Below are positions 1 through 64,000 of a stretch of 64,000 bases of DNA, piece after piece. The notes under the pieces are model-generated. The model had not been told where the DNA came from. It searched no databases and saw nothing but the letters and a program-made list of their open reading frames with translations. The translations under genes were made by a program, and so were the position numbers. Source of the stretch: Elusimicrobiota bacterium (lineage in GTDB: Bacteria > CG03 > SLGR01 > JAGXOG01). How positions within the stretch are numbered: position 1 is the first letter of the stretch; each line of letters starts with the position of its first letter. Location of the stretch: positions 25,899 to 89,898 of the forward strand of contig JBNJDT010000001.1 of NCBI GenBank assembly GCA_051745145.1, written 5' to 3'.

Positions 1-708
1 GACCGGTTCCCGTCAGTCCACCGTCGCCTAAAGCTATTAAACTATTAGCTAATTGATACCCGGAACCGTACAAATTTTCAAAAGGCTTAAGAAACGAAAA
101 CAACCTCCTCCGGCGATAGTCATAGGCCAGTATAGCATAAGCAATAAACGGCACGGCAGAAAGCCCTACCAGAGCCATATGTTTAATCTTCACTCCGCCA
201 AAAAATAAAATTATACACGTTAAAATAAATATAAGAAAAGCCGTTCCAAAATCAGGTTGAGCATATATCAAGCCAATCATTAAAGCTACTAATCCAATAG
301 GACCTATGAGATTTTTATAAGAATTTTGTATTTTTGTATATTTTCGATCCATAACTGATGCCATATATATGACTACCACAATTTTTGCCAGTTCGGCTGG
401 CTGAATACCTATCCCCCCTATTCTCAGCCACCTTCTGGCTCCGCTTACCTGATGTCCGATGGCCGGTATTAAAACTCCAATCAACATAAATAAAATTATA
501 AATATGGCAACCCGGGATATTTTCGCCCAAATTTTATAATTAATTTTCAAACCGACACTAAAAGAAACACATCCAATTATTGCCCAAAATATTTGTTTTA
601 ACACAAAAAAATACATATTGCTGTATTTTTCGTAAGCCATAATAGCCGAAGTACTAAAAACCATTACCAATCCAATCATTATAAGTATAACAGTAACTGC
701 TAACATTA
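1..708 (-). CDS. ftsW: Cell division/peptidoglycan polymerase FtsW/RodA (SEDS family), N-terminal part; C-terminus lies beyond the window edge
   Basis: My own minus-strand translation from the ATG at 708 gives MLAVTVILIMIGLVMVFSTS...GARRWLRIGGIGIQPAELAKI, which are SEDS motifs. It is the last gene of the dcw cluster, directly after murD. Confidence 0.75.
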
Positions 709-729
709 CTCCATCATAGCTGTTATCCC

Positions 730-2076
730 TCAGCGAATTATTTCTTCTACCCATTTTTTAAATTTCCCCCCTCTCTCCCGGTAATTTTTAAATTCGTCAA
801 AACTCGCTCCTCCCGGGGAGAAAAGAACAGTATCCCCGGGCTTTATTTCAGATGCCATAAATTGGACAGCCTGTCTAAGGGTCTTTTTCTTATTGATATG
901 TATATCCCTATCAATATCATTAAGGTAATTACTCAGCCTGTGGCGGCCATCTCCAAAAAGTATTATCTCTCTTACTTTCTTATTTATCTCACTAATAATT
1001 TGATTGTGAAAAGAATTTTTCAGCTCGCCCCCCATTAAAAGAACAACAGGTTCCCCGTAACTTTCCAACGCTCTTAAAGTTGCGTCAGTATTAGTAGCCT
1101 TGGAATCATTGACAAATACCACTCCCCTTCTTTTCTTAAATTCCTCCAGCCTGTGAGCCGGTAAATTAAAGTTGCGTAATTTAATTTCGGTTTTTTCTAT
1201 TTCCTGTAATAACTTTGTGGCGGTCAAAGCCGCCATATAATTTTCAATATTATGATCTCCTCTTAAAGAAAAACCAGTTAAATCTGCCAGGTTCTCTTTT
1301 TCACCGGAGGCTCTTCGCCACATAATTACACCGTCTTGTAAGTAGCAACCAGGTTTTGAATGTTCATTTACAGAAAAGTAATATTTCTGACTTTTTAAAT
1401 TTTCTGTGAAAAGTTTTAAATCTTTTAAGTTGTCATTTATTACAGCTATCCCTTTAGAATCCTGGCGGAGAAACATTTTTTTCTTGGATTCCATGTAATT
1501 TTTAAAATTGCCATGCCATTTTAAATGTTCGGGAAATAAATTTAAAATTATTCCCACAGACGGTATTAACCCCGGGGTATAGGGGATTTGATAACTCGAT
1601 ACTTCCAGTACAATAATATCACCGGGTTTTATATTTCCTATCTGAGAAGTTAAAGGGGTACCTATATTTCCGGCAACAATCACCCTCCCGGATATTAAGT
1701 TCTCTATCATCCGGCAGGTTGTAGTTTTTCCGTTAGTTCCGGTAACGGCCACTACTTTTACATCCGGTAATTCCCGGCAGGCCACTTCCATTTCACTTAT
1801 CACGGGTATATTTTTCTTAGAAGCCTGCCCTAAAATATAATTGTCCGGGCTAACCCCGGGACTGGTTACAATAAGATCATACTTAAGGGGATCTATATTT
1901 TCGGGTTCAGTATCCATAATTAAATTTACCCGGTCCCCTATTCTATTTTCAGCTGTTTTTATATATTTCCTATCATAACAGGTAAGCTTTGCCGAGCGGG
2001 CTATAAAAAATTCAGCAGCTGAAAGGCCGCTTTTTCCCAGTCCAATTATAAGTATTTTTTTATCCTTATAATTCAT
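730..2076 (-). CDS. murD: UDP-N-acetylmuramoylalanine--D-glutamate ligase
   Basis: 448 aa. It has the Mur ligase P-loop GTNGKTTT and sits in dcw order between mraY and ftsW. Confidence 0.9.
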   Translation of the reverse strand: MNYKDKKILIIGLGKSGLSAAEFFIARSAKLTCYDRKYIKTAENRIGDRVNLIMDTEPENIDPLKYDLIVTSPGVSPDNYILGQASKKNIPVISEMEVACRELPDVKVVAVTGTNGKTTTCRMIENLISGRVIVAGNIGTPLTSQIGNIKPGDIIVLEVSSYQIPYTPGLIPSVGIILNLFPEHLKWHGNFKNYMESKKKMFLRQDSKGIAVINDNLKDLKLFTENLKSQKYYFSVNEHSKPGCYLQDGVIMWRRASGEKENLADLTGFSLRGDHNIENYMAALTATKLLQEIEKTEIKLRNFNLPAHRLEEFKKRRGVVFVNDSKATNTDATLRALESYGEPVVLLMGGELKNSFHNQIISEINKKVREIILFGDGRHRLSNYLNDIDRDIHINKKKTLRQAVQFMASEIKPGDTVLFSPGGASFDEFKNYRERGGKFKKWVEEIIR

Positions 2077-2077
2077 T

Positions 2078-3163
2078 TTATCTCAATTTTAAAGTAGCCA
2101 GCGCCAGAAAACAGAGCATTATAGCTATAATCCAGAATCTTATTACCACCTGGGGCTCACTCCATCCTTTTAATTCAAAATGATGGTGCAGCGGGGCCAT
2201 CTTAAATACCCGTTTACCCTTCCATTTATAACTGGTTACCTGAATCATAACAGAAAGAATTTCAATTAAAAATACTCCCCCTACAATAATTAGAAGGATT
2301 TCCTGTTTAATTAACAGGGCGCTTACTCCCAGCACCCCGCCCATAAAAAGAGAAGCTGTGTCTCCCATAAATACTTGGGCCGGAAAAATATTATACCATA
2401 AGAACCCGAACCCTGCGCCGGCAAGGGCCGCTAAATAAACCGTCATCTCGCCCGCTCCCTTAACATACGGTAAAAAAAGATAAGAACTAAACTCTATATT
2501 TCCGGCAATATAAGAAAGAGCCGCATAAGTAAGGGAAGCAAAAATTATACATCCTATGGCTAACCCATCCAGTCCGTCTGTAATATTAACAGCATTAGAA
2601 GTACCTACTACAGTTATCATAACAAAAGGAATATATAAAATTCCGAGGTTTAAAAACGTATTTTTCATAAATGGTAACGTCAGGCTATAGGGCTGACTCT
2701 TAAAAGTTGGATTATAATATAAATAAGCGGCCAGTCCCAGACCCAGTAATAGCTGCCCTACTAATTTAACGGTCGGACTAAATCCCTCCGCTTCGTTTTT
2801 ATAAACCGATAAATAATCATCAGCCAGACCTATTATCCCCAACCAAATAGTACTTATAAAAAGTATTATTATAAAATCATTATTTAATTTACACCACAGT
2901 AAAGCTGATAATACTAAAGAAAGTATAATTATTATCCCCCCCATTGTGGGAGTCCCCTCTTTTTCGTGGTGTCTTTGAGGACCGTCCTCCCTTATAATTT
3001 GAAGTTTTTTCCTGTTTTTAAGCATCCTTATTAATTTGGGAGCAAAAATAAAACTAACCGTCAGGGACGTGATAAATGCCCCCGCTGTTCTAAAAGTTAT
3101 ATATTGTAAAACATTAAAAGGAAAAAAAAGATCCTTTAACGGAAATAATAAATGGTAAAGCAT
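2078..3163 (-). CDS. mraY: Phospho-N-acetylmuramoyl-pentapeptide transferase
   Basis: 361 aa polytopic membrane protein with MraY-type motifs (NAVNITDGLDGLA, MGDTGSL-like MGDTASLFMGG). Confidence 0.9.
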   Translation of the reverse strand: MLYHLLFPLKDLFFPFNVLQYITFRTAGAFITSLTVSFIFAPKLIRMLKNRKKLQIIREDGPQRHHEKEGTPTMGGIIIILSLVLSALLWCKLNNDFIIILFISTIWLGIIGLADDYLSVYKNEAEGFSPTVKLVGQLLLGLGLAAYLYYNPTFKSQPYSLTLPFMKNTFLNLGILYIPFVMITVVGTSNAVNITDGLDGLAIGCIIFASLTYAALSYIAGNIEFSSYLFLPYVKGAGEMTVYLAALAGAGFGFLWYNIFPAQVFMGDTASLFMGGVLGVSALLIKQEILLIIVGGVFLIEILSVMIQVTSYKWKGKRVFKMAPLHHHFELKGWSEPQVVIRFWIIAIMLCFLALATLKLR

Positions 3164-3164
3164 A

Positions 3165-4502
3165 TTATTTAAACTCCCTTAATATTTCATCAAATTTCTC
3201 TCTCCGGGAAGCTTTTAAAACTATAACAGAATTTTCATCAGATACTTTTCGTATAATATCAGCTGCTTCTTTTTTAGTTTTAAACAGATAAATACCCCCA
3301 TCTTTCATACCCCCGTCTTGAGCACCCTGCCTTAGCTCTTTCCCGTTTCTGCCGGAACTTAAGATATATTTAACATTAGGTATTTTTCCGATAAATTCAC
3401 CGACTTCCCGATGCAGCTTGGGGGCGTATTCTCCCAGTTCATGCATCTCTCCTACAACGGCAACTATATTTTTATCCGGATACATTGAAGCAATTTCCCG
3501 GAATAATTCTTTCACCGCTGTGGGATTAGCATTGTAAGAATCATCGATAAATTTTATCCCGGCTAGATTAACTTTTTTCATTCTGTGGGCCCGGGTGTCA
3601 AATTTTTTTATTGCCGTTTTTATATTCTCTTTTTTAATATTAAAAATTTTCGCCATTGCTATAGCGGCAAGAGCATTATACACATTGAATTTACCCGGAA
3701 TCTTTATACTATAGTTTTCTCCGTTAATTTTAAACCGACTGCCCTCCATATTACAGCTAATTAAATCGGCCTTTATATCCGCTCCATTTTTAAAGCCAAA
3801 ACCCAGCTTGTTAATACCGTAGTTTTCCGCTTTTTCTCTTACGTTTTTCTGATCGTAATTATATACCAGATAACCGGATTCACTTATATTATCTACAAGT
3901 TCAAACTTTGTTTTAAGTATATTCTTGTAACTTCCAAAATAACCTATATGGGCATCGTTAACATTAGTTATTACTCCCACATCAAGATGAATCAAATCAG
4001 AAAGCTTTGCTATTTCCCCCCGATTATTGGCCCCCATTTCAAATACACCGATTTCTTTTTCCGGCTCTATATTAAGTAATGTAAGCGGAATGCCAATATT
4101 ATTATTAAAACTTTTCGGCGTAGCAGCCACGTTTACCTCAGTACTCAATAACTTTTCAGTTAACCCCACTGTTGTTGTCTTTCCCGACGAACCGGTAATC
4201 CCCACAGCAGATAATTTTAATATTTTTCGATAATTCCGGGCCGCTTCCCAGAGAGCCTTAAGTGTTGAAGACACAACGATATCACATTTTTGCTGTTCCC
4301 CTATTGTATATCCCCCTTTTTCCCGGACTTCTTCTACATAATCATGTCCATCATTGTTCTCACCTTTTAAACAGAAAAAAAGACTTCCCTCAAAAGCCTG
4401 GCGGGAATCAATTACGGCTCCATTAACTTTCAGATGATCAGCTCTATTTAATTCCCCCTCCGTCCATGCGGCAATCTTTCCTAATTTAATTTTTTTCATC
4501 AA
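3165..4502 (-). CDS. murF: UDP-N-acetylmuramoyl-tripeptide--D-alanyl-D-alanine ligase
   Basis: 445 aa. Mur ligase P-loop GITGSSGKTTT. It sits between murE and mraY. Confidence 0.85.
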   Translation of the reverse strand: MMKKIKLGKIAAWTEGELNRADHLKVNGAVIDSRQAFEGSLFFCLKGENNDGHDYVEEVREKGGYTIGEQQKCDIVVSSTLKALWEAARNYRKILKLSAVGITGSSGKTTTVGLTEKLLSTEVNVAATPKSFNNNIGIPLTLLNIEPEKEIGVFEMGANNRGEIAKLSDLIHLDVGVITNVNDAHIGYFGSYKNILKTKFELVDNISESGYLVYNYDQKNVREKAENYGINKLGFGFKNGADIKADLISCNMEGSRFKINGENYSIKIPGKFNVYNALAAIAMAKIFNIKKENIKTAIKKFDTRAHRMKKVNLAGIKFIDDSYNANPTAVKELFREIASMYPDKNIVAVVGEMHELGEYAPKLHREVGEFIGKIPNVKYILSSGRNGKELRQGAQDGGMKDGGIYLFKTKKEAADIIRKVSDENSVIVLKASRREKFDEILREFK

Positions 4503-4550
4503 ACTTATTATATCGGGTTTCCTGGTATCAAATTAACAGATACAATAATT

Positions 4551-6008
4551 TTAAAGATATTTTCTAACTACTTTTCTATCTGAAAAAGGAAATTTTTTAT
4601 CTTTAAAGATCTGGTATTCTTCATCTCCTTTACCGGCTATTAATATACAATCATCTGTTCCGGCTCTGGATACTGCTTCCTTTATCGCTTTCTCCCTGTC
4701 TTTTATAACATAATAAGGGGTAGATGTTTTTCGCAAACCCAATTCTATATCCAATAAGATATCAACCGGATTTTCCCACCGGGGATTATCTGAAGTCACG
4801 TAAACAACATCGGCATAATTACCGGCAATTTGTCCCATAAGCGGTCTTTTTTCCCTATCCCTATCTCCGCCGCAGCCAAACAGACAGATTAGTCTGCCCG
4901 TATTTAATTCCCTTAACGTTCTTAATACATTATCCAGGGCGTCCGGAGTATGGGCATAATCTATTACTACGGATTTATTATCCTCCCCCTCTGATCTTAC
5001 TATCTCCAGTCTTCCTTTTACCGGAGAAACTTCTGATATAACTTTACATACCTGTTGCATATCTTTACCTCCTTCTATTCCTGCCGCTATGGCAGCCAAA
5101 CTATTATATATATTAAATTCTCCTATAAGTTTAGTTTTTATCTTTTTCTCTAAATTTCGGTTTTTTAAGATAAATTCACTTTTAACCATATCTAATTTTT
5201 TAAGTTCTGCCCGATAATCCGCCTTTTCTTTAATTCCGTAAGTGACAGTCTTATAATTACTCGCCGAACAATGCTCTTTAACTAACCGGGTCCCATATTT
5301 ATCATCATTATTTACAATTGCCACTCCCTCCGGACTCAATAAATCAAATAAATGTTTCTTACTTTTGAAATACCCCTCAAAACCTCCGTGAAACTCCAGA
5401 TGATCTCTGGTAAGATTGGTAAATACTGCTGTATCAAATTTTATATCTTCAACCCTTTTTAGAGAAAGAGCGTGGGAAGAAACTTCCATAACTATATTTT
5501 TAACCCCCTGGTCTAGTAATTTTTTAAATAATCTATGTAATTCATTAGGTAAAGGAGTGGTCATATCGAAATTTCCGGTCTCATTTTTATAAAAATACCC
5601 GGAAGTTCCTATAAGAGCGGTGCACTCCTGTTTTTTAAGTATTCTGTATATTAAATTTGTAACTGTCGTTTTCCCGTTAGTTCCCGTCACTCCCGTAAAA
5701 GATATTTTTTTTGCCGGAAACCCATTAATAGCTGCCGACCATTTAGAAAGAACCCGGCGGGGTTCATCTACCACTATGTCGGGGATATAACTATTACCGG
5801 TATTCTCATCGCTGACCACCGCTAACGCCCCATTTGAAGCAGCTTCTTTTATATATTCTTTGCCGTGGGTTTTCGAACCCGGAAAAGCAAAAAACAATCC
5901 GTCTTTTTTTACTTTTTTAGAACTTGTATAAATATCATTTATTTCAATATTAAAGTCCCCGTCGAAAAAATCAGGCTTATAGTATTCAAATAAATCAGCT
6001 AATCTCAT
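4551..6008 (-). CDS. murE: UDP-N-acetylmuramoyl-L-alanyl-D-glutamate--2,6-diaminopimelate ligase
   Basis: 485 aa. P-loop GVTGTNGKTT, with Mur ligase central and C-terminal domains. Confidence 0.85.
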   Translation of the reverse strand: MRLADLFEYYKPDFFDGDFNIEINDIYTSSKKVKKDGLFFAFPGSKTHGKEYIKEAASNGALAVVSDENTGNSYIPDIVVDEPRRVLSKWSAAINGFPAKKISFTGVTGTNGKTTVTNLIYRILKKQECTALIGTSGYFYKNETGNFDMTTPLPNELHRLFKKLLDQGVKNIVMEVSSHALSLKRVEDIKFDTAVFTNLTRDHLEFHGGFEGYFKSKKHLFDLLSPEGVAIVNNDDKYGTRLVKEHCSASNYKTVTYGIKEKADYRAELKKLDMVKSEFILKNRNLEKKIKTKLIGEFNIYNSLAAIAAGIEGGKDMQQVCKVISEVSPVKGRLEIVRSEGEDNKSVVIDYAHTPDALDNVLRTLRELNTGRLICLFGCGGDRDREKRPLMGQIAGNYADVVYVTSDNPRWENPVDILLDIELGLRKTSTPYYVIKDREKAIKEAVSRAGTDDCILIAGKGDEEYQIFKDKKFPFSDRKVVRKYL

Positions 6009-6010
6009 TT

Positions 6011-7699
6011 TTACTTTTTCCGTACCATATAATTCTCACCAATTACATTAGAATAACTTAAAGCGGACCGGGCAATTTTAGAAAATACGGGTGCCGCCAC
6101 ATATCCTCCCCAGTGTAACCTGCCCGCCGGCTCATCAAAAATTACCAGTATTGTATATTTAGGATCATCAACCGGAACAAACCCGCCGAAAAGAGCCACA
6201 TATTTATCCTCGGCATAATTCCCGGTACCCGGTTCAGATTTCTGGGCGGTGCCGGTTTTTCCTGCTGTTTTGTAACCCGGTACTTTCCCCTGAGAACCAG
6301 AGCCGTTCTCCACAACCTGATAGAGAATTTCTTTCATTTTTTCAGCCACACCGCTACTTATTACTCGCCTTACAGGCATAATTTCATAATTACGGCTGTT
6401 TTTTTCAGAAACCACTTCTTTTACAATACGGGGTTCATACAAAATGCCCCCGTTCGCTATAGTGGAAAAAGCCCCTACTAGTTGGATGGCGGTAACCCCC
6501 ACTTCCTGACCAAACGAAATACGAGAAACACTGGTACCCGACCATCTATCAGGCTTTCGTAAAATACCTCTTACTTCCCCGGGAAGACGAATCCCAGTAA
6601 AATTTCCGAATCCAAAATCCCGGCCATATTTATACAATAATTTTTCACCTAATCTATCTCCTATCTTTGCCAGTCCAATATTAGAAGAATAGAGCATACA
6701 CTCTTTAAAAGTGAGTTCATCATAGGGATTAAAATCTCTAATGGGAAAACCCCCGACTTCGTATTTCCCGCCTTCACAATCTATGACTTCATCGGGTTCT
6801 ACTAAATCTTCTTCAAGAGCAGCAGCGGCGGTAACAATCTTAAAAGTGGACCCGGGTTCAAATATATTGGAAACCGCCTTATTTTTTAACTTACTATTAT
6901 CTTTACTTACCCCCCGGTTATTATCCCCCCCCGGGTAAGTAGCCATAGCTAAAATTTCACCGGTATGGGGGTCCTGTATTATTCCCATAGCCCATTTAGG
7001 ATCATATTTTTTAAATCCTTTTTTTAACTCACGATGGACAATATACTGCAAATTTGTATCAAGCGTCAGAGTTATCTCTGCCGGTTTGTAAGCCGCTTTT
7101 TCTTTGTTTCTTATAATCCTTCTTCTGGCAGCATCAACTAATACTTTACTATCCGATTTTTTTTGTTTTAACTGCCGGTTAAAATTAAATTCAATCCCGG
7201 AAAGTCCCTGATTATCCATTCCCACCCAGCCTATAACCGAAGAAGCCAGAGGTGCCCGGGGATAAAAACGGGAATTTTCTTTTTCAATAACTAAACCTGA
7301 CGAGGTATAATCATCCAACTGTTCTATTTTATAAGGTGAAACTTTACGGGCCAGCCAGAAGAATGAATTACGTGAGCTGAAAAATCTGCTAATTTTTTTA
7401 TAGCCTATATTTAAATTATTACTTAAATTTCTCTTTAAATTAACTCCGGCTTTACTTTGAGCAGGGTTATACCCTATTGAATAGGAGTGTTTATTTATGG
7501 CCAACTTTTCTCCGGTTCTGTCATAAATATTCCCCCGTGAAGGAGAAGATACGGATTTACCGGTTGTATAACGATTTCTGGCTTTTTTGGCATAATAATC
7601 ATGTCTTACGAACTGCACAAATAAAAGCCGGATTCCCAACCCTCCAAAAAACAAAAAAATAAAAAAGAAGACTAAACTTAAACGCGCTTTAATTTTCAT
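6011..7699 (-). CDS. ftsI: Penicillin-binding protein transpeptidase (FtsI/PBP3-like)
   Basis: 562 aa. N-terminal TM anchor and the SxxK (GSTFK), SSN and KTGTA transpeptidase motifs. It follows ftsL in the dcw cluster. Confidence 0.85.
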   Translation of the reverse strand: MKIKARLSLVFFFIFLFFGGLGIRLLFVQFVRHDYYAKKARNRYTTGKSVSSPSRGNIYDRTGEKLAINKHSYSIGYNPAQSKAGVNLKRNLSNNLNIGYKKISRFFSSRNSFFWLARKVSPYKIEQLDDYTSSGLVIEKENSRFYPRAPLASSVIGWVGMDNQGLSGIEFNFNRQLKQKKSDSKVLVDAARRRIIRNKEKAAYKPAEITLTLDTNLQYIVHRELKKGFKKYDPKWAMGIIQDPHTGEILAMATYPGGDNNRGVSKDNSKLKNKAVSNIFEPGSTFKIVTAAAALEEDLVEPDEVIDCEGGKYEVGGFPIRDFNPYDELTFKECMLYSSNIGLAKIGDRLGEKLLYKYGRDFGFGNFTGIRLPGEVRGILRKPDRWSGTSVSRISFGQEVGVTAIQLVGAFSTIANGGILYEPRIVKEVVSEKNSRNYEIMPVRRVISSGVAEKMKEILYQVVENGSGSQGKVPGYKTAGKTGTAQKSEPGTGNYAEDKYVALFGGFVPVDDPKYTILVIFDEPAGRLHWGGYVAAPVFSKIARSALSYSNVIGENYMVRKK

Positions 7700-7755
7700 A
7701 ACTAATATTAATCGTAGAAACTATAATTTTAATATAGTAAAAAATTGTTATATTT

Positions 7756-8142
7756 TTATTCGGCACGTGCTTCTCCGGGAGAAAACAAATTTTTAATATA
7801 TACTAATAAAGAATCCGCCTGCAAATTATAATCTTTAATCTCCTGTTTATTTACCCGGAGAACTTCAATATCAGACGGCTCAGGCAATTGCATATTAAAA
7901 TCATCTCTGGCTTTCCTATCTATATTTGCCAGTGAGCAACGGGAATGTACTTGTTTCATAAGATCCTGATTTTTTACTTCACACCTTTTTATTTCTTGTT
8001 TTAAATCCGTTATTTTATACCCAAGTTTAAATATCATTACTCTCTGCCACGTAATTAGCATTACCACTCCTATTAAAAAAACAAATAATACCCGCATAAT
8101 ATTTTTTATTTTTTTTCCGGCACCTTTTCGCAACCTTCTCAT
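7756..8142 (-). CDS. ftsL: Cell division protein FtsL-like (bitopic, coiled-coil)
   Basis: 128 aa with a single TM (VLFVFLIGVVMLITW) followed by a coiled-coil region. It lies between rsmH and ftsI, and overlaps rsmH by 4 nt. Confidence 0.5.
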   Translation of the reverse strand: MRRLRKGAGKKIKNIMRVLFVFLIGVVMLITWQRVMIFKLGYKITDLKQEIKRCEVKNQDLMKQVHSRCSLANIDRKARDDFNMQLPEPSDIEVLRVNKQEIKDYNLQADSLLVYIKNLFSPGEARAE

Positions 8143-9116
8143 CTTTTAACTATCTCACACGCCCTAAGATGAGCACTCCGTGCCGACCGATTTTTATTAA
8201 CTTCCCTTTCAGTCGGCTGCAGGCCAGATTCTTTCAGAATTTTTATCCTCGGCGTTATAGTATCAGCTCCACAGCGACACACAGGGAAATCAGGCGGACA
8301 TTCACATTTTCCGGAAAATTTTCTAAATATACTTTTAACTATCCTATCCTCTAAAGAATGGTAAGTTAATACTGCTAATCTGCCCTTATGACCATCGGAA
8401 GCAGAGCAAGACAGTAATTTCAAACACTTTGGTAAACTCTCTTTAAGGATATTAAGTTCATTATTTATAAATATTCTTAATGCCTGAAAAGTTTTTGTCG
8501 CCGGATTTCTTCCTTTCGGCGTTGATCTTTTTGCCTTACTGACTATGGATTGCAATTCTCGCGCGGTCATGATCTTTTTATTTTTCCTATACTCCTGAAT
8601 TTTTTTTGCAATACGTTTAGATTCATACTCCTGTCCGTAATTTTTTAACACCTTTTCAATCTCTCCTGCCGGTGCTTTATTAATCCACCCATGAACCGGC
8701 ATTCCGAAATTAGTATTATAGCGCATATCCAACTTTTCATTACTTTTAAAACTAAATCCTCTTTTTTTAGTGGCAATTTGCCTCTGAGAGAATCCCAGAT
8801 CTAATAAAATACCATCTACACAATCTATATTCAGTTTACCGAGTATCTTATCTAAATTTTCATAACTTCCATTAAATAATTTGAAACTTGCTTTTTCCTT
8901 CTGAATATCAGACAATCTTTTTTCAGCTACTTTCAACATTTCACTGTCTCTGTCTATTCCTATTAGCAAGCCGCCGGGCGTTAACCTTTTTAAAATTAAT
9001 TCAGAATGTCCCCCTTCCCCTACAGTACCGTCAACAATTATATCGGCCGCATCGTTACAGAGAACTTTGATAACTTCTTTTGCAAGAACCGGCTTATGAT
9101 AATAATTTGTTTTCAA
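8139..9116 (-). CDS. rsmH: 16S rRNA (cytosine1402-N4)-methyltransferase
   Basis: 325 aa. N-terminal HKPVL...DGTVGEGGHS SAM-binding motif typical of MraW/RsmH. Second gene of the dcw cluster. Confidence 0.9.
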   Translation of the reverse strand: MKTNYYHKPVLAKEVIKVLCNDAADIIVDGTVGEGGHSELILKRLTPGGLLIGIDRDSEMLKVAEKRLSDIQKEKASFKLFNGSYENLDKILGKLNIDCVDGILLDLGFSQRQIATKKRGFSFKSNEKLDMRYNTNFGMPVHGWINKAPAGEIEKVLKNYGQEYESKRIAKKIQEYRKNKKIMTARELQSIVSKAKRSTPKGRNPATKTFQALRIFINNELNILKESLPKCLKLLSCSASDGHKGRLAVLTYHSLEDRIVKSIFRKFSGKCECPPDFPVCRCGADTITPRIKILKESGLQPTEREVNKNRSARSAHLRACEIVKR

Positions 9117-9125
9117 ATTGTTAGC

Positions 9126-9602
9126 TTATATATTTAAATCGACAATATTTTCGGCTAAATCAGAAAATTGGTCTTCTTTTGAAGCAGAATATTTTTCCCA
9201 CCGGCCGGGATTCCAAATTTCCAGCCTGTTTAACATTCCAATTATGACTCCTTTATCTTCCAACTCTGCATATTTAGCTAAATTTTCTGGGATAAGTATT
9301 CGCCCCTGCTTATCTGAACTAATATTTTTGGCGCCGGACAAAAATACTCTCAAAAACCCCCTGCTGTCTTTTTTAGTAAGAGGGATCTCTTTTATTTTCT
9401 TAGTTATTTTTTCCCACTCTGTATCGGGGAATAAAAAAAGGCATCTTTCCATTCCTACTGTAACTACCCAATCCCGGGTAATTTTTAAGTCTGACGGAAT
9501 AAAAAGACGCCTCTTTGTATCTATTTTATGTGTATATTGTCCTATTAATTTATCTGATTTCACCACTTTGCTCCATTTCGCTCCACCGTTTTTTTTATAC
9601 AA
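9126..9602 (-). CDS. mraZ: Transcriptional regulator MraZ (division/cell wall cluster regulator)
   Basis: 158 aa with a duplicated MraZ/SpoVT-AbrB-like fold and a DxxxR-like segment (IDTKRRLFIP). The codon at 9600-9602 is TTG, so the true start may be downstream of the annotated position. Confidence 0.75.
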   Translation of the reverse strand: MYKKNGGAKWSKVVKSDKLIGQYTHKIDTKRRLFIPSDLKITRDWVVTVGMERCLFLFPDTEWEKITKKIKEIPLTKKDSRGFLRVFLSGAKNISSDKQGRILIPENLAKYAELEDKGVIIGMLNRLEIWNPGRWEKYSASKEDQFSDLAENIVDLNI

Positions 9603-9686
9603 AAAAAACTAAATTATGTCAAGATTTTTTAATTAATATTAAGGAGGGAAATTATAAAATTAAAGTTGGGGAGTTATCCACTAAAA

Positions 9687-10118
9687 CTATTCGCTGAATT
9701 TTTGTTTTATTTTTTGATCTTCCCGGGATAAATCTTCCAGTTTTTCAGCAATACTGTTTATCTCATCAGCTATTTTTAAAAATTCATCGGCGGTTCTGAG
9801 TTGAAGATTAATATCAAAATTTCCTTTTCGAATATTTTCCAGCGCCCACTCCACTCTTTTTACGGGTCCAATAACTTTATGAGAGAGGAAAATACCCGCT
9901 AAAAATGTGGCCCCCAGTAATAACAGGACCCTTATAATATAAGCATCCCACTGCACTAATTGATTTAATCTTTCCGGAGTAACTTTAGTAGAAAGCTCCC
10001 AGTAAGTCAAGCCCCCTATAACACCGGCTCCGATTAAAACTGCCAGCATCATTACTAAAGTAAATTTCAACTGGTATTTTTTTTCAGTAAGATATATTTT
10101 TCTTTTATATTTAACCAA
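9687..10118 (-). CDS. Small membrane protein with two TM helices and a HAMP-like domain
   Basis: 143 aa. TM1 and TM2 are followed by an amphipathic HAMP-like segment (GPVKRVEWALENIRKGNFDINL...ADEFLKIADEINSIAEKL). No output domain. Confidence 0.4.
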   Translation of the reverse strand: MVKYKRKIYLTEKKYQLKFTLVMMLAVLIGAGVIGGLTYWELSTKVTPERLNQLVQWDAYIIRVLLLLGATFLAGIFLSHKVIGPVKRVEWALENIRKGNFDINLQLRTADEFLKIADEINSIAEKLEDLSREDQKIKQKFSE

Positions 10119-10191
10119 TCGATTTACCTCCTGTTGCCATTTTTTTTAAAACCCAATTTATATTCAATTTGTATGCCTGTAAAACTAAAAA

Positions 10192-10431
10192 GAAACTTCT
10201 GTAAGCCGGATTCTGTTTTAACGGTCATTTATCTGGGCGGTCTACCCAAAGCTCAAATGCCACGGGCCGCGGCTCGCTTTCTATTTGACCTCGCTTTTTC
10301 CGGGGTTTAACCTTTTCACTACGGCATTTCCGTACTTAGTTTCTGTGTCACTTTCCCGAAATGCCCTGTAAAGTCCGGACTTTCCTCTCCCTAATTAATA
10401 TCTAATCAGAGAGCGACCGATCAGAAGTTTC
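10192..10431 (-). ncRNA. rnpB: RNase P RNA (bacterial type A-like, minimized, about 240 nt)
   Basis: The minus-strand transcript contains the universal P4 strands GGAAAGUCCGGAC...UACAGGGCA and ACAGAAUCCGGCUUACAG. A perfect 10-bp P1 stem (5' GAAACUUCUG with 3' CAGAAGUUUC) delimits the molecule. It sits in a GC-elevated 364-nt intergenic gap. Confidence 0.8.
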
Positions 10432-10482
10432 TTTTAATTATTATTTAACTTTACTCTGAAATTTTAAATCCTGCGGCCAATG

Positions 10483-10872
10483 TTATTTACGTGATTCTAG
10501 TATTCCGGTGGCCAGACGGTGGGGAACTTTAGTATGCTCCCTGTTTAAAAACTCGTAATTTATACTGTTAAAATCCTTCTCTACTTTTTTTATTCTATTA
10601 TATATTTTTTTTAAATTCAAGTTATTTACTTTATATTTTCCATTTAATTGCCGTATTATCAACTGAGAATCGGAATATACTTTTAAGTTTTTTACTCCTA
10701 AATCCACACTTCTTAAAAGTCCTTCTTCAATAGCTCGGTATTCAGCTACATTATTGGTAGTATGTCCCAGAAAAACGCCGGATTTATATATCTCTTCTTC
10801 GGTAGCATTATACAGAACTACACCTAAGGACGACGGACCGGGATTACCCCAGCTTGCGCCATCCGCATACAT
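10483..10872 (-). CDS. rnhA: Ribonuclease HI-like
   Basis: DGASWGNPGP...TNNVAEYRAIEEGL...SDSQL RNase H motifs. The open frame extends to 10974, but that would overlap the upstream gene by 74 nt. The Met start at 10872 is preferred. Confidence 0.75.
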   Translation of the reverse strand: MYADGASWGNPGPSSLGVVLYNATEEEIYKSGVFLGHTTNNVAEYRAIEEGLLRSVDLGVKNLKVYSDSQLIIRQLNGKYKVNNLNLKKIYNRIKKVEKDFNSINYEFLNREHTKVPHRLATGILESRK

Positions 10873-10900
10873 TACGTACCCTTTATCTTTTTTAGAAATT

Positions 10901-11614
10901 TTATTTTTTTTCAATATAGAGAAATCTATAGCAATTTTCACACCGGGGTAATTTTTTGCCGGATTTTGCTTCATTTATCTTTTGGGGAGTTAACTGTGAA
11001 TGGCAACCCGAGCAACTCATTTTTTCCACTTTAACCAGAGCATTGCTTTTTTGGGATTTAATTTTATCATATCTTTTTAAAATATTATCTTCAATTTCTT
11101 CTCTGCACGGTTCTATTTTTTCTTCAATTTGCTCCAGGTTGGTCTGTAATTTTTTTTCTTCGTTCTTTAGAGTTTTTTGAGTGGCTTTTATCTCTTTATT
11201 TTTCTGCTCAAGCTTTTTTTCTAATTTTTTTATACTTTCTTCATTTTTATCAATTTGTTCGTAACAACTGAGAATTTCATTTTCTATTTCATCTATTTCT
11301 TTTTCCTTGTTTTTAATCTCCTGTTGCATTTTACGGTAAGCTTCATTACTCTTTAAAGTGTTTAATTTCCCCTTGTGATCAACAATAAAATCATGAGCAT
11401 CCGACTGGTCCATCTCTTTAGTATTTAAAATATTTTTTGTTTCTTTTAAATCTTCCCGGGCCTGTTTTAACCTAACTTTAACATCGTCGGCTTCTTTTTT
11501 TTCTGCTTTAATTAAACGGGGGATTTCATTAAGGCGTTCCAGAATATCATTTCTGATAAGATCTAATTCCTGAAGTTTTTTTAAATTTTCTAACGTTGAT
11601 TGTGTTACTTCCAT
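10901..11614 (-). CDS. Coiled-coil protein with C-terminal C4 zinc ribbon (COG1579-like)
   Basis: Long charged coiled coil, then CSGCHSQLTPQ...CENCYRFLY. The ORF-track start at 11662 is a TTG that overlaps tRNA-Val, so the ATG at 11614 (MEVTQSTLENL) is preferred. This is the conserved neighbour of rnhA/rnpB in many bacteria. Confidence 0.65.
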   Translation of the reverse strand: MEVTQSTLENLKKLQELDLIRNDILERLNEIPRLIKAEKKEADDVKVRLKQAREDLKETKNILNTKEMDQSDAHDFIVDHKGKLNTLKSNEAYRKMQQEIKNKEKEIDEIENEILSCYEQIDKNEESIKKLEKKLEQKNKEIKATQKTLKNEEKKLQTNLEQIEEKIEPCREEIEDNILKRYDKIKSQKSNALVKVEKMSCSGCHSQLTPQKINEAKSGKKLPRCENCYRFLYIEKK

Positions 11615-11652
11615 TAATAGCACCTTTTTTGAATTAAATTTTTCACTTTCTA

Positions 11653-11728
11653 TGGTGGGCAATGCAGGATTTGAACCTGCGGCCTTTCGGATGTGAACCG
11701 AACACTCTCACCACTGAGCTAATTGCCC
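11653..11728 (-). tRNA. tRNA-Val (anticodon CAC)
   Basis: Manual fold of the minus-strand sequence GGGCAAUUAGCUCAGUGGUGAGAGUGUUCGGUUCACAUCCGAAAGGCCGCAGGUUCAAAUCCUGCAUUGCCCACCA. Acceptor, D, anticodon (loop UUCACAU) and T arms all pair. CCA is encoded. Confidence 0.85.
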
Positions 11729-11752
11729 GTGTTAGCTTAAAAACTTTAAATA

Positions 11753-11829
11753 TGGTGGGCCCACCAGGACTTGAACCTGGGACACCCTGATTATGAGTCA
11801 GGTGCTCTAACCAACTGAGCTACGGGCCC
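11753..11829 (-). tRNA. tRNA-Met (anticodon CAU, elongator-type; could be tRNA-Ile2/lysidine)
   Basis: Minus-strand GGGCCCGUAGCUCAGUUGGUUAGAGCACCUGACUCAUAAUCAGGGUGUCCCAGGUUCAAGUCCUGGUGGGCCCACCA. Cloverleaf with anticodon loop CUCAUAA. The anticodon stem lacks the three G-C pairs of an initiator tRNA. Confidence 0.8.
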
Positions 11830-11883
11830 ATTAATTTTATTTTTTATATTTTTTTTATAGAAATGTCAAATTGAAAACTTTTA

Positions 11884-13128
11884 TTACCTAATAATCATAA
11901 GAACAGTTTCCAGAGGACCGCGTTCTGTTATAAGTTTAAGGCTCGTCAAAGTAAATATTTCTTTTTCGCCCAGAGTGATTGTTTCAATATCTTCCTCTCT
12001 TGAAAATAACCTGGAAATTTCTTCTTTTAAAATTTTTAAATTAATATCTTTAACTCCTGCTCTTTTTAAGGTACCAATAAAATTTTTATTAATTTTATGA
12101 GGTACCTTATGGGGAGTTATAGTTTCAAAATATCTATTCATATAAAATATTTTAAAATCCTTATTTACTATACCTATACCCAGTGGAATATTATTTATTA
12201 AGCTTAACGCGTAAGAAGAAGAAAGAGTTTTCTCTGGTTTATAAACATCAACTTCAATTCTTCTGGCATCCGTAATTTTAACTTCAATTTCTCTGGAATC
12301 TTTGATTTCTTTTAATTTAAAATCATTGAGTCTTTTTAATTTTAAACAATTTACAGCTTTATTTAAGAACATATTTATATCATCAATATCCTGGGGATAT
12401 CTAATAAAAGAGGTCGCCCCACATCTTATTGAATTTACCGGCAAATTATTTTCTTCGTTTTCCCCCAATACTATTACTTCAACCGAGACATTTAAATTAT
12501 TAATATTTTCTAATAATTCCAGGTTTTCTTCCTCTCTAAAATCCAGTATAACAACATCTATAATTCCTTTTCTCAATCTGTTAAATAACTTATTTTTATC
12601 TCCATCAACCTTAAGATCAAATTTTTGACTATTTATATTTTTACTCAACCTATCTAAAATCTCTTTTTCTTCCCCAAAAAATAAAATTTCAAACCGTCCG
12701 GTAGTTATATGCATACTTTTGTATATATTAAATGCTTTATTTACTGAACTTAATATTTTCTGCTTTTTTAAAGGTTTTCTATAATAATCGGCCGCGCCTT
12801 TTTGAATTACTTCCACCGTAATATCGTAATCTTCATAACCGGTAATTACTATTGTCTGAGAAATAGGATTTATTTTATTTATTTTTTCCAAAACATAGTC
12901 CCCGTTTTTGTCGGGTAATTTGTAATCTAGAATTATTACGCCATATAAATTATTTCGAAATTTTTCAATTGCCTTTTGAGCAGTTCCGGCGGTATCGGTA
13001 TTATACCCTTTGCTCTCTAGTAATTGGGAAAGATAGGTTCTTATATCCGGCGAGTCTTCTACAATCAGTATATCATTACTGACTTCGGTTTTTTTATCAA
13101 TACCTATTTCTTCAGTTATATACTTCAT
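11884..13128 (-). CDS. Orphan response regulator with two receiver (REC) domains and a C-terminal PAS-like domain
   Basis: 414 aa. CheY-like REC1 (ILIVEDSPDIR...VILDYKLPDKNG), a second REC-like block, and a PAS-like tail (PLGIGIVNKDFKIFYMNRYFETI). No DNA-binding or enzymatic output is visible. Confidence 0.6.
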   Translation of the reverse strand: MKYITEEIGIDKKTEVSNDILIVEDSPDIRTYLSQLLESKGYNTDTAGTAQKAIEKFRNNLYGVIILDYKLPDKNGDYVLEKINKINPISQTIVITGYEDYDITVEVIQKGAADYYRKPLKKQKILSSVNKAFNIYKSMHITTGRFEILFFGEEKEILDRLSKNINSQKFDLKVDGDKNKLFNRLRKGIIDVVILDFREEENLELLENINNLNVSVEVIVLGENEENNLPVNSIRCGATSFIRYPQDIDDINMFLNKAVNCLKLKRLNDFKLKEIKDSREIEVKITDARRIEVDVYKPEKTLSSSYALSLINNIPLGIGIVNKDFKIFYMNRYFETITPHKVPHKINKNFIGTLKRAGVKDINLKILKEEISRLFSREEDIETITLGEKEIFTLTSLKLITERGPLETVLMIIR

Positions 13129-13242
13129 TTATATATAAATGCTAACATGAAAATTTTTAAAATTCAAATAAACTTATCTTTTATGTATAACTATAAATAT
13201 TTTTTAAACTTCTTGTAACTCAATAATACCGCATTCGCGTTA

Positions 13243-16155
13243 TTATTTTTCTATTGATAAATTACATAATTTTCTGTACGGACAATAACGGCAAGATTTA
13301 CCTTTACGCGACGGGAATTTTTCATACTGGATTCCTTTTATTAAACTATTTAACCGCCGATTTAAGAATCTTATTTTATTTACTAAAACCAACTTATTAA
13401 GATTTACAAAATATAATTTACATTTAATATTCTTTAAATTAAATACCTCTTTAAGGGCTTTGGTATATATGGATAGCTGCAGTTTATAAGGAGCTGTATG
13501 AGCCGTTGAGGAAGTCTTATAATCTATTAAAACGGTACTTCCGGATACATTATCCACCCTGTCTACCGTACCTTTTATATAGCAGTTATTATATTTTAAT
13601 ACAAAAGGTTTTTCCGAATAAATAATATCCTTTTTTGAATTTAAAATACCTGACTTATAAATATTTTCTACTGCGTTCTTAACCTTTTTCTTATAAAATT
13701 TTTGATATATATTTTTTTTAATTCCACTTTTTAGTATAAGTTCTCTGATTTTTTCTTCCATTTCCAACCGGCTTTCAAAATTTTTTAGTTTAACGTATTC
13801 CTCTAGCATACGGTGTACAGATGACCCAAAAAGCGTCGGAGAAAACTCTCCTTTTCCCGGTGGTTTTGGAACTCTGTGTTTATATCTAAATTTATATAGC
13901 AAAGGACAATTGGAATAAGTCTCCAGTTCGGTAACTGAAAATTCTTTTTTTACTTCTCTATTTTTAAAATAAACCGGCAACCCTAAATTATTTATATATT
14001 TTTTAATATCTCTAGATTTCATTGTCTTTTTCAACTCTTTTTTACTTTTTGAAATAATGCCAGAGTCTTTTCGACGATCTAACTTAGGATTTTTTTTAAT
14101 GCGGGTTATATTCTTTTTTAAACCGTTTTTTAATTCAAACTTTTTTTCTTTTTTAGTTAAAAAATAGTTCATAAACTTGGATATTTTCCCACGAAAATTC
14201 TTTTGACCGGTTATTATAAGCTTTTCCTGCGCTCTGGTCAGTGCAACATATAGCAATCTTCTTTCCTCCTGGTTATGATTTTTGTAAAGCCGGGGTTTTA
14301 AGTAAGTTGAATATAGAGAATTTCTATCATTATCTCTAATTACTAAACCCAGTTTTTTATTGAAATGATATCTATCCATTTTTTTCTGACCAGGAAAATT
14401 AGCTCTGGATATGTTAGAGACAAAAACTACCGGAAATTCCAGGCCTTTAGCTTGATGAATTGACATTAAATGTACTACCTCCTCAACCTGGGGCCGGGCC
14501 TCCGGTTCGCCTATTTGGGCCTGCTCTATCTTTCTTAAATGGTGGGCGTAATCAATCAAAGTGGTAAATACATTTTTTTGGGCATAGCTGCGGGCCTTGC
14601 TTATAAATTTTTTAATATTGGTCATCTCTCTGGAACTTTTACCGCCCGGTCTGGATAAGGCCCAGTATATTAAACCGCTTTTTTCCAATAATTCATTCAG
14701 TAAAGTAACTATATCGGTACTGTTTCTCTCAGAACGAAAATATCTGATTAAATTCACTAATCTTTCTGCAGCTTCTAAATTGCTGTTTTTAAGGTTTTCA
14801 AAAAGATTTCTATCTTTCCCATTAGCCCCGGCTATTTTTGCTATTTCTGAATCTTTTACCCCAAAAGCCGGTGACCGCAATATTCTTACAAGCTCACGTT
14901 CAGAAAAAGGATTTTCAATTAGAATTATAAACGATATTAGATCCTTTATTTCCGGCTGTTTATAAAAACCAGTTCCCCCTATTGTTACACTGTTTATATT
15001 TAAATTTCGGAGAGCTTCTTCATAATCCTGACAGTTTTTAACACCTCTGAAAAGAACTACTATATCCTGGGGATTATATCCTTCCGACAATAATTTTTTA
15101 ACTCGCAAAGCAACAAATTCTGCTTCTTTTTTACGATCTTCTCCTAAAAATAATTCCACATTTCCTTTACCGGGAATTGAACATTCTATGGGATGATAAG
15201 ACGTTAACTCTTCTTCAAATACAGTATTTATTACTTGTGGAATGGGCTCTTGCGACCTAAAATTTCTAGTTAAAACCACCTTTCTATTATCCGGTAATTC
15301 ACTATAATAATCCATAATATGCTGGGGTCTTGCTCCACGAAAGCCATATATTGATTGCTGCTCATCCCCTACGGCAAAATAATTATTTTGAGGCTGGGCA
15401 ATAACTTTTAATAAATTTACCTGAGCAGGATTTGTATCCTGATATTCATCTACCAGTATATATTTATATTTTTCCTGTATTTCTTTTTTTATACGGTTAT
15501 CACTTTTAATAATAGAGTAAGTTGTCGTAAGTAGTTTACCAAAATCCATAAAATTATTTTCACTTAATTTAGTTTCATAATTTTTATATAAAGCATAAAT
15601 TGCCCGATGAATATTCGGATTATTTTTTTTATTACTTTTAAAATCCTTAGGTGTTATCAGTCTTTGCTTGAGTTTATTTATAAGCGCAAATGCATCTGCA
15701 AGAAAATCTTCCCTGGACTCATCTATATCCAACGACCAATCTATCTTATTTTCTAGAATATTAAGCCCTACTTTTCTAAAAAACAAGTTAGATTCTACCG
15801 CATCTAAAACTCTGAACTCCGGATCTATCCCAACCCGGAAAGAATTTTCTTTTATAAATCTGGAACAGAATCCATCAATCGTTGAGATTTGAGCACTTCT
15901 TAAAACATCTTCCGAGATTTCATTGGAAAGTCTCTCTTTCATTTCACTGGCGGCTCTTTTTGTAAATGTTACAGTAAGTATAGAACTGCATAACTCTTGT
16001 GCGGAAATATTTTTCTCTAAATTATTCTCATAAATATTTATATATTTATTTACCAGAACCCTGGTTTTCCCGGTACCCGCACCGGCTTTAACTACAAATT
16101 TACCCGGGGTGGATTTTACGGCTTTGAATTGCTGATCAGTAAATTTTTTATTCAT
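13243..16155 (-). CDS. UvrD-family helicase fused to a C-terminal PD-(D/E)xK nuclease with 4-Cys (Cas4-like Fe-S) motif; AddA/RexA-like
   Basis: 970 aa. Walker A AGAGTGKTRVL, UvrD motifs (VDEYQDTNPAQ), C-terminal nuclease (VLIDYKTS) and Cys cluster CPLLY...CRYCPYRKLC. Confidence 0.7.
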   Translation of the reverse strand: MNKKFTDQQFKAVKSTPGKFVVKAGAGTGKTRVLVNKYINIYENNLEKNISAQELCSSILTVTFTKRAASEMKERLSNEISEDVLRSAQISTIDGFCSRFIKENSFRVGIDPEFRVLDAVESNLFFRKVGLNILENKIDWSLDIDESREDFLADAFALINKLKQRLITPKDFKSNKKNNPNIHRAIYALYKNYETKLSENNFMDFGKLLTTTYSIIKSDNRIKKEIQEKYKYILVDEYQDTNPAQVNLLKVIAQPQNNYFAVGDEQQSIYGFRGARPQHIMDYYSELPDNRKVVLTRNFRSQEPIPQVINTVFEEELTSYHPIECSIPGKGNVELFLGEDRKKEAEFVALRVKKLLSEGYNPQDIVVLFRGVKNCQDYEEALRNLNINSVTIGGTGFYKQPEIKDLISFIILIENPFSERELVRILRSPAFGVKDSEIAKIAGANGKDRNLFENLKNSNLEAAERLVNLIRYFRSERNSTDIVTLLNELLEKSGLIYWALSRPGGKSSREMTNIKKFISKARSYAQKNVFTTLIDYAHHLRKIEQAQIGEPEARPQVEEVVHLMSIHQAKGLEFPVVFVSNISRANFPGQKKMDRYHFNKKLGLVIRDNDRNSLYSTYLKPRLYKNHNQEERRLLYVALTRAQEKLIITGQKNFRGKISKFMNYFLTKKEKKFELKNGLKKNITRIKKNPKLDRRKDSGIISKSKKELKKTMKSRDIKKYINNLGLPVYFKNREVKKEFSVTELETYSNCPLLYKFRYKHRVPKPPGKGEFSPTLFGSSVHRMLEEYVKLKNFESRLEMEEKIRELILKSGIKKNIYQKFYKKKVKNAVENIYKSGILNSKKDIIYSEKPFVLKYNNCYIKGTVDRVDNVSGSTVLIDYKTSSTAHTAPYKLQLSIYTKALKEVFNLKNIKCKLYFVNLNKLVLVNKIRFLNRRLNSLIKGIQYEKFPSRKGKSCRYCPYRKLCNLSIEK

Positions 16156-16156
16156 C

Positions 16157-18895
16157 TTATCGTTTGCACAGTCTTCTGTAGTAACAAAACCGGCATTTAC
16201 TGCTTTTACTAGGGGCTTCTTGAAAATTGCCTTTTTTAATTTCCGCCACGGTACTCTTTAAAGTTTCTCTGGCCTTATGGGAAATCCGGGATGCTCTTTC
16301 CTGAGTAAAATCAATATTAACTTCCATTTTTTCGGCTTTTTTTCTCAATCTTAAAACAGTAAAGTATTGTGAATTTACCGCCCATTTATAAATGGGAATC
16401 TGAAAGTTCTCCCCTCTTTCTACAGCATTTAATAACCCCCTCTTTCCCGGAACTCTTTTACCCGTTTTATAATCAACTGTTCTCGTCTTACCGGAGGGGA
16501 GTTTATCTTCACGGTCAACTCTACCTCTTAATTTTATATTTTCCACTTCAGTATAAAATTTTTTTTCTGTATTTTTAACTTTAAAATTTTCCGCGCCCGG
16601 ACCGGTAAAATATTCTTCCACTATATTTAAAGTTTTTTTATACAAATTTCTACTTTCAAATTCCGAGTAAAACTCAAATCCCCCCCATATATCTTTTAGT
16701 TTATTTAAGGCTTCTTTTTTATTATCAATTCCCGCTTCATATAATTTTTGAAAAACTCCGTGAGCCACAATTCCAAATGATTTATATATAGAATCCGGTT
16801 CATTTAATCCCACTACATACCTATAAAAAAGTATACGGGGACATTTAACATAACTTTCTAAAAGTGTATAGGAGAATATATCCGGTAAATTATCTTTAAC
16901 TCTATTAAATAGCCGTTCATATTTATAATTTTTAACTTGTCTCAGTAAATTGAATTTTTCGCTAACATCTTCGTCTTCGGAGACCACATCTTCTGCTTTT
17001 TTTGTTATCCCGTCTTCAGCTATTTTAGAAATAAGATCAGAATCATTAATAATAAATTCTGATTCTCCGTGACTTACAGGCTGTAACTGTTCTTTCTCTA
17101 AAAATTCAGATCTGTTTTTGACATTCCCGGAATTTTCAAAATTATACCAGGTATATATTACTTCACTACTAGCCCGACTTTGAGCTATTTTGTAAAGCCT
17201 TTTTTCAAACTTATATCTTTGCTCAACATTAAAAACCGGTTTAATATTCAGGACTTTATAATCTTTAACTTTCAGCAGCGGATTTTCAAAAAACGGCCTG
17301 GGAAACGTATCTTCTACCATATCTATAAGATAAACTATTTTACATTCTAAATTTTTCGCCTGCTGAACCGTCATAATTTTTACTGCCTCTATATCTGGAA
17401 CATGGGGAATATTTAAATCTTTTCCAAATCCGCTAAGCAATTCATAGAAATTATCCATAAGCAATTTAAAAGTAAGTTTTTTTCCTTCCAAACTTTCATA
17501 ATGCTGTGAATAATCTTCTACAATCTTATAAAAATACCCATATAATTCAGCACCGAATTTATTATTAGCGGCTCTTTTTAAAAAACCGAATTTTTCCATA
17601 ATGTAATATATAAATTCTAAGGCATCCTTGTTTTTAGATTCCCTCCTAAGATTATCCATATATAAATTAAATTCTCTAAATTTTTCCGGATAATTTTCTT
17701 CCATAACAGTAATTAGGGATTTCGATTTCAAAATAGCTTTATTCTGTAATTTGTCTATTTTTTTATCTTCAATAATCCCAGATATTTTCAACATTCTTCT
17801 CAACTTAATACCCTGTAAATCTTCTTTACCATCTATATAAGCTAAAATTGACATCATCTCTATTACTTCCGGTTGTCTGAAAAAACCTATGCCCCCCAGT
17901 GTTACGCTATTTATACCCTGACTTTTTAAAGCCTGAGTAAAAAGTTCCATATTTTCTCCTACAGACCGGCCGATTATAATGATATCCGAAGGGGTTACCT
18001 CTTTTTTCTTTAACTTTATCGCAATATCGGCGGCAACTTTTTTAGCCTGTTCATCTCTTGTTGAGGCTTCAATAAATTTTTTTTCAAGCCCGGACTTACT
18101 TAATTTTTGTTTCATGGTTTTTATCTCAAAATCAAACTTTTGAGTTAACTTTTGTTTCAACTTATATGGCCGGGCACCCCGAAAACTATATACAGAAATT
18201 AAAGGCGATAAAGATATAAAAGCATGCTCTGCATTTTCTCCTATCCGGGAAATTATATCCCCCATTATTAAATCCATATCTTCGGTTTCATAACTTATAA
18301 TTATCTTAAATTGAAATAGATCGGGATGGTTTTTAATCATTTTCCGGGTACTCAAATGTAAATCCACAAAATCAGCGTAATTAAGCTTTTTAAGTTCCCG
18401 TTGGTAAAGTTGTAGTATCTTTTTTAATTCTAAATACTTTTGCTTTTGTGAACCTTTTGCATCTTTGATTTTTTCTGTCCAGTTAGGGTTTCTCTTGGCA
18501 ATATCTATAAAATTCGATATCTCTCTTACCAATCCCTCTTTATTCCCAGCAGTTTTAAAAAATCTTAAATTTAAATTTCTTTTTAAAAGAGTCCGGACAA
18601 TTAGTCTTTTTTCAAAATCCGTAATAATTTTAAAGCCGGGATTGAGATCTGTATAAAAATAATTTTCTCTTAAAACTTTTTTACAAAAAGAAGTACCACT
18701 TTCTATCCATAACTCACTGTAAGAATTTAAAATATTCTTTGCACACTCTTTAAAATTTTCTGCTGATTTTACAGAATTGGTTAAGATAAGTATATTCTCT
18801 GTTGAAATATTCCTTTTTAAAAAATTTTTTAACTTTGTTTTAAGATAACTTTTTTTGCCCGAGCGGGGAGGTCCCTGTATAAGTTCAAAGACCAT
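16157..18895 (-). CDS. AddB/RexB-like helicase-nuclease subunit with Cas4-type Fe-S nuclease domain
   Basis: 912 aa. Degenerate N-terminal P-loop (GPPRSGKKSYL). C-terminal RecB-like nuclease (RVDREDK...VDYKTGK) with CPRILF...CRFCYYRRLC. It sits directly upstream of the AddA-like gene with a 1-nt gap. Confidence 0.65.
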   Translation of the reverse strand: MVFELIQGPPRSGKKSYLKTKLKNFLKRNISTENILILTNSVKSAENFKECAKNILNSYSELWIESGTSFCKKVLRENYFYTDLNPGFKIITDFEKRLIVRTLLKRNLNLRFFKTAGNKEGLVREISNFIDIAKRNPNWTEKIKDAKGSQKQKYLELKKILQLYQRELKKLNYADFVDLHLSTRKMIKNHPDLFQFKIIISYETEDMDLIMGDIISRIGENAEHAFISLSPLISVYSFRGARPYKLKQKLTQKFDFEIKTMKQKLSKSGLEKKFIEASTRDEQAKKVAADIAIKLKKKEVTPSDIIIIGRSVGENMELFTQALKSQGINSVTLGGIGFFRQPEVIEMMSILAYIDGKEDLQGIKLRRMLKISGIIEDKKIDKLQNKAILKSKSLITVMEENYPEKFREFNLYMDNLRRESKNKDALEFIYYIMEKFGFLKRAANNKFGAELYGYFYKIVEDYSQHYESLEGKKLTFKLLMDNFYELLSGFGKDLNIPHVPDIEAVKIMTVQQAKNLECKIVYLIDMVEDTFPRPFFENPLLKVKDYKVLNIKPVFNVEQRYKFEKRLYKIAQSRASSEVIYTWYNFENSGNVKNRSEFLEKEQLQPVSHGESEFIINDSDLISKIAEDGITKKAEDVVSEDEDVSEKFNLLRQVKNYKYERLFNRVKDNLPDIFSYTLLESYVKCPRILFYRYVVGLNEPDSIYKSFGIVAHGVFQKLYEAGIDNKKEALNKLKDIWGGFEFYSEFESRNLYKKTLNIVEEYFTGPGAENFKVKNTEKKFYTEVENIKLRGRVDREDKLPSGKTRTVDYKTGKRVPGKRGLLNAVERGENFQIPIYKWAVNSQYFTVLRLRKKAEKMEVNIDFTQERASRISHKARETLKSTVAEIKKGNFQEAPSKSSKCRFCYYRRLCKR

Positions 18896-20105
18896 GCCGG
18901 TGTATTTTTAAAGTATCCCGAGGATAAATTTTAGTTGAGGCAAGATTATTCCACTTTTTTATTGCATTCATGCTCACATTAAACTTCCTTGATATTGTCC
19001 AAAGACTATCCCCTCGCCTTACTTTATAATATACCACCCGACGTTTCCGCCGGCTTATTTGTTGAGCGGTAAGATAATTTTCTTCGGAAAAATTTGCAAT
19101 AAATTGTTCGTAATTTTCAGCGGGTATTTTAATTTTATATTCTTTGCCCGGTGGAGTACACATCTGCTTTAATTCAGCATTTAATAATTGTATCTCCTGT
19201 ATATCTCCCCCACATAAATCAGCCACATTTCTTAAATCAATACTGTCTTCAACGGTATACTCTTTCCAATTGTATCCTTTTTCATAAAAAGATTCCATTC
19301 CAAATAATTCGGGCTCTTTTATAATAAACATAGCCGACATAATTTTTGGTACAAAATTTTCGGTTTCCCTCGGTAAAAAAAGTTCCCAGTAGTCATCTGT
19401 ACCCCATCTTTTTATTCTCCGCCGAACCCCACTAGCTCCATAATTGTAACCGGCCAGAGCCATTTCCCAGCTTCCCAACTGTTCATATAATGCTTTCAAA
19501 TATTTTGCCGCTGCCTTGGTCGCCTTGTACGGGTCTCTCCTTTCATCTATCCAGTAGTTGATTTTTAATCCCTGTTTTTTCGCAGTGGATTCTATAAACT
19601 GCCACATGCCCACGGCTCCCGCATGAGATTTTGCAAATGGCGAATAACCGGATTCAATAATAGGTACGTATGCTAAATCTTCCGGCAACTCATGTTCAGA
19701 TAAAATCTTTTTCACATCATTTATATATTTTTTTGAGCGACCGATCCACTTGTTAAAATTTTTTGCCCCCCGGGTAGTATAATAATCTATCCATTTTTCA
19801 ACTCTAGAATTCCAGACTAATGGAAAAAGCTCTGTCTCTATATAGGTATTGCGGGAAAACGGTGATTGATTGGCTTTTAATCTCAGTAAAGCTACCTGAC
19901 TGTGAAATTTTTCATATTCAGAATCACTCAGTTTTTCTTTGTTCTCTATAACTTTCTGAATAACATAATCACATATTTCTCTTACAGATTCAATGTTATT
20001 ATCTTCTAACTCACTTTGAGCTGCTTTTAAATTTTCGCCTATATTTGACCTTGTAGAATCCAAATCAAAGTTATCCTTAATTTCTACCCGTGACTGACCA
20101 TTCAA
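18885..20105 (-). CDS. Lytic murein transglycosylase (SLT domain) with C-terminal LysM domain (MltD-like)
   Basis: 406 aa. SLT catalytic motif ESGYSPFAKSHAGAVGMWQF and a C-terminal LysM (YYKVRRGDSLWTISRKFNVSMNAIKKWN). Confidence 0.75.
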   Translation of the reverse strand: MNGQSRVEIKDNFDLDSTRSNIGENLKAAQSELEDNNIESVREICDYVIQKVIENKEKLSDSEYEKFHSQVALLRLKANQSPFSRNTYIETELFPLVWNSRVEKWIDYYTTRGAKNFNKWIGRSKKYINDVKKILSEHELPEDLAYVPIIESGYSPFAKSHAGAVGMWQFIESTAKKQGLKINYWIDERRDPYKATKAAAKYLKALYEQLGSWEMALAGYNYGASGVRRRIKRWGTDDYWELFLPRETENFVPKIMSAMFIIKEPELFGMESFYEKGYNWKEYTVEDSIDLRNVADLCGGDIQEIQLLNAELKQMCTPPGKEYKIKIPAENYEQFIANFSEENYLTAQQISRRKRRVVYYKVRRGDSLWTISRKFNVSMNAIKKWNNLASTKIYPRDTLKIHRHGL

Positions 20106-20163
20106 AAAAGTACATCCGGATATTATAAAAAATATTCCCGGCAGTAAAAATTTATAAAAATTA

Positions 20164-20406
20164 TTAATTATTTTCTTCTTTTTGATGTTTTTCTTTAGTT
20201 CTCTTTTTGAGTTTTTCCTGAAGATTACTTATCTCCTTTCTCTTCTGTTCTTCTCTTTCAGAATTAAGTTCAAAATTTATATCCAGACAAGCTCCCTCGT
20301 AGACATCAATATCGAACTGTTCCACCGGAATAAGCATCTTTCCGCCATTTTCTACTTCTATAACAACAGTTTCACCATCCTCAATCCTGTCAATAACTGC
20401 TCTCAT
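20164..20406 (-). CDS. Small DUF3006-like protein
   Basis: 80 aa. The N-terminal beta-rich segment MRAVIDRIEDGETVVIEVENGG...IPV resembles the DUF3006 family. Charged C-terminal tail. Confidence 0.35.
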   Translation of the reverse strand: MRAVIDRIEDGETVVIEVENGGKMLIPVEQFDIDVYEGACLDINFELNSEREEQKRKEISNLQEKLKKRTKEKHQKEENN

Positions 20407-20455
20407 ATTAAACTCCTCTTAAAGTATTTTATAATTACAGTAAACAAGTTAAAAA

Positions 20456-21496
20456 CTATTTCTCGTCCGTCGGAGTGGCATACTCTATAGTTCTTATGGG
20501 AAACGGAATAACTATTCCCTCCCTATTATATCTTTTATGTAATCTCTTTATAAATTCATGCTGTAACGTAAATCTGTTAAAATATTCTTTAACTCTTAAG
20601 ATTATCTTTAAATCAATAGAGGAATCGTTAAAAGTAGTAAATCTTACTTTGGGTTCAAAAGTACCGTCTCCCCCTTTTATATCTTTTAAAACCTGCTTCG
20701 CTATTTCTATAGTTACTTTTTCTACTTTTTCCAGGTCACTTTCATAGGATACACCTACCGGGATTCTCAAAATACAATTTTTCCCGGATAAATTATAATT
20801 TGTAACAATTACATTGCCCAGGGTAGAATTTGGTATTACTATCATATTTTCTTCCCTGGTCTTTATTGTTGAATTCCTCCAGGTTATATCTACAACTTCT
20901 CCCTGTTGCCCGGATTCTAACATAACAAAATCACCTACCCGGACCTGGCCGGCAAAAATTATTTGTAACCCGGCAAAAAGGTTTGATAAAGTTTCCTGAA
21001 GGGCTAAAGCCACAGCCAGTCCTCCTACACCCAGTGCTGTTATAAGAGGAGTTATCTTTATGCCCAGACTCTGAAATACTAATAACAAGCCTACTACAAA
21101 TACCGCTATCTTTATAAGAGTTACAACTATAGTAGTTGACTGGAGTCCGGACTGGGCCCTATCTGCATAATATTTGGCCAAATTTGCTATTACCTTTATT
21201 ACTGCAAAAGTAACTGTAGTAATAAATAATATTACAATTGTATTTGTAATAAATCCGCCGGTTTTAGCGGAGACCCCAAAGAATGGAAATGCTATTCTTG
21301 CGCCGACAAGAAAAAACCAGAAACTTATATATGATTTAAAAGGTTCTATAACATACTTCCAAAATTCGTTTATTTTTGTTACAGCTTTTACTAAATAATT
21401 AAACAAAAATTTTTTTATCACCACTCCCGCTAACCAGAAAGAAAATACTATGGCAACAGGTGTAATAAACGAAGGATTTAAAAATTTTTCAAGCAT
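20456..21496 (-). CDS. mscS: Mechanosensitive ion channel (MscS family)
   Basis: 346 aa. N-terminal TM helices, then the conserved MscS beta-domain (GDFVMLESGQQGEVVDITWRNSTIKTREENMIVIPNS). Confidence 0.8.
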   Translation of the reverse strand: MLEKFLNPSFITPVAIVFSFWLAGVVIKKFLFNYLVKAVTKINEFWKYVIEPFKSYISFWFFLVGARIAFPFFGVSAKTGGFITNTIVILFITTVTFAVIKVIANLAKYYADRAQSGLQSTTIVVTLIKIAVFVVGLLLVFQSLGIKITPLITALGVGGLAVALALQETLSNLFAGLQIIFAGQVRVGDFVMLESGQQGEVVDITWRNSTIKTREENMIVIPNSTLGNVIVTNYNLSGKNCILRIPVGVSYESDLEKVEKVTIEIAKQVLKDIKGGDGTFEPKVRFTTFNDSSIDLKIILRVKEYFNRFTLQHEFIKRLHKRYNREGIVIPFPIRTIEYATPTDEK

Positions 21497-21711
21497 AATT
21501 TTCTCCTAACGATAAAATTATATACAGGCATTTAAAATCTAAATGCCGTACTAAACTTCTTAAATTTTAAGCCTATTTAAATAAAATTCTACTTATATTA
21601 TTTTGATTTTATAAAATTTATCTTTCTATAGCAAATTTTATAAAAATTTCACTTTTTAAAAAATTTTTGTTATCTTTAAAAAGGTAATTGTAAAATATAA
21701 GGAGATATTTA

Positions 21712-22224
21712 ATGAGTATTTTAACTAAAAATCAAATACTAAAAGAAATTCAAGAAGGTAATATTAAAATCAATCCGTTTAATAAAGAGCGGATAGGACC
21801 CGCCTCAATAGACTTAAGTCTAGATAATAAATTTCGGGTTTTCAAAAAAATTCACGGTACTTTTGCAGTAAAGGAAGAAGCAAATCACGAAGATGTCACT
21901 GAATATATAGAAGTTGAGGATTATTTTTTATTAATGCCCGGTGAAAGTGTCTTGGGAATTACTAAAGAAAAGATATGCCTTCCTCAAGACATTTGCGGAT
22001 GGCTGGAGGGACGGAGTACTTTTGCACGCCTGGGCCTTACAGTCCATGTAACCGCAAGTTTCATGCATCCCGGTATCAAAAGCAAGCAGGTTCTTGAGAT
22101 AAATAATGTTTCCTCAATACCTTTAGAACTTTATCCGGGTACGTATATCTGTCAGTTTATATTTCAGCGCTGCGAAGGCAAAGCTAAATACACAGGCAAA
22201 TACCGAAAACAGGAAAGACCGTAA
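21712..22224 (+). CDS. dcd: dCTP deaminase
   Basis: 170 aa. The N-terminus (ILTKNQILKEIQEGNIKINPF...IGPASIDLSLDNKFRVF) is typical of the dCTP deaminase/dUTPase fold. Confidence 0.8.
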   Translation: MSILTKNQILKEIQEGNIKINPFNKERIGPASIDLSLDNKFRVFKKIHGTFAVKEEANHEDVTEYIEVEDYFLLMPGESVLGITKEKICLPQDICGWLEGRSTFARLGLTVHVTASFMHPGIKSKQVLEINNVSSIPLELYPGTYICQFIFQRCEGKAKYTGKYRKQERP

Positions 22225-22242
22225 AATTTATTATATTTTTAC

Positions 22243-22686
22243 TTACTTAAGTTCCTCGATTTTTTTCTGTATTTTTTCCTGTCCTTCCGGAGAACCTAAA
22301 AATCCTGGTTTTTGCTGCTCAAATTCTTGAAGTTCCTCTTCAGTAATTCCAAGCTGCTCTCTTACTTCTTTAGCTTCTTCTTTAAGCTGCGACTGCAACT
22401 GGTCTACTTTTTCAGAATCTCCTTCCCCCATAGCTTCGGCAAATTCATCTTCGTGCTCCTGCTGTTTGAGCTGCATACGGGCAGAATATTCTATGTAATC
22501 CTCTTCCGATAAGGAAACTTCAACATCGGCTTGGGCTTTTTTATCCGGTTCTTCTTTTTTGGACCGTTGCGGAGTTTCTATTTTTTCTCCCTCTTTACCT
22601 TCTCCCTCTTCACCGCCGTTGCCGCATCCGGCAACAAGAAAAAACACGGCAACTGTCAACCCCAACAAGATTTTTCCAATTTTCAT
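22243..22686 (-). CDS. Acidic low-complexity lipoprotein
   Basis: 147 aa. Signal peptide with lipobox LVAGC, then an E/K/Q-rich region. Confidence 0.5.
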   Translation of the reverse strand: MKIGKILLGLTVAVFFLVAGCGNGGEEGEGKEGEKIETPQRSKKEEPDKKAQADVEVSLSEEDYIEYSARMQLKQQEHEDEFAEAMGEGDSEKVDQLQSQLKEEAKEVREQLGITEEELQEFEQQKPGFLGSPEGQEKIQKKIEELK

Positions 22687-22754
22687 TTTTTCCTCCTTTT
22701 TCCCGTTAAAAAATATTTTTTTGGGTCTTTACTTGTTTATTATAATAATTTTAT

Positions 22755-23273
22755 CTATTCTATGCCAATCCCTGCCGGAGCATTTCCCCCTGGAGTAGAC
22801 GCTCCTTCTTCAATATCTAATTCTTCTAAAATTTCTTCGGTAACATCCCGAGCTCCGGCAAATAAGACATTCTCATCCATTACATAGTCATAGCCTTTTT
22901 CCTCGGCTATATTCCCGATATCCTCCTGCAATGATTGTGTAGCTTCTGCTTCTAAACGAACTCCGAGTTGCTGTAGTTGCTGCTGTATCATCTGCTGTCC
23001 CATACGCTGTTCATCTTCATCCATTTCCTGCAACCGTTTTTGCAGCTTCTGCTGCTCTTTTTGAAACTCATTCTGGGCCTCTAAAAACGGGGGATACTTT
23101 TCAAGAATTCGATTTGTATTAACTGTGACAATAGTTAGCGAATCCTCGGCAAAAGAAACTGCTGATAATCCTGCAATAATTAATAGTACCGCGAAAAAAA
23201 ACCTAAAATTTTTACATATTTTTAAAATACTTGACTTGCTCATTAAAATTTCCTCCTTAACTTTTTCTACCAT
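22755..23273 (-). CDS. skp: OmpH/Skp-like periplasmic chaperone
   Basis: 172 aa. Signal peptide, Q/E/K-rich coiled coil and the C-terminal Skp signature (EEKGYDYVMDENVLFAG). Confidence 0.65.
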   Translation of the reverse strand: MVEKVKEEILMSKSSILKICKNFRFFFAVLLIIAGLSAVSFAEDSLTIVTVNTNRILEKYPPFLEAQNEFQKEQQKLQKRLQEMDEDEQRMGQQMIQQQLQQLGVRLEAEATQSLQEDIGNIAEEKGYDYVMDENVLFAGARDVTEEILEELDIEEGASTPGGNAPAGIGIE

Positions 23274-23338
23274 ATAATTCTTATCTATAAATTATAATAT
23301 ATAAAATAAAATGTCAAAAAAAATAACTTCTTACTTAT

Positions 23339-24595
23339 TTATATCTCTGTTAGTGAAATACTGTTAAACTTTTCTTTTAAAAGTTCATCCCTCTCTTGAA
23401 ATAGGTTTTCTATTTTATTGTATTTATTACTGTTATTAAACTCCGCTTTGTTAACCCCCTCACTGTTAAGGGCATTTACTACCTGCCAGGCGGTTACCTC
23501 TTCATCCTCCCCTGCCGGTTTAAAATAACGGGTTTTTTGTTGGTGGAATTCTGTTAATATTCCGACCTCGGTAAGCTCATAGAGAATCCGGTTAATCAGT
23601 TTAATCGGCCCCCCGGCTTTTTTTACAATCTCTTCGGCTGAAAGCGGATCCCCTTTTTCCTGACAATTACGATAAATTATAGATGAGACCAGCAATGCAG
23701 CTTTTTCTTTTAAAGAAAAACTTATATCGCCCGGACGTCCTTCACGCTTATAGATTTTATAATTCTGAACGGCAAAAGACGTTTCCGCCCCAATTAGTAT
23801 TACAATCCAGCTTATATAAACCCATAAAAAAACAAGAACAAACTGAGAAAAACTACCGTAAATAAGATTAAACTCGGTTGCTGCTGCCGTTGCCCATATT
23901 AGATATATCCTGTAAGAAATATGCCATAATATCCCGGCGGTAATTCCGCCGGCTAGTGCAGCTTTGATCTTTATTCCAACCACCGGAAAAGCAAAATATA
24001 AAAATGAAAACCCAACCATTGTAATTACTACTGGGAAAAGCCCGCTGCTCACCGGAAACACATTACCGGCAAAATTCATGGCCCCGGATAATCCAACAGT
24101 TATTACAACCGGTAGAATTATAATCGCGGATATATAATATATCAACTTTTTATACAGAGCCCTACTTTCTTTCACCCCCCATATATCATTAAAAGCTTTT
24201 TCCACGTTAAGCAATAAAAAAACAGTAATTTTAAGCAGTAACACCGCACCGATAATACCGAGGGCACTTAGCTGTGCTGTATCCACGTAATTTATGATTT
24301 CCGAAGCAAGTTCGGGATCAAATATAACCTTATTTATAAAATCGGCACCGTAAGTTCTCTGTATTCCCAATTTCTGTAATACGGTAAAAATAACAGCGGC
24401 CGTAGGAATTACGGCAAGTAAAGTATAATAGGTTAGCGAAGAAGCAAGCATATGGCATTTATCACGGACAAAATCTTTGGAAATTATTATTATTATTTTT
24501 AAAACTCTAAATAGAAAACCGCGTATGCTACCATACTTTTCGGTATTTATTACCCATATTTTTTCATTTATAAAATTCTTTATTTTTGACGTCAT
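23339..24595 (-). CDS. YihY/BrkB family membrane protein with C-terminal winged-helix-like extension
   Basis: 418 aa. YihY motif (SLTYYTLLAVIPTAAVIF) and six TM helices, plus about 130 aa of cytoplasmic tail. Confidence 0.65.
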   Translation of the reverse strand: MTSKIKNFINEKIWVINTEKYGSIRGFLFRVLKIIIIISKDFVRDKCHMLASSLTYYTLLAVIPTAAVIFTVLQKLGIQRTYGADFINKVIFDPELASEIINYVDTAQLSALGIIGAVLLLKITVFLLLNVEKAFNDIWGVKESRALYKKLIYYISAIIILPVVITVGLSGAMNFAGNVFPVSSGLFPVVITMVGFSFLYFAFPVVGIKIKAALAGGITAGILWHISYRIYLIWATAAATEFNLIYGSFSQFVLVFLWVYISWIVILIGAETSFAVQNYKIYKREGRPGDISFSLKEKAALLVSSIIYRNCQEKGDPLSAEEIVKKAGGPIKLINRILYELTEVGILTEFHQQKTRYFKPAGEDEEVTAWQVVNALNSEGVNKAEFNNSNKYNKIENLFQERDELLKEKFNSISLTEI

Positions 24596-24729
24596 TTTAA
24601 TATTATTTATTTTTTAACCGAACTGCTTTTGTTTATAATATTTTAAATAGTAAAGCATTTTTCAGAAAATTGCAAAATCTTTATGCCGGTTTAAAATTCA
24701 GTTCGCTGAATAATTTTGAAATTCCTCTT

Positions 24730-25098
24730 CTAATAACCTCGTTTTTTGAGCTGGTCTTCATCAAAACCAAAGTAATGTGCTGTTTCATGAATAACTGTAT
24801 GGAAAATCTTCTTTTTCATTTCTTCGGTAAGTTCAACGCCGAAAACTTCCTCAAAACTTTCCTTATAAATTTCAATACGGGTGGGCTCTGTTTGAACTGA
24901 AAACGTCTTTCTATCTTTTCGGGCAATACCTGTAAATATACCAAACACAATTTTACCCGGATGACGCTCCCTGACCGCCCGGGGTACTTTTTCTCTGGGG
25001 AGAATATTTATTTTTTCTTTATTCAAAATTGCCCTGTACTTTTCAGGCAATTTTAAGACAACCCTGTTGACGGCTTTTTCAAATTTCTGGAATTTCAT
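24730..25098 (-). CDS. Small zincin-like metallopeptidase (DUF1025-type)
   Basis: 122 aa with HExxH (HETAHYFG) near the C-terminus. Confidence 0.5.
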   Translation of the reverse strand: MKFQKFEKAVNRVVLKLPEKYRAILNKEKINILPREKVPRAVRERHPGKIVFGIFTGIARKDRKTFSVQTEPTRIEIYKESFEEVFGVELTEEMKKKIFHTVIHETAHYFGFDEDQLKKRGY

Positions 25099-25360
25099 TT
25101 GATTTGCTTTTAACTAACATACCACCTGCAGGAGACGGCCCGCAGCCTTTATTGAGTTTCAAAACTGTTTCTACCTGAGTAATAATGGCATGCAATTTTA
25201 TTTTTCAAATTCCACCGGGTCAGCAGCTTTATTCCAAAGCAGATTTAAATATAAAGTAGATGAATGATTATTCCCGCTATAATATAGAGAGAATACGTAC
25301 TCCACTCCTCTTATTTTCCTGTAGTTTAAACACTAAATAACTATTTAATTTTCAGTAAAT

Positions 25361-26554
25361 TTATTTTTCTATAAATTTTTTAAACTTAGTTAATCCTTCT
25401 TCCATTTCTTCAGCTGATATTCCGGAATAGGCAAATCTAATATATTTCTCGGTCTCTCCCGGCAATTTTTTACCGAAATGTAATCTGGTGCAAAAAGATA
25501 CTCCGGTTTCATGAAGCACAGTTTTTCTAAATTCCGAATAAGTATCTATTCCCAGTTTATCCATAGCCTCCGTTACATTGGGGAATAAATAAAAAGTCGT
25601 CTGGGGTTTAAAACATTTCACTTCTTTAATAGAATTTAAAATTTCAAATCCCACGTCTCTTCTTTTTTCAAGGGTATTCAGTATATTTTTTACCCCGGAC
25701 TGGTCACCGGTAAGTCCTTCAAGAGCACCGTACTGAACAAAATGATTAGAACAGGACTCGTCATTAGTATTTAATTTTCCTACAATCGGCGCTATATCAT
25801 CGGGGGCAATAGCCGCTCCCAATCTCCAGCCGGTCATAGCAAATTTTTTAGAAAATGTATAGGCAATTACACACCTTTCCTGCATTCCGTCAAGGGAGGT
25901 TAGCGATTTTGATTTTCCCGAATACCTAATATCAAAATAAGCTTCATCACAGAGCACATATAAATCATGCTTCCTGACCAAACCAGCAATCCTTTCTAAT
26001 TCCTCTTCGGAAGCTTCGGCAGCCATGGGATTTTGAAAATCGTTAAAAATTAAAATTTTTGTGTTCTCTGTAATAGAATTTTCCAGACCGTCAAGATCAA
26101 GTTTGAAACCTTCTTTTCCTTCCCTATAAGTATAGGGCACCGGAATACCTCCATGAAACTCTATCTGGGATTCGTAAATCGGATAACCGGGGTTGGGATA
26201 GAGGACTTCATCGCCAGGATTCATCAAAGCCAAAATAAATTTCCCTATAACAGGTTTTCCGCCGGGTTGAATGATAACATTTTCCATACTGTAGTCAGTA
26301 TTATGGGATTTATTAATATCTTCTGCCAGGGCCTCTCTGAGAGAATCAATACCCGCATTAGGGCAGTAACCCGTCTTACCATCTTTTATAGCTTTAAAAG
26401 TGGCTTCCTGTATATTTTTCGGGGTGGGTAGATCAATATCTCCAAGATGAAAGGGGTAAATTTTATTTCCCTGAGCCGCAAACTCCGAAGCTTCCTGAGA
26501 TACGGCAAATGCCGTTTCTGTTCCTAAACGTCCAATTCTTTTTGCTAATTTCAT
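25361..26554 (-). CDS. PLP-dependent aminotransferase, class I/II (aspartate aminotransferase-like)
   Basis: 397 aa. PLP-lysine region FSKKFAMTGWRLG, with conserved NPxGxP-like and DExY segments. Confidence 0.8.
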   Translation of the reverse strand: MKLAKRIGRLGTETAFAVSQEASEFAAQGNKIYPFHLGDIDLPTPKNIQEATFKAIKDGKTGYCPNAGIDSLREALAEDINKSHNTDYSMENVIIQPGGKPVIGKFILALMNPGDEVLYPNPGYPIYESQIEFHGGIPVPYTYREGKEGFKLDLDGLENSITENTKILIFNDFQNPMAAEASEEELERIAGLVRKHDLYVLCDEAYFDIRYSGKSKSLTSLDGMQERCVIAYTFSKKFAMTGWRLGAAIAPDDIAPIVGKLNTNDESCSNHFVQYGALEGLTGDQSGVKNILNTLEKRRDVGFEILNSIKEVKCFKPQTTFYLFPNVTEAMDKLGIDTYSEFRKTVLHETGVSFCTRLHFGKKLPGETEKYIRFAYSGISAEEMEEGLTKFKKFIEK

Positions 26555-26778
26555 TTTTTCCTCCGTATTCTTTACTAATTATCTTTTTCCTTTTGATTTT
26601 TTATGTTATAAAAAAATTATAAAAAATTCAACTAATTAGACATAATTCATTAAGTATAATTGTGAAATTTGATAAATACTTTTAAAGCATTATGGTATTA
26701 ATTAGTTATCCGGTATATACAGCTATTTAATAGATTAAAGAACTGAAAATATACATTTATATTTAGGAGTTAGCCAAA

Positions 26779-28083
26779 ATGTCAGATAAAAAAAATGTTA
26801 AAGAGACAATAGATAATAATAATCGCGAAAAATCAGAATGGAAAGACTATCAATGGCATTTAAAACATTCCATTAAAGATATAGAAACTTTTCAAAAATT
26901 AACGGGTATAGAATTTAACAAAGAGGAGAAAGCAAAACTAAAAAAAACTCTACAAAAATTTCCGCTTTCTATTACCCCTTATTATCTATCTTTAATTAAA
27001 AAAGAAAATTATAAAAAGGATCCCATATTTAAACAGGCTTTTCCCGATCCCAACGAACTTATAGTGACTAAATACGATATGGAAGATCCCCTCCATGAAG
27101 ATGAAGATAAGCCTGTACCGGAAATTACCCACCGGTATCCGGATAGAGTATTATTTACAATAAGTAACCAGTGTTCCATGTACTGCCGGCACTGTACCCG
27201 GAAAAGAAAAGTTGGGGATACAGATTATATTCCCTCTAAAAAAACTGTCAAAAAGGGAATTAAATATATTAAAGAGACCCCCCAGATCAGAGATGTAATT
27301 TTATCCGGCGGAGATCCCTTAATGCTTTCCGATGACTATCTGGACTGGATCCTTACTGAAATAACTAAAATACCCCACGTTGAAATGGTAAGGATCGGTA
27401 CCCGATTTCCGGCGGTTTTGCCATTCAGAATAACAGATAGTCTGGTTGAAATTTTAGCTAAACATCATCCCCTGTGGTTAAATACCCAGTTTAACCACCC
27501 GCGGGAGCTAACTTCCTCAGCTCAAAAGGCGCTGAAGAAACTGGCCGATGCCGGAATTCCTCTGGGAAATCAGTCGGTATTACTGGCCGGCGTTAATGAT
27601 TGTCCCAGGATAATTAAAAATCTCATGCATAAGTTGCTTCAAAACCGGGTTAAACCATATTATTTATACCAGTGTGATTTAACTGAAGGACTCTTTCATT
27701 TTCGGACCCCCGTAGGGAAAGGAATCGAAATAATCGAAAACATGATAGGTCACACAAGCGGACTGGCTGTACCGACTTATGTTATAGACGCTCCGGGAGG
27801 CGGGGGTAAAATACCGGTTATGCCAAATTACCTTATTTCCTGGTCAACCCGAAAAGTAGTCTTGAGAAATTATGAGGGAAATATAACTACTTATAAGGAA
27901 CCCGATTCTTACGAACCGGTATTTTGCGACCGTAATTGTGATGGCTGTAAACTTCAGCTGGATCTTGAAGGGGCTGCAGAATATAAATCCCGGGGAATAG
28001 TAAGCTTATTATCACACCATGATAACACTTCTTCCCTCATACCCGAAGGAACTGATAGAATAAATAGAAGAACAGATACCTAA
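26779..28083 (+). CDS. kamA: L-lysine 2,3-aminomutase (radical SAM)
   Basis: 434 aa. Radical-SAM [11 protein letters not shown] motif identical to KamA. Full KamA length, with conserved PLP-binding region. Confidence 0.85.
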
Positions 28084-28084
28084 T

Positions 28085-29413
28085 ATGACTGAAAAAATAC
28101 TCCTAATAGGAAGCTGGGCTAAAGAGCAGATAACAATAGAAAATATAAAACAAAGTTCTACTTACCGGGTATTCTGTTATCTAAGTACTAAAAATCCGGG
28201 AATACTTAAACTGGCCGACGGGTATAAAATCGGAAGTTTATCCGATAATAAAAACATAATTCAATACGCCCGGGATATCAAACCGGATTTAGTGCTAATT
28301 ACTACAGCCTCCCCCCTTTCAAATGGACTCACTGACGTACTCGAACGGGCCGGCTTTTCCGTATTTGCTCCCAGTAAACAGGCCGCCCGGCTGGAAATAG
28401 ATAAAGCTTACGCCAGAAATATTTTAAAAGAAATTGATATGGATATAGTTCCAAAATTCGGAGTTTTTAAGAAAATAGAAAAAGGCATAGAATTTGCCGG
28501 AAAATTAAACTGGGATGTAGCCGTTAAACCGGTGGGACTTACCGAAGGTCTGGGGGTAAAAGTTTCAGATGAACAGCTCAAAACCAAAGAGGATATAAAG
28601 AATTATATCCGGGAAATTTTAAATAAAAAAATAAGCGGAAAATCAAAAGTTCTTATAGAAAAAAAGTTAACCGGAGAAGAATTCACAATACAGTGCCTGG
28701 CATATGACGGAACAATTATTCCCACTCCGGCCGTTCAGGATTTTAAAAAATTAAAACCCAATGATAAAGGGCCAAATACGGCAAGCATGGGCTCTTACTC
28801 GGATACAAAAAAAATACTTCCCTTTTTAACACCAGAAGAATACCGATACTCTCTTAAAATAATTCAAAAGACTGTGAATTATTTTACTCAAAAAACAGGC
28901 AAAGATTGCCGGGGGTTTTTATACGGCCAGTTTATTCTAACCCCTTCGGGTATTAAAGTTGTGGAGTATAATTTCCGGCCCGGAGATCCGGAATGGATGA
29001 ATACTCTTACAGTTCTTAAAGATAATATAGCTGATAAAATTTTTAGTTTAATGAAAGGTAATGATATAAAATTAAATTTTAAGAATCGGGCCACCGTCTG
29101 CAAATATATAGTGCCCCGGGACTATCCCCGGAAATTATATCAGGAACTGGATATTGCCTTTCCTGAAGATAAATTAAAGGATTTGGGAGTAAATTTCTAT
29201 TACAGCGGGGGAATAGTTTCGGGGAACAGGTTAAATGTAGGTAAAGAAAGAGGAGTTGCTTTTATAGGTCAGGGGAATTCCATTGCTAAAGCAAATAACA
29301 GTGTAGAAAAAGCTATCTCATTGATAAAAGGTAATTTTAGATACAGATGCGATATCGGCTCTGAAAAATTAATTAATTCTAAGAAAAAGTATGTGAGGGA
29401 GGCAATAAGATAA
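28085..29413 (+). CDS. PurD-like ATP-grasp ligase (divergent; the canonical GSGGREHA motif is replaced by GSWAKEQI)
   Basis: 442 aa. GARS-like N domain, ATP-grasp B domain (VAVKPVGLTEGLGVKV) and C domain. It is 2 nt downstream of kamA and 3 nt upstream of the GNAT gene. Confidence 0.6.
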   Translation: MTEKILLIGSWAKEQITIENIKQSSTYRVFCYLSTKNPGILKLADGYKIGSLSDNKNIIQYARDIKPDLVLITTASPLSNGLTDVLERAGFSVFAPSKQAARLEIDKAYARNILKEIDMDIVPKFGVFKKIEKGIEFAGKLNWDVAVKPVGLTEGLGVKVSDEQLKTKEDIKNYIREILNKKISGKSKVLIEKKLTGEEFTIQCLAYDGTIIPTPAVQDFKKLKPNDKGPNTASMGSYSDTKKILPFLTPEEYRYSLKIIQKTVNYFTQKTGKDCRGFLYGQFILTPSGIKVVEYNFRPGDPEWMNTLTVLKDNIADKIFSLMKGNDIKLNFKNRATVCKYIVPRDYPRKLYQELDIAFPEDKLKDLGVNFYYSGGIVSGNRLNVGKERGVAFIGQGNSIAKANNSVEKAISLIKGNFRYRCDIGSEKLINSKKKYVREAIR

Positions 29414-29415
29414 AT

Positions 29416-29919
29416 ATGAAAAATTCAGATTTTAATATTCGTGAAGCTAAAGAAGAAGAATTTTTAAAATTGCATAAATTTGTGGCCAACTGCCCTCCCC
29501 TGGAACAGTATCCGGTTCACTTATACAAATTAACGCTCAGGTATTTTCGAAATACGTGTTTTATCGCAGAATTAAACGGCAATTGGGCTGGTTTTCTTAC
29601 AAGTTTTATCTCCCAGGTAAATCCGGAAAATTTATTTATGTGGCAGATAGGCATTCATCCTGATATGCAGGGTAAAGGACTTGGCAAAAAAATTTTAAAA
29701 GCAGCAGAAAAAAAATTAAAGAAAAGAGGAATCAAAAAAATAGAATTAACCGTGGATCCTGAAAACAGTCCTTCCCAGAAATTATTTACCGGCATGGGGT
29801 ATAAAAACATAAGTAAAGATGAAGGGGAATGTGTAAATATTAATAATACACCGGCAGTTAAAGATTTTTACAAACCGGGCAGACATTTTACGGTTTTTCA
29901 AAAAAAATTAAATATTTAG
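29416..29919 (+). CDS. GNAT family N-acetyltransferase
   Basis: 167 aa. Acetyl-CoA-binding motif QIGIHPDMQGKGLGKKIL. Last gene of the kamA operon. Confidence 0.75.
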   Translation: MKNSDFNIREAKEEEFLKLHKFVANCPPLEQYPVHLYKLTLRYFRNTCFIAELNGNWAGFLTSFISQVNPENLFMWQIGIHPDMQGKGLGKKILKAAEKKLKKRGIKKIELTVDPENSPSQKLFTGMGYKNISKDEGECVNINNTPAVKDFYKPGRHFTVFQKKLNI

Positions 29920-29939
29920 AATAGTAAAATTTTATTTTT

Positions 29940-31640
29940 TTATCTATCAGTATATAGATATCTTTTTATTTTGCGGGTAGTTGTTTTCTGAAATTCTTCC
30001 TGCTGAATTTTAAAATATTTCACTTTCTTAAAAGCCGGTAAGTTTTCAGTATATTTTTTTATTTCTTGATTTATTATATTATAAATGGACTCTTTACTCT
30101 CTTCAACTTTCTTCTCGCTAAAATACTTATCTAAATTTTCATGATCCGGATAAATAAGAGCAGCTACTTTCTCATTTTTATTATCCATTTCCTTACCATA
30201 CACCATTGCTTCACTTATATAATCGCTGTGTTGTAACTTTGCTTCAATTTCTTCGGGGTATACATTTTTACCCGCCGCAGTAACAATAACGTTTTTAGAC
30301 CGGCCCTTAATGTACAGACAATTATTATCATCGATATAACCTATATCGCCAGTTTTGAGCCAGCCGTTATCCATAACTTTTCGAGTAGCTCTATCATTTT
30401 TAAAATAACCGCTCATTACGTTATCCCCCTTTGCTTCAATCTCCCCGTAACCTTTTTCGTTTTTATTTTTTATTCTAAGTTTAACTCCGTCAATTGGTTT
30501 GCCTACCGATTCTAAGCCGGCAGGAACTCTGTAATTTACGGTTAAAACCGGTGCCGTTTCTGTTAAACCATACCCCTGTACAAACTCTATCCCCAGCATA
30601 TCAAAAAAATCGCCGGTTGAGGGTACCAGCGGAGCTCCGCCGGAAACCATTAACCTGAGTGTACTGAGACCCGCTTTCTGCCTAACATTTTTAAATACCG
30701 CAGAACCGGCATTAATATTAACTTTATTTAAAACTTTATTAACCCCTTTAAAAGTTGTGAAAATTACCCGTTTTAAAATAGAAGAATTTTTTACTTTTCT
30801 GTTTATTGCATTTTTAAAAGAATCAAAAAGAGCCGGGACCCCAAGCATTACAGTAACTTTTTGGTCTTTCATATACCGGACAATTTTAGTGGCCCGAAGA
30901 GTATTAGAAAAAACTACTTTACTTCCCACCGCTAACGGGATTAACATGGTACCTGCGGCCGGGAATGCATGGAATAACGGCAAAATAGCTACAAATACAT
31001 CGTCTTTTTTAAATTTTATTATAGAAGGTATAGCATCTATCTGATGAAGTAAATTACCGTGAGTAAGAGAAACGCCTTTCGGAGACCCGGTTGTACCGGA
31101 AGTATATAAGATCGCCGCCAGATCATTCTTATCTCTTTTTTCTAAACCCGGATAATTGTCTATACCTTTTATATTAGTTTCGTTTTTAAGAATATTTTTT
31201 AAGCTCTTCTCCCCGTTATAGGGCCGGGATGTATCAGTTACTATAGCTTCTTTTATATTTAAACCCGATCTTATCTCCAGGTTTAAGCCATCATAAATTT
31301 TTGAATCCGTAAATAGAATATCGGCCTTGCTATGCCTCAGAAAATGGATATTATCACTGGCATGTAATTTAGTATCCAGCGGCACTACGGGAATACCTAA
31401 AAAATGGGCGGTAAAATATACTACTGTCCAGTAATGAGAATTTTCAGCTAACAGGGCTATCTTAGAATTATCATCTATTATACCGGCTTTTAATAAATAG
31501 CCGGAAAGCTTTAATACATCCTCCCTGAAATCCCCGTAAGTATATTTTTTATACCCATCATCGACCGGTTCTACATGGGCAATGCCGTCATTATAGAATT
31601 CTGTCCTATCAAGAAAAAATTGAGCTAAATTTTTATACAT
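29940..31640 (-). CDS. AMP-dependent synthetase/ligase (long-chain acyl-CoA synthetase-like)
   Basis: 566 aa. AMP-binding motif YTSGTTGSPKGV and a C-terminal adenylate-forming domain. Its start abuts the phoH2 stop. Confidence 0.8.
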   Translation of the reverse strand: MYKNLAQFFLDRTEFYNDGIAHVEPVDDGYKKYTYGDFREDVLKLSGYLLKAGIIDDNSKIALLAENSHYWTVVYFTAHFLGIPVVPLDTKLHASDNIHFLRHSKADILFTDSKIYDGLNLEIRSGLNIKEAIVTDTSRPYNGEKSLKNILKNETNIKGIDNYPGLEKRDKNDLAAILYTSGTTGSPKGVSLTHGNLLHQIDAIPSIIKFKKDDVFVAILPLFHAFPAAGTMLIPLAVGSKVVFSNTLRATKIVRYMKDQKVTVMLGVPALFDSFKNAINRKVKNSSILKRVIFTTFKGVNKVLNKVNINAGSAVFKNVRQKAGLSTLRLMVSGGAPLVPSTGDFFDMLGIEFVQGYGLTETAPVLTVNYRVPAGLESVGKPIDGVKLRIKNKNEKGYGEIEAKGDNVMSGYFKNDRATRKVMDNGWLKTGDIGYIDDNNCLYIKGRSKNVIVTAAGKNVYPEEIEAKLQHSDYISEAMVYGKEMDNKNEKVAALIYPDHENLDKYFSEKKVEESKESIYNIINQEIKKYTENLPAFKKVKYFKIQQEEFQKTTTRKIKRYLYTDR

Positions 31641-32981
31641 TTACAGTAATTCCGCCGCCAGACCGGCCAGATTACTCCTCTCGCTTTTAGATAAGGTAAC
31701 ATGCGCAAAAATATCCTGTCCTTTAAATCTTTCCGCCAGATATGTCAACCCGTTAGAAGCAGAATCCAGATAGGGGTTATCTATCTGGTAGGGATCCCCG
31801 GTAACAACCACTTTAGTATTTTTGCCGGCTCTGGAAACTATAGTCTTTATTTCCAGTGGAGTCAAATTCTGTGCTTCGTCAATTATCATAAACTGCTGGG
31901 GGATACTTCGCCCTCTTAAATACGTCAACGCCTCAATCTCTATTTTTCCGGTATCAAAAAGGTTATCCACTACATCCGAAGGTTTTAAATTTACATTGTT
32001 TTTCTTACTCTTACCGAAAGTTTTACCACTTTCTTCAACTAAAAATTCCAAGTTATCGTAAAAAGCTCCCATCCAGTTGGCAAGTTTTTCTTCTTTTGAA
32101 CCGGGTAGATAACCGATATCTTTTCCCATGGGAACAACTGGTCTGGATATCATAACCCGCCGGTATTTTTTTTCATCAAAAGTTAAATGCAGACCGCAGG
32201 CAAGAGCTATTAAGGTTTTTCCCGTGCCGGCCACCCCCAGCAAAGTTACCAGTTCAATATCGTCATTTAACATTGCTTCAAAAGCAAACTGCTGTTCTAC
32301 GTTTAAAGCTTTCAGACCCCACGGTCGACTCTGTGCGTGAGTAAGCTTTACTATAAGATCCTCCCGGGGCGAATACCGTCCCAGACCTGTCTTTTTATTA
32401 TCAGACTGTGATCTTAATTTTATAAATTCCTGTGGCGAAAGCTGTTTCTCTATATCCGCGGGAATGGGCATCTTCTTCTGGCTGAGAAATTCATCCACAA
32501 GGTTATCTTTTACTTCTAATTCTCGCCACCCGGAATATAATTCTTCAAACCGGACCTTAGCTTTTTCAAAGTCCTGAACTTCTAAACCCAGCACCTCTGC
32601 TTTTACCCGCATATTAATATCTTTAGATATAAATATTACATTTTTACCGCTCTCTTTTAGGCCCAGGGCCACGGCAAGTATCTCATTATCAGCCTTTTTT
32701 ACCAGGGAAGTGGGAATATCGGCTTTTTTATCTGCTTCAATTCTTATGATTCCCCCTTTATCGGTCTTTACGCCTTCAAAAAGTTTGCCCTTATTTCTTA
32801 AATTATCCAATCTCCTGGTTATCAGGCGGGCATTCCGGCCCCGTTCATCCGATAATTTTTTTAATTTGTCAAGCTCCTCTATTACTGTAAGAGGTAAAAC
32901 AACTTCATTATCTTCAAAGTTATAAAGACTTCCCGGGTCATGGATTAAGACATTGGTATCCAGTACAAATGATTTATTCAT
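31641..32981 (-). CDS. PhoH2: N-terminal PIN domain fused to PhoH-like ATPase
   Basis: 446 aa. PIN (VLDTNVLIHDP...D), then Walker A GVAGTGKTLIA and Walker B MIIDEAQN of the PhoH family. Confidence 0.8.
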   Translation of the reverse strand: MNKSFVLDTNVLIHDPGSLYNFEDNEVVLPLTVIEELDKLKKLSDERGRNARLITRRLDNLRNKGKLFEGVKTDKGGIIRIEADKKADIPTSLVKKADNEILAVALGLKESGKNVIFISKDINMRVKAEVLGLEVQDFEKAKVRFEELYSGWRELEVKDNLVDEFLSQKKMPIPADIEKQLSPQEFIKLRSQSDNKKTGLGRYSPREDLIVKLTHAQSRPWGLKALNVEQQFAFEAMLNDDIELVTLLGVAGTGKTLIALACGLHLTFDEKKYRRVMISRPVVPMGKDIGYLPGSKEEKLANWMGAFYDNLEFLVEESGKTFGKSKKNNVNLKPSDVVDNLFDTGKIEIEALTYLRGRSIPQQFMIIDEAQNLTPLEIKTIVSRAGKNTKVVVTGDPYQIDNPYLDSASNGLTYLAERFKGQDIFAHVTLSKSERSNLAGLAAELL

Positions 32982-33916
32982 AAGATATCACCTAACTCCT
33001 CTTTATCCAATTCATAAAATTTACACCATTTACAAAACCGCTTTTGATCGGTCAGAGGGAATTTCTCCTTGGCACAGGGGATATTTTTATCGGGATCTTT
33101 TAAATACTTTTTCATATCCTCTATACTCCGGGAAACTTTCTCTTTTGCCTCTTCCAGAGATTTTTCGGTTATCTTTACTTCTCTTGTACTGCCGTTTAAA
33201 AGATATTCCACTCTTCCCTTCATAAGATCGGCCGAAATACCGAATTTATTTTTAATATAAAGGGCGTATAAATTAAGTTGATCGTCGTGTTTATCGTATT
33301 CTTTACCGGTTTTCCAATCCACTACATACCAATCTCCCGCCTCATCGGTATAAACTAAATCCGGAATGGCGTATACCGGTGTACCCTTAAAGTTGAATGT
33401 ATCCATATTTTCCACCATCTCCAAACTGCAAGACTGCTTTACCAAGTCATTAATAGACGGTGATTCATAAAGATTATCCACTGCCTTATATAGTCTGTTT
33501 TTTATCTTTTTTATTAAATTATCCGACAGTCCATTGCCATAGTAAAACTCCTGCAGCATAAAATATTGATTGGGACTGGCCTTCCACTTATGCGGTTCCC
33601 GGGACTCTTTCCAGGCCTGATTAAGCAGATACCTTACCTTGTCTATTAACTTTTTTTTGTCCGGATATTCTCCGGTACTATCTACAATTTTACAAGCATA
33701 TTCAGCTACTTCATGAACGGCACTTCCCAGTATAAGATATATTCCGGTAAGTTTCTTAAGCCGGTAGGCCAGTTTACACTCTTCGGGGGCACTGTCCTCC
33801 CACCCGTTGTGAGCTAAATAATAATTGTAATAGTATTTTCTTTTACATTCCTGAAAAGTATTATTCCTTGAAGACGACCAGCTCCACGGAGGATATTTTG
33901 TTCTTTGATATGTCAT
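32978..33916 (-). CDS. Cas4-like PD-(D/E)xK nuclease with 4-Cys (Fe-S) cluster
   Basis: 312 aa. N-terminal Cys (QECKRKYYY), nuclease core IPDLVY...WYVVDWKTG, C-terminal CAKEKF...CKWCKF. Its stop overlaps the phoH2 start by 4 nt. Confidence 0.65.
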   Translation of the reverse strand: MTYQRTKYPPWSWSSSRNNTFQECKRKYYYNYYLAHNGWEDSAPEECKLAYRLKKLTGIYLILGSAVHEVAEYACKIVDSTGEYPDKKKLIDKVRYLLNQAWKESREPHKWKASPNQYFMLQEFYYGNGLSDNLIKKIKNRLYKAVDNLYESPSINDLVKQSCSLEMVENMDTFNFKGTPVYAIPDLVYTDEAGDWYVVDWKTGKEYDKHDDQLNLYALYIKNKFGISADLMKGRVEYLLNGSTREVKITEKSLEEAKEKVSRSIEDMKKYLKDPDKNIPCAKEKFPLTDQKRFCKWCKFYELDKEELGDIL

Positions 33917-34041
33917 TTATTACCTTCCCGTATTATATATTTATTTACACTTAACATTTAATTCCTAATTATAGCAATTATTTTAAAAAATCTCAATTTT
34001 GCTCTAAATATATAAACTGATTTTTAAAATATAATATAATT

Positions 34042-34800
34042 TTATCCGGATATTTCAAAAAATTTTCTGGCATTATTGAAAGTAAGTTTTTTTATCTGCT
34101 GCGGAGTTTTACCTCTAATTTCACTTAAACAGCGGGCCGTATATTTTACATAGCCGGGCTGGTTACGCTTTCCTCTTAACGGAGAGGGCGAAAGATACGG
34201 TGAATCAGTTTCCAACAACAGTTTATCCACAGGAATTCTTTTTACCGCAGCCCTTAGAGAATCAGTATTTGAGAAAGTTACTACTCCTCCGAGTGCTATA
34301 TAATACCCTCTTTTAAGTAATTCATCTAATTCCCCGGACGTCCCTGTAAAACAATGAATGAGTATCTTTTGGTCTTTAAAGTTATCTAAAATATTTAACG
34401 TATCTTTAAACGCCTTTCGGGAATGAATTATCACAGGCAAGTTTTTGTCCCGGGCGAGATCAAGCTGTTTTTCAAAGACTTTTCTTTGTATTTGGGTGGA
34501 GGAATTTTTGTAATAAAAATCAAGGCCTATCTCTCCAACGGCAACAATTTTTCTCTTATTAAAAATTTCATTCAACGTATCACTGTGTTTACTGAAATTT
34601 TTTACAGAATGGGGATGTATCCCGGCGGCCCCCCAGATATTCTTTTCTTCCAACAACCTGTTAAAGGTCTGTATATCCTCTCCGGGTTCAAATATACATA
34701 TAATACCCCCTAAATTTTTAATAATTTCAAACCGGTCTTTTTTAAACCTCTCATCCACCAAGTGCGCGTGAGTATCGAAATATCCGGTATCCGTATTCAT
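34042..34800 (-). CDS. tatD: TatD family metal-dependent hydrolase (DNase)
   Basis: 252 aa. N-terminal DTHAHL motif, with conserved His and Asp residues of the TIM-barrel TatD fold. Confidence 0.8.
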   Translation of the reverse strand: MNTDTGYFDTHAHLVDERFKKDRFEIIKNLGGIICIFEPGEDIQTFNRLLEEKNIWGAAGIHPHSVKNFSKHSDTLNEIFNKRKIVAVGEIGLDFYYKNSSTQIQRKVFEKQLDLARDKNLPVIIHSRKAFKDTLNILDNFKDQKILIHCFTGTSGELDELLKRGYYIALGGVVTFSNTDSLRAAVKRIPVDKLLLETDSPYLSPSPLRGKRNQPGYVKYTARCLSEIRGKTPQQIKKLTFNNARKFFEISG

Positions 34801-34801
34801 T

Positions 34802-35494
34802 TTAACCGTCTTCTATAAGTATGTCGTGAAGTTTTTTAAAATCGACAAATTTACTGCTCTTTTTATCCATAATTCTCATATTATCGCAGTTCATAGTATC
34901 TATGACAGCTACCCGGTTGTCTCTTTCCCCAAACTCCACTTTTATATCTACAAGTTCTAAACCGTATTTTTCCAGATCCTCATTTATTATCCGGGCCACT
35001 TTTTTAGTAAGGGCTTTAGTTTTTTTTAAATTTTGCGGTGAAATTATATCCAGTTCCAACAGAGTTTCATCATTTATAAGGGGGTCATGTTTTTTATCGT
35101 CTTTTATAGTTATTTCCACCAGATAATTCAGCTTTTTAAATTTTTCGATATAATTTTCATAACGCCTTAAAAAACTTCCAAATGCCCTAAGTCTACATAT
35201 AAACTCCAATCCCTGACCAAAAATTTTAGATTTTTCAACTAAAATCGCCGTTTTTTCTTCTATAGTTTCAAGATAGTGATTCTCAATTCCTCTATCGGAA
35301 AGAAGTTGAAAAAAATATTCGGTGAGTTTCATACAGTAGTATTTTTTACCTTCTATATTCCCTACGACCTGATCTCCCCCGGAATCAGGTTGACCGTTAT
35401 TTCCCAGCACGGTATCCCGGAACTTCATAAGCAGCCGGTTATTTGAATGGGGAATTACTACTTTTGTCTTGCCCTTATAGAGTTTTTGGTCCAT
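34802..35494 (-). CDS. purC: Phosphoribosylaminoimidazole-succinocarboxamide synthase (SAICAR synthetase)
   Basis: 230 aa. LYKGKTKVV..., LVDIKVEFG and a D...R.MD block align with E. coli PurC motifs. Confidence 0.75.
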   Translation of the reverse strand: MDQKLYKGKTKVVIPHSNNRLLMKFRDTVLGNNGQPDSGGDQVVGNIEGKKYYCMKLTEYFFQLLSDRGIENHYLETIEEKTAILVEKSKIFGQGLEFICRLRAFGSFLRRYENYIEKFKKLNYLVEITIKDDKKHDPLINDETLLELDIISPQNLKKTKALTKKVARIINEDLEKYGLELVDIKVEFGERDNRVAVIDTMNCDNMRIMDKKSSKFVDFKKLHDILIEDG

Positions 35495-37368
35495 TAACTT
35501 TTCAACTCAAAGGGAGAGATATAAGACCCGTATTTTTCTTCTGCTTCACGGAGGCGGGTCTTCTGCTTATTAAGAGCATCAAACAATTTTTGGGGAGTAT
35601 CTTTAATATCCTCATATATTTTTACTATTCTCTCTATTTTATCCAGGAGTTCGGGCACTCTTACGGTAAACTGCTCTTCATAATCCTTTTTACTGTAAGA
35701 TTTATTCAGAACCTCCCGGAAAAGCTCTTTTAAATCAGCATAGACAGGGATATATCCTGTAGGCGTCTTAATAGCCTCTACTTCGTCATTAACTCTAAGT
35801 TCCATCCATTTTAGCCAGACTTTTTTGTCTTCTATGGCATTTAAAAACTCCCCTTTATCATTTCTGAGAAAATAGTTTGCTGAAAAAATACTGGGAACAG
35901 AATCAATATTCTGGGGAACATTACAATTTTGCTCGAGGTATTCATTAATCGGCACCGACATAAAATCTAAATTTGACATAAGATTAAACTTTCTTACGCC
36001 CTCTTCTCCTAAAGTTGCCGCTGTAGTCTCCGATTCAAGAGTTGCCCCTTTGGTAAGAATGCCGTGCTCCCAGTTATAGGCTTCCTCTACGGGTACGCAG
36101 GTATCCGAATCTCTTCCCCCGTATATAACCCCGCCTACCGGCACCCCGTCCGGATCGTCGGCCCGTTCATCCTGATTATCCAGTTCACTTATACTTATAG
36201 TAAACCGGGCATTTTTATGGGATGGGGTTACCGGCCTGCCGTTTTCATCCTTTTTATCTTTATGCCACTCTCCGGAATAATTTATGCCGGACTCCGGTTT
36301 TTCCCGCTGATCGCCCAACCAGTAGGGTTTACCGTCTTTAATTAATACATTGGAAAAGATCACTTCCCCTTCGGAATTTATAGCATCCCAGATAACCGGC
36401 TGGCCCTCTTTGTTAACATCTCTTATTATGCCGAAAATACCTTTCTCAACATTTACAGCTCTCAATTTTCCGGCGATAGGACGCAAATAAGCTATATCAT
36501 CCCCCACTATAGTTTCTCCATTTATCATGGCCGTGGAAGTTTTCCCGCAGGCCGAAGGATAAGCTCCCGTAAAATATGTTATCCTCTCTTTGGGACCGTG
36601 TACCCCCATTACAAACATATGTTCGGTAAGCCAATCTTCAGATACGGCTTTATTAATTGCCAGTCTCATGGCCAGTTTCTTTAACCCTACCGTATTACCG
36701 GCATACTGGGTATTTGTAGTATAAACTGTATTTTCCCCAAGATCTATATAGACTCTGCGTTTGTCAATCTCTTTAGAAACTCCGTTTTCAAGTATTCCGG
36801 CAGTATGTACAAATTTAAAGAAATCCTCCCCCTCGCCGGTCTTTAAAAACTGGTCATACCCCGTTCTGTAAAGAATTCCTTCAGAATGCATAACGTAACT
36901 GGAATCAGTTATCTGAAGAGCGGGAAGAGAAAACTCCGAATTTCTGGGCCCAAGGCAGAAAAAACCCACATACATTTCTTTCCCTTCCATAGAATCTTTT
37001 AAATATTGGTGTACTTCCTTTAAACCTTCTTCTCTTTGGGTACTATTTATATTACTGCCTATTTCAGTCCGGGGTGTTACAAGATATTTAGTATTTTCCT
37101 TATCCCGGGCCTGGTCGTTTTTACCGTCAAAATGGACAGTATGACCATCGGTTTTCAACTCTTTTTCTTCACCGTTTTCTATGGCCTTAGTCCTAATGTA
37201 ATCAGCATCCTCCGGGGAATCTCCTCTCACAAATACAGAATCGGGATTACAGTGTTTTACATACTTTGCTATGAAATTCACAACTTTTTCGCCGGGAATA
37301 TTTTTCAGCTTCGCAAAACTCTCTTCACTACATTTTTTTCTTAAAAGTTTTTCAATTTCTTTGTTCAT
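35494..37368 (-). CDS. pckG: Phosphoenolpyruvate carboxykinase (GTP)
   Basis: 624 aa. GTP-PEPCK length and kinase-1a P-loop (YPSACGKTSTAM). Confidence 0.8.
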   Translation of the reverse strand: MNKEIEKLLRKKCSEESFAKLKNIPGEKVVNFIAKYVKHCNPDSVFVRGDSPEDADYIRTKAIENGEEKELKTDGHTVHFDGKNDQARDKENTKYLVTPRTEIGSNINSTQREEGLKEVHQYLKDSMEGKEMYVGFFCLGPRNSEFSLPALQITDSSYVMHSEGILYRTGYDQFLKTGEGEDFFKFVHTAGILENGVSKEIDKRRVYIDLGENTVYTTNTQYAGNTVGLKKLAMRLAINKAVSEDWLTEHMFVMGVHGPKERITYFTGAYPSACGKTSTAMINGETIVGDDIAYLRPIAGKLRAVNVEKGIFGIIRDVNKEGQPVIWDAINSEGEVIFSNVLIKDGKPYWLGDQREKPESGINYSGEWHKDKKDENGRPVTPSHKNARFTISISELDNQDERADDPDGVPVGGVIYGGRDSDTCVPVEEAYNWEHGILTKGATLESETTAATLGEEGVRKFNLMSNLDFMSVPINEYLEQNCNVPQNIDSVPSIFSANYFLRNDKGEFLNAIEDKKVWLKWMELRVNDEVEAIKTPTGYIPVYADLKELFREVLNKSYSKKDYEEQFTVRVPELLDKIERIVKIYEDIKDTPQKLFDALNKQKTRLREAEEKYGSYISPFELKS

Positions 37369-37453
37369 AATATTCTCCTATTTTTTTTACTGCTTTTAAT
37401 TAATTATACTCTGATATTTTAGGGGGTTTATTATCTAAATTTAAGACCATTTG

Positions 37454-38380
37454 TCAAATAAGAAAGATTAAATATATAATATATCCGGCTAAAAGTATGG
37501 CTCCGCCCCAGCGTTCTATCTTTTCCCCCAAAAAGGCCGCCGGAAATAAAAGTAAAGTAAATATCAAAACAGCAGGGGCCTGAAAAAGATATTCTCCTTT
37601 TACAATATTTACAGGTGAAATTATACTTGCCCCTCCGGCAATCAAAAATGTATTTATTATATTGGAGCCCACTATTGTACCCAGGCTTATTTCCGGTTTT
37701 TTCTTTATACTGCCTGAAAGAACAACGGCAACTTCCGGAAGAGAAGTCCCCACTGCCACGGCAGTTATTCCGATAATCGCCTCGGAAATTCCGAAATTCA
37801 CAGCAATTTCAGTAGCTGTATCTACAATTATCTTAGCTCCGAAATACAGACCGGTCGCCCCGGCAATAAAAAATATTATCCCCCAGCTTAAAGATTTTTG
37901 GGATACCCGGGCTTCTTTATCCAGCCGGGAATCCAATTTATGCCTGTATATTAGGAAAAAAACATATAAGACAAAAGCTATTATAAAAAATTTTCCTTCA
38001 AATCCTGTAAAAACCAGATCCCGGGTTACTATAAATAAACCCAGAGCTGAAATTAATAATATCCAGTAATCGTATTTTTTTACATCTTTTTCCACAGGTA
38101 CCGGAAACACAAAAGCTCCCAATCCCAGGGCCAATCCTATGTTTGCAATATTAGAGCCCACTACATTCCCCAGGGAGATATTGGAACTTCCCACACCGGC
38201 GGCCAGCCAGGATACTATTAATTCCGGCAAAGATGTGCCTACGGCTCCCACAGTTAAACCTATAATAAGAGTAGATACTCCCAGAGAACCGGCTATCATG
38301 CTCCCGCCTTCAATAAATTTATTTGCCCCAAACCACAAAAACATTATACCTAAAAAAAATAATGCTATTGAATACAGCAT
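37454..38380 (-). CDS. Ca2+/Na+ antiporter (CaCA family, YrbG-like)
   Basis: 308 aa. Two alpha-repeats with GTSLPEL/GTSLPEV motifs and about 10 TM helices. Confidence 0.8.
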   Translation of the reverse strand: MLYSIALFFLGIMFLWFGANKFIEGGSMIAGSLGVSTLIIGLTVGAVGTSLPELIVSWLAAGVGSSNISLGNVVGSNIANIGLALGLGAFVFPVPVEKDVKKYDYWILLISALGLFIVTRDLVFTGFEGKFFIIAFVLYVFFLIYRHKLDSRLDKEARVSQKSLSWGIIFFIAGATGLYFGAKIIVDTATEIAVNFGISEAIIGITAVAVGTSLPEVAVVLSGSIKKKPEISLGTIVGSNIINTFLIAGGASIISPVNIVKGEYLFQAPAVLIFTLLLFPAAFLGEKIERWGGAILLAGYIIYLIFLI

Positions 38381-38641
38381 TTTAAGCCGGAATTCCTATA
38401 TATATTACCGATGCTATAGTATTTTTTTTGGCCACTTTTTACCTAAAACTTCTTTTATATAATATGTTTATCATCTTTTTTCTCTGCAGTCCTGATTTAA
38501 CTTCCCGTAATTATAATTTAATATCCTGTTTTATTGTTCTAATTTTTTACATATCCCGAACTTTAAAGTCAAATTACCTTAGACCGCTGCTATTAACTCT
38601 AATAATTTTATATAGATAATTAATTTGCCTGACTTTTATAT

Positions 38642-38673
38642 TTGCAAAAAAAAAATAAAATTGTTATTATAAT
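38642..38673 (+). promoter_or_regulatory. Putative sigma70-type promoter for the giant adhesin operon
   Basis: TTGCAA, 17-nt spacer, then TATTAT (with TATAAT 3 nt further), about 90 nt upstream of the ATG at 38762 in an AT-rich leader. Confidence 0.3.
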
Positions 38674-38761
38674 GGGGAATAATGAGAATAATTAATTAAA
38701 ATTTTTATATTAATAATGCTATTATTTTATCTAAAATTTATTATTAGTTAAATGAAAATCC

Positions 38762-41700
38762 ATGATTTCCAAACTTAATTTTTTCCGGCACTTAACAGAT
38801 TTTCCAATCCGAATTCTTACTTGTAAGAAATTATCGCTAATTTTCTTGCTTTTAGCTGGCATTGTCGCCACCCCTGCACACGCTCAAGAACCTAAGCTGG
38901 TAGGGGCCCAGACCTATTCTGCGGCCGGCGTGCTAAACAGCGTCGCTACCGATTCCAATGATTACATATATTCTGCGGGAAAAAAGATTCCCGGGGACTA
39001 TGAGGCCACCACTGACTGGGTATATCTTAAAACCAGTTACCAAAAAGGCTGGTACTGGTGGTGGTATGACCGGTGGATAAATCACTTTACTCTGGTAAAA
39101 GATTTTTCCGGTGGTTTAAACGACGAGGCAACCTCTATAACTTTAGGGGATACCTATGCATACATGACCGGATTTGTCGAAGAATTACATACCTGGACTT
39201 ATGAATATGAAGATTTAGATGGAAACCAGCAGCAAGAAGAGGTCAGTATGCCCCTTCCCCAGGCTTACCTGTGGCAATACACCACAGGAGGCAGTCAAAA
39301 CAGGATGATTTCTCTACCAGGATACACCCAGTCCGAATTTATGGGCAGCAGTGTGGACAGCAGCAACAATATTTATACCGGGTATTACGCCGGCGAAATA
39401 ACAGATGACGACCCTGAAAACTTACAGTTTGAATACGAGATAGGTTTAATAAGTTTTTCATCCGGCGGTTCAGAAATTGACCGCCATCAATACGAGACCG
39501 GCACCGGCAGTTCAAACGATATGGAAAGTATCGACATTAATGAAACTTTTGTGCGGGGAAATTATGTCTATGTAGTCGGGGAACAGTCGGGCGATATGAC
39601 AAGAAAAGCTTTTGTCGCCAAACACGATATAAACACCCTAGATGAAGTCTGGTTTAAAACCGTTGGCGACTTTGATCTGGATGCCCAGGATAGTTCGGGG
39701 ATGGATGTAGCTGTAGATTCTAACGATAATGTATTTTTTACGGTTTCCTACTCCGATTATGCCCGGCTTATTAAACTTAATTCCGACGGTTCTTTAAACA
39801 GCCATAAAAAGGAGCAGGCATCAGGCACTACCCGCATGGGAGGATTAGCTTTAAAAGATGCCGATAATGAGATATATGTTTCCGGTGAATACGACGGTAA
39901 GGCAGCATTTTTTAAATACGATACCGACCTTAACCAACAATATATTTATGATGTATCCCAGGATGAGCCCAATGCTTACCCGACTGATGTCTCTATAAGC
40001 GCAAATAATGATATAGTTCTGGTCGGTACAGACGAAGTCGGGGACGAATCCCGGCTATGGGTAGCAAAATACAGGGAATTTGAATCTACCCAATTAATGC
40101 AACTGGAAGTTGACCCCGGATATTTAGAACCCTCATTCCAGGTGGAACAATCCACCTATGATGTTACGGTAAGCTCTGATGTAAATACAATTGATGTAAC
40201 CGCCACCCTGGCCGATGAAAGTTCTTCCTTAACTGTTGACGGTAAAAGTGCTGAAAGCGGAGAACCTGAAACAGTTGATCTTAACAATTCCACGGGTACT
40301 ACAACTGAAATAGATGTAGTAATTACAGATAATGACAGTAATACAGAGACTTACACTCTTTATGTATACCGATCCGGAGAAATACTTAATGACAGCGCCA
40401 AACTGGGTAATTTAACCGTAGATCACGGATTATTAAATCCGGGGTTTGCATCCGGTACTACCGAATACGATGTCGATGTAGCCTGGGATGTCGCAAGCAT
40501 AGGCGTAACTCCCACCCTTTCCGGGGATAATCCAAACGCCGTAATAGAAGTTAACCATAAACGGATAAACGACAATACTACTGAAGAAATCCCCCTTAAT
40601 GAGGGCGGTACGACCACGGATATAGAAGTTTTAGTTATTTCAGAGGACGGCAGTGCCCAGACAACATATACTATTACTGTCAACAGAGATGCGCCGTCGC
40701 AGGATGCGGATCTAAATGATCTGGACCTAAATCCCGGAAATTTAGAGCCGGGCTTTGATTCCCAGGATACAGACTACAACGTAAAGGTAAGTTCTGATGT
40801 TACAGCTACAGATGTAACTGCTACCCTATCCGATTCAGACGCTTCACTAACAATTGATGATAATCAGGCTACCTCCGGGAACCCGGAAACTATAACCTTA
40901 GGTGGGCCGGGATCAGAGACGAAAATAGATGTCATGGTTACCGCCGCCGACAATGAAACTACAAAAACTTATACCGTATATGTAAAAAGATCAGAACAGA
41001 TGCTTAATGACAATGCCAACTTAGATTATCTTATGATTACCCCCGGGGAGTTAGAACCGGGGTTTGATTCATCTACTCTTGACTATACTGTAGATGTCGC
41101 CCATGATGTTGAAGAAGTTGATTTAACGGCTTACCCTGAAGATATCCAGAACGCTTTTGTTTCAATTGACGGTACGCGCGCTGAAAACGGTACAAAAACT
41201 ATTAATCTTAATTCAGCAGGCTCTTCTACTGTAATAGATATTACCGTAAGCGCAGAAGACGGTGAAACCGAAAAATCTTATACCGTGACTGTAAATAGAG
41301 CTGCAGCTCCGCCATCTGATAACGCAAATTTATCCGGTTTAACGATATCCCCGGGTACACTTGACCCCGTATTTGACAGTTACATCACCGACTATGACGT
41401 TGAAGTGGCTTCTGATATCGGCAATGTCGATGTTTCTGCCACGGCGGACGATACAAATGCAACTCTAACCATTGACGGAGATAGCGTTAGCAGTAAAAAC
41501 ATAACTCTTAATCCTGCCGGGGAAACAAAAAATATAGATATTGTAGTTACCGCAGAAAATGGTTCCACTAAAGAATATTCCATACTGGTAAAAAGACTGG
41601 CTCCACCCTCCGGTGATGCCGACCTCGATGATCTGGACTTGGACCCTGGCAACTTAAAGCCGGCATTTTCTGCTGGTGAGACCAGCTACAACGTAAAGGT

Positions 41701-44062
41701 CAGTTCCGACGTTGAAAATACCGATGTAACAGCTTTTCTATCGGACAAAAACGCCGGGCTTAAAATTAACGGGGATCCTGTTTCAGGCGGCGAATCTGAG
41801 AGAGTTTATCTCAGTGGAGATGGCTCCACCACCACCATAACAATTAATGTTACTGCCGAAGACGGTACTACTACAAAAACTTATACTGTAGATGTATACC
41901 GACTGCACCGGTACGATGACCCTCTCAATGATGATACCGACCTGGAAGATATGTCAGTTAACCCCGGAGAATTAGAACCGGAATTCACTTCTTATACCAC
42001 AAACTACGAAGCCGAGGTGGCCCACGATGTTACCGAAGTAATTTTAACTTCTACCCGCTCCGATACAAACGCAATAGCCGAAATCAACGGCAGCCGGATA
42101 GATAGCGGCGAGCATAAAACAATTGCTCTTAATGACGAGACTACTACCACCGAAATAGATATTAAAGTTACAGCTGAGGACGGTGATACCCAAAAGACTT
42201 ATACCGTTACTGTCGAAAGAAATCCGTCTACTGATGCACGTCTAAATAATTTATCTATCGATCCGGGCAGTCTTTCACCGAGTTTCAGTACCGGAACTTT
42301 TAGCTACACCTCTAACGTGGGACCGGCAACAGGAACAGTAAACATAACCGCCGGACTATCCGATACTAATGCCTCTTTAAAAATTAATGGCTTTGCCGCT
42401 ACTAATAATCAGGCTGAAACTGTTTCTTTAAATCCAAAAGATTCAACAACTACTATAGATATTGTAGTTACAGCTGAAGACGAATCTACGACAAAAACTT
42501 ATACTGTTAAAATATACCGGGATCCTTCCGATAATACAGACCTTACCGAACTGGATCTGCATCCCGGAAATTTAGATTCTCCCTTTGATAATTCTACTAC
42601 TTTGTATACCGCAAAAGTAAGTTCTAATGTAGAGGAGACTGAAATAACCGCTACCCTTTCCGATGAAAACGCTGGTTTAAAAATTGACAACGCAACAGCT
42701 TCAAGCGGCGAAGCTGAAACTATCGAACTGGGAGTAAAAGGAACGACAACAACAGTATATACCACTATTACCGCTCAAGACGGGGTTTCCCAGGCTACTT
42801 ACACAGTAAAAGTTTACAGGTCAGAAAAAATACTTAACGACAACGCCTCACTTACAAATATGTATGTCGTACCCGGATATTTAGAGCCTAATTTTTCAGC
42901 CGGTATTACAGATTATGATGTAAATTTAGATTACGACGATGACGCTATCAGTATCACCCCTGTTCTATCAGATAAAAAAGCTATAGTAAATATAAATGAT
43001 AGTAGAGTTGAAAGCGGTAGCCAGAAGACGGTCAACTTAAACAACCCCGGATCGGAGACTGTAATAGATATTGTAGTTACAGCCGAAGACGGTTTTACAA
43101 AACGCAGCTACAAAATTACAGTAACAAGAGCGTCCGGACCCGGCTACCGGGCCCTCTTATCAGCCCTAAATTTAAATCCGGGAAATTTAGACAAACAATT
43201 TAATAAAAATATTACCGGTTATAAAACTAAGGTAAGCTCCAATGTCACAGCTATTGATATTACCGCTACTCTTTTAGATGAAAATGCTTCTATGTCTATT
43301 ATCGGGGATGAAACTGACAGCGGAACACCAAAAACCGTATCAATCGGCCGGAAAGGTTCAACGACAACTGTCGAAATACTGGTTACATCCGCCGACGGCG
43401 AAAACGAAAAGATTTACACTGTCAGTATAGTCCGGTCCACTGTAATGCTTAATGACAATGCCTTTTTAATAAACCTACTGATTACCCCCGGGGAATTAGA
43501 ACCGCTTTTTTCTAAAAATGCCACTAAGTATGAAGTTGAAGTAGAATACAACGTCGGCCAGATTCAAATTATCCCCTTTATTGCCGATAAAAAAGGAATT
43601 ATAGAAATTAATAATAACAGAACCGCAGACGGTAAACCGGAAACTATTGCTCTGGGGTCCCCGGGTACAGAAACTAAAATAACGGCCACGGCAACTGCCG
43701 AAAATGGCGCCAGCTCAAAAGAGTATCAAATCACTGTACTTAAAGGTATCTTATCGGAAGTGGAAGACCCCTACGATGAGGTGTACGTGGTGGGAGGTAA
43801 AGAAGGATTTATTAATCTGAATACCGGTGAAAAACCTAAAATTTATTTTACCGCCCAAGAAAGCGGAGAAGTAAGATATACTATCTACACCCTTAATGCA
43901 GATCTGGTTTATGAAGATGTAATGTATACCGGCAAAGGGGAAAATTATATTGAATGGGATGTAACTAATTTCAGGAATAATACCGTAGAACCGGGAATTT
44001 ATATTATACGGCTGGAAGGCCCCGGTTTTGAAGAACAGAGGAAAATACCTATTCTCAAATGA
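38762..44062 (+). CDS. Giant secreted cell-surface adhesin: signal peptide, SBBP-type beta-propeller, 13 tandem cadherin-like beta-sandwich repeats, T9SS-type (Por/FlgD-Ig-like) C-terminal sorting domain
   Basis: 1766 aa. N-terminal signal peptide (LLLAGIVATPAHA). SBBP-like propeller blades (e.g. SSGMDVAVDSNDNVFFTVSYSD). About 13 repeats of 95-100 aa of the form 'DLxxLxxxPGxLxPxFxxxxxxYxxxVxxxVxxxxxTAxxxDxxAxxxIxG...TYTVxVxR'. C-terminal about 80 aa (RYTIYTLNADLVYEDVMYTGKGENYIEWDVTNFRNNTVEPGIYIIRLEGPGFEEQRKIPILK) matches the secretion-system C-terminal sorting domain pattern. Confidence 0.75.
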   Translation: MISKLNFFRHLTDFPIRILTCKKLSLIFLLLAGIVATPAHAQEPKLVGAQTYSAAGVLNSVATDSNDYIYSAGKKIPGDYEATTDWVYLKTSYQKGWYWWWYDRWINHFTLVKDFSGGLNDEATSITLGDTYAYMTGFVEELHTWTYEYEDLDGNQQQEEVSMPLPQAYLWQYTTGGSQNRMISLPGYTQSEFMGSSVDSSNNIYTGYYAGEITDDDPENLQFEYEIGLISFSSGGSEIDRHQYETGTGSSNDMESIDINETFVRGNYVYVVGEQSGDMTRKAFVAKHDINTLDEVWFKTVGDFDLDAQDSSGMDVAVDSNDNVFFTVSYSDYARLIKLNSDGSLNSHKKEQASGTTRMGGLALKDADNEIYVSGEYDGKAAFFKYDTDLNQQYIYDVSQDEPNAYPTDVSISANNDIVLVGTDEVGDESRLWVAKYREFESTQLMQLEVDPGYLEPSFQVEQSTYDVTVSSDVNTIDVTATLADESSSLTVDGKSAESGEPETVDLNNSTGTTTEIDVVITDNDSNTETYTLYVYRSGEILNDSAKLGNLTVDHGLLNPGFASGTTEYDVDVAWDVASIGVTPTLSGDNPNAVIEVNHKRINDNTTEEIPLNEGGTTTDIEVLVISEDGSAQTTYTITVNRDAPSQDADLNDLDLNPGNLEPGFDSQDTDYNVKVSSDVTATDVTATLSDSDASLTIDDNQATSGNPETITLGGPGSETKIDVMVTAADNETTKTYTVYVKRSEQMLNDNANLDYLMITPGELEPGFDSSTLDYTVDVAHDVEEVDLTAYPEDIQNAFVSIDGTRAENGTKTINLNSAGSSTVIDITVSAEDGETEKSYTVTVNRAAAPPSDNANLSGLTISPGTLDPVFDSYITDYDVEVASDIGNVDVSATADDTNATLTIDGDSVSSKNITLNPAGETKNIDIVVTAENGSTKEYSILVKRLAPPSGDADLDDLDLDPGNLKPAFSAGETSYNVKVSSDVENTDVTAFLSDKNAGLKINGDPVSGGESERVYLSGDGSTTTITINVTAEDGTTTKTYTVDVYRLHRYDDPLNDDTDLEDMSVNPGELEPEFTSYTTNYEAEVAHDVTEVILTSTRSDTNAIAEINGSRIDSGEHKTIALNDETTTTEIDIKVTAEDGDTQKTYTVTVERNPSTDARLNNLSIDPGSLSPSFSTGTFSYTSNVGPATGTVNITAGLSDTNASLKINGFAATNNQAETVSLNPKDSTTTIDIVVTAEDESTTKTYTVKIYRDPSDNTDLTELDLHPGNLDSPFDNSTTLYTAKVSSNVEETEITATLSDENAGLKIDNATASSGEAETIELGVKGTTTTVYTTITAQDGVSQATYTVKVYRSEKILNDNASLTNMYVVPGYLEPNFSAGITDYDVNLDYDDDAISITPVLSDKKAIVNINDSRVESGSQKTVNLNNPGSETVIDIVVTAEDGFTKRSYKITVTRASGPGYRALLSALNLNPGNLDKQFNKNITGYKTKVSSNVTAIDITATLLDENASMSIIGDETDSGTPKTVSIGRKGSTTTVEILVTSADGENEKIYTVSIVRSTVMLNDNAFLINLLITPGELEPLFSKNATKYEVEVEYNVGQIQIIPFIADKKGIIEINNNRTADGKPETIALGSPGTETKITATATAENGASSKEYQITVLKGILSEVEDPYDEVYVVGGKEGFINLNTGEKPKIYFTAQESGEVRYTIYTLNADLVYEDVMYTGKGENYIEWDVTNFRNNTVEPGIYIIRLEGPGFEEQRKIPILK
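40100..43740 (+). repeat. Approximately 13 tandem in-frame about 290-nt repeats encoding cadherin-like beta-sandwich domains (inside the adhesin CDS)
   Basis: A periodic protein motif (PG.LEP.F......Y.V.V......I.V.A...D..A...I.G .. T.TY.V.V.R) recurs every 95-100 aa. The nucleotide copies are diverged rather than identical. Confidence 0.7.
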
Positions 44063-45033
44063 TTTTTTTTATGAAAAAATATAAAATATTTTCGTCTCTT
44101 ATTACTCTATTAGTTTTCATCTGCGCAGATACTTACGGAGAAAGCGGAGAAGCGGCGGGCATCACCTTAACTAAACCTGTAACAGCTTCCCAGGCAGTTT
44201 TATACAATGCGGTTTCCGGGGACACCGGTTTAAAAACTTTTGGAGTTAATCCCGCGGGCTTAACAGGCCTGGAAAAAAGAGAATTATCATTTATGTACAA
44301 CCGGGGACATTTTGAAGATGATTTTGTGTCGGCAACCTACGGACAGCAGATTTATTCAGTATATATCGGAGCCAATGTAATTTATAGAACCACCGGTAAA
44401 GTAGGTATTTATACCTCCGGCGGTGAATACGTAAAAGAGATAGGGCAGGAAGACACTGTTTTTTCTTTAACCGCTTCCCTGCCGGGGATACCCGGGTATA
44501 ACATGCCGGTGGGTATTAATTTAACTATGTTAGAATCCAGTATTTTTGGATATTCTGCTACATCTTATCTTATAGATGCCGGTACCCAGAAAACAATAAA
44601 TTTTAAAAATAGCAATTTGCGGTTAGGGGCTAGCCTGAGAAATCTCGGTACAAAACTTAAATATTTAGAAAAATATTCAGATATACCCTCTTCAATGCAG
44701 ACGGGTTTAAAATATTCTATAGCCATAGGGGAGGATAAATTATCTGCAAATTCTGATTTAAACTTCCCCCTTAATTCTAAAGATATTTATCTTATGGGGG
44801 GCTTGGATTATAAAGTGATTTTAAATACTGAAGGCACTTTTACCAGAGGTGGAGTTTTTGACAGTTTAACTTTTATGACAGGAGGAAAAATGAATATAAA
44901 TTCAGAAAATTCTAATCCCAGAATAAATTTAGGTTTGGAGATAGAAACAAAACCTTATACATTCAGCTATGTAATGAATCTGGTTCAAGACATTAATTTA
45001 GGTCACTATATATCTTTAGGATTTAAACTTTAA
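44059..45033 (+). CDS. Outer-membrane beta-barrel protein, PorP/SprF-like (candidate cognate partner of the upstream CTD cargo)
   Basis: 324 aa. Signal peptide (true start probably the MKKYKIF at 44071). The N-terminal region VNPAGLTGLEKRELSFMYNRGHF resembles the PorP/SprF INPAYAGS...LTGLYRNQW block. The protein is beta-strand-rich with alternating hydrophobics and ends in an aromatic/hydrophobic C-terminus (LGFKL). Its ATG overlaps the adhesin stop (ATGA). Confidence 0.45.
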   Translation: MIFFMKKYKIFSSLITLLVFICADTYGESGEAAGITLTKPVTASQAVLYNAVSGDTGLKTFGVNPAGLTGLEKRELSFMYNRGHFEDDFVSATYGQQIYSVYIGANVIYRTTGKVGIYTSGGEYVKEIGQEDTVFSLTASLPGIPGYNMPVGINLTMLESSIFGYSATSYLIDAGTQKTINFKNSNLRLGASLRNLGTKLKYLEKYSDIPSSMQTGLKYSIAIGEDKLSANSDLNFPLNSKDIYLMGGLDYKVILNTEGTFTRGGVFDSLTFMTGGKMNINSENSNPRINLGLEIETKPYTFSYVMNLVQDINLGHYISLGFKL

Positions 45034-45041
45034 GGTCTGCC

Positions 45042-46910
45042 ATGGCTATATTCGGAAAAGACAAGGAAAAATTCAAGGAATTGGAAGAACAGGTGGTCCG
45101 GTTAAAAAAAGAGATTTCTTCTTTAGAAAGCAAGGTCAAACAAAAAACCGGAAAAATACACCAATTACAAAGCTGGAAAAAGTTATATAAAAATTTTAAT
45201 AAGACTATCGGAATCCCTCTGGTTATCTTTTCCCCTGATTTAAAAGTAACTTTTATAAATGATAAAGCCGCAAGATTTTTTAATTCCAGGCCTTCCAGAT
45301 TAAGCGGTAAAAACTGCCATGAACTTTTCTTTCCAGATTCGGACGAAGAATATAATACCGATAAAAAATTCTTTAGTGATGTTCTACTCCACTCTAAAGA
45401 AAAATTATTTCCCTGCGGTCCAAAAAATAAAAAAGTAATATCAATTTTAGATTATAATCGTATATCAGGCACACAGGATAAAGACCACATTGACTATATA
45501 CTTTTTAAGGATTTAAGTTCTATAACCGGAATAAACGAGCTGTGGGAATACAGGGACGGTCAAAATTTAAAGGATGGTAAATTCACACTTCCGGTAGCCC
45601 CCAAAAGCATACCGGAAACCGGACTTAACAGAGAATTTTTGGCGGACCTTGTCTTAAAGATATTATATTCTTACGGAGAGCTGTCCGGAGAAAAAATAAG
45701 TAAAATTTTGTGTCTGCCTTTTAAAAACATAGTGGAAAATATACTTTCCTATTTAAATAAAGGCGATGCCTATATAACCAGTATTTCTGTTTCTAAAGAA
45801 AAAGTGGGCTCACCGGCGCTTTACCCCTATAAACTTACCCAGACCGGTTTAGCACGCACAAAAGAAATTATGGAAAGAAATAAGTATGTAGGGCCGGCCC
45901 CCGTACCTATTGAAAAATACCGCGAAATTATAAACAGTCAAAAAAGGCTGTCTCATGATGTCACTACCCAGGACATACAAGATTCACTTTCAGATTTAGT
46001 GCTCGGGCAAGATTTAATCAGAAAACTTACTATTGCGTTAACATCAAAAGAAACCGTCTTTCTTCACGGCCCACCGGGAAATGGTAAAAGTACTATTTCA
46101 AAAACCTGCAGCAATATTTACCGGGACAAAGTCCTTATCCCCCATGCTATAGAAGTTGATTCTCAAATAATAAAAGTTTTTGATCCGGTATACCATAAAA
46201 AGATATATAAAGATAACACCGGAGAGAATGAGCTGCATAAAAAAGGCTATATAAAAGAGAGTTTTTCGCTGTTTAAAAAGAAGAACCGCCAGTTTGACAG
46301 GAGATGGAATATGTGCAAAAGCCCTCTTATCGTAGCCGGCGGAGAACTTACACTGGATGATCTGGAATTAAAATACGATCCTATTTCTAAATTTTATGAG
46401 GCCCCCCTTCAGATAAAAGCAAACGGCGGAGCACTGGTAATAGATGACTTTGGCAGGCAAAAAGTAAGTCCCGAAGCCCTTCTAAACAGATGGATGGTCC
46501 CTCTTGAAGAAAAGATAGATTATGTAAGAATGCATACCGGCAAACAGGTAATTATTCCCCTGGACCAGATTCTACTGTTTTCCACAAATCTGAAACCCGA
46601 AAATCTGGGAGATGAGGCTTTTTTCAGACGTCTTAAAAATAAAATTTTTGTCAAGGATCCAACGGAAGAACAATTTCGCGAAATATTTCAGATGGCCTGC
46701 CGGGATTTTGATTTTAAAACTTCGCCTCAAATTGAAGAATATGTGATTCGAAAAATTAAAGATGCCGAGCTCAATTTAAGAGGATATATCCCCAGGGATC
46801 TGCTAAAGAATGCGGCGGCAATATCATCAATCGATGCCCCAAAAACCGAAAAGACAAAGCCCTTAAAAAAGGAAATTATTGACGAAGCATTTGAAAACTG
46901 TTTTCTATAG
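45042..46910 (+). CDS. AAA+ ATPase (helix-2-insert clade-like) with N-terminal coiled coil, PAS-like and winged-helix-like regions
   Basis: 622 aa. Walker A GPPGNGKSTI, Walker B ALVIDDFGRQ, then LLNRWMVPLEEK...IPLDQILLFSTNL (MoxR/ComM/McrB-like arrangement). The N-terminal 300 aa have a coiled coil and a PAS-like block (GIPLVIFSPDLKVTFINDKAARFF). It is 9 nt downstream of the PorP-like gene. Confidence 0.55.
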   Translation: MAIFGKDKEKFKELEEQVVRLKKEISSLESKVKQKTGKIHQLQSWKKLYKNFNKTIGIPLVIFSPDLKVTFINDKAARFFNSRPSRLSGKNCHELFFPDSDEEYNTDKKFFSDVLLHSKEKLFPCGPKNKKVISILDYNRISGTQDKDHIDYILFKDLSSITGINELWEYRDGQNLKDGKFTLPVAPKSIPETGLNREFLADLVLKILYSYGELSGEKISKILCLPFKNIVENILSYLNKGDAYITSISVSKEKVGSPALYPYKLTQTGLARTKEIMERNKYVGPAPVPIEKYREIINSQKRLSHDVTTQDIQDSLSDLVLGQDLIRKLTIALTSKETVFLHGPPGNGKSTISKTCSNIYRDKVLIPHAIEVDSQIIKVFDPVYHKKIYKDNTGENELHKKGYIKESFSLFKKKNRQFDRRWNMCKSPLIVAGGELTLDDLELKYDPISKFYEAPLQIKANGGALVIDDFGRQKVSPEALLNRWMVPLEEKIDYVRMHTGKQVIIPLDQILLFSTNLKPENLGDEAFFRRLKNKIFVKDPTEEQFREIFQMACRDFDFKTSPQIEEYVIRKIKDAELNLRGYIPRDLLKNAAAISSIDAPKTEKTKPLKKEIIDEAFENCFL

Positions 46911-47007
46911 TAAAAAATTTTGACAATTATATAACAATTTGCTAAAAAATAATTTGTTAGATTGTTTAATAGCGTAATACATACATATTTAAATTTTTAA
47001 AAAGGAG

Positions 47008-47658
47008 TTGGTCATGTTTTCTCGAAAAAAAGAAAAAAAAGTTCAAAAATTAATTAAAGAACACTTTAAAGCTGTCTCCCAGACAGTTAAGAGTATGGAA
47101 GATACAATAGAAAGCTACCTCAAAGAAGATATCGGAGAGCCCGGTGAATTTGCTTACAAAACTCATGAATTTGAAAGTAACGCCGACTCTTTAAGAAGAG
47201 AAATAATAGAGACCCTTTACAAAGGTGCTTTTTTCCCTTCCATTAGAGAAGATCTGGTAAATTTTGTGGCAAGACAGGATAATATCGCCGATGCGGCTGA
47301 ATCCTGCTGTGATTTTATCATTTCTCAACATCCGGAGGTTCCCGATAAATACACTGAAGATATTTTAAAACTAGCCCGGGCTTCTTATGAGACTCTTCCC
47401 CCCTTGGAAAAAGCAGTTACCCATTACTTTAACGACTATAAGGAAGTTAAAAAATATATTAAGGAAGTTAATACTAAAGAAGAAGATGCCGATACAATGG
47501 AATGGCATCTTACCGAAGAAATTTTTAAAAGTAAAGATATTTCCCTTGCCGAAAAAATGCATATTAACGAATTCATATTTCATATTGTGCATATATCCGA
47601 TATAATTGAAGATGCGGCCGATATGCTCGATTCGGTTATCATAAAGAAAAGTATTTAA
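47008..47658 (+). CDS. DUF47 (PhoU-like, TIGR00153) family protein
   Basis: 216 aa. Signature FESNADSLRREIIETLYKGAFFPSIREDL...NIADAAE typical of DUF47. Confidence 0.65.
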   Translation: MVMFSRKKEKKVQKLIKEHFKAVSQTVKSMEDTIESYLKEDIGEPGEFAYKTHEFESNADSLRREIIETLYKGAFFPSIREDLVNFVARQDNIADAAESCCDFIISQHPEVPDKYTEDILKLARASYETLPPLEKAVTHYFNDYKEVKKYIKEVNTKEEDADTMEWHLTEEIFKSKDISLAEKMHINEFIFHIVHISDIIEDAADMLDSVIIKKSI

Positions 47659-47697
47659 CTTTTTTATACATAAAAATATTCAAGTTTTACATTAAAG

Positions 47698-48060
47698 ATG
47701 GCTGAGCTGCTTGACAAAAATAAGAATCATATTGCTGAAGTTTCTATGGCGGATACTTTTTTAAAAAAGCTTCTGGGGCTGATGTTCAAAAAAGATATTC
47801 CCTACAATGTGGCTCACTATTTTCCGGGTACAGCTTTAATTCACATGTTTTTTATGAGATTTTCTATAGATGTCGTATATTTAAAGTCTATTAAAAAAAA
47901 ATCTGCACAGAAAAAATTTAAGATAGTGAAAATAGTTAAAGCTCTTAAACCCTGGAGGATTTCCGGCTCCCTGAAAGCTGATTCGCTTTTAGAATTAAAA
48001 GCCGGGAGTACGGCAGTAAAAAAAATAAAAAAAAATGAATTTGTCTTTATCAAAAATTAA
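47698..48060 (+). CDS. DUF192 family protein
   Basis: 120 aa. The GLMF...IDVVYL...LELKAGS pattern is consistent with DUF192 (COG1430). Confidence 0.45.
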   Translation: MAELLDKNKNHIAEVSMADTFLKKLLGLMFKKDIPYNVAHYFPGTALIHMFFMRFSIDVVYLKSIKKKSAQKKFKIVKIVKALKPWRISGSLKADSLLELKAGSTAVKKIKKNEFVFIKN

Positions 48061-48078
48061 TAAAAGTTTGAATATCCC

Positions 48079-48609
48079 ATGCTGAAAGAATATCTTACTC
48101 CCGTAAATATTACTCTTTTATTTTTAATTATTACAACTACCTTTACGGATTTAAAATATCAGAAAATTTACAACCATTTTACCTTTCCCTGCATAATATT
48201 GGGATGGGGCTTTAACTTAATGGAAAACGGATTTATTGAAGGTTTTTACAGAACTGCTTTTTTAGGATTTCTTGCCGGAGGGGCCCTTCTTTTCATTTTT
48301 TACATGGCCGGGGGGATGGGGGCCGGTGATGTGAAATTTTTAGCTGCAGTCGGCGCTCTTAAAGGCCCTCACTTTGTATTCAATGCTACACTTCACGGTG
48401 CTATATTAGGTGGTGTATTTACAGTGCTCTATCTATTATTTACCGGTCATCTTATTGAAACTATCTCCAACACTGCTACGATAATATACAGAACCTTGAC
48501 TTTAAAAAAATTAAATGTACAATCAAAAGAAATGGAGGGGGTTTATCTCCCGTACGGTTTTTTTCTAAGTTTAGGTGTAGTTTCCTGGTTTTTAATTAAT
48601 AAATTATGA
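48079..48609 (+). CDS. tadV: Type IV prepilin peptidase, short TadV/CpaA-type (A24 family)
   Basis: 176 aa polytopic membrane protein. Catalytic Asp motifs (TFTDLKYQKIYN...; GGMGAGDVKFLAAVGA). It lacks the N-terminal methyltransferase domain, as in the Flp-pilus peptidases. Confidence 0.7.
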   Translation: MLKEYLTPVNITLLFLIITTTFTDLKYQKIYNHFTFPCIILGWGFNLMENGFIEGFYRTAFLGFLAGGALLFIFYMAGGMGAGDVKFLAAVGALKGPHFVFNATLHGAILGGVFTVLYLLFTGHLIETISNTATIIYRTLTLKKLNVQSKEMEGVYLPYGFFLSLGVVSWFLINKL

Positions 48610-49751
48610 TAAAAAAAATTTTAAATAAAATTGTAGTAAGTGCGGCAATAAAATTAGGGGTAGTATCATTTTTTATTATTGCTATAATGCTGTTCTTTTT
48701 AATGAATACCCCTCTCGAGGAAACCCGCAAAGAATTAGACGGACAGCTCATTTCTATAGGTACAAATCTAGTTGAAGCCTACCAGACAGACACAGAAAAT
48801 GCCATTATTAAAAAAGATGATATAAGTCTTAATGAATATATGAGCCAGATAATGGGATTTCCAAGAACACGGTTTGCCATGGTCCTTGATCCGGACGGTT
48901 ATGTAAAAGCCCACAACGATATGCAAGAATGGGGAGAACAGTACAAAGACAGTGAAACTTTAGAAGTTTTGAGGGATCGGGAGTTTACAATATACAGGCG
49001 CCAGCATGACGGTGAACCTCTTTTTGAACTTGTGCAGCCCTTAAGAAGTTCCTACGGTGAATTTATCGGGGTTCTCCGGGTTGGGTTTTCGGCAGAAGGA
49101 ATAACCAGTACTATGGAAAGCTTAAAAGCCCAAACCCGTAAAATGATTGTCCTCTGGGCCCTTATAATAGCCTTTGTAGTGGGACTTGCATCCAAACAGA
49201 TAACTCTCTACGGCGCACCTAAAATAAAATATATTCTAAATACTATAATGGCCGAACGCTGGGATGAAGAGGAGAAAAAACAGTCTAAAATTATTGATAA
49301 AAAAGATGAGTGGGGCGCCCTGGCCAGACACTGTGATTACATGGCTAAACGTATAGAAGATGAGAAGGAAGTATATAAAGATAAAGCAGAGCAAACTTCT
49401 AAAAACCTGAAAAGTTTTATCCACAATATTGGAAAAGCTTTTAAATCCGGCGCGGTATTGGCAAATTCTGAGAATAAAGTTGTCTATATCAATGATACGG
49501 CCAGACATATTCTTTCTATAGATTCGGCCAGTGAAGTTCATGGCAATCACATAGCCTCAATCTTTAAATCCCGCAAACTTGTAGAATTATTCCAAAAAAG
49601 TCTAAAAAGCCCCAATCAATTGTTAACCAAAAAATTAGATGACCCGGAAGTCACGGTTTCCTGCGTAGGTATTCATTCTGAAGATGGCGATCTTATAAGT
49701 GTTCTTGTTCTTTTAGAACGAAGAAATGAGCCGCGGCCAGATTCAGCTTAA
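48606..49751 (+). CDS. Two-TM membrane sensor-like protein (periplasmic Cache-like domain plus cytoplasmic PAS-like domain, no kinase or output domain)
   Basis: 381 aa. TM1, a periplasmic region of about 150 aa, TM2 (MIVLWALIIAFVVGL), and a cytoplasmic PAS-like block (VVYINDTARHILSIDSASEVHGNHIASIF). It overlaps the tadV stop by 4 nt. Confidence 0.45.
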   Translation: MIKKILNKIVVSAAIKLGVVSFFIIAIMLFFLMNTPLEETRKELDGQLISIGTNLVEAYQTDTENAIIKKDDISLNEYMSQIMGFPRTRFAMVLDPDGYVKAHNDMQEWGEQYKDSETLEVLRDREFTIYRRQHDGEPLFELVQPLRSSYGEFIGVLRVGFSAEGITSTMESLKAQTRKMIVLWALIIAFVVGLASKQITLYGAPKIKYILNTIMAERWDEEEKKQSKIIDKKDEWGALARHCDYMAKRIEDEKEVYKDKAEQTSKNLKSFIHNIGKAFKSGAVLANSENKVVYINDTARHILSIDSASEVHGNHIASIFKSRKLVELFQKSLKSPNQLLTKKLDDPEVTVSCVGIHSEDGDLISVLVLLERRNEPRPDSA

Positions 49752-49803
49752 CTTATTTTTTTCTGTACTATTTTTAGTTTATAAATTACCAAGGTAAGAA
49801 TAA

Positions 49804-50991
49804 ATGTCCAATGACCCCTTAAATAAAAATACGCAATCTAATAAAAATTTAACTACTCTGGTACATTTACTGGCTGTAATTGTTATTACCGGTCTACTCT
49901 TTACCACTGCTGATATATATTTACAGTTTACCGACGTTGGGGAATCATTCCACAATAAAATATGGCCACCGGTTATTATAATTGACAGTAATCCCTCTAT
50001 GGCCGATATTAAATTATTAGATGAAAACAATGAAGTTTTGAAATCTGCAATCACTCCTTTACAAATAAGAGATATTCAACCGGGAAATTATAATTTAAAA
50101 TTATCTAAATTAAACTGGGGAGAAACTGCCCGAAAATTTACAGTAAAAAAGACAGATTCCGGTAAAAGACAATTTTCCATACCTGATTCCAAAAAACTGG
50201 ATAAGAATTACATTATCCCGTTTAAAGTAAAATTTTCCATTAAATCCCGTCCCCAAAAAGCTGACATCTTTATAGATGACAAAAAAGTGGGACAGACTCC
50301 CTATTCTGATTTTATAAATGTAGGAACTTACGATATCAGACTTGAAAAAGAAGGTTTTACTACTATCGGGGATCAATCGGCCAGTCTCGGCTCATGTATA
50401 ATAGATATGACCGCACGGCTGGACCAACAGGATCAGATGGATTCCCGTTTCTGGACCATTTCAGAAAAAGAAAATGTTCCCAAGCATCTAATTTTAACAG
50501 GCTTTTTTCGTAAAAATTATAAGATAACTTCCAACCCTTCTAATGCAAAAATTTATGTAAACTCAAAAATACAGGGAAAAACACCGATAAAAGATTTATC
50601 TTTACCGGCCGGCAGATACCATATAAAAATAATTAAAGGCGGCTACAATGAATGGTCCAAAATTGTAGAAGTTACGGGTAACGATACTAATTCTATAACA
50701 GCGAATTTAACTAAAAAAATCGCCAAGCCTAATGTTAATGTTTACAGAGGAAAACCGGGGAGCGGCGTAGCACCTCCTTCCGCAACAGGTTCTGATTCAC
50801 ATGAAGATATTTGGAACTTGGGTAATCAGGAAAATCTCCCCAATAATATTAACGGTCTTATGAATAAAATTCCCAATTTACCGATGCTTCCCAATAATTT
50901 ATCCAATTCAAGTGGCGGCTGCGAACCCTATACCGGTAATCTTAGCGATCTTGGTACTATCGGTCCTATCGGTGGCGGCTGCGGTAAATGA
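49804..50991 (+). CDS. Membrane-anchored protein with three PEGA domains and a Cys-containing C-terminal tail
   Basis: 395 aa. N-terminal TM anchor. PEGA repeats (IKSRPQKADIFIDDKKVGQTPYSDFINVGTYDIRLEKEGF; ITSNPSNAKIYVNSKIQGKTPIKDLSLPAGRYHIKIIKGGY). C-terminal GGCEPYTGN...GGGCGK. Confidence 0.65.
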   Translation: MSNDPLNKNTQSNKNLTTLVHLLAVIVITGLLFTTADIYLQFTDVGESFHNKIWPPVIIIDSNPSMADIKLLDENNEVLKSAITPLQIRDIQPGNYNLKLSKLNWGETARKFTVKKTDSGKRQFSIPDSKKLDKNYIIPFKVKFSIKSRPQKADIFIDDKKVGQTPYSDFINVGTYDIRLEKEGFTTIGDQSASLGSCIIDMTARLDQQDQMDSRFWTISEKENVPKHLILTGFFRKNYKITSNPSNAKIYVNSKIQGKTPIKDLSLPAGRYHIKIIKGGYNEWSKIVEVTGNDTNSITANLTKKIAKPNVNVYRGKPGSGVAPPSATGSDSHEDIWNLGNQENLPNNINGLMNKIPNLPMLPNNLSNSSGGCEPYTGNLSDLGTIGPIGGGCGK

Positions 50992-51069
50992 TAATGAAAA
51001 AAAATTTACAACATTTTTAGTAAGCCGGCTTATAAATAAAGGATAAAAATATTTTTTATATATCATGAT

Positions 51070-52425
51070 ATGAAAAAAGAAATTAAAATAACAATTCTTT
51101 TCCTCCTTTTTGGAATGATTCTTTCACTTAATTTTGGAAAAGTAGAAGATCCGGATTTATTCTGGCATTTAAAAACAGGAGAAGAAATAGCCGCAGAAGG
51201 TTTCGTCAGCAATGATCCCTTTTCCTGGACTTTCCCGGGAAAGGAATGGCTTAATCACGAGTGGTTAACTCAATTTATTTTTTATACAGCCTCCCCTTCC
51301 GGAAATTTACTTCCCCTTATATTTTTAAAAATTATCTTAATAACAGCTACTTTCGGACTCTTATTTTATTTAATAGCCCAAAAATCCAGCTTTACTACGG
51401 CCACTGTATATACGGGTTTAGGAGCTATGCTTTCTTCAATAGCTTTTACTATACGCCCCTGGATATTTTCCTATTTTTTACTTGTCCTTTTTCTTCTGGC
51501 TCTTGAAAAGAAAAAATTTTATTTTATACCTATTATTTTTTTACTGTGGATAAATTTCCACGGCATATTTATTTTTGCCCTGGGAATTCTTTTTGTAGAA
51601 GCCTTAAATGAAATTATTGTGAAAAAGCGCTACCGGCTTTCAAAAACTTTTGCTGCTTCTATCGGTATAATGCTAATAAATCCAAATGGTCTCAAAGGTT
51701 TACTTCATCCTTTCTCATATCTTTACGGCTCAACTAATATACATCTTAACTATATTATGGAATGGGCCAGTCCGGATTTTAAGGGAATATGGGGGGGGAT
51801 TTTTATCATTTTTATTTTTCTTTCTATTTTTGCCCTTACCTATTCGGAAGAAAAACCAGAATTTAAAAATATGTTTCTTTTTTTTGTTTTCATGGCCTCC
51901 GGCTTACTGGCGATAAGAAATATTCCTTTTTTTGTAATTATTACCGGCATTACCGTTTCAAAATCTTTTGACAGGATCCCCGCCTTCCAAAAACCCTTAA
52001 CAACCTACATCAGTATAGCCATTTTTACTCTCATTACTGTTATTTCTATTGAGGTACAGGTAAAAAAATTTTTTAACGACGGTTATATAAAAGAAAATAC
52101 TTTTCCGAGCAAACCTATAACAGATAAGCTCCAAGCTAACACCGAAAATCTTGTTCACCCCTATGATTGGGGCGGATATTTAATTTATCACAATATCCCG
52201 GTTTTTATAGATGGAAGAGCTGATTTCTATCCGGGTCAGTTTTTGGAAAATTTTTTTCTTTCAACCGAACTGAAAAAAAATCCGGAAAATTTTCTAAAAA
52301 AATACAAAATAAAAAAAATTCTATGGAAAACAGAAACACCCTTCTTTTACTATCTCAACAATTCCTCACTCTGGCAAAAAATTTATTCGGATGAAATATG
52401 TGCCGTATTTAAAAAAAATAAATAA
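51070..52425 (+). CDS. Polytopic GT-C-like membrane glycosyltransferase (PMT/ArnT-like), paralog 1
   Basis: 451 aa with more than 10 TM helices. First periplasmic loop has EDPDLFWHLKTGEEI (acidic DxD/ExD-type motif), then FSWTFPGKEWLNHEWLTQ. It is paralogous to the genes at 56407-57846 and 59373-60899. Confidence 0.45.
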   Translation: MKKEIKITILFLLFGMILSLNFGKVEDPDLFWHLKTGEEIAAEGFVSNDPFSWTFPGKEWLNHEWLTQFIFYTASPSGNLLPLIFLKIILITATFGLLFYLIAQKSSFTTATVYTGLGAMLSSIAFTIRPWIFSYFLLVLFLLALEKKKFYFIPIIFLLWINFHGIFIFALGILFVEALNEIIVKKRYRLSKTFAASIGIMLINPNGLKGLLHPFSYLYGSTNIHLNYIMEWASPDFKGIWGGIFIIFIFLSIFALTYSEEKPEFKNMFLFFVFMASGLLAIRNIPFFVIITGITVSKSFDRIPAFQKPLTTYISIAIFTLITVISIEVQVKKFFNDGYIKENTFPSKPITDKLQANTENLVHPYDWGGYLIYHNIPVFIDGRADFYPGQFLENFFLSTELKKNPENFLKKYKIKKILWKTETPFFYYLNNSSLWQKIYSDEICAVFKKNK

Positions 52426-52498
52426 TTGAAAGCATTCACTTTTTTTTAAAAACTTTATAACTGAATTAACTTTATTATTGCCTTTAGCAGTCCACAAA

Positions 52499-52558
52499 AG
52501 TACTAAAAAAAATAAGTACCTTAAACCGATTGACATAAACTATTAACTATATTATAGT
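52499..52558 (+). promoter_or_regulatory. Flp cassette 1 promoter: inverted repeat AGTACT-N10-AGTACC, then TTGACA, 17-nt spacer, TATAGT
   Basis: Seen directly in the sequence. -35 at 52530-52535 and -10 at 52553-52558. The inverted repeat lies immediately upstream (52499-52520). The SD AAAGGAGGT is 8 nt before the ATG. The same element layout is repeated before the other two cassettes. Confidence 0.6.
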
Positions 52559-52617
52559 TATAGTGAGACTAGGGAGAAAAGAATATATATTTAAATTTAA
52601 AAAAGGAGGTAAAAAAA

Positions 52618-52785
52618 ATGAAACATTTATTATGTGATGAATCAGGTCAGGGAATGACTGAGTACATTTTAATTGTTCTGTTAATTGCTATTGCCGCATT
52701 CGTTATCATGCAGGCATTTGGTAACACAATTTCAGAAGCCTTCAACGACGCTAAGAAAACCGTACAGAACGCAAGACCTGATTAA
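52618..52785 (+). CDS. flp: Flp/Fap family pilin (class III prepilin), copy 1
   Basis: 55 aa, MKHLLCDESGQGMTEYILIVLLIAIAAFVIMQAFGNTISEAFNDAKKTVQNARPD, with the Flp motif G/xxxxEY plus a hydrophobic stretch. Strong SD. The gene is missed by the 60-aa ORF track. Confidence 0.8.
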   Translation: MKHLLCDESGQGMTEYILIVLLIAIAAFVIMQAFGNTISEAFNDAKKTVQNARPD

Positions 52786-52813
52786 TCCCAAAATTAAGAA
52801 GGTAACAAGCATA

Positions 52814-52860
52814 CTTCCGGAGTTTTTTATAAAGCTCCGGAAGTTGCATTTACAATGGTC
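52814..52860 (+). terminator. Rho-independent terminator after flp copy 1
   Basis: CUUCCGGAGUUUUUUAUAAAGCUCCGGAAG hairpin (9-14 bp stem) followed by a U-rich tract. The sequence is conserved after all three cassettes. Confidence 0.6.
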
Positions 52861-53223
52861 AACAAAACCTTAAAATCAAACTCCAGTATCCACTTACCTG
52901 CTGCATACCGTAGCCGCAGGATATCCAGTTAAATCCTTCTCACCAGGATATGCCCTCCTGCTGTAATTATCAAAAGTACCCACTTTGCGGATATTATCAA
53001 CTTAAGATCATAAATCCGTAGTCTCCCTCCTGAAATTGAGAAAGATTGCCCGGTACCGGTTAAACTGCTCTTATCATTGTGAGCGGAGACCAGAATAATA
53101 GTTCTGCTGACAGTAAAGCTCTAATAATTGAAATAATACAGTCAAATTTCTATAACGTTAATTACTTCAAAAATGTAATTATTTAATAAATTATCCGGCC
53201 TATTTTTTCTAATATACCCTAAA

Positions 53224-53283
53224 AGTACTATAAATAATCAGTACCTTAAACCGATTGACATAAAAAGCTAACTGTATTATAAT
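53224..53283 (+). promoter_or_regulatory. Flp cassette 2 promoter: inverted repeat AGTACT-N10-AGTACC, then TTGACA, 17-nt spacer, TATAAT
   Basis: Perfect consensus -35 (53255-53260) and -10 (53278-53283). Conserved upstream inverted repeat at 53224-53245. SD GAGGAGGT. Confidence 0.65.
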
Positions 53284-53339
53284 TATAGTGAATTAAAGGA
53301 AAAGAGAGTGTAAGAGGAATTTAAGAGGAGGTAAAATAT

Positions 53340-53507
53340 ATGAAACATTTATTATGTGATGAATCAGGTCAGGGAATGACAGAATACATTTTAATTGTTC
53401 TGTTAATTGCTATTGCCGCATTCGTTATCATGCAGGCATTTGGTAACACAATTTCAGAAGCCTTCAACGACGCTAAGAAAACCGTACAGAACGCAAGACC
53501 TGATTAA
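53340..53507 (+). CDS. flp: Flp/Fap family pilin, copy 2 (protein identical to copy 1; synonymous nucleotide differences)
   Basis: 55 aa identical to copy 1. For example, GAATGACAGAATAC here versus GAATGACTGAGTAC in copy 1. Confidence 0.8.
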   Translation: MKHLLCDESGQGMTEYILIVLLIAIAAFVIMQAFGNTISEAFNDAKKTVQNARPD

Positions 53508-53535
53508 TCCTACAATCAAGAAGGTAACAAGCATA

Positions 53536-53577
53536 CTTCCGGAGTTTTTTTTAAAAGCTCCGGAAGTTGTGTTTTAT
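53536..53577 (+). terminator. Rho-independent terminator after flp copy 2
   Basis: CUUCCGGAGUUUUUUUUAAAAGCUCCGGAAG, then UUGUGUUUUAU. Confidence 0.6.
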
Positions 53578-53636
53578 ATCATAAATTTTTAAGTAACTAT
53601 TCTACAATTTCCTTCCGGTCTATTTTTAATAACAAA

Positions 53637-53696
53637 AGTACTATATATAATTAGTACCTTAAACCGATTGACATAAAAAGCTAACTGTATTATAAT
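53637..53696 (+). promoter_or_regulatory. Flp cassette 3 promoter: inverted repeat AGTACT-N10-AGTACC, then TTGACA, 17-nt spacer, TATAAT
   Basis: -35 at 53668-53673 and -10 at 53691-53696. Inverted repeat at 53637-53658. SD AAAGGAGGA. Confidence 0.65.
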
Positions 53697-53753
53697 TATA
53701 CTGTATTAAGGAAAAAGAGAATATAAGAGGAAATAATAAAGGAGGAAAAATAT

Positions 53754-53921
53754 ATGAAACATTTATTACGTGACGAATCAGGTCAGGGAATGACTGAGTA
53801 CATTTTAATTGTTCTGTTAATTGCTATCGCTGCATTTGTTATCATGCAGGCATTTGGTAACACCATTTCAGAGGCTTTTAACGACGCTAAACAAACTGTA
53901 GGGAACGCAAGACCTGATTAA
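53754..53921 (+). CDS. flp: Flp/Fap family pilin, copy 3 (variant: C6R, K47Q, Q51G)
   Basis: 55 aa, MKHLLRDESGQGMTEYILIVLLIAIAAFVIMQAFGNTISEAFNDAKQTVGNARPD. Confidence 0.8.
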   Translation: MKHLLRDESGQGMTEYILIVLLIAIAAFVIMQAFGNTISEAFNDAKQTVGNARPD

Positions 53922-53949
53922 TCCTAAAATTAAGAAGGTATAAAGCATA

Positions 53950-53990
53950 CTTCCGGAGTTTTTTTTAAAGCTCCGGAAGTTGTGTTTTTT
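53950..53990 (+). terminator. Rho-independent terminator after flp copy 3
   Basis: CUUCCGGAGUUUUUUUUAAAGCUCCGGAAG, then UUGUGUUUUUUAU. Confidence 0.6.
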
Positions 53991-54001
53991 ATAAGAATTT
54001 A

Positions 54002-55066
54002 ATGAAATTTTCACTCTTTGCTTGGGGGGGGATTCTTATTTTTTTGACTTCCTGTAAGTGCTTCCCTTTATCAAATACCCCCCAAATTCAAAAAAAATAT
54101 CAATATTCAAAAATAGACGGGAATATACCAATTATTTACTCTTCTCAATACGATATAACTTTATCGGGTCTTGAAAAACTCCATCCGTTTGACACTCAAA
54201 AATACAGCAAAAGTAAAAATTATTTAATTAGAAATTCGTCTCTACAGGAAAATCAGTTTTACGTTCCCAGAAAAGCAACCGAAAAAGATATTCTAAAAAT
54301 ACATACCAAGGATTATTTACAGACCCTCAATGATCCTAAAAATATAGCTAAAATTGCTGAGTTGTTTTCTCTGGCTTCACTGCCTATTAGGCAGCTTAAA
54401 GATGGAATACTAAAACCCATGCTATTTGCTACCGGAGGCACTCTACTGGCAACTGAATTATCATTAGATTACGGATGGTCAATTAATTTATCAGGCGGTT
54501 ACCACCATGCAAAAAAGGATCAGGGCAGCGGTTTTTGTTTTTACAATGATATTTCTATTGCAGTAAAAAAATTATTTGAGAAAAATCCTAAAATTATTGT
54601 GTTAATAATTGATTTAGATGTTCATCAGGGAAACGGAATTGCCGATACTGTTGGTAATATTCCCGGAGTATTTATATTCGATATTTATAACAGGGAAATA
54701 TTTCCCAGAGACGAAAAAGCAAAAAAATATATTGATTTTAATTTTCCGGTAAAATCCACCGTTACCGAAAAAGAATATTTAACCATTTTAAAAAAAGAAA
54801 TACCCGAAGCGTTAAAAAGCACAGACCCTGATCTGATAATTTATAATGCCGGTACCGATATATTCGAAAACGATAAAATTGGTAATTTAGATATTTCTTT
54901 TGAAGGCGTAATCAAACGGGACCAGATAGTATTTAATAATGCTCTGGAACAGAAAATCCCCATAACCATGGTCTTATCCGGAGGATACTCTCGGGAAAGC
55001 TACAGACTAATCGGTAAATCAATAGAAAATATATATAATAAGTGGCCTGAAATTTTTAAATATTGA
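54002..55066 (+). CDS. Histone deacetylase (HDAC)/acetoin-utilization AcuC superfamily deacetylase with lipoprotein-type signal peptide
   Basis: 354 aa. N-terminal hydrophobic segment ending LTSC (lipobox-like). HDAC catalytic motifs GGYHHAKKDQGSGFCFYND and IDLDVHQGNG. Confidence 0.7.
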   Translation: MKFSLFAWGGILIFLTSCKCFPLSNTPQIQKKYQYSKIDGNIPIIYSSQYDITLSGLEKLHPFDTQKYSKSKNYLIRNSSLQENQFYVPRKATEKDILKIHTKDYLQTLNDPKNIAKIAELFSLASLPIRQLKDGILKPMLFATGGTLLATELSLDYGWSINLSGGYHHAKKDQGSGFCFYNDISIAVKKLFEKNPKIIVLIIDLDVHQGNGIADTVGNIPGVFIFDIYNREIFPRDEKAKKYIDFNFPVKSTVTEKEYLTILKKEIPEALKSTDPDLIIYNAGTDIFENDKIGNLDISFEGVIKRDQIVFNNALEQKIPITMVLSGGYSRESYRLIGKSIENIYNKWPEIFKY

Positions 55067-55071
55067 AAATT

Positions 55072-56268
55072 TTAACTATTACCGCCTCTGTAAATATAAA
55101 TATGGGAAAGTACAAATATCCCCAATGTACTCAAAACAGGGGGCATAGAACTTAAAAGTATATTAAAAGAAGACGATGAGACTATATTTAAATCAGCCGG
55201 CCATCCCCAAATAACAATACAAATTAAAAAAAATGACCACCTAGGATATTTTTTCTCAAAAGGAATATAACGACTTAATATTATAAGACAGGGAAACAAA
55301 AGAACCTGGTAATTAATCCAGGATAACGGTGAGAGTAAAAGAGAAAGTGAAACAGATTTATTAAATAGATCATCCACAGGACCGGTCCATAACCGCGGAT
55401 AAAATACAATGCCTCCTAAAATAACCGCTAAGGTCCATCCCCATTTAGATATATTTAAGGCATAACTTAAGGATATAATAGAGTAATTGCCAATTTTTCC
55501 GTACCATAGCTGTGAACGAGGTATTATATCAGTTATATAATATAATACTTCCCTGAAACCTATAATATAAAATGAGATTAACAGAAGGCCGACCGTAGCT
55601 ATAGCCGCTTTCAAAAAATTTTTTTTATCCCTGTGCCCTGTCACCGCAAACCAAAGAAATGGAAATAATTTTAAACTCCCAGCTATGCCCCACAAAAAAT
55701 TACCGGTAAAGTTTTTTTTATTGCGCAGTTTATACCATCCCAAAACCCCAAACAATACAATCCACATTTCCATATGATTTCTCTTAAGTAAAAATAGAAA
55801 GGGTGCTGATCCTAAAAATATAATAGAAATAATAACAGATAATTTCTTAGAATACCCCATTTCTCTTGCCGTAAAAGTTAAAAGTCCCAATAATAATAGT
55901 ACAGAAAAAACTGCAAACATTATCCAGGACACTTTATATGGAAAAAGGGACAGGGGGCTTACAAAAATTATTCCGGTTGGCGGGATGGACGGATACAGGT
56001 CATACTCCCAGCCGAGTTCTTCATAAACATCTTTTTTCAAATCCTCATACATAGCTTCACCTGAAAATAATCTTTGGGCGGGAAAATAATAGTTGGGATA
56101 GTCTTCCGGGTCCGTACCATTAAGCGTTTTAGGAAATTCCCGAACAGAATACCCAAAAAAAGTTATAAGGGAAATCAAAGCAATTACAATACCCAGCCAA
56201 AAAGGAAAACTGTTTTTTTTAGCTCTTCCCTTTTCCCTTACATTTTTGTTTACATCACTGGCATTCAT
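55072..56268 (-). CDS. Polytopic membrane protein, putative glycosyltransferase (GT87/DUF2029-like)
   Basis: 398 aa with about 10 TM helices. Loop 1 is acidic (TDPEDYPNYYF...MYEDLKKD). It sits inside the glycosyltransferase island. Confidence 0.35.
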   Translation of the reverse strand: MNASDVNKNVREKGRAKKNSFPFWLGIVIALISLITFFGYSVREFPKTLNGTDPEDYPNYYFPAQRLFSGEAMYEDLKKDVYEELGWEYDLYPSIPPTGIIFVSPLSLFPYKVSWIMFAVFSVLLLLGLLTFTAREMGYSKKLSVIISIIFLGSAPFLFLLKRNHMEMWIVLFGVLGWYKLRNKKNFTGNFLWGIAGSLKLFPFLWFAVTGHRDKKNFLKAAIATVGLLLISFYIIGFREVLYYITDIIPRSQLWYGKIGNYSIISLSYALNISKWGWTLAVILGGIVFYPRLWTGPVDDLFNKSVSLSLLLSPLSWINYQVLLFPCLIILSRYIPFEKKYPRWSFFLICIVIWGWPADLNIVSSSSFNILLSSMPPVLSTLGIFVLSHIYIYRGGNS

Positions 56269-56406
56269 ATAAATAAATTAAAATACCTCTAATATTCGTC
56301 TATTCTACTAAATAAGAAGTTATAACCGGATTATACATATAACTCTTTTTAATTATAAAAATAAAAATATATATTAAAATTTTACATACCCCGCAATTTT
56401 ACTTTT

Positions 56407-57846
56407 TTACTTTTTTTCTAAAAGAATGAATAAACCTTTTTTATTCTTTGCCGTAATTTCCCAGTTATTTTCAATTAATTTTTTATAAAGCGGGGAATTA
56501 TAAGTAGGCACTATTTCCTTTATTATACTGTAATCAAATTCTCTTTTATCAGGATTTATTAATAAAACTGCGTCAGTGTTATATTTATCAAGAATTTTTT
56601 TCCAATTATTTTCGGCTGACAAAACTGTTAAATATTCGTGAAATAAATTTAAAGAATAAATCTCAAGTCGACTATCTATAAAAACTTTTTTTCCAGTAAT
56701 AAAATGCACCCAGCCGCCCAGTTCATAATAAGTAAAAACATTGAAATTCTGTTTTGTTTTCAATCTTCTGTTTATTTTAGGAGATAAAGGATATTTACCG
56801 GCAAGTGCATATTTTTTAGAATTATCCCCTACTTTAAAAAATACAATAATAAATAACATTCCCAATATTATAAAATTTATTATCGTTTTTCTGTTTTTTT
56901 TAACCTGATGCATCTTAATTTTAATTTTTTTAAAAACCGGGATTTCAAAATTTATAAATATTAAAAAACTGCTGATTAAAACTAAGTGATAATGCCTTAT
57001 TGCAGAATAGAAAAGTAACATAGATGCCATAAAGAGTAAAGTTTTCGGTAAAGTCTCCTCTTTTTTATATTTCAAATATCTATAAAATATTAACCCTGCC
57101 ATTATGAGTATTGAAAGCCTCATAAAAACCGGCGGCGTAGCCCACTCCCTTAAATATAAATTATGTCTATTCTGTAGAATAAACTGAAAAGGCACCCCAA
57201 GCAGCTTTATTCCATATGGATTAATTAATAGAAGTATTATAGTAAAAAATAATAGGCTAAAATGGGTCCGTAATTTTTTATACTGTTTAATTCTGATATA
57301 TTCAATTGCAAAAATAGCCCAGATAATAATACCCAGTACCCAGCCGCCGTGCAGATTAAACCATCCCCACATTATTATAGGAAAAGCATAATTGAATTTA
57401 TTTTCACTTTGAAAGAGCCAAAAAACAAATATAAAAAGAAAATTAGTTAGGATATAAGGGCGGGTATACCAAAACTGGTTAAAACCTAACAGTATCACTG
57501 CAAATAATATTACACCGTATAATTGATATAAGTTTTTTTTATTTATCAGGGAGAATAATATTATCCAGATCCCCGCCATGACCAAACCCCGAAATAAATA
57601 GAGTCCCTGAAAACCACTAACTTTGTAAATTAGATAAAATAAAGTTGAACCCAGCCATGAATGAGCAATCCATTTTTTTTTGTAATTTGTATAAGTAAAT
57701 GTATCTTCCTTGGGCACTTCACCCTCAGAATATACCTGTTTTCCGATAGATAGATGCCACCAGATGTCAGTTTCATTATTAAATTGTTTGACACTTAAAA
57801 AAGAGATACACACTAAAATAAAGAGTAGCGGGGGTATTTTATTCAT
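56407..57846 (-). CDS. Polytopic GT-C-like membrane glycosyltransferase (PMT/ArnT-like), paralog 2
   Basis: 479 aa. ETDIWWHLSIGKQV...TFTYTNYKKKWIAHSWLGS, the same motif architecture as paralogs 1 and 3. Confidence 0.45.
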   Translation of the reverse strand: MNKIPPLLFILVCISFLSVKQFNNETDIWWHLSIGKQVYSEGEVPKEDTFTYTNYKKKWIAHSWLGSTLFYLIYKVSGFQGLYLFRGLVMAGIWIILFSLINKKNLYQLYGVILFAVILLGFNQFWYTRPYILTNFLFIFVFWLFQSENKFNYAFPIIMWGWFNLHGGWVLGIIIWAIFAIEYIRIKQYKKLRTHFSLLFFTIILLLINPYGIKLLGVPFQFILQNRHNLYLREWATPPVFMRLSILIMAGLIFYRYLKYKKEETLPKTLLFMASMLLFYSAIRHYHLVLISSFLIFINFEIPVFKKIKIKMHQVKKNRKTIINFIILGMLFIIVFFKVGDNSKKYALAGKYPLSPKINRRLKTKQNFNVFTYYELGGWVHFITGKKVFIDSRLEIYSLNLFHEYLTVLSAENNWKKILDKYNTDAVLLINPDKREFDYSIIKEIVPTYNSPLYKKLIENNWEITAKNKKGLFILLEKK

Positions 57847-57862
57847 AAATACAAACGTATTT

Positions 57863-58573
57863 TTATTTTTCCCCTACCACAAGCATTGAATTGCCAAAAT
57901 TAAAATTTAAAATATTATCTACAATTTTAAGTACCGGTAAAAACTTATCAAAGAATATAATCTGAAAAGTAGATATTTTTTGCTTCTTCCTGATTTTACT
58001 GTTTAAAAACCATCCAAAAGCTCCCACTCTGTTAAAATACTGAAAGTGTTTTATCTTAAATCCGGCTTTGTTTACTTTATTAATTAAATCTTTTTTTTCA
58101 TACCTTCTGCAATGCCCCACATTCTCGTCAATGCTTCCAAATAACAGCTCATGGCTGGGTACAATAATTATTATATTGCCTTTCTGTTCCGTTAATTTAT
58201 ACATATTTGCCAGGGCTCGCTCATCCTGTTTAATATGTTCTAAAATATTTACGCAGAGTATAGATTTAAATTGAGTATTTATTTTAGCTAAAATTTGCGG
58301 GTTACTTATATCGCAATTTATTAGTTCAATATCAGGAAAATCAAGTTTCATATATTTTAGATATTTTTCATTAATATCAACTGCAGTAACTTCCCGGTTG
58401 CGATTTAAATACTGTGTTAAATTACCTATGCCGCAACCAATTTCAAGTACATTTGTATTGCTGAGAAATGGTTCAATTTTTTTAAAAAGCCAGTTATTAT
58501 AATTACTGCACAATGCCATTAATCTTAAAGTTATATAACTTATCTTTTCTTTTTTTCCTATTTTTTTATTCAT
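57863..58573 (-). CDS. Class I SAM-dependent methyltransferase
   Basis: 236 aa. Motif I VLEIGCGIGNLTQYL and motif II-like VDINEKY. Confidence 0.7.
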   Translation of the reverse strand: MNKKIGKKEKISYITLRLMALCSNYNNWLFKKIEPFLSNTNVLEIGCGIGNLTQYLNRNREVTAVDINEKYLKYMKLDFPDIELINCDISNPQILAKINTQFKSILCVNILEHIKQDERALANMYKLTEQKGNIIIIVPSHELLFGSIDENVGHCRRYEKKDLINKVNKAGFKIKHFQYFNRVGAFGWFLNSKIRKKQKISTFQIIFFDKFLPVLKIVDNILNFNFGNSMLVVGEK

Positions 58574-58629
58574 TTATTAACCTTATTAAATATTCAATCT
58601 CATTTCTATTTTCAGCAACAAGATTTACC

Positions 58630-59355
58630 CTAACAATTATAGTGTCCTAATAAATTTTTAATTTTTATTTTTATAAGTTCATATCCTATAAAAACAGAAT
58701 CTTTAAACGGTGATAATTTTGTTTCAAAGCTATTTTTCCAGACAATGGGGACCTCTTTAATTTTATAACCTTTTTTTTGCGAAATAAATAAAATTTCCGG
58801 GTCAAAACCAAAACCGCAAACAGTCTGACAGGAAAAAACATCTTTAGCTACTTCCCGTTTAAAAAGTTTAAACCCACACTGAGAATCTCTTATACCGGGT
58901 AATAACATTATTCTAACCAGCAGCCCAAAAAGTTTTCCCATTTTATCCCGGAAAAAATTTTGAGGAACTATTTTTTCCGATCCTGCAAGGCCCCGGGAAC
59001 CTATTGCAATATCATATTCTTTTTGAGTTATCTCCTTCTCTAATTTTTCATATTCTTCTATTGGAGTAGAAAGGTCAGCATCAGAAAATAAGATTAATTT
59101 CCCCCTGGCTTTAAGCATCCCCCACTTAACGGCGGCTCCTTTTCCACGATTCTTGAAAAAAGAATGAATTTTTAACGGTATATTAGTATTAAAATTTTTA
59201 ACTTTATTTACCGTTTGATCTTTTGACCCGTCGTCCACAATTATTATCTCAGTTTTAATACCCCGCCGGTCAATATAATCACTGATTCTATTTAAAGCTT
59301 TTATAATTCGGTTTTCTTCATTATAACACGGGATAACTATTGACAGTTCAGTCAT
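58630..59355 (-). CDS. GT2 family glycosyltransferase, polyprenyl-phosphate sugar synthase type (Dpm1/ArnC/GtrB-like)
   Basis: 241 aa. SIVIPCYNEENRI...IIVDDGSKDQT...SRGLAG, the typical dolichyl/undecaprenyl-phosphate hexose synthase fold. Confidence 0.75.
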   Translation of the reverse strand: MTELSIVIPCYNEENRIIKALNRISDYIDRRGIKTEIIIVDDGSKDQTVNKVKNFNTNIPLKIHSFFKNRGKGAAVKWGMLKARGKLILFSDADLSTPIEEYEKLEKEITQKEYDIAIGSRGLAGSEKIVPQNFFRDKMGKLFGLLVRIMLLPGIRDSQCGFKLFKREVAKDVFSCQTVCGFGFDPEILFISQKKGYKIKEVPIVWKNSFETKLSPFKDSVFIGYELIKIKIKNLLGHYNC

Positions 59356-59372
59356 TTATTTTAACCTCTCCT

Positions 59373-60899
59373 TTAATTCTTCCTCTTAAATAGAATTCCA
59401 GCCCGGCCGGATAATATTTTTTCCCAGTTTTTAGCATCTCGTAAAATTTCTATAATATACTCATTTTTATTTCTATTTAATATAACTGTTTTTACATCAT
59501 ATTTATCAAGGACTTCTTCCCAGCCTGCTTTCCCCTCATAAACTATCCAGTAATCACTCCATATATCTTTTGGAACTATATGCATTCTCGTACCAAAAAA
59601 AGGACTGTAATCGGGCCAGAGCCGCCATATGATATAACTACCCCAGTCACTGTAATTAAAAATATTTCCCGGCAAAGTATGTTTCTCCATATAATCGGCA
59701 ACTTCCACCGGCTGCTGACGGGGATCTATAAAATATTTCATTCTGCTACCGGGTAGTTTTTTTCTGAAGTAAGGAGAAAATATTATTACAGAACCTAACA
59801 TACAAAGCAAAATTATTCCATTAATATAACTATTACCCTTATCTTCTCCGGCTTTTAAAAAATATAATTTACTGTCTGAGGTAAGAGAATCAATAATTGA
59901 TTGGAAATGGCGGGCAAATACAGCGGAAAATATAATCCCCCACCAGATAACCATCCTCAGGTGCAGTAAACTCTGATAAGTAAAAAATAAAAATAAAATT
60001 ATCTCTTCAATTTTTATCTTTGTATTACTTTTCAATACTGTGCCAAACCCGGCGAGCAGGGAAATATAAAAGATAAGCCCGGTTGGGGTATTAATAGTCA
60101 AAGGAAGCCATTCTGCGGACCGATATGACGCCTTATCCATAGTGTTGAAAACACTTTCCCATATCCGTATTCCGTAGGGATTTAAAAGAGTAGCTAAAGA
60201 TACCGCAGCTAACAAAATAAAAAGAGACTGGATTTTTTTATCAAATATAATTTTTGTTAAAGTTTTTTTATTTAAATATATTTTTATGCTTTTTGAAACC
60301 AAAAATATCCCGATTAAGCCAATACCCGCCGGGAAACTATTGTGTAAATTTGCCCATAAAACCATAAGGAGAAAAAATATCCCGACCTGAGATTTTTTGA
60401 TTTTTTGACCGGCATACAAAAATGAAAAATAATAAATGAAAATCGGCAGTACAAACAACTGGGGCCGCAAATTCCAGTTAGTTAACCCGGTAAGTATGTA
60501 CATAAACGAGAACAAAAAGCAGACTTTATAATTAATATTCACACGAAGCAGTAGTTTTATAAATATATATAACGAAAGTAACAGAATGAAAGCATTTAAC
60601 AGGATAAGAATTTCCTTACCCCCGGCAGAGTGAAACACTGCCAGTACAACTTGAGAAAGCCAGCCGTGGTTAATATATTCCATGCCCGATAAAGTATGTG
60701 TGAATATATCTTGAGATAATACAGCCCCGTTTTCAATCATCACTTCCCCCATGCGAATATAATAACCTAAATCCTCCGGGGCTAAATAAGAACTAAAAAC
60801 ACCGATTAGCACAATAAAAAATGGGGTTGTATAGTAAAGTTTTTTAAGAGAGAAAAAAGATAAAAACTTTTCTTTTCTCATAATTACAATATATCCCAA
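59373..60899 (-). CDS. Polytopic GT-C-like membrane glycosyltransferase (PMT/ArnT-like), paralog 3
   Basis: 508 aa. APEDLGYYIRMGEVM...FTHTLSGMEYINHGWLSQ motif set. More than 10 TM helices. Confidence 0.45.
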   Translation of the reverse strand: MGYIVIMRKEKFLSFFSLKKLYYTTPFFIVLIGVFSSYLAPEDLGYYIRMGEVMIENGAVLSQDIFTHTLSGMEYINHGWLSQVVLAVFHSAGGKEILILLNAFILLLSLYIFIKLLLRVNINYKVCFLFSFMYILTGLTNWNLRPQLFVLPIFIYYFSFLYAGQKIKKSQVGIFFLLMVLWANLHNSFPAGIGLIGIFLVSKSIKIYLNKKTLTKIIFDKKIQSLFILLAAVSLATLLNPYGIRIWESVFNTMDKASYRSAEWLPLTINTPTGLIFYISLLAGFGTVLKSNTKIKIEEIILFLFFTYQSLLHLRMVIWWGIIFSAVFARHFQSIIDSLTSDSKLYFLKAGEDKGNSYINGIILLCMLGSVIIFSPYFRKKLPGSRMKYFIDPRQQPVEVADYMEKHTLPGNIFNYSDWGSYIIWRLWPDYSPFFGTRMHIVPKDIWSDYWIVYEGKAGWEEVLDKYDVKTVILNRNKNEYIIEILRDAKNWEKILSGRAGILFKRKN

Positions 60900-61021
60900 G
60901 CAGAAGGTTTTATTTGGACAAAGGCTGGAATACTCAATATTATAATTTTCATTTTGGCGGGAAGTTTATAAATGCAGCTGAATTTTTAAAAATGGTAAAA
61001 ATATAAAATCAGTTAGCTTTT

Positions 61022-61702
61022 TTAGGGGTGTTCATTTGTATCGGTCCAGTAAATAGGCATAAAAGTATCTATGGGCAACATATGTATAGCCATCCTGTTC
61101 ATCCAGGTTGAATTAGCTACGTAGTTTTCAGCGCCTAATTCATTCTCTCCGTCGCCCATCCACTCTTCCTCCCATTCCGGACCGCTGACCCCCATCCATC
61201 CCATACCTTCAGTAAAAAAATCCCAGACCTTATATTTATAAGTCATCCGGCAGTGGGCATAATTAGGTCCTAATGGCGACACATCCATATCAAGCATAGC
61301 AAGCATAGGTTCCATTCTAATCTGTAAATCCACCAGCAGTTGCATTATAGTAAACCCCCCAAAAACCATACCATTCCCCTCACCGGTTTCCACCTCCACT
61401 ATTTCTACCTGTTCGTTATCTATATATTTGCCCAACCACTCTTGAGCTAAATCATTGGCTTTTGACTCCATTGAACTCGCATCCGCATCGTCATCATATA
61501 CCGGTTCCCAGGCTGCCGCCCTGGAAATATTCTCAATCGTCACATCAGTTATAAACCACTGTCCGAACCACCATATTCCCATAAGTACAAGAAAATATAG
61601 AGGTGAGACCATCAATAACTCTAACATAGACTGACCTTTTTGATTTTTTATTATTTTTCTAAAAAAATTCATTAATCCGGCTCCACTAATTTTGCTCTCC
61701 AT
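61022..61702 (-). CDS. TadE/TadF-like pseudopilin
   Basis: 226 aa. The N-terminal KGQSMLELLMVSPLYFLVLMGIWWFG matches the TadE-like motif (G-Q-S-x-V/L-E-F/L then hydrophobic helix). Confidence 0.55.
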   Translation of the reverse strand: MESKISGAGLMNFFRKIIKNQKGQSMLELLMVSPLYFLVLMGIWWFGQWFITDVTIENISRAAAWEPVYDDDADASSMESKANDLAQEWLGKYIDNEQVEIVEVETGEGNGMVFGGFTIMQLLVDLQIRMEPMLAMLDMDVSPLGPNYAHCRMTYKYKVWDFFTEGMGWMGVSGPEWEEEWMGDGENELGAENYVANSTWMNRMAIHMLPIDTFMPIYWTDTNEHP

Positions 61703-62688
61703 CCCCCGCCTTTGGCCGCATCATAGTACGAATATATAGGATCCGAGGTACTGCAGCTGTCATTGGGCGTTGTAGTAGTAAACATGGGCCCGTCGCCTTT
61801 ATCGCCTACTTCGGTATTATATACTACCGCCCTGGACTCTGAAGTTACCCATCCAACATTGTCTTCACCGAATATATTTCCAAAAAATTCCGTATTTTTA
61901 CTAACTTCCCAGGTCTGTGACAAACTGTCTTTAAAAGCCTCTTCATCTTCTATATAAGCCCAACTGTCTAAATTGTCCGGGACAATTTCTTTTCCAATAG
62001 CCGGCCAATACTCGCAGCACTGACAGCTCGGCGGACTGCCGCAGGGCTCGCACATTACCTTGGTGGGATAAATCTTTATATCAAGTTCTTCCCGGGACAA
62101 ATTTAAACCATCCCATTCTGTTGCCTGAATATATACATCTCCGACAGGGAACCTTGACATTATAAAAGGCATAATTCCGCTGAACTGGTCTTCTTCAACT
62201 GATCTTAAAGTTCTCAGGGCAGCCCTCCGGGCCAACGCCTGGCCGTACCCCCTCATGGGGTCATCAGTTTCAGCATCCATTAAACTATCTATCATGGGGG
62301 TTATCGTATCGACGGCATCTTTTATATTTTCAGCTCTGGTATCGTTAGTATCCTTACAGCTGCATCCACAAATCTGACCGTCAAATGGCCATACAAATTT
62401 AGGAGAAAAATAAGAATCCAGTGAAAGTTTGACCGCAAGCTGACCGCTCAAGGCCCCTATTAAATTAAGAACTCTGGCCCGGGCCACTGCCCCGGTTAGA
62501 GCAGCGTTATCCGCTGCATTACCAACCTGAATTCTATTTCTCACTAACATCCCCACGTTTATCATGGTATACCAGAATAATACCAGCGAGAATATAGAAA
62601 AAGCACCGATTATTAACATCTGACCCCGACAATCCCGTTTAAGATCTTTCAGTTTACTTACAAATTTTTCATTTATTTTTCTAAGCAT
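61672..62688 (-). CDS. TadG-like Flp pilus assembly protein
   Basis: 338 aa. N-terminal RGQMLIIGAFSIFSLVLFW...VGMLVRNRIQVGNAADNAALTGAV, the TadE/G-like Tad domain. Cys-rich central region. Confidence 0.55.
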   Translation of the reverse strand: MLRKINEKFVSKLKDLKRDCRGQMLIIGAFSIFSLVLFWYTMINVGMLVRNRIQVGNAADNAALTGAVARARVLNLIGALSGQLAVKLSLDSYFSPKFVWPFDGQICGCSCKDTNDTRAENIKDAVDTITPMIDSLMDAETDDPMRGYGQALARRAALRTLRSVEEDQFSGIMPFIMSRFPVGDVYIQATEWDGLNLSREELDIKIYPTKVMCEPCGSPPSCQCCEYWPAIGKEIVPDNLDSWAYIEDEEAFKDSLSQTWEVSKNTEFFGNIFGEDNVGWVTSESRAVVYNTEVGDKGDGPMFTTTTPNDSCSTSDPIYSYYDAAKGGGWRAKLVEPD

Positions 62689-62707
62689 TTTATTTTTCCC
62701 TCATATT

Positions 62708-63250
62708 TTAATACGGAGTATCGGCATCGTATTCATCACCGCCATCCCATGTCTGGGGCATTTCCGCTATAGCGCTCTGCTGGATGGTTCCTAATGGATT
62801 ATTAAACATTACATCATCCATACCCCCGGTTACCATACTGGGACCTGAAAAAGGCATTGATAATTTATTGGGATGGGGGAAAAACGGTAGTTGTTTCCAT
62901 AAATAGTTCTGGCCCATTTCTACTTCCACCTGGTCGCTGTTATCATCCACCTGTTCAACAGAGCCCATCATGGGCAATATACCTCCCATACCCGGATGCT
63001 TTGCGAACATATTTTTAATATCGCTTCCAAAACCAAATGTATAGCCGTTATAGTCGTCAAGCACCTTCACCTGATTTGCTCTGGCTCCCCGATGCGCTGC
63101 AAGAATGGTAAGCAGCTTCCCGGTAACAAGCAACCCTATCTGCAAAGTCCCAAGAATTAAACTTATCATAAGCATAGTTGAAAATATAGTTTCAACCATT
63201 GCCTGACCGCTGTTTTTCAGTTTTTTAACTTTTTTATCTATCACGGCCAT
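62708..63250 (-). CDS. TadE-like pseudopilin
   Basis: 180 aa. GQAMVETIFSTMLMISLILGTLQIGLLV TadE motif. Confidence 0.6.
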   Translation of the reverse strand: MAVIDKKVKKLKNSGQAMVETIFSTMLMISLILGTLQIGLLVTGKLLTILAAHRGARANQVKVLDDYNGYTFGFGSDIKNMFAKHPGMGGILPMMGSVEQVDDNSDQVEVEMGQNYLWKQLPFFPHPNKLSMPFSGPSMVTGGMDDVMFNNPLGTIQQSAIAEMPQTWDGGDEYDADTPY

Positions 63251-63501
63251 TGTCCTCCATTTGTCATAAACGGCGGTACATACATCATGGGAGTAACGCC
63301 TTTTTTCATATTTTCATAAAAACTCTCGATTGCTGTTTTAAACCCACTGTCTATCCAGACTAAAGAGAGAGCAATAAGTGAGACAACAAGAATATATTCG
63401 GTCATCCCCTGGGCTTCTTCCTCTATGATTAATGCTTTTATAAGTTTAAACATTTCTTTTATCCTCAATATAATATTATAATAAAAGCGTTGTTTTGTCA
63501 A
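63241..63501 (-). CDS. Flp-like pilin variant (longer mature domain)
   Basis: The ORF contains EEAQGMTEYILVVSLIALSLV (Flp G/xxxxEY motif). The probable start is MFKLIKALIIEEEAQGMTEY at about 63453, giving a prepilin of about 70 aa. It overlaps the tadE start. Confidence 0.5.
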   Translation of the reverse strand: MTKQRFYYNIILRIKEMFKLIKALIIEEEAQGMTEYILVVSLIALSLVWIDSGFKTAIESFYENMKKGVTPMMYVPPFMTNGGQWP

Positions 63502-63549
63502 CCCTACAAAAGTACTATTTTTAAATCTTCCCTTATGAAATTTAGAGTC

Positions 63550-64000
63550 TCAACCGCTAATAAAAGAATAGGCCGAATGAAACTCTTCTACAGGCATCAT
63601 CCTATAGGAAGGTCCCCCTTTCTCTGTTTCCGGTTCTTTCCAGTCATGCTCTCCAAAAACCTCTTTATATACGAAATACTTTTTCCCCCCTACATCCTTA
63701 TACCCTATTATAGCTACGCTATGAACGCTAATATCCAAGGGAACTCCGAAGTTTCTGTAAATAATTCCGGCCAGTACTATCCCCCGGGATTCTAAGGCAT
63801 TTATTAAAGTTTTTTCATCGGCCCCCGTATTGGCAGAAAAAAGGACTTCATAATCTTTTATTCCGGAAGGATTTCTATGAATATTGTATTCAAAATCTTT
63901 GATTACAGGATCCCGCAGCTGTCCGGGTTCCCACTCGGACGACAGGACTTTAGCAAATCCTTCTAAAGAGCTATTCATAGGTTCTCCGGTAACATCGTCA
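63550..64000 (-). CDS. C-terminal part of a papain-like (C39-like) peptidase domain protein; N-terminus lies beyond the window edge
   Basis: The open frame runs to the window edge. The C-terminal HSVAIIGYKDVGGKKYFVYKEVFGEHDW resembles the catalytic His region of the Peptidase_C39-like fold. Confidence 0.3.
   Translation of the reverse strand, partial: DDVTGEPMNSSLEGFAKVLSSEWEPGQLRDPVIKDFEYNIHRNPSGIKDYEVLFSANTGADEKTLINALESRGIVLAGIIYRNFGVPLDISVHSVAIIGYKDVGGKKYFVYKEVFGEHDWKEPETEKGGPSYRMMPVEEFHSAYSFISG

Follow-up and report, generated by a model that had tools for sequence, protein, structure and literature searches.

One of the closest described counterparts of the locus analysed here is the AblA/AblB route of methanogens and Methanoperedens, in which beta-lysine is made from lysine and its amine is then neutralised by acetylation. 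N-epsilon-acetyl-beta-lysine is the one beta-lysine metabolite for which a salt response has been reported in Methanoperedens. In the Methanoperedens salt-stress paper, kamA, ablB and an MscS channel gene were salt-induced, and the genes that follow ablB were described as being of 'unknown function'. Relatives of the present cassette sit behind the MscS gene in this salt-induced operon. The cassette shares the first enzyme with AblA/AblB, but it is without AblB (about 270 aa), has an EctA-like GNAT of 167 aa, and contains an extra ATP-grasp ligase that is obligatory. A literature search on beta-lysine, aminomutase, ATP-grasp and PurD themes found no description of such a cassette, in agreement with an earlier note on this DNA that had called the pathway undescribed.

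EctA, the L-2,4-diaminobutyrate N-gamma-acetyltransferase of ectoine synthesis, is the family closest to the GNAT and, like the presumed role of the latter, belongs to an osmolyte pathway and acts on a diamino acid. However, the GNAT in the window (the whole stretch of 64,000 nucleotides that was analysed) scores below the EctA cut-off, has no ectB or ectC nearby, and is of a kind that is paired with or fused to a PurD-like ligase. Archaeal PurD, for example from Methanobacterium or Methanothermococcus, has the same three-domain fold as this ligase and the same residues for ATP/Mg and glycine/acyl-phosphate. In contrast to PurD, the ligase clade has replaced all elements of the phosphoribosylamine (PRA) site, and its genes adjoin kamA and a GNAT gene, with no recurrent pur gene beside them. 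In the pyrrolysine route, lysine is rearranged by the radical SAM enzyme PylB, after which the ATP-grasp ligase PylC couples a lysine-type amine through an amide bond. Neither enzyme is of the kind found in the cassette (PylB differs from KamA-type aminomutases, and PylC from PurD-like proteins), the route has no GNAT, and the comparison is an analogy only. In the NAGGN pathway, Ngg reportedly unites a GNAT and an ATP-grasp enzyme in one polypeptide and produces an N-acetylated dipeptide that serves as compatible solute, in work ascribed to Sagot et al. from 2010. Ngg would be the nearest precedent for the proposed logic of ligase plus GNAT, as a functional analogy and not as a family-level homologue: the Ngg model TIGR03103 gave 18.5 bits (cut-off 569) and matched the GNAT only, and the two systems differ in ATP-grasp subfamily, domain order and substrates.

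The cassette and the region immediately upstream of it are laid out in the window as follows.

25361-26554, divergent from kamA: aminotransferase of the AspAT/DapL type
26555..26778, + strand: AT-rich intergenic leader that separates kamA from the divergent aminotransferase gene
26779..28083, + strand: kamA/ablA (ORF1), 434 aa, lysine 2,3-aminomutase (radical SAM, PLP-dependent)
28085..29413, + strand: PurD-fold ATP-grasp protein (ORF2), 442 aa, putative carboxylate-amine ligase
29416..29919, + strand: EctA-like GNAT N-acetyltransferase (ORF3), 167 aa

All three reading frames lie exactly where the earlier note had placed them, and the motifs that it quoted are present, with the cluster motif in ORF1. 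The gaps, given there as 2 and 3 nt, are one nucleotide shorter each, 1 nt between ORF1 and ORF2 (TAA-t-ATG) and 2 nt between ORF2 and ORF3 (TAA-at-ATG). Reading of the sequence located an AGGAG ribosome-binding site about 8 nt 5' of the kamA start codon, and GAGGGAGG within the 3' end of ORF2, 5' of the GNAT start. We propose that kamA, the PurD-like gene and the GNAT gene belong to a single operon with translational coupling. An Rfam E-value scan of positions 26300-30200 returned no match for a riboswitch or other RNA element in the leader, and promoter-like sites and terminators were no commoner in a scan than in shuffled sequence.

Within about 8 kb on either side, the window contains MscS, YihY, aminotransferase, acyl-CoA ligase and PurC-like genes, and also dCTP deaminase-like, PhoH-like and TatD-like genes (assigned by reading translations). 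None of the genes in this range recurs in related loci. The divergent aminotransferase was considered as a part of the pathway; it had one weak match in 46 related loci and was not counted. A lysine fermentation operon (kamA-kamDE-kdd-kce-kal) was rejected, as neither a beta-lysine 5,6-aminomutase nor catabolic genes adjoin kamA over about 8 kb on each side. A defence system was likewise dismissed, with no PADLOC match for any of the three proteins, and a search of IMG/VR contigs for relatives found none that would point to carriage by mobile elements or viruses.

ORF1 scored 754 bits on the AblA model TIGR03820 (lys_2_3_AblA, cut-off 525) and contains Radical_SAM and LAM_C domains in addition to the cluster motif, in keeping with its previous designation as an authentic lysine 2,3-aminomutase. 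Homology above the curated cut-off thus identifies it as a true AblA-type enzyme, predicted to convert L-lysine to beta-lysine. The protein is 66-80% identical to those KamA proteins of other phyla whose genes likewise precede a PurD-like gene.

ORF2 had been described as a PurD-fold ATP-grasp enzyme, and domain and structure searches support this description. Pfam identified GARS_N (1.8e-16), the ATP-grasp domain GARS_A (1.3e-40) and GARS_C (8.2e-07, at 29.7 bits under the gathering cut-off of 34.8). A Foldseek search with the AF2 model (pLDDT 91) found PurD 2yw2 as the best match (TM 0.87-0.91), and the top matches were all PurD, with TM values of 0.8-0.9. On the purD model TIGR00877, ORF2 reached 297.0 bits against a cut-off of 288, and it is because of this nominal pass, by 9 bits, that the ligase is annotated as PurD. 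The complete GARS_N/A/C architecture, the fold and the model score, the NCBI name phosphoribosylamine--glycine ligase, and a divergent purC-like gene 5 kb away would all fit an ordinary PurD (GAR synthetase) of this organism that came to lie by chance between kamA and the GNAT gene. This explanation conflicts with the residues of the active site, with the phylogeny and with the genomic context.

Clade-specific residues were placed by alignment to PurD structures and with the help of published site descriptions. According to the human GARS paper, the site for the phosphate and ribose of PRA consists of the Arg13/Glu14 motif, helix 75-80 and the neighbourhood of Arg385. Every one of these elements bears a family-specific, invariant replacement in the clade, which has the signature GSWAKEQI / TTA / GLTEGLG / GPNTASMG / RPGDPEW / GKERG. 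The PurD motif GxGAREHA has become GSWAKEQI (residues 9-16 of the window ORF2), with W11, A12 and K13 invariant, whereas all examined PurDs (39 complete archaeal and 3 bacterial sequences) have GxG(A/G)RE(H/N). At the start of the helix that caps the phosphate site, GPE is changed to TTA. The B-loop GLTGGKG reads GLT(E/D)GLG, in which Leu has taken the place of Lys and an acidic residue is new; further changes are GG to AS, GDPEA to GDPEW and SSR to xER. The clade has thereby acquired two new invariant tryptophans (W11 and W304) and new acidic residues (E/D154 in the B-loop and E388 beside R389), and R13 is replaced by K. The PROSITE GARS motif PS00184 (R-[LF]-G-D-P-E-x-[EQIM], quoted in PMC3261824) is broken in the window ligase by a proline at position 2 (R298-P-G-D-P-E-W-M), and RPGDPEW is found throughout the clade. 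These clade-invariant losses count against an ordinary PurD.

Other parts of the active site are kept. These include the ATP/Mg residues E104, K107, K148, E192, E199, K221, E294 and N296, and the glycine/acyl-phosphate residues D219, R298, D301 and E303 (window numbering), which are invariant in the family; in PurD, this site has been assigned to Asp212, Arg287 and Glu292 of the Aquifex enzyme and Asp295 of the human enzyme. The motifs LYGQF and VCKYxVP of archaeal-type PurD are also present in the clade. The earlier statement that the glycine/PRA motif GSGGREHA had been lost to GSWAKEQI is therefore right for the replacement and for the role in binding PRA and its phosphate, but not for glycine, as the glycine residues are fully retained. 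We infer that the ligase keeps the PurD machinery for ATP and a small aminoacyl-phosphate, and that its phosphoribosylamine pocket has been rebuilt.

Comparison with true PurD, proposed previously as a check, gave a similar picture. In a neighbor-joining tree of 85 sequences, the clade with its own invariant PRA-site substitutions was split from all canonical PurDs, archaeal and bacterial, in 100/100 bootstraps. The window ligase is 38% identical to archaeal-type PurD and about 28% identical to bacterial PurD, and bacterial clade members in general are closer to the archaeal than to the bacterial enzyme. Identity to the window ligase is 44-62% for clade members from Elusimicrobiota, Omnitrophota, Atribacterota, Methanoperedens, Thermoplasmatales and Asgard archaea. 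Such identity across domains of life, set against about 28% to bacterial PurD, and the split of the clade argue against the ordinary PurD of a bacterium. They lead us to propose that the cassette is an accessory, horizontally moved unit derived from an archaeal-type PurD, which would have spread by transfer among anaerobic bacteria and archaea. The PurD-like clade was detected in 43 of 185,579 species genomes, from at least 12 phyla of both domains.

Co-conservation of the three genes was counted at these 43 loci of the species-representative genome collection, 42 of which could be evaluated for the GNAT. A GNAT gene directly follows the PurD-like gene or is fused to it in 42/42 loci, and kamA lies just upstream in 32/43; at one locus, KamA is fused to the PurD-like protein. 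The earlier expectation of co-conservation is thus well supported. Fusions in which the GNAT is attached to the C-terminus of the PurD-like protein occur at about 17/43 genome loci (about 40%), and among the 120 best database clusters 26 are PurD-like::GNAT fusions. The three-gene arrangement is far beyond chance, because dozens of unrelated genomes share this gene order and fusions join its parts. By comparison, neither kamA nor a GNAT gene was a neighbour of canonical archaeal purD in any of 39 evaluable loci. Together with the GNAT fusions in many genomes, this speaks further against an ordinary PurD, an explanation that we consider highly improbable.

Among 46 loci, MscS genes were found near the cassette in about 10, mostly in Methanoperedens, and nothing else recurred, neither transporter nor resistance genes nor those of non-ribosomal peptide synthetases. 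Any co-substrate should therefore be a common metabolite. In two Bacteroidales loci, hpt and purE are located near the cassette, a proximity that is probably coincidental.

The GNAT was correctly placed third in the operon by the earlier note, and ORF3 has an Acetyltransf_1 domain. Its best NCBIfam model was EctA (TIGR02406), with 82.5 bits against a cut-off of 120.6 that it does not reach. EctA also provides the solved structures nearest to it (3d3s and 6sjy, E-values of 1e-18 to 1e-16), and at the level of motifs the two proteins share an N-terminal CPPL(D/E)...TC.(I/V)AE region and LF.WQ(I/V). The AblB model TIGR03827, on which Methanoperedens AblB scores 348 bits, did not match the window GNAT; similarity to Methanoperedens AblB was confined to the generic GNAT core (23% identity over 70 aa). 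No AblB homologue was found by tblastn anywhere in the 64-kb window. The AblA/AblB logic invoked previously consequently holds for the AblA-type KamA, but as the GNAT is EctA-like and not AblB, it applies by analogy and not by homology.

The EctA-like GNAT might nevertheless be a non-homologous replacement of AblB, with the PurD-like protein accessory or unrelated (serving further conversion of a part of the pool, regulation, or ATP-dependent salvage). In the EctA reaction, a diamino acid receives an acetyl group at its distal amine, and beta-lysine, also a diamino acid, has a similar geometry. AblB is absent from most cassettes, and N-epsilon-acetyl-beta-lysine, if it is the product, needs some acetyltransferase; it is also the one beta-lysine metabolite with a reported salt response in Methanoperedens. 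Such a replacement would, however, leave the constant presence of the ligase, the strong constraint on its active site and the frequent fusion to the GNAT unexplained. The GNAT is an obligate partner of the ligase. A word-indexed search for its homologues gave 6 matches, and in this small sample all contexts checked were kamA-purD-like-GNAT, never kamA and GNAT alone. Moreover, AblB occurs alongside the ligase and the GNAT in the same MscS-led operon of some Methanoperedens, where two enzymes for one acetylation would be redundant. Because of these loci, we argue that the GNAT is more than a substitute for AblB, and regard the replacement scenario as unlikely.

Several loci point to osmotic stress. 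An MscS channel gene heads all 10 Methanoperedens loci, and the surroundings of one locus (L004) contain genes for MscS channels, Na+/H+ exchangers, Usp and trehalose-phosphate synthase/phosphatase. For the window itself, the osmotic link is weak; its MscS gene lies 5 kb upstream of the cassette on the opposite strand, outside the operon. The product of the cassette is probably a compatible or salt-stress solute.

Taking residues, phylogeny and context together, we consider it likely that the PurD-like protein is not PurD, that it acts as a ligase together with the GNAT, and that in kamA-linked loci the pair acts on beta-lysine. In the proposed pathway, KamA/AblA would first turn L-lysine into beta-lysine. 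The PurD-like enzyme would then join a carboxylate to a cationic alkyl-amine in place of phosphoribosylamine, as suggested by the rebuilt PRA pocket (W11, W304, E/D154, E388, R13K and GPE to TTA); this amine would most likely be an amino group of beta-lysine. Finally, the EctA-like GNAT would use acetyl-CoA to cap the remaining free distal amine, although the last two steps may run in either order. Judged from residue patterns and gene neighbourhood, the most likely product of the cassette would be an undescribed acetylated beta-lysine amide. More specifically, glycine or another small amino acid could be attached to the epsilon-amine of beta-lysine and acetylated, giving N-epsilon-(N-acetylglycyl)-beta-lysine or an isomer, a possible but doubtful assignment. 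Like N-epsilon-acetyl-beta-lysine, this compound would be a zwitterion, one residue longer.

Alternatively, beta-lysine may be the acyl donor and not the acceptor. Possible acceptors would then be another molecule of beta-lysine, or lysine, with an isopeptide or oligomer as the outcome (as in streptothricin side chains or in the chemistry of PylC), ammonia, or the epsilon-amine of beta-lysine itself (giving a lactam), with the GNAT capping a product that serves as solute, secondary metabolite or envelope modification. A reaction with beta-lysine only fits the lack of a conserved co-substrate-supplying gene beside the cassette, MscS aside. The space that the large phosphoribosylamine takes up in PurD is filled by the bulky residues W11 and W304, as would suit a nucleophile that is smaller or part of the same molecule, and PylB and PylC offer a precedent for an ATP-grasp enzyme that ligates the product of a radical SAM lysine mutase. 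On the other hand, the glycine-holding residues of PurD do not vary in the clade, and the nearby changes of GG to AS and A to W add bulk where a 3-aminopropyl side chain would need room. The informative contexts are osmotic, and genes for transport, resistance or non-ribosomal peptide synthesis do not recur. We therefore judge beta-lysine to be an improbable donor.

Returning to beta-lysine as the acceptor, we suggest, with somewhat less than even confidence, that the clade is the first case of a GAR-synthetase fold with a function outside purine synthesis. An amino acid:beta-lysine ligase would cooperate with a fused or adjacent EctA-like acetyltransferase to make an N-acetyl-aminoacyl-beta-lysine 'dipeptide' osmolyte, encoded by a cassette exchanged between anaerobic archaea and bacteria and hidden by its annotation as 'purD'. 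If true, this would be a new enzyme activity for a textbook purine-pathway fold and would probably lengthen the short list of compatible solutes from microbes. It also provides a concrete hypothesis for the genes of 'unknown function' that the methane oxidiser Methanoperedens carries in its salt-induced kamA operon.

Every named clade member among those examined is labelled phosphoribosylamine--glycine ligase, so that databases mislabel the ligase as PurD, a systematic annotation error. The error can inflate calls of purine-pathway completeness for metagenome-assembled genomes of Omnitrophota, Elusimicrobiota, DPANN-associated and Asgard lineages.

Ready-made constructs for biochemical reconstitution exist in nature as fusions (ligase::GNAT, and KamA::ligase in one case). 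At 11/43 loci, no kamA is located next to the ligase-GNAT pair, and 10 of these 11 have the fused form. In these genomes, kamA may lie elsewhere, or the ligase may in some cases take an amine other than beta-lysine. A more distant PurD-like protein (locus L087) is also paired with an EctA-like GNAT, without an adjoining kamA.

The kamA gene and the two genes that follow it were found as plus-strand open reading frames, at exactly the positions proposed in an earlier note made from the sequence alone:

26779-28083, + strand: ORF1, kamA, 434 aa
28085-29413, + strand: ORF2, PurD-like ATP-grasp ligase, 442 aa
29416-29919, + strand: ORF3, GNAT acetyltransferase, 167 aa

The spacings measured 1 nt and 2 nt, each off by one from the 2 and 3 nt of the note. 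Inspection of the sequence revealed a Shine-Dalgarno-like AGGAG 5' of ORF1. The neighbours on either side run on the opposite strand, so that ORF1-ORF3 form a self-contained operon of three genes. Neither the leader nor the operon matched any Rfam family, and promoter and terminator patterns in this region of the window were as frequent as in shuffled sequence.

ORF1 scored 754 bits against the TIGR03820 profile (cut-off 525) and contains Radical_SAM and LAM_C domains together with the cluster motif ([11 protein letters not shown]). On profile and domain grounds, it is a genuine AblA-type lysine 2,3-aminomutase. The best family for ORF3 was EctA, diaminobutyrate acetyltransferase (82.5 bits, under the cut-off of 120.6), and the nearest solved structures were also EctA (3d3s and 6sjy, E 1e-18 to 1e-16). 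ORF3 did not match the AblB model TIGR03827, and its alignment with bona fide Methanoperedens AblB was confined to the generic GNAT core. The AblA/AblB logic of the note, leading to N-epsilon-acetyl-beta-lysine, therefore applies by homology for KamA, and by analogy for the EctA-like GNAT.

ORF2 has a complete GARS_N/GARS_A/GARS_C architecture, and its AlphaFold model (pLDDT 91) matched PurD structures with TM scores of 0.87-0.91, with no non-PurD structure closer. Because it narrowly passes the cut-off of the NCBI purD model (297 bits versus 288, a margin of 9 bits), it carries the public label phosphoribosylamine--glycine ligase. Taken at face value, this label would make ORF2 a plain housekeeping PurD (GAR synthetase).

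We aligned 120 database relatives of ORF2 with three PurDs of known structure, and compared motifs between 45 family members and 39 archaeal and 3 bacterial canonical PurDs. The family retains the ATP-grasp catalytic set (E104, K107, K148, E192, E199, K221, E294 and N296) and the glycine/acyl-phosphate residues of PurD (D219, R298, D301 and E303, with the counterparts Asp212/Arg287/Glu292 in Aquifex and Asp217/Arg292/Asp295/Glu297 in the human enzyme). All elements assigned to the phosphate and ribose of phosphoribosylamine in a human GARS study are different, family-invariant residues in the ORF2 family. The earlier note had reported loss of the glycine/phosphoribosylamine motif; GSWAKEQI is indeed present and the phosphoribosylamine site is lost, but the glycine site is kept.

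Motifs of canonical PurD and of the ORF2 family.
N-terminal motif: canonical PurD GxG(A/G)REHA; ORF2 family GSWAKEQI
Helix start: canonical PurD GPE; ORF2 family TTA
B-loop: canonical PurD GL(T/A)xGKG; ORF2 family GLT(E/D)GLG
J-loop: canonical PurD GPNTGGMG; ORF2 family GPNTASMG
PurD motif: canonical PurD R(L/F)GDPE(A/T); ORF2 family RPGDPEW
C-domain: canonical PurD (S/G)(S/G)R; ORF2 family xER

With RPGDPEW, the PROSITE GARS motif R[LF]GDPEx[EQIM] (PMC3261824) is broken in the family. On balance, phosphate-binding features are lost, while two Trp (W11 and W304) and two acidic residues (E154 and E388) are gained. We infer that a cationic alkyl-amine would have replaced an anionic sugar-phosphate amine as the substrate. 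The most divergent version, from two Bacteroidales loci (L034 and L037), reads DSWSKGQI / PTAA / GLTGGLG / GPNTGSMG.

The phylogenetic comparison with true PurD, suggested in the note as a check, placed the ORF2 family in a distinct clade, split from every canonical PurD in 100/100 bootstraps of a neighbour-joining tree. Family members averaged 54% identity among themselves, against 38% with archaeal-type and 28% with bacterial PurD. The motifs LYGQF and VCKYxVP, common to the family and archaeal-type PurD, point to derivation from the latter. Among 1.84 billion proteins, the core family comprised a handful of representatives at 50% clustering, and is thus tight, young or strongly constrained. 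Compared with PurD, ORF2 shares the fold and the catalytic core, but departs from the motifs and the phylogenetic position that define the enzyme. More divergent, non-canonical PurD-like proteins (P0124, P0129, P0134 and P0184) have the N-motifs GRWGK, GRWAK, GKWSK and ANEAREE, and a PurD motif of RPGDSE, RPGDPEF or RPGDPEV.

Scanning 185,579 species, each represented by a single genome, identified 43 family loci. Bacterial hosts were Omnitrophota, Elusimicrobiota, Atribacterota, Calditrichaceae, KSB1, Cytophagia, Bacteroidales, Acidobacteriota, Planctomycetia and Anaerolineales; archaeal hosts were Methanoperedenaceae, Methanocellaceae, Thermoplasmatales and other Euryarchaeota. A database match outside the scan added Promethearchaeia. 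The three genes proved to be co-conserved, another check proposed in the note: a GNAT was downstream of the ligase or fused to it in 42/42 evaluable loci, and a kamA-family gene lay directly upstream in 32/43 loci (a KamA 66-80% identical to that of the window in 30, a divergent family member in 2 Bacteroidales loci). Searching from the GNAT again retrieved kamA-ligase-GNAT contexts. In the same scan, neither kamA nor a GNAT was found beside canonical archaeal purD (0/39 evaluable loci). Around the cassette, clustering of all flanking ORFs gave no further recurrent partner beyond MscS channels. Ligase::GNAT fusions of about 610-625 aa occurred in approximately 17 of the 43 loci and in 26 of the 120 best database clusters. 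At locus L010 (4630-7302; MAG "bacterium isolate CSMAG_2252"), KamA and ligase share one 890-aa ORF, in frame and with no intervening stop; this looks like a natural fusion, but could be a lost-stop sequencing artefact.

The cassette is conserved and mobile, and its genes are fused in some hosts. This linkage to GNAT and kamA, together with the rebuilt motifs and the separate clade, makes a housekeeping PurD very unlikely despite the fold and the purD score, and the case for a distinct, conserved and misannotated enzyme family is strong.

In L034 and L037, both from MAGs, the cassette sits between obg and hpt, and L037 also has purE close by; these purine-gene neighbours are probably coincidental. 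The upstream KamA-family gene shares only 42% identity with the KamA of the window and scores under all equivalog cut-offs, and because of this divergence the Bacteroidales substrate may differ.

An MscS-type channel gene heads 10/10 Methanoperedens loci, and the M. nitroreducens-like order is MscS-kamA-ablB-ligase-GNAT, followed by a 604-aa KamA-family radical SAM protein. In a salt-stress study of Methanoperedens, kamA-ablB and the MscS gene were salt-induced and N-epsilon-acetyl-beta-lysine accumulated, while the genes after ablB were left as "unknown function" (PMC11337218). Locus L004 is surrounded by genes for MscS channels, Na+/H+ exchangers, a universal stress protein and trehalose-phosphate synthase/phosphatase, with dapB immediately before kamA. 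This gene context favours, but does not prove, a role in compatible-solute synthesis. The window has an MscS-family gene of its own (20456-21496, - strand), which lies 5 kb upstream of kamA in reverse orientation and is 32% identical to the MscS heading the Methanoperedens kamA operons; its tie to the cassette is weak. The 604-aa protein (L001 9858-11672; also L017, L025, L026, L032 and L057) has an N-terminal extension of ~190 aa and scored 316 bits against TIGR00238, reaching none of the aminomutase equivalog cut-offs. The Methanoperedens operon may thus include another aminomutase, so far uncharacterised.

Since KamA is an AblA equivalog, its assignment shows that beta-lysine should be made by the cassette. 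The ligase, which retains the glycine site, would activate a small amino acid to the acyl-phosphate and, as its nucleophile pocket is rebuilt for a cationic substrate, would transfer this acyl moiety to one of the amino groups of beta-lysine. The EctA-like GNAT would then acetylate the leftover distal amine, giving a zwitterionic N-acetyl-aminoacyl-beta-lysine. AblB and the cassette GNAT occur together in some Methanoperedens loci, which speaks against the GNAT being a mere stand-in for AblB. Alternatively, the GNAT could act first, and the ligase would extend N-epsilon-acetyl-beta-lysine; or beta-lysine itself could be the acyl donor, in which case an amide, a lactam, or a beta-lysyl isopeptide or oligomer would form. 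A less likely rival reading has plain N-epsilon-acetyl-beta-lysine as the product.

No kamA adjoined the ligase in 11 loci, 10 of which encode a ligase::GNAT fusion and 3 of which have a sugar-porter gene upstream. In one of the 11, L049 (4968-5972, Euryarchaeota archaeon SCGC AAA252-I15), a threonine-synthase-like PLP enzyme (PRK06381, 368 bits) precedes ligase and GNAT in place of kamA, a hint that the amine or amino acid may be supplied differently there. The more distant PurD-like protein P0129 (L087 1563-3402) also has a downstream EctA-like GNAT without kamA; the radical SAM gene beside this pair is of the AmmeMemoRadiSam type. From these loci, ligase-GNAT is the deeper unit, with kamA as its usual supplier, and the pair may also act on other amine substrates.

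Several known systems resemble the cassette in part. The AblA/AblB route shares the opening step and the logic of acetylation, but AblB is absent from the cassette. Ngg pairs a GNAT with an ATP-grasp ligase to make the acetylated peptide osmolyte NAGGN, much as proposed here; however, the score of the cassette on the Ngg model was negligible. PylB/PylC likewise couple a radical SAM lysine rearrangement to ATP-grasp ligation. As for the ectoine pathway, ORF3 falls short of the EctA cut-off and there are no ectBC genes. By homology, the cassette belongs to none of these systems. In the literature searched, no paper connected kamA or beta-lysine to a ligase of PurD-like or ATP-grasp type, in agreement with the note's view of an undescribed pathway. 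Overall, the analysis supports the note's interpretation once three points are corrected (the spacings, the PurD site that was lost, and the EctA-like GNAT), and we rate the cassette as a putative solute pathway based on beta-lysine and extended by a PurD paralogue that has been neofunctionalised.

Elsewhere in the window, a PurC-like protein of 230 aa (34802-35494, - strand) scored 101 bits on TIGR00081 (purC cut-off 190) and represents a SAICAR synthetase that is short or divergent, or else a paralogue. A stretch of ~1.6 kb (52426-54001) contains no ORF of at least 110 aa in either orientation; at gathering thresholds, it gave no Rfam or tRNA match. A bacterial class A RNase P RNA (10187-10432, - strand) adjoins tRNA-Val and tRNA-Met downstream of the dcw (mraZ-murD) cluster, and is unusually compact, as its 246 nt span the whole 367-position model.

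Follow-up and report, generated by a model that had tools for sequence, protein, structure and literature searches.

A gene for a Cas4-family nuclease lies directly upstream of a gene for PhoH2, and overlaps it by 4 nucleotides, in a 64,000-nucleotide stretch of Elusimicrobiota DNA (the window). The pair is conserved across one clade of this phylum and occupies a housekeeping context, and both proteins keep their catalytic residues. The locus is probably a lineage-specific operon that processes the cell's own nucleic acids. The fuller reading, favored tentatively, is a vertically inherited chromosomal operon of this one clade in which the nuclease and PhoH2 cooperate in the nucleic-acid metabolism of the cell. 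On this reading it is not a mobile anti-phage system, and a defence role is not supported.

The Locus and Its Surroundings

The features of the locus, with the evidence for each, are the following:

29940..31640, minus strand: AMP-forming acyl-CoA ligase (long-chain fatty-acid-CoA ligase-like), 566 aa (Pfam AMP-binding, 9e-72)
31641..32981, minus strand: PhoH2, 446 aa, with an N-terminal PIN_4 RNase domain and a C-terminal PhoH P-loop ATPase/helicase domain (Pfam, alignment)
32978..32981, minus strand: ATGA start/stop overlap of the nuclease and PhoH2 genes (base-level read)
32978..33916, minus strand: ACE2-like orphan Cas4-family PD-(D/E)XK nuclease, 312 aa (Pfam, PADLOC, alignment, AF2, Foldseek)
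33968..33996, minus strand: best sigma-70-like promoter match, TTGAGA-17-TATAAT with TG upstream, 11/12 (consensus match only)

An ORF listing and a base-level read confirm the three genes of the preliminary description, as reading frames on the minus strand. Both junctions that it reported are also present: the TGA of the nuclease gene and the ATG of PhoH2 share four nucleotides (…cttATGAat…), and the ligase ATG directly follows the PhoH2 TAA. A Shine-Dalgarno-like motif, AGGTGA, occurs within the nuclease gene a few nucleotides 5' of the PhoH2 start. The start codons are taken as correct because the N-termini align with those of homologs. The promoter-like site had the top score in a 4.6-kb scan and sits in the 125-nt interval that precedes the nuclease gene; from there through the end of the ligase gene the scan found no convincing terminator. 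The three genes are predicted to be co-transcribed, and would form an operon with its own predicted promoter. The ligase is the third gene of this predicted operon only in the sub-clade of the window (the window, L001 and L002), and its NCBIfam subfamily matches all fall under cut-off. Its abutment with PhoH2 agrees with an old observation that gene neighbourhood links COG1875 to the metabolism of fatty acids (Kazakov 2003, as cited in PMC1079782).

Such junctions are common in this genome. Gaps of 3 nt or less separate 16 of the 41 co-directional neighbour pairs in the window (the unrelated TatD/PurC and PurC/PEPCK are among the tight pairs), and four of the 41 have the same -4 overlap. The junction geometry by itself is not above chance here; the recurrence of the nuclease–PhoH2 pair in related genomes is.

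The surrounding genes are housekeeping ones, including the dcw cluster, RNase P RNA, PEPCK and PurC. GC content around the locus is uniform (0.35–0.38), and the window contains no CRISPR, pAgo, defence island or mobile-element hallmarks. It also encodes a UvrD-helicase and PDDEXK_1 pair resembling AddAB/AdnAB, at 13243-18895.

The Nuclease

Assignment of the upstream protein to the PD-(D/E)xK nucleases is confirmed by Pfam (PDDEXK_1 5.5e-19, Cas_Cas4 9e-7). The catalytic residues, whose conservation was to be checked, are all present: D186, D200-W-K202, Q213 and Y217, which make up the D…DxK and QxxxY motifs of the Cas4 superfamily, are invariant in an alignment of 35 family members. The four-Cys Cas4 signature ascribed to the protein is a non-canonical one. 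C24, C295 and C298 do not vary within the family and are predicted Fe-S ligands, but the canonical fourth Cys (C-x2-C-x5-C), found in most relatives, is Asp304 in the window nuclease. The extra Cys that had been counted, C281, is lineage-specific and occurs together with D304 only in the window nuclease and its closest relative, P0002.

As modeled by AF2 (pLDDT 92.3), the nuclease has a Cas4/AddB/Dna2-like fold. Foldseek places ACE1 structures first (9iab/9iac, E 7e-9), followed by AdnA (4e-7), Dna2 (2e-5) and Cas4 (8e-4). The PADLOC model Aga_Cas4-like_Nuc (PDLC02406) aligns over positions 2-305 of 308 (E 3.3e-28, 97 bits), and it matches 17 of 17 family members examined. On this model a genuine pAgo-linked member reaches 211 bits, and the window nuclease therefore belongs to a sister clade. 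It is an orphan Cas4-family enzyme whose closest characterised relatives are the Argonaute-associated ACE1 and ACE2. It is not the CRISPR-associated Cas4 equivalog (TIGR00372, 26.6 bits against a cut-off of 65), and no cas genes were found among the window ORFs scanned. No PIWI or pAgo protein is encoded by any window ORF of at least 400 aa, and no pAgo was seen among large ORFs adjoining sampled family members.

PhoH2

PhoH2 joins a PIN RNase domain to a helicase-like ATPase, as the preliminary description had it (PIN_4 1.3e-33, PhoH 6e-47). The PIN acidic residues D8, E35/E36, D98 and D121 are invariant in the alignment, as are Walker A (G249-GKT256, GxxGxGKT) and Walker B (D368). The PDB match is the PhoH structure 3b85 (3e-25). 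NCBIfam NF053827 (RNA5-3helPhoH2) aligns over the full length but reaches 286 bits, below its cut-off of 680, which suggests the same architecture in a divergent lineage. PhoH2 is very widespread, but what it does in the cell is still called poorly characterised; ATP-dependent 5'→3' RNA unwinding and sequence-specific RNase activity are known only for the mycobacterial protein (PMC7390352). A 4-nt overlap is also seen in Caldisericota, where the gene upstream of PhoH2 is an unrelated one.

Distribution of the Pair

The pair is found in all loci where nuclease identity is at least 51%, that is, in 10 unique loci of one Elusimicrobiota clade (the window, L001, L003-L007, L086, L088 and L136). 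Seven of the 10 (the window, L001, L004, L005, L007, L088 and L136) keep the -4 overlap, ATGA or GTGA, although the junction sequence has diverged between loci. The pair also persists while its flanks change. Genes found upstream include TatD, a Zn-ribbon protein, Yip1 following RNase G, and an rve transposase; on the downstream side lies the acyl-CoA ligase or PCC-L21-L27-ProB. The ancestral locus sits between RNase E/G and rplU-rpmA-proB, and its inheritance looks vertical.

Conservation of the pairing, which the preliminary description had left to a neighbourhood survey, thus extends across this clade but no further. PhoH2 is absent within 6-8 kb of about 115 nuclease-family loci from other phyla, and none of eight PhoH2 loci of other phyla has such a nuclease; the PhoH2 loci without it are those of Caldisericota, other Elusimicrobiota and five other phyla. 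That the nuclease might occur alone elsewhere had been named as evidence against a joint module, and this is partly the case, the family being mostly solo. Even close relatives show that the pairing is dispensable, since PhoH2 is reduced to a 160-aa in-frame deletion remnant beside an intact nuclease in L002, is missing from the syntenic L008 where the nuclease is present, and stands apart from any such nuclease in L134 (PhoH2 71% identical). The flanking gene order, for example PCC-L21-L27-ProB, is conserved to about the same degree in the clade, so the adjacency could be inherited rather than selected.

A PhoH2–PHP–DUF2779 Operon in Endomicrobiia

Unexpectedly, PhoH2 in the sister class Endomicrobiia belongs to a strongly conserved operon, PhoH2–PHP–DUF2779. 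This arrangement occurs in five of six DUF2779 loci examined, each time with different flanks, and at least 11 contigs are apparently common to the DUF2779 and PhoH2 match lists. DUF2779, described as a Cas4-like domain with a DEDD exonuclease (PMC13621843, PMC3985635), has a canonical Cas4 signature (C15, D98, ExK, CxxCx5C) and a Cas4-like fold. In JCVI-syn3.0 it ranks as quasi-essential (PMC13621843), which suggests a role in core metabolism. In the PhoH2 tree each nuclease partnership falls in its own clade, and the Endomicrobiia operon is a second, independent link of PhoH2 to a Cas4-superfamily nuclease.

As in the window, the partner to which PhoH2 is tightly linked is a predicted Fe-S nuclease of the Cas4 superfamily, in the same phylum, on the chromosome and in a non-defence context. 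The two nucleases are of different families, however (hhalign E 0.002, over the catalytic core only). The Endomicrobiia nucleases are downstream of PhoH2, and that operon has an additional PHP phosphoesterase and a fused DEDD exonuclease. Its PHP and DUF2779 genes are absent from the window and the clade-A loci examined.

Relation to Known Systems

A literature search found no paper linking PhoH2 with Cas4-type nucleases, in line with the earlier statement that such systems are not described for PhoH2. The closest comparison is APACE, in which the Cas4-family enzymes ACE1 and ACE2 are associated with long pAgo (Bobadilla Ugarte et al. 2025, PMC12094033). In ACE1–pAgo the nuclease is the heterodimeric partner of the protein encoded just downstream (PMC12094033). 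The window nuclease shares the D…DxK site, a putative iron-staple Cys motif, the ACE fold and nearly the mean length of ACE2 (312 versus 313 aa), and its gene precedes that of its partner with the same geometry as in L152, where an ACE nuclease gene overlaps pAgo by 4 nt. It differs in having PhoH2 in place of Argonaute, in being only 15% identical to the ACE1 structures with Asp at the fourth Cys, and in its housekeeping, vertically inherited locus.

Mycobacterial PhoH2 (Andrews & Arcus; PMC7390352) has an identical two-domain architecture, with the PIN acidic residues and Walker motifs conserved. There too PhoH2 has an overlapping upstream gene, phoAT, with which it is co-transcribed, as is predicted for the pair in the window, but phoAT is a short antitoxin-like ORF and not a 312-aa nuclease.

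Dna2, AddAB and AdnAB likewise pair a P-loop translocase with a nuclease of the Cas4 type, which in the window carries a putative iron staple. Dna2 has the same order of nuclease then 5'→3' motor, and AdnA and Dna2 are the next-best structural matches. In contrast, the nuclease and motor in the window are two separate polypeptides, and the motor is PhoH-type (reportedly hexameric and RNA-specific) with a fused PIN RNase rather than an SF1 DNA helicase. Membership in these helicase-nucleases was considered and rejected on these grounds; the resemblance appears to be functional only.

With Cas4 itself the nuclease shares the PD-(D/E)XK core, QxxxY and a predicted Fe-S motif, and it behaves as a vertically evolving 'solo' gene; solo-Cas4 genes in general evolve vertically, as ordinary genes do (PMC5704561). 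It is distinguished by belonging to a PF12705-type branch, by about 100 additional residues and by an ACE-like N-terminal helical region.

Alternative Explanations

The two genes could be neighbours by descent alone, a solo Cas4-family repair or housekeeping nuclease and a PhoH2 that are co-transcribed in a compact genome with no functional cooperation. This is possible, if somewhat doubtful. Both families are overwhelmingly solo elsewhere. In L002 and L008, which have only a deletion remnant of PhoH2 or none, the nuclease still has its full set of catalytic residues, and in L134, of the same clade, PhoH2 occurs without it. The about equally conserved neighbouring synteny, the tight spacing of unrelated enzymes in the window and the generally vertical behavior of solo-Cas4 genes are all consistent with simple inheritance. 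On the other hand, the genes on both sides have changed several times while the pair stayed together, and the -4 overlap persists despite diverged junction sequence. In Endomicrobiia another nuclease of the Cas4 superfamily is tied to PhoH2, independently and far more robustly; two such adjacencies by chance among about 13 sampled lineages would have a probability near 1e-3, a rough post-hoc estimate rather than a formal test. ACE relatives are, moreover, known as obligate partners of a downstream gene product.

The preliminary description saw a module reminiscent of defence. A new anti-phage or anti-plasmid system, with PhoH2 replacing pAgo beside an ACE-type nuclease and either degrading invading nucleic acid or triggering abortive infection, is quite unlikely. 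It would fit the full-length PADLOC match to an Argonaute-associated nuclease, ACE1 as best structural match, and the gene order and overlap shared with the bona fide ACE–pAgo pair L152. PIN and P-loop helicase domains are common among defence systems, and MaACE1 alone lowers plasmid content modestly (PMC12094033). But a search of PADLOC-DB v2 gave no system-level match: only the nuclease was recognized, PhoH2 had marginal P-loop matches to Nhi, AbiO and RecD, and the ligase had none. The nuclease score is that of a sister clade, phage and plasmid copies are limited to distant relatives of this nuclease clade, and the locus keeps a fixed, vertically inherited chromosomal site between RNase G and ribosomal-protein genes, with uniform GC and neither defence island nor mobile-element hallmarks. 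ACE2 proteins themselves are mostly found in genomes without pAgo (92 of 115), where their role is open (PMC12094033). A toxin-antitoxin-like pair, in which the upstream product takes the place of phoAT and restrains the PhoH2 PIN RNase, is highly improbable. The overlapping upstream position is the same, and such a pair would tolerate what is seen in L002 and L008, where PhoH2 is lost and the gene upstream is kept. Nevertheless, the upstream protein is no small antitoxin but a 312-aa enzyme with invariant catalytic residues and no DNA-binding or antitoxin-like domain in Pfam, and its absence upstream of PhoH2 in L134 and in all more distant PhoH2 genes is evidently tolerated.

Possible Function and Implications

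In the favored reading of a housekeeping operon, an orphan ACE2-like nuclease with a predicted 4Fe-4S 'iron staple' and a D…DxK site would have joined PhoH2 as its upstream partner, coupled to it in translation. Cooperation, physical or within a pathway, would most likely be directed at common nucleic-acid substrates, in their turnover, quality control or repair during stress or when nutrients are limiting. PhoH2 may load on a 5' single-stranded tail, unwind 5'→3' and use its PIN ring to cut RNA, and the Cas4-type nuclease may trim exposed single-stranded (DNA) ends; together they would be functionally akin to a split Dna2/AdnAB-type helicase-nuclease. The shared substrate is conjecture, because the documented activity of PhoH2 is on RNA and that of the Cas4 and ACE nucleases on DNA.

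If the link is merely one of genomic inheritance, this is an ordinary lineage-specific operon. A bolder proposal, and an unlikely one, is that in Elusimicrobiota PhoH2 is dedicated to partnering Cas4-superfamily nucleases, that this partnership evolved independently in two forms, and that in the window's form PhoH2 replaces the Argonaute of APACE. Were this true, a helicase/RNase and an Fe-S DNase would together make up a machine of a kind not described before, one that surveys RNA-DNA hybrids or foreign nucleic acids or interferes with them, and PhoH2 would for the first time have a defined pathway in the cell. The pair also bears on what the many ACE2-type and solo Cas4 nucleases do in genomes that lack Argonaute or CRISPR (PMC12094033, PMC5704561). 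The recurrent operonic link, in two forms within one phylum, leads to a concrete, testable hypothesis, that a split helicase-nuclease acts on single-stranded tails or on RNA-DNA hybrids, and the nuclease and PhoH2 are a defined protein pair for co-expression.

Gene Arrangement of the Locus

The locus consists of three adjoining minus-strand ORFs, with coordinates exactly as in the preliminary description (from the ORF listing, with Pfam for the ligase):

32978-33916, minus strand: Cas4-family nuclease, 312 aa
31641-32981, minus strand: PhoH2, 446 aa
29940-31640, minus strand: AMP-forming acyl-CoA ligase, 566 aa

The start codons of all three were confirmed by homolog alignment. Both junctions described earlier are seen at base level: the nuclease and PhoH2 genes share a 4-nt stop/start overlap (...cttATGAat...), and the ligase ATG comes directly after the PhoH2 TAA. 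The top sigma-70-like match in 4.6 kb around the locus (TTGAGA-17-TATAAT, extended -10, 11/12) sits within the 125-nt intergenic stretch before the nuclease gene, and a scan of the same 4.6 kb found no convincing terminator before the end of the ligase gene. Gene geometry, promoter-like site and lack of a convincing internal terminator fit a putative three-gene operon of nuclease, PhoH2 and ligase. Rfam detected no RNA element within or near the locus. The junction geometry alone is unremarkable in the window, where 16 of 41 co-directional neighbor pairs are ≤3 nt apart and 4 of 41 have the same -4 overlap. These close-packed pairs include the unrelated TatD/PurC and PurC/PEPCK.

The window is ordinary Elusimicrobiota MAG chromosome of uniform GC content, with a dcw cell-wall cluster, RNase P RNA, tRNAs, MscS, dCTP deaminase, TatD, PurC and PEPCK. 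It also includes an AddAB/AdnAB-type double-strand-break helicase-nuclease (13243-18895, minus strand), made up of adjoining 970-aa and 912-aa proteins that each carry UvrD-helicase and PDDEXK_1 domains, so a canonical Cas4-like nuclease machine exists in the genome apart from this locus. A packed lysine-2,3-aminomutase operon (26779-29919, plus strand), with a PurD-like ATP-grasp protein (GARS_N/A/C) and a GNAT acetyltransferase, faces the acyl-CoA ligase gene in convergent orientation, 20 nt away. It resembles the ablAB β-lysine pathway with an extra ATP-grasp ligase. The gene for a large cadherin-repeat protein (38762-44062, plus strand; 1766 aa, 12 cadherin-like β-sandwich repeats) overlaps by 4 nt the next gene, whose 324-aa product has no Pfam match.

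An ACE2-Like Nuclease

In Pfam the nuclease matches PDDEXK_1 (5.5e-19) and Cas_Cas4 (9e-7), and it scores 26.6 bits against the Cas4 equivalog, far under the cut-off of 65. The PADLOC model for Argonaute-associated Cas4-like nucleases, PDLC02406, matches it over the whole length (E 3.3e-28). The AF2 model, built from a 17-sequence alignment, is confident (pLDDT 92.3). Its top structural matches are ACE1 of Chroococcidiopsis/Microcystis (9iab/9iac, E 7e-9, TM 0.55-0.63), followed by the AdnA nuclease domain, Dna2 and Cas4, in agreement with a sequence-profile search against the PDB. ACE1, a 4Fe-4S ssDNA endonuclease, pairs with long-A pAgo as a heterodimer; proteins of the ACE2 clade have a mean length of 313 aa, occur mainly in Bacillota, and in 92 of 115 cases are found in genomes without any pAgo (PMC12094033). 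The family of the window nuclease fits the ACE2 description in its length of 312 aa and its relatives in Bacillota; those of 38-45% identity come from Halobacillus, Paenibacillus, Limnochordia and Chloroflexota. Because it reaches ~97 bits on PDLC02406 versus 211 for a genuine pAgo-linked member, it is treated here as an ACE2-like sister clade. No relative was found in the phage collection.

The pAgo-linked member is on a cyanobacterial plasmid (L152:5016-8311, CP150887.1), where the ACE-type nuclease gene overlaps that of a downstream pAgo_II by 4 nt. The latter is a 794-aa 'hypothetical protein' that Pfam does not recognize and PADLOC identifies (E 1e-160). The two genes make up an unannotated APACE-type pair, the system that ACE enzymes form with pAgo. 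There pAgo holds exactly the place that PhoH2 has in the window, with a 4-nt overlap in both. The neighbors of the plasmid pair are a SocA/MazF toxin-antitoxin pair, DEAD-box helicases and an IS630 element.

Catalytic residues and three cysteines are conserved, with D186, D200-W-K202, Q213, Y217, C24, C295 and C298 invariant across 35 sequences. The four-Cys Cas4 signature that had been proposed holds for three of its cysteines; the fourth canonical position is occupied by Asp304 in the window nuclease. A non-conserved Cys281 occurs, together with D304, only there and in the nearest relative, P0002. Two other homologs have D304, P0010 with a different extra Cys and P0067 alone. The Asp304/Cys281 combination may reflect a swapped ligand or an Asp that ligates the Fe-S cluster.

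PhoH2 and the Ligase

PhoH2 combines a PIN_4 domain (1.3e-33) with a PhoH domain (6e-47), with no variation in the alignment at its PIN acidic residues, Walker A or Walker B, in line with the earlier reading as a PIN RNase fused to a helicase-like ATPase. It scores 286 bits against the NCBIfam PhoH2 equivalog (cut-off 680). A search for a clade-specific insertion in nuclease-paired PhoH2 proteins turned up just a variable loop, also present in an unpaired homolog (L134). COG1875 has been tied to fatty-acid metabolism by gene neighborhood (Kazakov 2003, as cited in PMC1079782), a link echoed by the abutting ligase gene in the window. In Tsukamurella, an acyl-ACP desaturase gene lies upstream of PhoH2.

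Distribution of the Pair

Nuclease family loci, mostly from MAGs, were examined in 80 genomic and 49 metagenomic cases; the metagenome scan returned none with a single nuclease query and all 49 with A2, the nuclease alignment of the Elusimicrobiota clade that has the pair. Wherever the nuclease is ≥51% identical to the query, PhoH2 is directly downstream. There are 10 such unique loci (the window, L001, L003-L007, L086, L088 and L136; L085 and L087 are duplicates). The -4 overlap is kept in 7 of these 10 despite differing junction nucleotides, and in the other three the two genes lie 9 or 97 nt apart. The pairing thus recurs within one Elusimicrobiota clade. Conservation does not extend beyond it: no PhoH2 was found within 6-8 kb in any of the ~115 loci with nuclease identity ≤50% (Bacillota, Chloroflexota, Gemmatimonadota and others).

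Outside Elusimicrobia, the search for a shared partner by neighbor clustering yielded only lineage-specific synteny; the neighbors, unrelated in function, include transporters, MscS, alanine dehydrogenase, ThiD and NAD-binding proteins. Large ORFs beside family members encode SNF2, P-type ATPase, M1 peptidase, a Ski2-like helicase and others, with no PIWI among them. On a Bacillus cereus plasmid (L151:4998-7055, AP022879), a 34%-identical member adjoins a HIRAN-domain protein. HIRAN binds DNA 3' ends, and this is possibly another DNA-end-processing context for the family.

The ancestral order in the clade is radical-SAM, DUF2344, RNase E/G, nuclease, PhoH2, PCC(DUF296), L21, L27, ProB, ProA, NadD. 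In the sub-clade of the window, L001 and L002, the ligase replaces the PCC block downstream. Upstream neighbors vary widely (TatD, a Zn-ribbon protein, Yip1, rve transposase), which indicates that the pair survived several rearrangements. At L136:3501-4928, an rve-family transposase/integrase lies just upstream of the pair within an otherwise conserved housekeeping block.

Exceptions also occur. At L002:8936-9418, PhoH2 is a 160-aa in-frame remnant (residues 1-59 joined to 346-440) that has lost Walker A and the greater part of its PIN domain, with the nuclease gene before it and the acyl-CoA ligase gene after it intact; an assembly error might in principle account for the deletion. L008:8001-9498 (JAIVZN010000001.1) encodes a 50%-identical nuclease with no PhoH2 in the order radical SAM, DUF2344, RNase E/G, nuclease, PCC, L21, L27, ProB. 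This Elusimicrobia-like synteny conflicts with its label as a 'Deltaproteobacteria' MAG, which may be a binning error.

PhoH2 is far commoner than the nuclease, with at least 8000 matches. One PhoH2 (L134; 71%) within the 68-84% identity clade lacks the nuclease; its neighbors are a YkuD-domain gene on one side and groES-groEL on the other. The nuclease is also absent beside the next PhoH2 relatives, in other Elusimicrobiota (L084, L138) and Caldisericota (L082/L083), and no PD-(D/E)XK neighbor occurs at 8 full-length PhoH2 genes on annotated replicons (Bacillota, Bacteroidota, Pseudomonadota, Actinomycetota, Deferribacterota); the sample beyond Elusimicrobiota is small, ~13 lineages. Downstream of Caldisericota PhoH2 (L082:1053-5526, L083) come PhoU_div, a PHO4 phosphate transporter and Metallophos/5'-nucleotidase, a phosphate-scavenging context. 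A 351-aa upstream gene overlapping this PhoH2 by 4 nt was considered as a nuclease candidate and rejected as unrelated by BLASTP, so such an overlap is not peculiar to PhoH2 paired with the nuclease.

A Second Cas4-Type Partner in Endomicrobiia

Endomicrobiia and related Elusimicrobia encode a PHP-domain protein within a few bases downstream of PhoH2, and next in line a DUF2779 protein of ~485 aa. Of the 6 DUF2779 loci examined, 5 have this cluster, and DUF2779 identity among them goes as low as 48%:

L081:5001-8704, PhoH2-PHP-DUF2779 of Endomicrobium proavitum CP009498
L137:5001-8657, PhoH2-PHP-DUF2779
L139:5001-8629, PhoH2-PHP-DUF2779
L140:2787-6458, PhoH2-PHP-DUF2779
L142:2792-6449, PhoH2-PHP-DUF2779

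Both flanks differ at each of the five, with RecA next in two. At least 11 further coincidences of contig size between the PhoH2 and DUF2779 match lists point in the same direction. DUF2779 has an invariant canonical Cas4 signature (C15, D98, E112-x-K114, C204-x2-C207-x5-C213) and a Cas4-like N-terminal fold (Foldseek, type I-C Cas4, E 9e-5). A DEDD exonuclease makes up the C-terminal part, and the family is quasi-essential in JCVI-syn3.0 (PMC13621843, PMC3985635). Kinship with the window nuclease is remote (hhalign E 0.002), confined to the catalytic core and Cys motif. In the PhoH2 tree each of the two partnerships has its own clade, next to which lineages with neither partner branch off; the partners were therefore acquired twice, independently. 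A post hoc estimate puts the probability that two independent linkages arise by chance at the order of 1e-3.

Papers on Cas4 phylogenomics, ACE and DUF2779 leave PhoH unmentioned, and both the ACE-like nuclease with PhoH2 and the PhoH2-PHP-DUF2779 cluster appear undescribed in the literature searched, as had been suggested for such a pairing. The components themselves are already known kinds; it is their combination that appears new.

Possible Role of the Pair

Cooperation of the nuclease and PhoH2 in housekeeping or stress metabolism has, in our estimate, nearly an even chance of being correct. It is favored by the persistence of pair and overlap through flank turnover, by the independent PhoH2-PHP-DUF2779 trio in a sister class, and by the partner dependence of the nuclease's relatives. 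The same observations weigh against the two genes being merely co-located neighbors. That simpler explanation is nonetheless quite plausible: both families usually occur solo, the pair is broken in three loci, with the nuclease unharmed where PhoH2 was lost (L002, L008), local synteny is stable in general, and overlaps are frequent in this genome. A defense system, of which the two-nuclease plus ATPase composition was reminiscent in the preliminary description, is unlikely; the window has no CRISPR, Argonaute, restriction system or mobile-element signature, and every contextual defense hallmark tested was absent at the locus. A toxin-antitoxin-like arrangement is very improbable.

For cooperation, a shared substrate is conjecture, since the activity documented for PhoH2 is on RNA (PMC7390352) and ACE/Cas4 enzymes act as DNases. 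The account that best matches the evidence has an orphan ACE2-like nuclease coupled to PhoH2 within a lineage-specific operon, where the two proteins would act jointly in processing the cell's own nucleic acids.

Follow-up and report, generated by a model that had tools for sequence, protein, structure and literature searches.

A type-A-like sorting domain paired in cis with a PorV/PorQ-family barrel in an Elusimicrobiota genome: a putative surface-display cassette next to an AAA+ ATPase

There is precedent for the anchoring of surface proteins by an outer-membrane barrel that recognises a C-terminal domain (CTD) of its cargo (PMC10947112, PMC10202324, PMC12618676, PMC9143113). We describe here a gene for a 1766-aa putative adhesin with a T9SS-style CTD that is directly followed by a gene for a barrel of the PorV/PorQ family, and this arrangement recurs with different cargo proteins in several bacterial lineages. 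Sequence and structure comparison shows to which domains and families the proteins belong, how the barrel is folded, that cargo and barrel genes are strictly paired in cis in several lineages and that CTD and barrel diverge together. The reading that we favour, and hold to be rather probable, is that the two genes form a surface-display cassette in which the barrel acts as receptor of the CTD, while the AAA+ ATPase gene that follows them is an unrelated orphan.

The three genes are genuine, closely packed ORFs on the plus strand of an Elusimicrobiota MAG contig, and their coordinates (Table 1) bear out the tight spacing reported in a first-pass annotation of the DNA. The 4-nt ATGA overlap that this annotation saw between genes 1 and 2 depends on the choice of the gene 2 start codon: it exists with a start at 44059, and is lost in the NCBI gene model (P0121), which starts with MKKYK at 44071 and leaves an 8-nt gap after gene 1. 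For the orthologue of gene 2 at locus L001, 14 nt separate it from the upstream gene. Genes 2 and 3 are spaced by 8 nt, instead of the 9 nt first given, and no terminator-like site was detected at their junction. Because of this short distance and the missing terminator, co-transcription of gene 3 with gene 2 is possible, and gene 3 may be functionally tied to the pair in this lineage specifically. The intergenic region upstream of gene 1 presumably holds its promoter; it contains several sigma-70-like matches in a number not above that of shuffled sequence, and an Rfam search of it gave zero matches at E<=1.

Table 1. Position of the genes and of their predicted domains
Feature	Coordinates	Strand	Description or basis
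Intergenic region 5' of gene 1	38381..38761	+	AT-rich, 381 nt, divergent from Na/Ca-exchanger gene
Gene 1	38762-44062	+	1766 aa
Signal-peptide-like N-terminus, gene 1 aa 1-41, ...IVATPAHA/QEP	38762..38884	+	read from translation
N-terminal ~400-aa domain of gene 1, SBBP-like 'D-S-N-D-N-I' motifs	38885..40075	+	sub-threshold profile matches
12 cadherin-like beta-sandwich repeats, gene 1 aa 439-1653	40076..43720	+	PF12733, self-derived repeat HMM; period mostly ~100-103 aa
CTD, gene 1 aa 1673-1766, ending ...GIYIIRLEGPGFEEQRKIPILK	43778..44062 (stop included)	+	TIGR04183, family CTD HMM
Gene 2	44059-45033	+	324 aa; start likelier at 44071 (320 aa)
Gene 2 barrel, PorV/PorQ (FadL-like) family, signal peptide, conserved N-terminal NPAG block	44059..45033	+	NF033709, AF2, Foldseek
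Gene 3	45042-46910	+	622 aa
Gene 3: coiled-coil, PAS-like, wHTH-like and AAA+ ATPase regions	45042..46910	+	motifs, profile matches

The translation of gene 1 begins with the signal-peptide-like segment that had been noted before, and most of the protein consists of cadherin-like repeats. PF12733 matches this region in 12 stretches (E 2e-184, 599 bits at a gathering score of 24.2), and a repeat HMM built from gene 1 itself likewise finds 12 domains with a period of 98-106 aa, so that the earlier count of 13 has to be corrected; a tandem repeat at the DNA level was not found there. Judged from its motifs, the ~400-aa domain in front of the repeats may be a beta-propeller. Its firm designation as an SBBP propeller was premature, since PF06739 is matched below threshold (E 0.053, 13.9 bits, gathering score 20.5). 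DUF5122 also stays under its cut-off (E 0.034), and the similarity to the SBBP-like passenger of locus L014 (BLASTP E 0.022) is a likeness at motif level.

At the extreme C-terminus of gene 1 lies a domain that its profile matches relate to the type A sorting domain of T9SS and to the FlgD_ig fold, from which it has diverged. The window copy scores 16.2-16.8 bits against TIGR04183 (E 0.0049-0.0077), under the cut-off of 23 bits, while all aligned CTDs of the family (6/6) match this model, with a best E of 1.4e-9, and the PorU and PorZ models, in their CTD part, are matched by all six as well. A relative (P0272) is named T9SS type A sorting domain protein by NCBI. Hence the sorting-domain-like tail that had been proposed stands as a relationship to type A at family level, and the window copy taken alone does not reach the cut-off. 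The accompanying view of gene 1 as type B cargo does not hold, as Pfam and NCBIfam scans of the last 123 residues, taken up to E<=10, list neither the type B CTD (TIGR04131) nor CHU_C.

The product of gene 2, a hypothetical protein in the NCBI annotation, is a distant member of the PorV/PorQ family without being orthologous to either PorQ or PorV. It matches the family model NF033709 with 49.9 bits (E 3e-13; cut-off 90 bits), and reaches 43.1 of the 220 bits required by the PorQ equivalog NF033711 and 18.6 of the 250 bits required by the PorV equivalog NF033710. Because both the window CTD and the window barrel score below the NCBIfam cut-offs, their family membership is transitive and has to be read at the level of the family. 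An exhaustive HMMER search with the barrel retrieved 864 homologues at E<=1e-3, close ones being named PorV/PorQ family protein [Elusimicrobiota] in NCBI. In a set of 40 aligned homologues every sequence matches NF033709 (best E 6e-60), 39 match the PorQ model and 39 the PorV model, and N60 and P61 of the conserved N-terminal NPA(G) motif are invariant. A beta-barrel had been anticipated for gene 2, and the AF2 model indeed predicts one with high confidence (pLDDT 90.7, pTM 0.84). The fold is modelled as a FadL-like outer-membrane beta-barrel nearest to PorV: the best Foldseek matches in the PDB are the PorV chains 8gl6_F (E 2e-11) and 6h3i_F (E 1e-9), both from SprA translocon complexes (TM 0.72-0.73, prob 1.00). 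The resemblance to PorP/SprF initially read from the N-terminal block was rejected; the protein has no match to TIGR03519 at E<=0.1, and only 2/40 homologues match that model weakly (best 2e-7).

Gene neighbourhoods also speak for a cargo-barrel unit. At 10 loci (the window, L010, L011, L012, L014, L015, L016, L017 with two tandem pairs, L074 and L075) the barrel gene of each pair (11/11) has a CTD gene immediately upstream on the same strand, and the two are 0-220 nt apart or overlap by 4 nt. These loci belong to Elusimicrobiota, Sumerlaeota and unclassified MAGs. The domain detected by the CTD HMM is common to the gene upstream of every barrel, and the passengers in front of it are unrelated and comprise cadherin-like proteins, subtilases (Peptidase_S8), SBBP-like proteins and PD40/Tricorn propellers. 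In pairwise comparison, the identity of the CTDs follows that of the barrels (r 0.89, Mantel p 0.0008), paralogous pairs within one MAG included, although this is not proof of CTD-barrel specificity, because adjacent genes co-diverge by shared history alone. The constant pairing of CTD and barrel, the varied passengers and the co-variation together therefore look, from sequence comparison, like a conserved cassette of cargo plus cognate anchor or shuttle. Thus, the earlier suggestion of a CTD-bearing adhesin encoded with a dedicated outer-membrane barrel is strengthened.

Related arrangements are known from Bacteroidota. In the T9SS attachment complex of Porphyromonas gingivalis a PorV/PorQ-family barrel retains a surface protein via the C-terminal Ig-like domain that this protein keeps (PMC10947112, PMC10202324). 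The gene 2 barrel shares family and fold with PorQ and PorV, and the family CTDs match the CTD parts of the PorZ and PorU models. Here, however, a separate barrel gene stands right behind every cargo gene, the cargo proteins are adhesins, proteases or propeller proteins rather than T9SS components, the host belongs to Elusimicrobiota and the window barrel lies far under the equivalog cut-offs. In Flavobacterium johnsoniae, the large repetitive adhesin SprB with its type B CTD is linked to SprF, a dedicated PorV-like barrel needed for secretion and anchoring (PMC12618676, PMC9143113). The logic of one cargo and one barrel is common to SprB-SprF and the window pair, but the window barrel is no PorP/SprF protein and the window CTD is type-A-like. 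Type A CTDs of Bacteroidota, in turn, are all served by a single general PorV (PMC12618676), whereas here every type-A-like cargo has a private barrel.

By analogy with these systems, the 1766-aa protein would be exported by Sec, and its passenger, the propeller-like domain and the repeats, would be exposed at the cell surface as an adhesin. The ~95-aa Ig-like CTD, of a divergent type A style, would be recognised and probably bound by the barrel encoded directly downstream. This barrel would be the private outer-membrane receptor of the CTD, a shuttle, a non-covalent anchor or both, comparable to the partners of the uncleaved CTD in PorQ/PorZ, to PorV/PorU and to the PorP/SprF barrels of type B CTD adhesins. 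Provided that the genome encodes a T9SS translocon, the outer membrane would be crossed through it. This translocation step is left unexplained by the cassette model, because a Pfam or NCBIfam scan of the ORFs of the window (the whole 64-kb stretch of DNA analysed, part of a 105.6-kb contig) found no T9SS core gene among those looked for, namely SprA/Sov, PorK/L/M/N (GldK-N), PorU and PorT.

It is at this step that a T9SS-independent export comes into consideration, in which the PorV/PorQ-like barrel would accomplish both the outer-membrane passage and the anchoring of the CTD, in the manner of a two-partner system with one cargo and one barrel. Reviews describe T9SS as restricted to Bacteroidota or the FCB superphylum (PMC12398890, PMC10202324), the host is an Elusimicrobiota bacterium, and the literature searched contained no connection of Elusimicrobia to PorV or T9SS. 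Besides the missing core genes in the window, Peptidase_C25/PorU is absent from the neighbours of the pairs in L017, L019, L074 and L075, as annotated in precomputed Pfam data; pairing is strictly 1:1 in cis and pairs are duplicated as units. Against this, the barrel is small and carries a plug-like N-terminal NPAG segment (PorV/FadL homology), so that passage of a 1700-aa multi-domain protein is hard to picture, and a further protein encoded at L074, a locus from Elusimicrobiota, weakly matches the type B CTD (CHU_C), a sequence hint that there may be a genuine T9SS in the phylum. On balance we regard such an export route as unlikely. The same doubt applies to its evolutionary extension, that such cassettes, in Elusimicrobiota, Sumerlaeota and related uncultured groups, are minimal self-contained display systems that lack a T9SS translocon and motor and possibly represent the ancestor of the shuttle and attachment modules (PorV, PorQ, PorP/SprF) of the T9SS of Bacteroidota. 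It is very improbable that gene 2 encodes an ordinary FadL-type transporter of hydrophobic substrates that stands next to an adhesin gene by coincidence. FadL (2r89) is the third-best structural match, the TodX/CymD channels are also among the matches, one homologue is called long-subunit fatty acid transport protein in a JGI annotation, and barrel superfamily and NPA(G) motif are shared with these channels. However, the PorV chains are clearly the better structural matches (TM 0.72-0.73 against 0.55), the HMM matches go to PorV/PorQ models, and the conserved partner gene, present upstream in every pair and co-diverging with the barrel, encodes a CTD protein and no enzyme of lipid or hydrocarbon catabolism.

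What remains is the role of gene 3. The protein is a member of the AAA+ ATPase superfamily, as initially described, with Walker A (GPPGNGKS), Walker B (VIDDFGRQ), sensor and arginine motifs and matches to AAA-type HMMs; the coiled-coil-like N-terminus was found again as well, and a PAS match (aa 55-109) is sub-threshold. Among 28 family sequences G343-K349 (GPPGNGK), D468-D469, F513/T515/N516 of the FSTN motif and R529-R530 are invariant and S514 is almost so. PF00004 matches 18/28 members, gene 3 itself reaches 27.1 bits against bpMoxR (cut-off 27), and the family profile matches Sec18, VAT, midasin and spastin at ~1e-7; these matches do not single out one AAA+ clade. A profile search of the PDB found only generic AAA+ chains, and Pfam has no family dedicated to this ATPase. 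The ~440-aa core is a widespread orphan AAA+ family of Myxococcales and Chloroflexi, named AAA family ATPase or predicted ATPase with chaperone activity. These proteins are 39-42% identical to aa 180-622 of gene 3 and have in common with it Walker A and B, YVGPAPVP, DRRW, QxKANGG and DDFGRQ, whereas the Elusimicrobiota clade carries an extra ~180-aa N-terminal coiled coil plus PAS-like domain, which would have been gained as a sensor in this phylum.

The first-pass annotation had suggested that all three genes might form one module, with the cytoplasmic PAS-AAA+ ATPase as a dedicated regulator or chaperone of the pair or as the mark of a non-canonical secretion or adhesion system. The common strand, the short terminator-free junction and the presence of the trio in a 75%-identical relative (L001/L010) fit this idea. 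Yet that relative is syntenic with the window over its whole 14.5-kb contig, five downstream genes included, and the adjacency consequently has little independent weight. Apart from it, the neighbourhoods do not link the ATPase to the pair: only the window and L010 among the pair loci have it, full-length orthologues with 44-46% identity (L003-L006, L020) adjoin Peptidase_M48/YbjQ genes, a barrel or CTD gene occurs at 0/54 metagenome loci of ATPase relatives and likewise at none of the other loci examined, and the core in Myxococcales and Chloroflexi is common in unrelated gene contexts. The one close relative excepted, this is an outcome that the first-pass annotation had itself named as counting against its proposal. 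A three-gene module is therefore improbable. Gene 3 is most likely a mere neighbour, functionally unrelated to cargo and barrel, and its downstream position would be due to chance.

Thus, the idea of an AAA+ ATPase in a T9SS operon is to be abandoned. In the cargo-barrel cassette a type-A-like CTD is tied to a PorV/PorQ-like barrel of its own, encoded in cis, while in Bacteroidota only type B cargo has been described with private barrels, those of the PorP/SprF type. The pairing recurs with many passengers and in phyla for which no T9SS is described in the literature searched. Should the host genomes have a T9SS, the repertoire of cargo-specific shuttles would be wider, and the rule of a barrel beside a CTD gene could be used to predict surface proteins of uncultured bacteria. 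Should they be devoid of it, the cassettes would suggest that the recognition pair of CTD and PorV also serves without a T9SS, and would give a clue to how this pair arose in evolution.

According to the first-pass annotation, gene 1 (a cadherin-repeat protein with a C-terminal domain, CTD), a PorP/SprF-like outer-membrane partner (gene 2) and an AAA+ ATPase (gene 3) might form one secretion or adhesion module. Judged from sequence and gene neighbourhoods, the conserved unit is the pair of CTD gene and barrel gene. NCBI lists proteins identical to the barrel and the ATPase, from a MAG labelled Elusimicrobiota bacterium (contig of 105,644 bp), as 'hypothetical protein'. The Pfam scan of gene 2 matched nothing, and in NCBIfam we found sub-threshold matches to the PorV/PorQ family NF033709 (E 3e-13, 49.9 vs 90 bits) and to the PorQ model (E 2.7e-11), and none to PorP/SprF. 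A word-index search for homologues gave two matches for the barrel; an exhaustive HMMER search was then used and returned 864 cluster representatives at E<=1e-3. All 40 aligned full-length homologues match NF033709 (best 6e-60), 39 match PorQ, 39 PorV, 28 the 'PorV2' model and only 2 PorP/SprF; by these family-level matches gene 2 is best placed in PorV/PorQ, and the PorP/SprF identity is not retained. Several homologues are already named 'PorV/PorQ family protein [Elusimicrobiota bacterium]' at NCBI. Modelling by AlphaFold2 was unusable with a 2-sequence alignment (pLDDT 26); repeated with 40 sequences it yielded a confident beta-barrel (pLDDT 90.7, pTM 0.84), as had been expected for the 324-aa protein. 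The best PDB matches of this model are chain F of 8gl6 and of 6h3i (TM 0.72-0.73, E 2e-11 and 1e-9), both of them entries on the type 9 translocon of F. johnsoniae (a substrate-bound complex in 8gl6, structural snapshots in 6h3i), while FadL ranks behind them (TM 0.55). We take chain F to be PorV in both. N60-P61, within the VNPAGLTG block, is invariant across the 40-sequence alignment; it is the counterpart of the NPA motif in the N-terminal segment of FadL-type barrels.

The last ~95 aa of gene 1 score 16-17 bits against TIGR04183, the T9SS type A sorting domain, which is below the 23-bit cut-off, and also give weak FlgD_ig matches; no type B model was among the matches in Pfam and NCBIfam. 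The word-index search returned two CTD homologues. In relatives, 6/6 aligned CTD copies match TIGR04183 (best 1.4e-9), several of them also match the part of the PorU and PorZ models that covers the CTD, and a further relative is named T9SS type A sorting domain protein by NCBI. The CTD is therefore best classed as putatively type-A-like: the kinship to sorting domains that had been proposed stands by these family matches, the type B cargo assignment does not. The rest of gene 1 differs from its first description as well. Twelve cadherin-like repeats (aa 439-1653) were counted rather than 13, and the SBBP propeller placed at the N-terminus is represented by a sub-threshold match only. By eye, the repeats seem to fall into two alternating sub-types, so that two units (~206 aa) may make up one super-repeat. 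No DNA-level tandem repeat and no recent expansion were detected in the gene, indicating that the repeat array is old.

Barrel loci were collected by a genome-collection scan with a 7-sequence alignment query and by contig look-ups, and local HMMs of CTD and barrel were run across all their six-frame ORFs. Wherever the upstream sequence was readable, the barrel is immediately preceded on its strand by a CTD gene (11/11 pairs at 10 loci; see table), which upholds the idea of a cargo and its partner, with the families corrected. Two further loci, L013 and L019, have the barrel at a contig edge; in L019 the barrel is followed by a CTD protein. The passengers of the pairs are mutually unrelated, whereas all the CTDs can be aligned. 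The more alike two CTDs are, the more alike are their barrels (pairwise identities, r 0.89, Mantel p 0.0008, 9 pairs), also among paralogous pairs of one genome; hence each pair duplicates and diverges as a unit. From the tandem pairs of L017, such cassettes can evidently form arrays. The L017 cassettes are flanked by two 409-aa proteins without Pfam match, one of which weakly matches the barrel HMM (E 2.8e-7).

Features of the window and of loci carrying homologues of the barrel or the ATPase
Location	Feature	Position	Strand	Remarks
Window	Gene 1	38762-44062	+	1766 aa
Window	Gene 2	44059-45033	+	324 aa
Window	Gene 3	45042-46910	+	622 aa
Window	CTD-barrel pair			
Window	Na/Ca exchanger gene			divergent, upstream of gene 1
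Window	PhoU_div (DUF47), DUF192, A24 prepilin peptidase, sCache_3/PAS protein, PEGA protein	47008-50991		downstream of gene 3
L001	same string after the ATPase	10766-14425		75%-identical relative
Window	A24 prepilin-peptidase gene	48079-48609		176 aa
Window	three tandem near-identical 55-aa ORFs (MKHLLCDESGQGMTEYILIVLLIAIAAFVIMQAF...)	52618-52785, 53340-53507, 53754-53921	+	
Window	bacterial class A RNase P RNA	10187-10432	-	model 1-367 over 246 nt, 137 bits
Window	two tRNA genes	11656-11829	-	
Window	dcw cluster			murD, mraY, murF, murE, ftsI, ftsL, rsmH
Window	AddAB-type helicase-nucleases			
Window	PEPCK and purine biosynthesis genes			
L010, L011, L012	three paralogous pairs			one MAG
L014	two CTD genes, then barrel			
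L015	pair			Elusimicrobia
L016	pair			Sumerlaeota
L017 (also L018)	two tandem pairs, subtilase (Peptidase_S8-CTD) then PorV/PorQ-like barrel	3311-10909 (L017)		
L074	pair			Elusimicrobiota
L074	BNR/DUF6242 protein	13551-15138		GCA_042580445.1
L075	pair: PD40/Tricorn/FlgD_ig protein and barrel			4-nt overlap

The ATPase is not supported as a member of this pair on the comparative evidence. The trio of genes 1-3 occurs only in the window and in one 75%-identical relative, in which the whole 14.5-kb contig is syntenic, including the five downstream genes. Run over the pair loci, the ATPase-family HMM matched only in the window and in the pair locus of that relative (L010); after other pairs we find a GbsR-like regulator and a glycosyltransferase, NrdR/NrdD, or CysN. 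Conversely, 0/54 further ATPase loci (metagenome scan, 298 kb) contain a barrel or CTD gene, and ATPase orthologues at 44-46% identity adjoin M48 peptidase and YbjQ genes. Across the loci examined, nothing in the comparison points to a functional link, and the inclusion of the ATPase in the module is withdrawn. The C-terminal ~440 aa of gene 3 belong to a large family, with 1287 matches among 8000 candidates scored; these relatives, from Myxococcales, Chloroflexi and others, are named only 'AAA family ATPase' or 'predicted ATPase with chaperone activity', and those of Myxococcales and Chloroflexi stand in unrelated gene contexts. The Elusimicrobiota clade has an added coiled coil and PAS-like region. 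Pfam holds no dedicated family for the core, and a PDB search with the family profile found no chain beyond generic AAA+; a specific solved structure was dismissed, the candidates being generic AAA+ or a marginal McrB match. A defence role was likewise rejected, PADLOC giving only weak generic IetA-type AAA matches (~1e-7). In all-against-all clustering of 63 ATPase loci, the only conserved neighbours were shadow ORFs and a TPR-repeat cluster; a TPR-repeat gene lies near the ~440-aa homologue at 16/63 loci (including L007, L025, L040, L046 and L047), probably an artefact of repeat similarity.

The three plus-strand ORFs described earlier are present, but the ATGA overlap of genes 1 and 2 depends on the start codon: with the NCBI start at 44071, gene 2 begins 8 nt after the gene 1 stop, and the gap in the orthologue is 14 nt. 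Genes 2 and 3 are separated by 8 nt (not 9, as claimed) with no terminator between them, a spacing that allows co-transcription of gene 3 in this lineage. No RNA element or riboswitch was found upstream of gene 1. By Pfam/NCBIfam scan of its ORFs, the rest of the 64-kb window is ordinary chromosome. The PhoU_div gene of the downstream string, in the window and in the relative, has no adjacent phosphate transporter gene. About 4 kb downstream of the prepilin-peptidase gene, the three 55-aa ORFs resemble type IVb (Flp/Fap-type) prepilins, with G|xxxxEY as the processing motif. Among the genes of the window we recognised neither TadA/TadB/TadC nor a secretin. The RNase P RNA seems markedly reduced, since model positions 1-367 are matched within only 246 nt.

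T9SS translocon or motor genes were absent from the 64-kb window, and the precomputed Pfam annotation lists no Peptidase_C25/PorU for the genes around the pairs of L017, L019, L074 and L075; our literature search found nothing relevant on T9SS, PorV or CTD in Elusimicrobia or Sumerlaeota. Because the window lacks T9SS genes and the literature searched is silent on T9SS in Elusimicrobia, we keep in view a T9SS-independent system of 'one cargo, one barrel', although we consider it unlikely. The BNR/DUF6242 protein on the L074 contig, near CsgG-like lipoprotein genes, has a weak Pfam match to CHU_C, the type B CTD, which hints at further T9SS-style sorting signals in Elusimicrobiota. The best-supported reading of genes 1 and 2 is a cassette of cargo and cognate receptor. 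Such a cassette has direct precedents: PorQ holds PorZ by its uncleaved CTD, and PorV likewise holds the CTD of PorU (PMC10947112, PMC10202324), while adhesins with a type B CTD have cognate PorP/SprF barrels to which they are linked genetically and on which they depend (PMC12618676, PMC9143113). In Flavobacterium, a single PorV is said to serve the type A CTDs (PMC12618676), whereas here a type-A-like CTD would have a private barrel. We infer CTD-barrel binding, surface exposure and the route of outer-membrane translocation as follows: Sec would export the adhesin, its CTD would be bound by the private PorV/PorQ-like barrel, and this barrel may shuttle and/or tether the adhesin at the outer-membrane surface.
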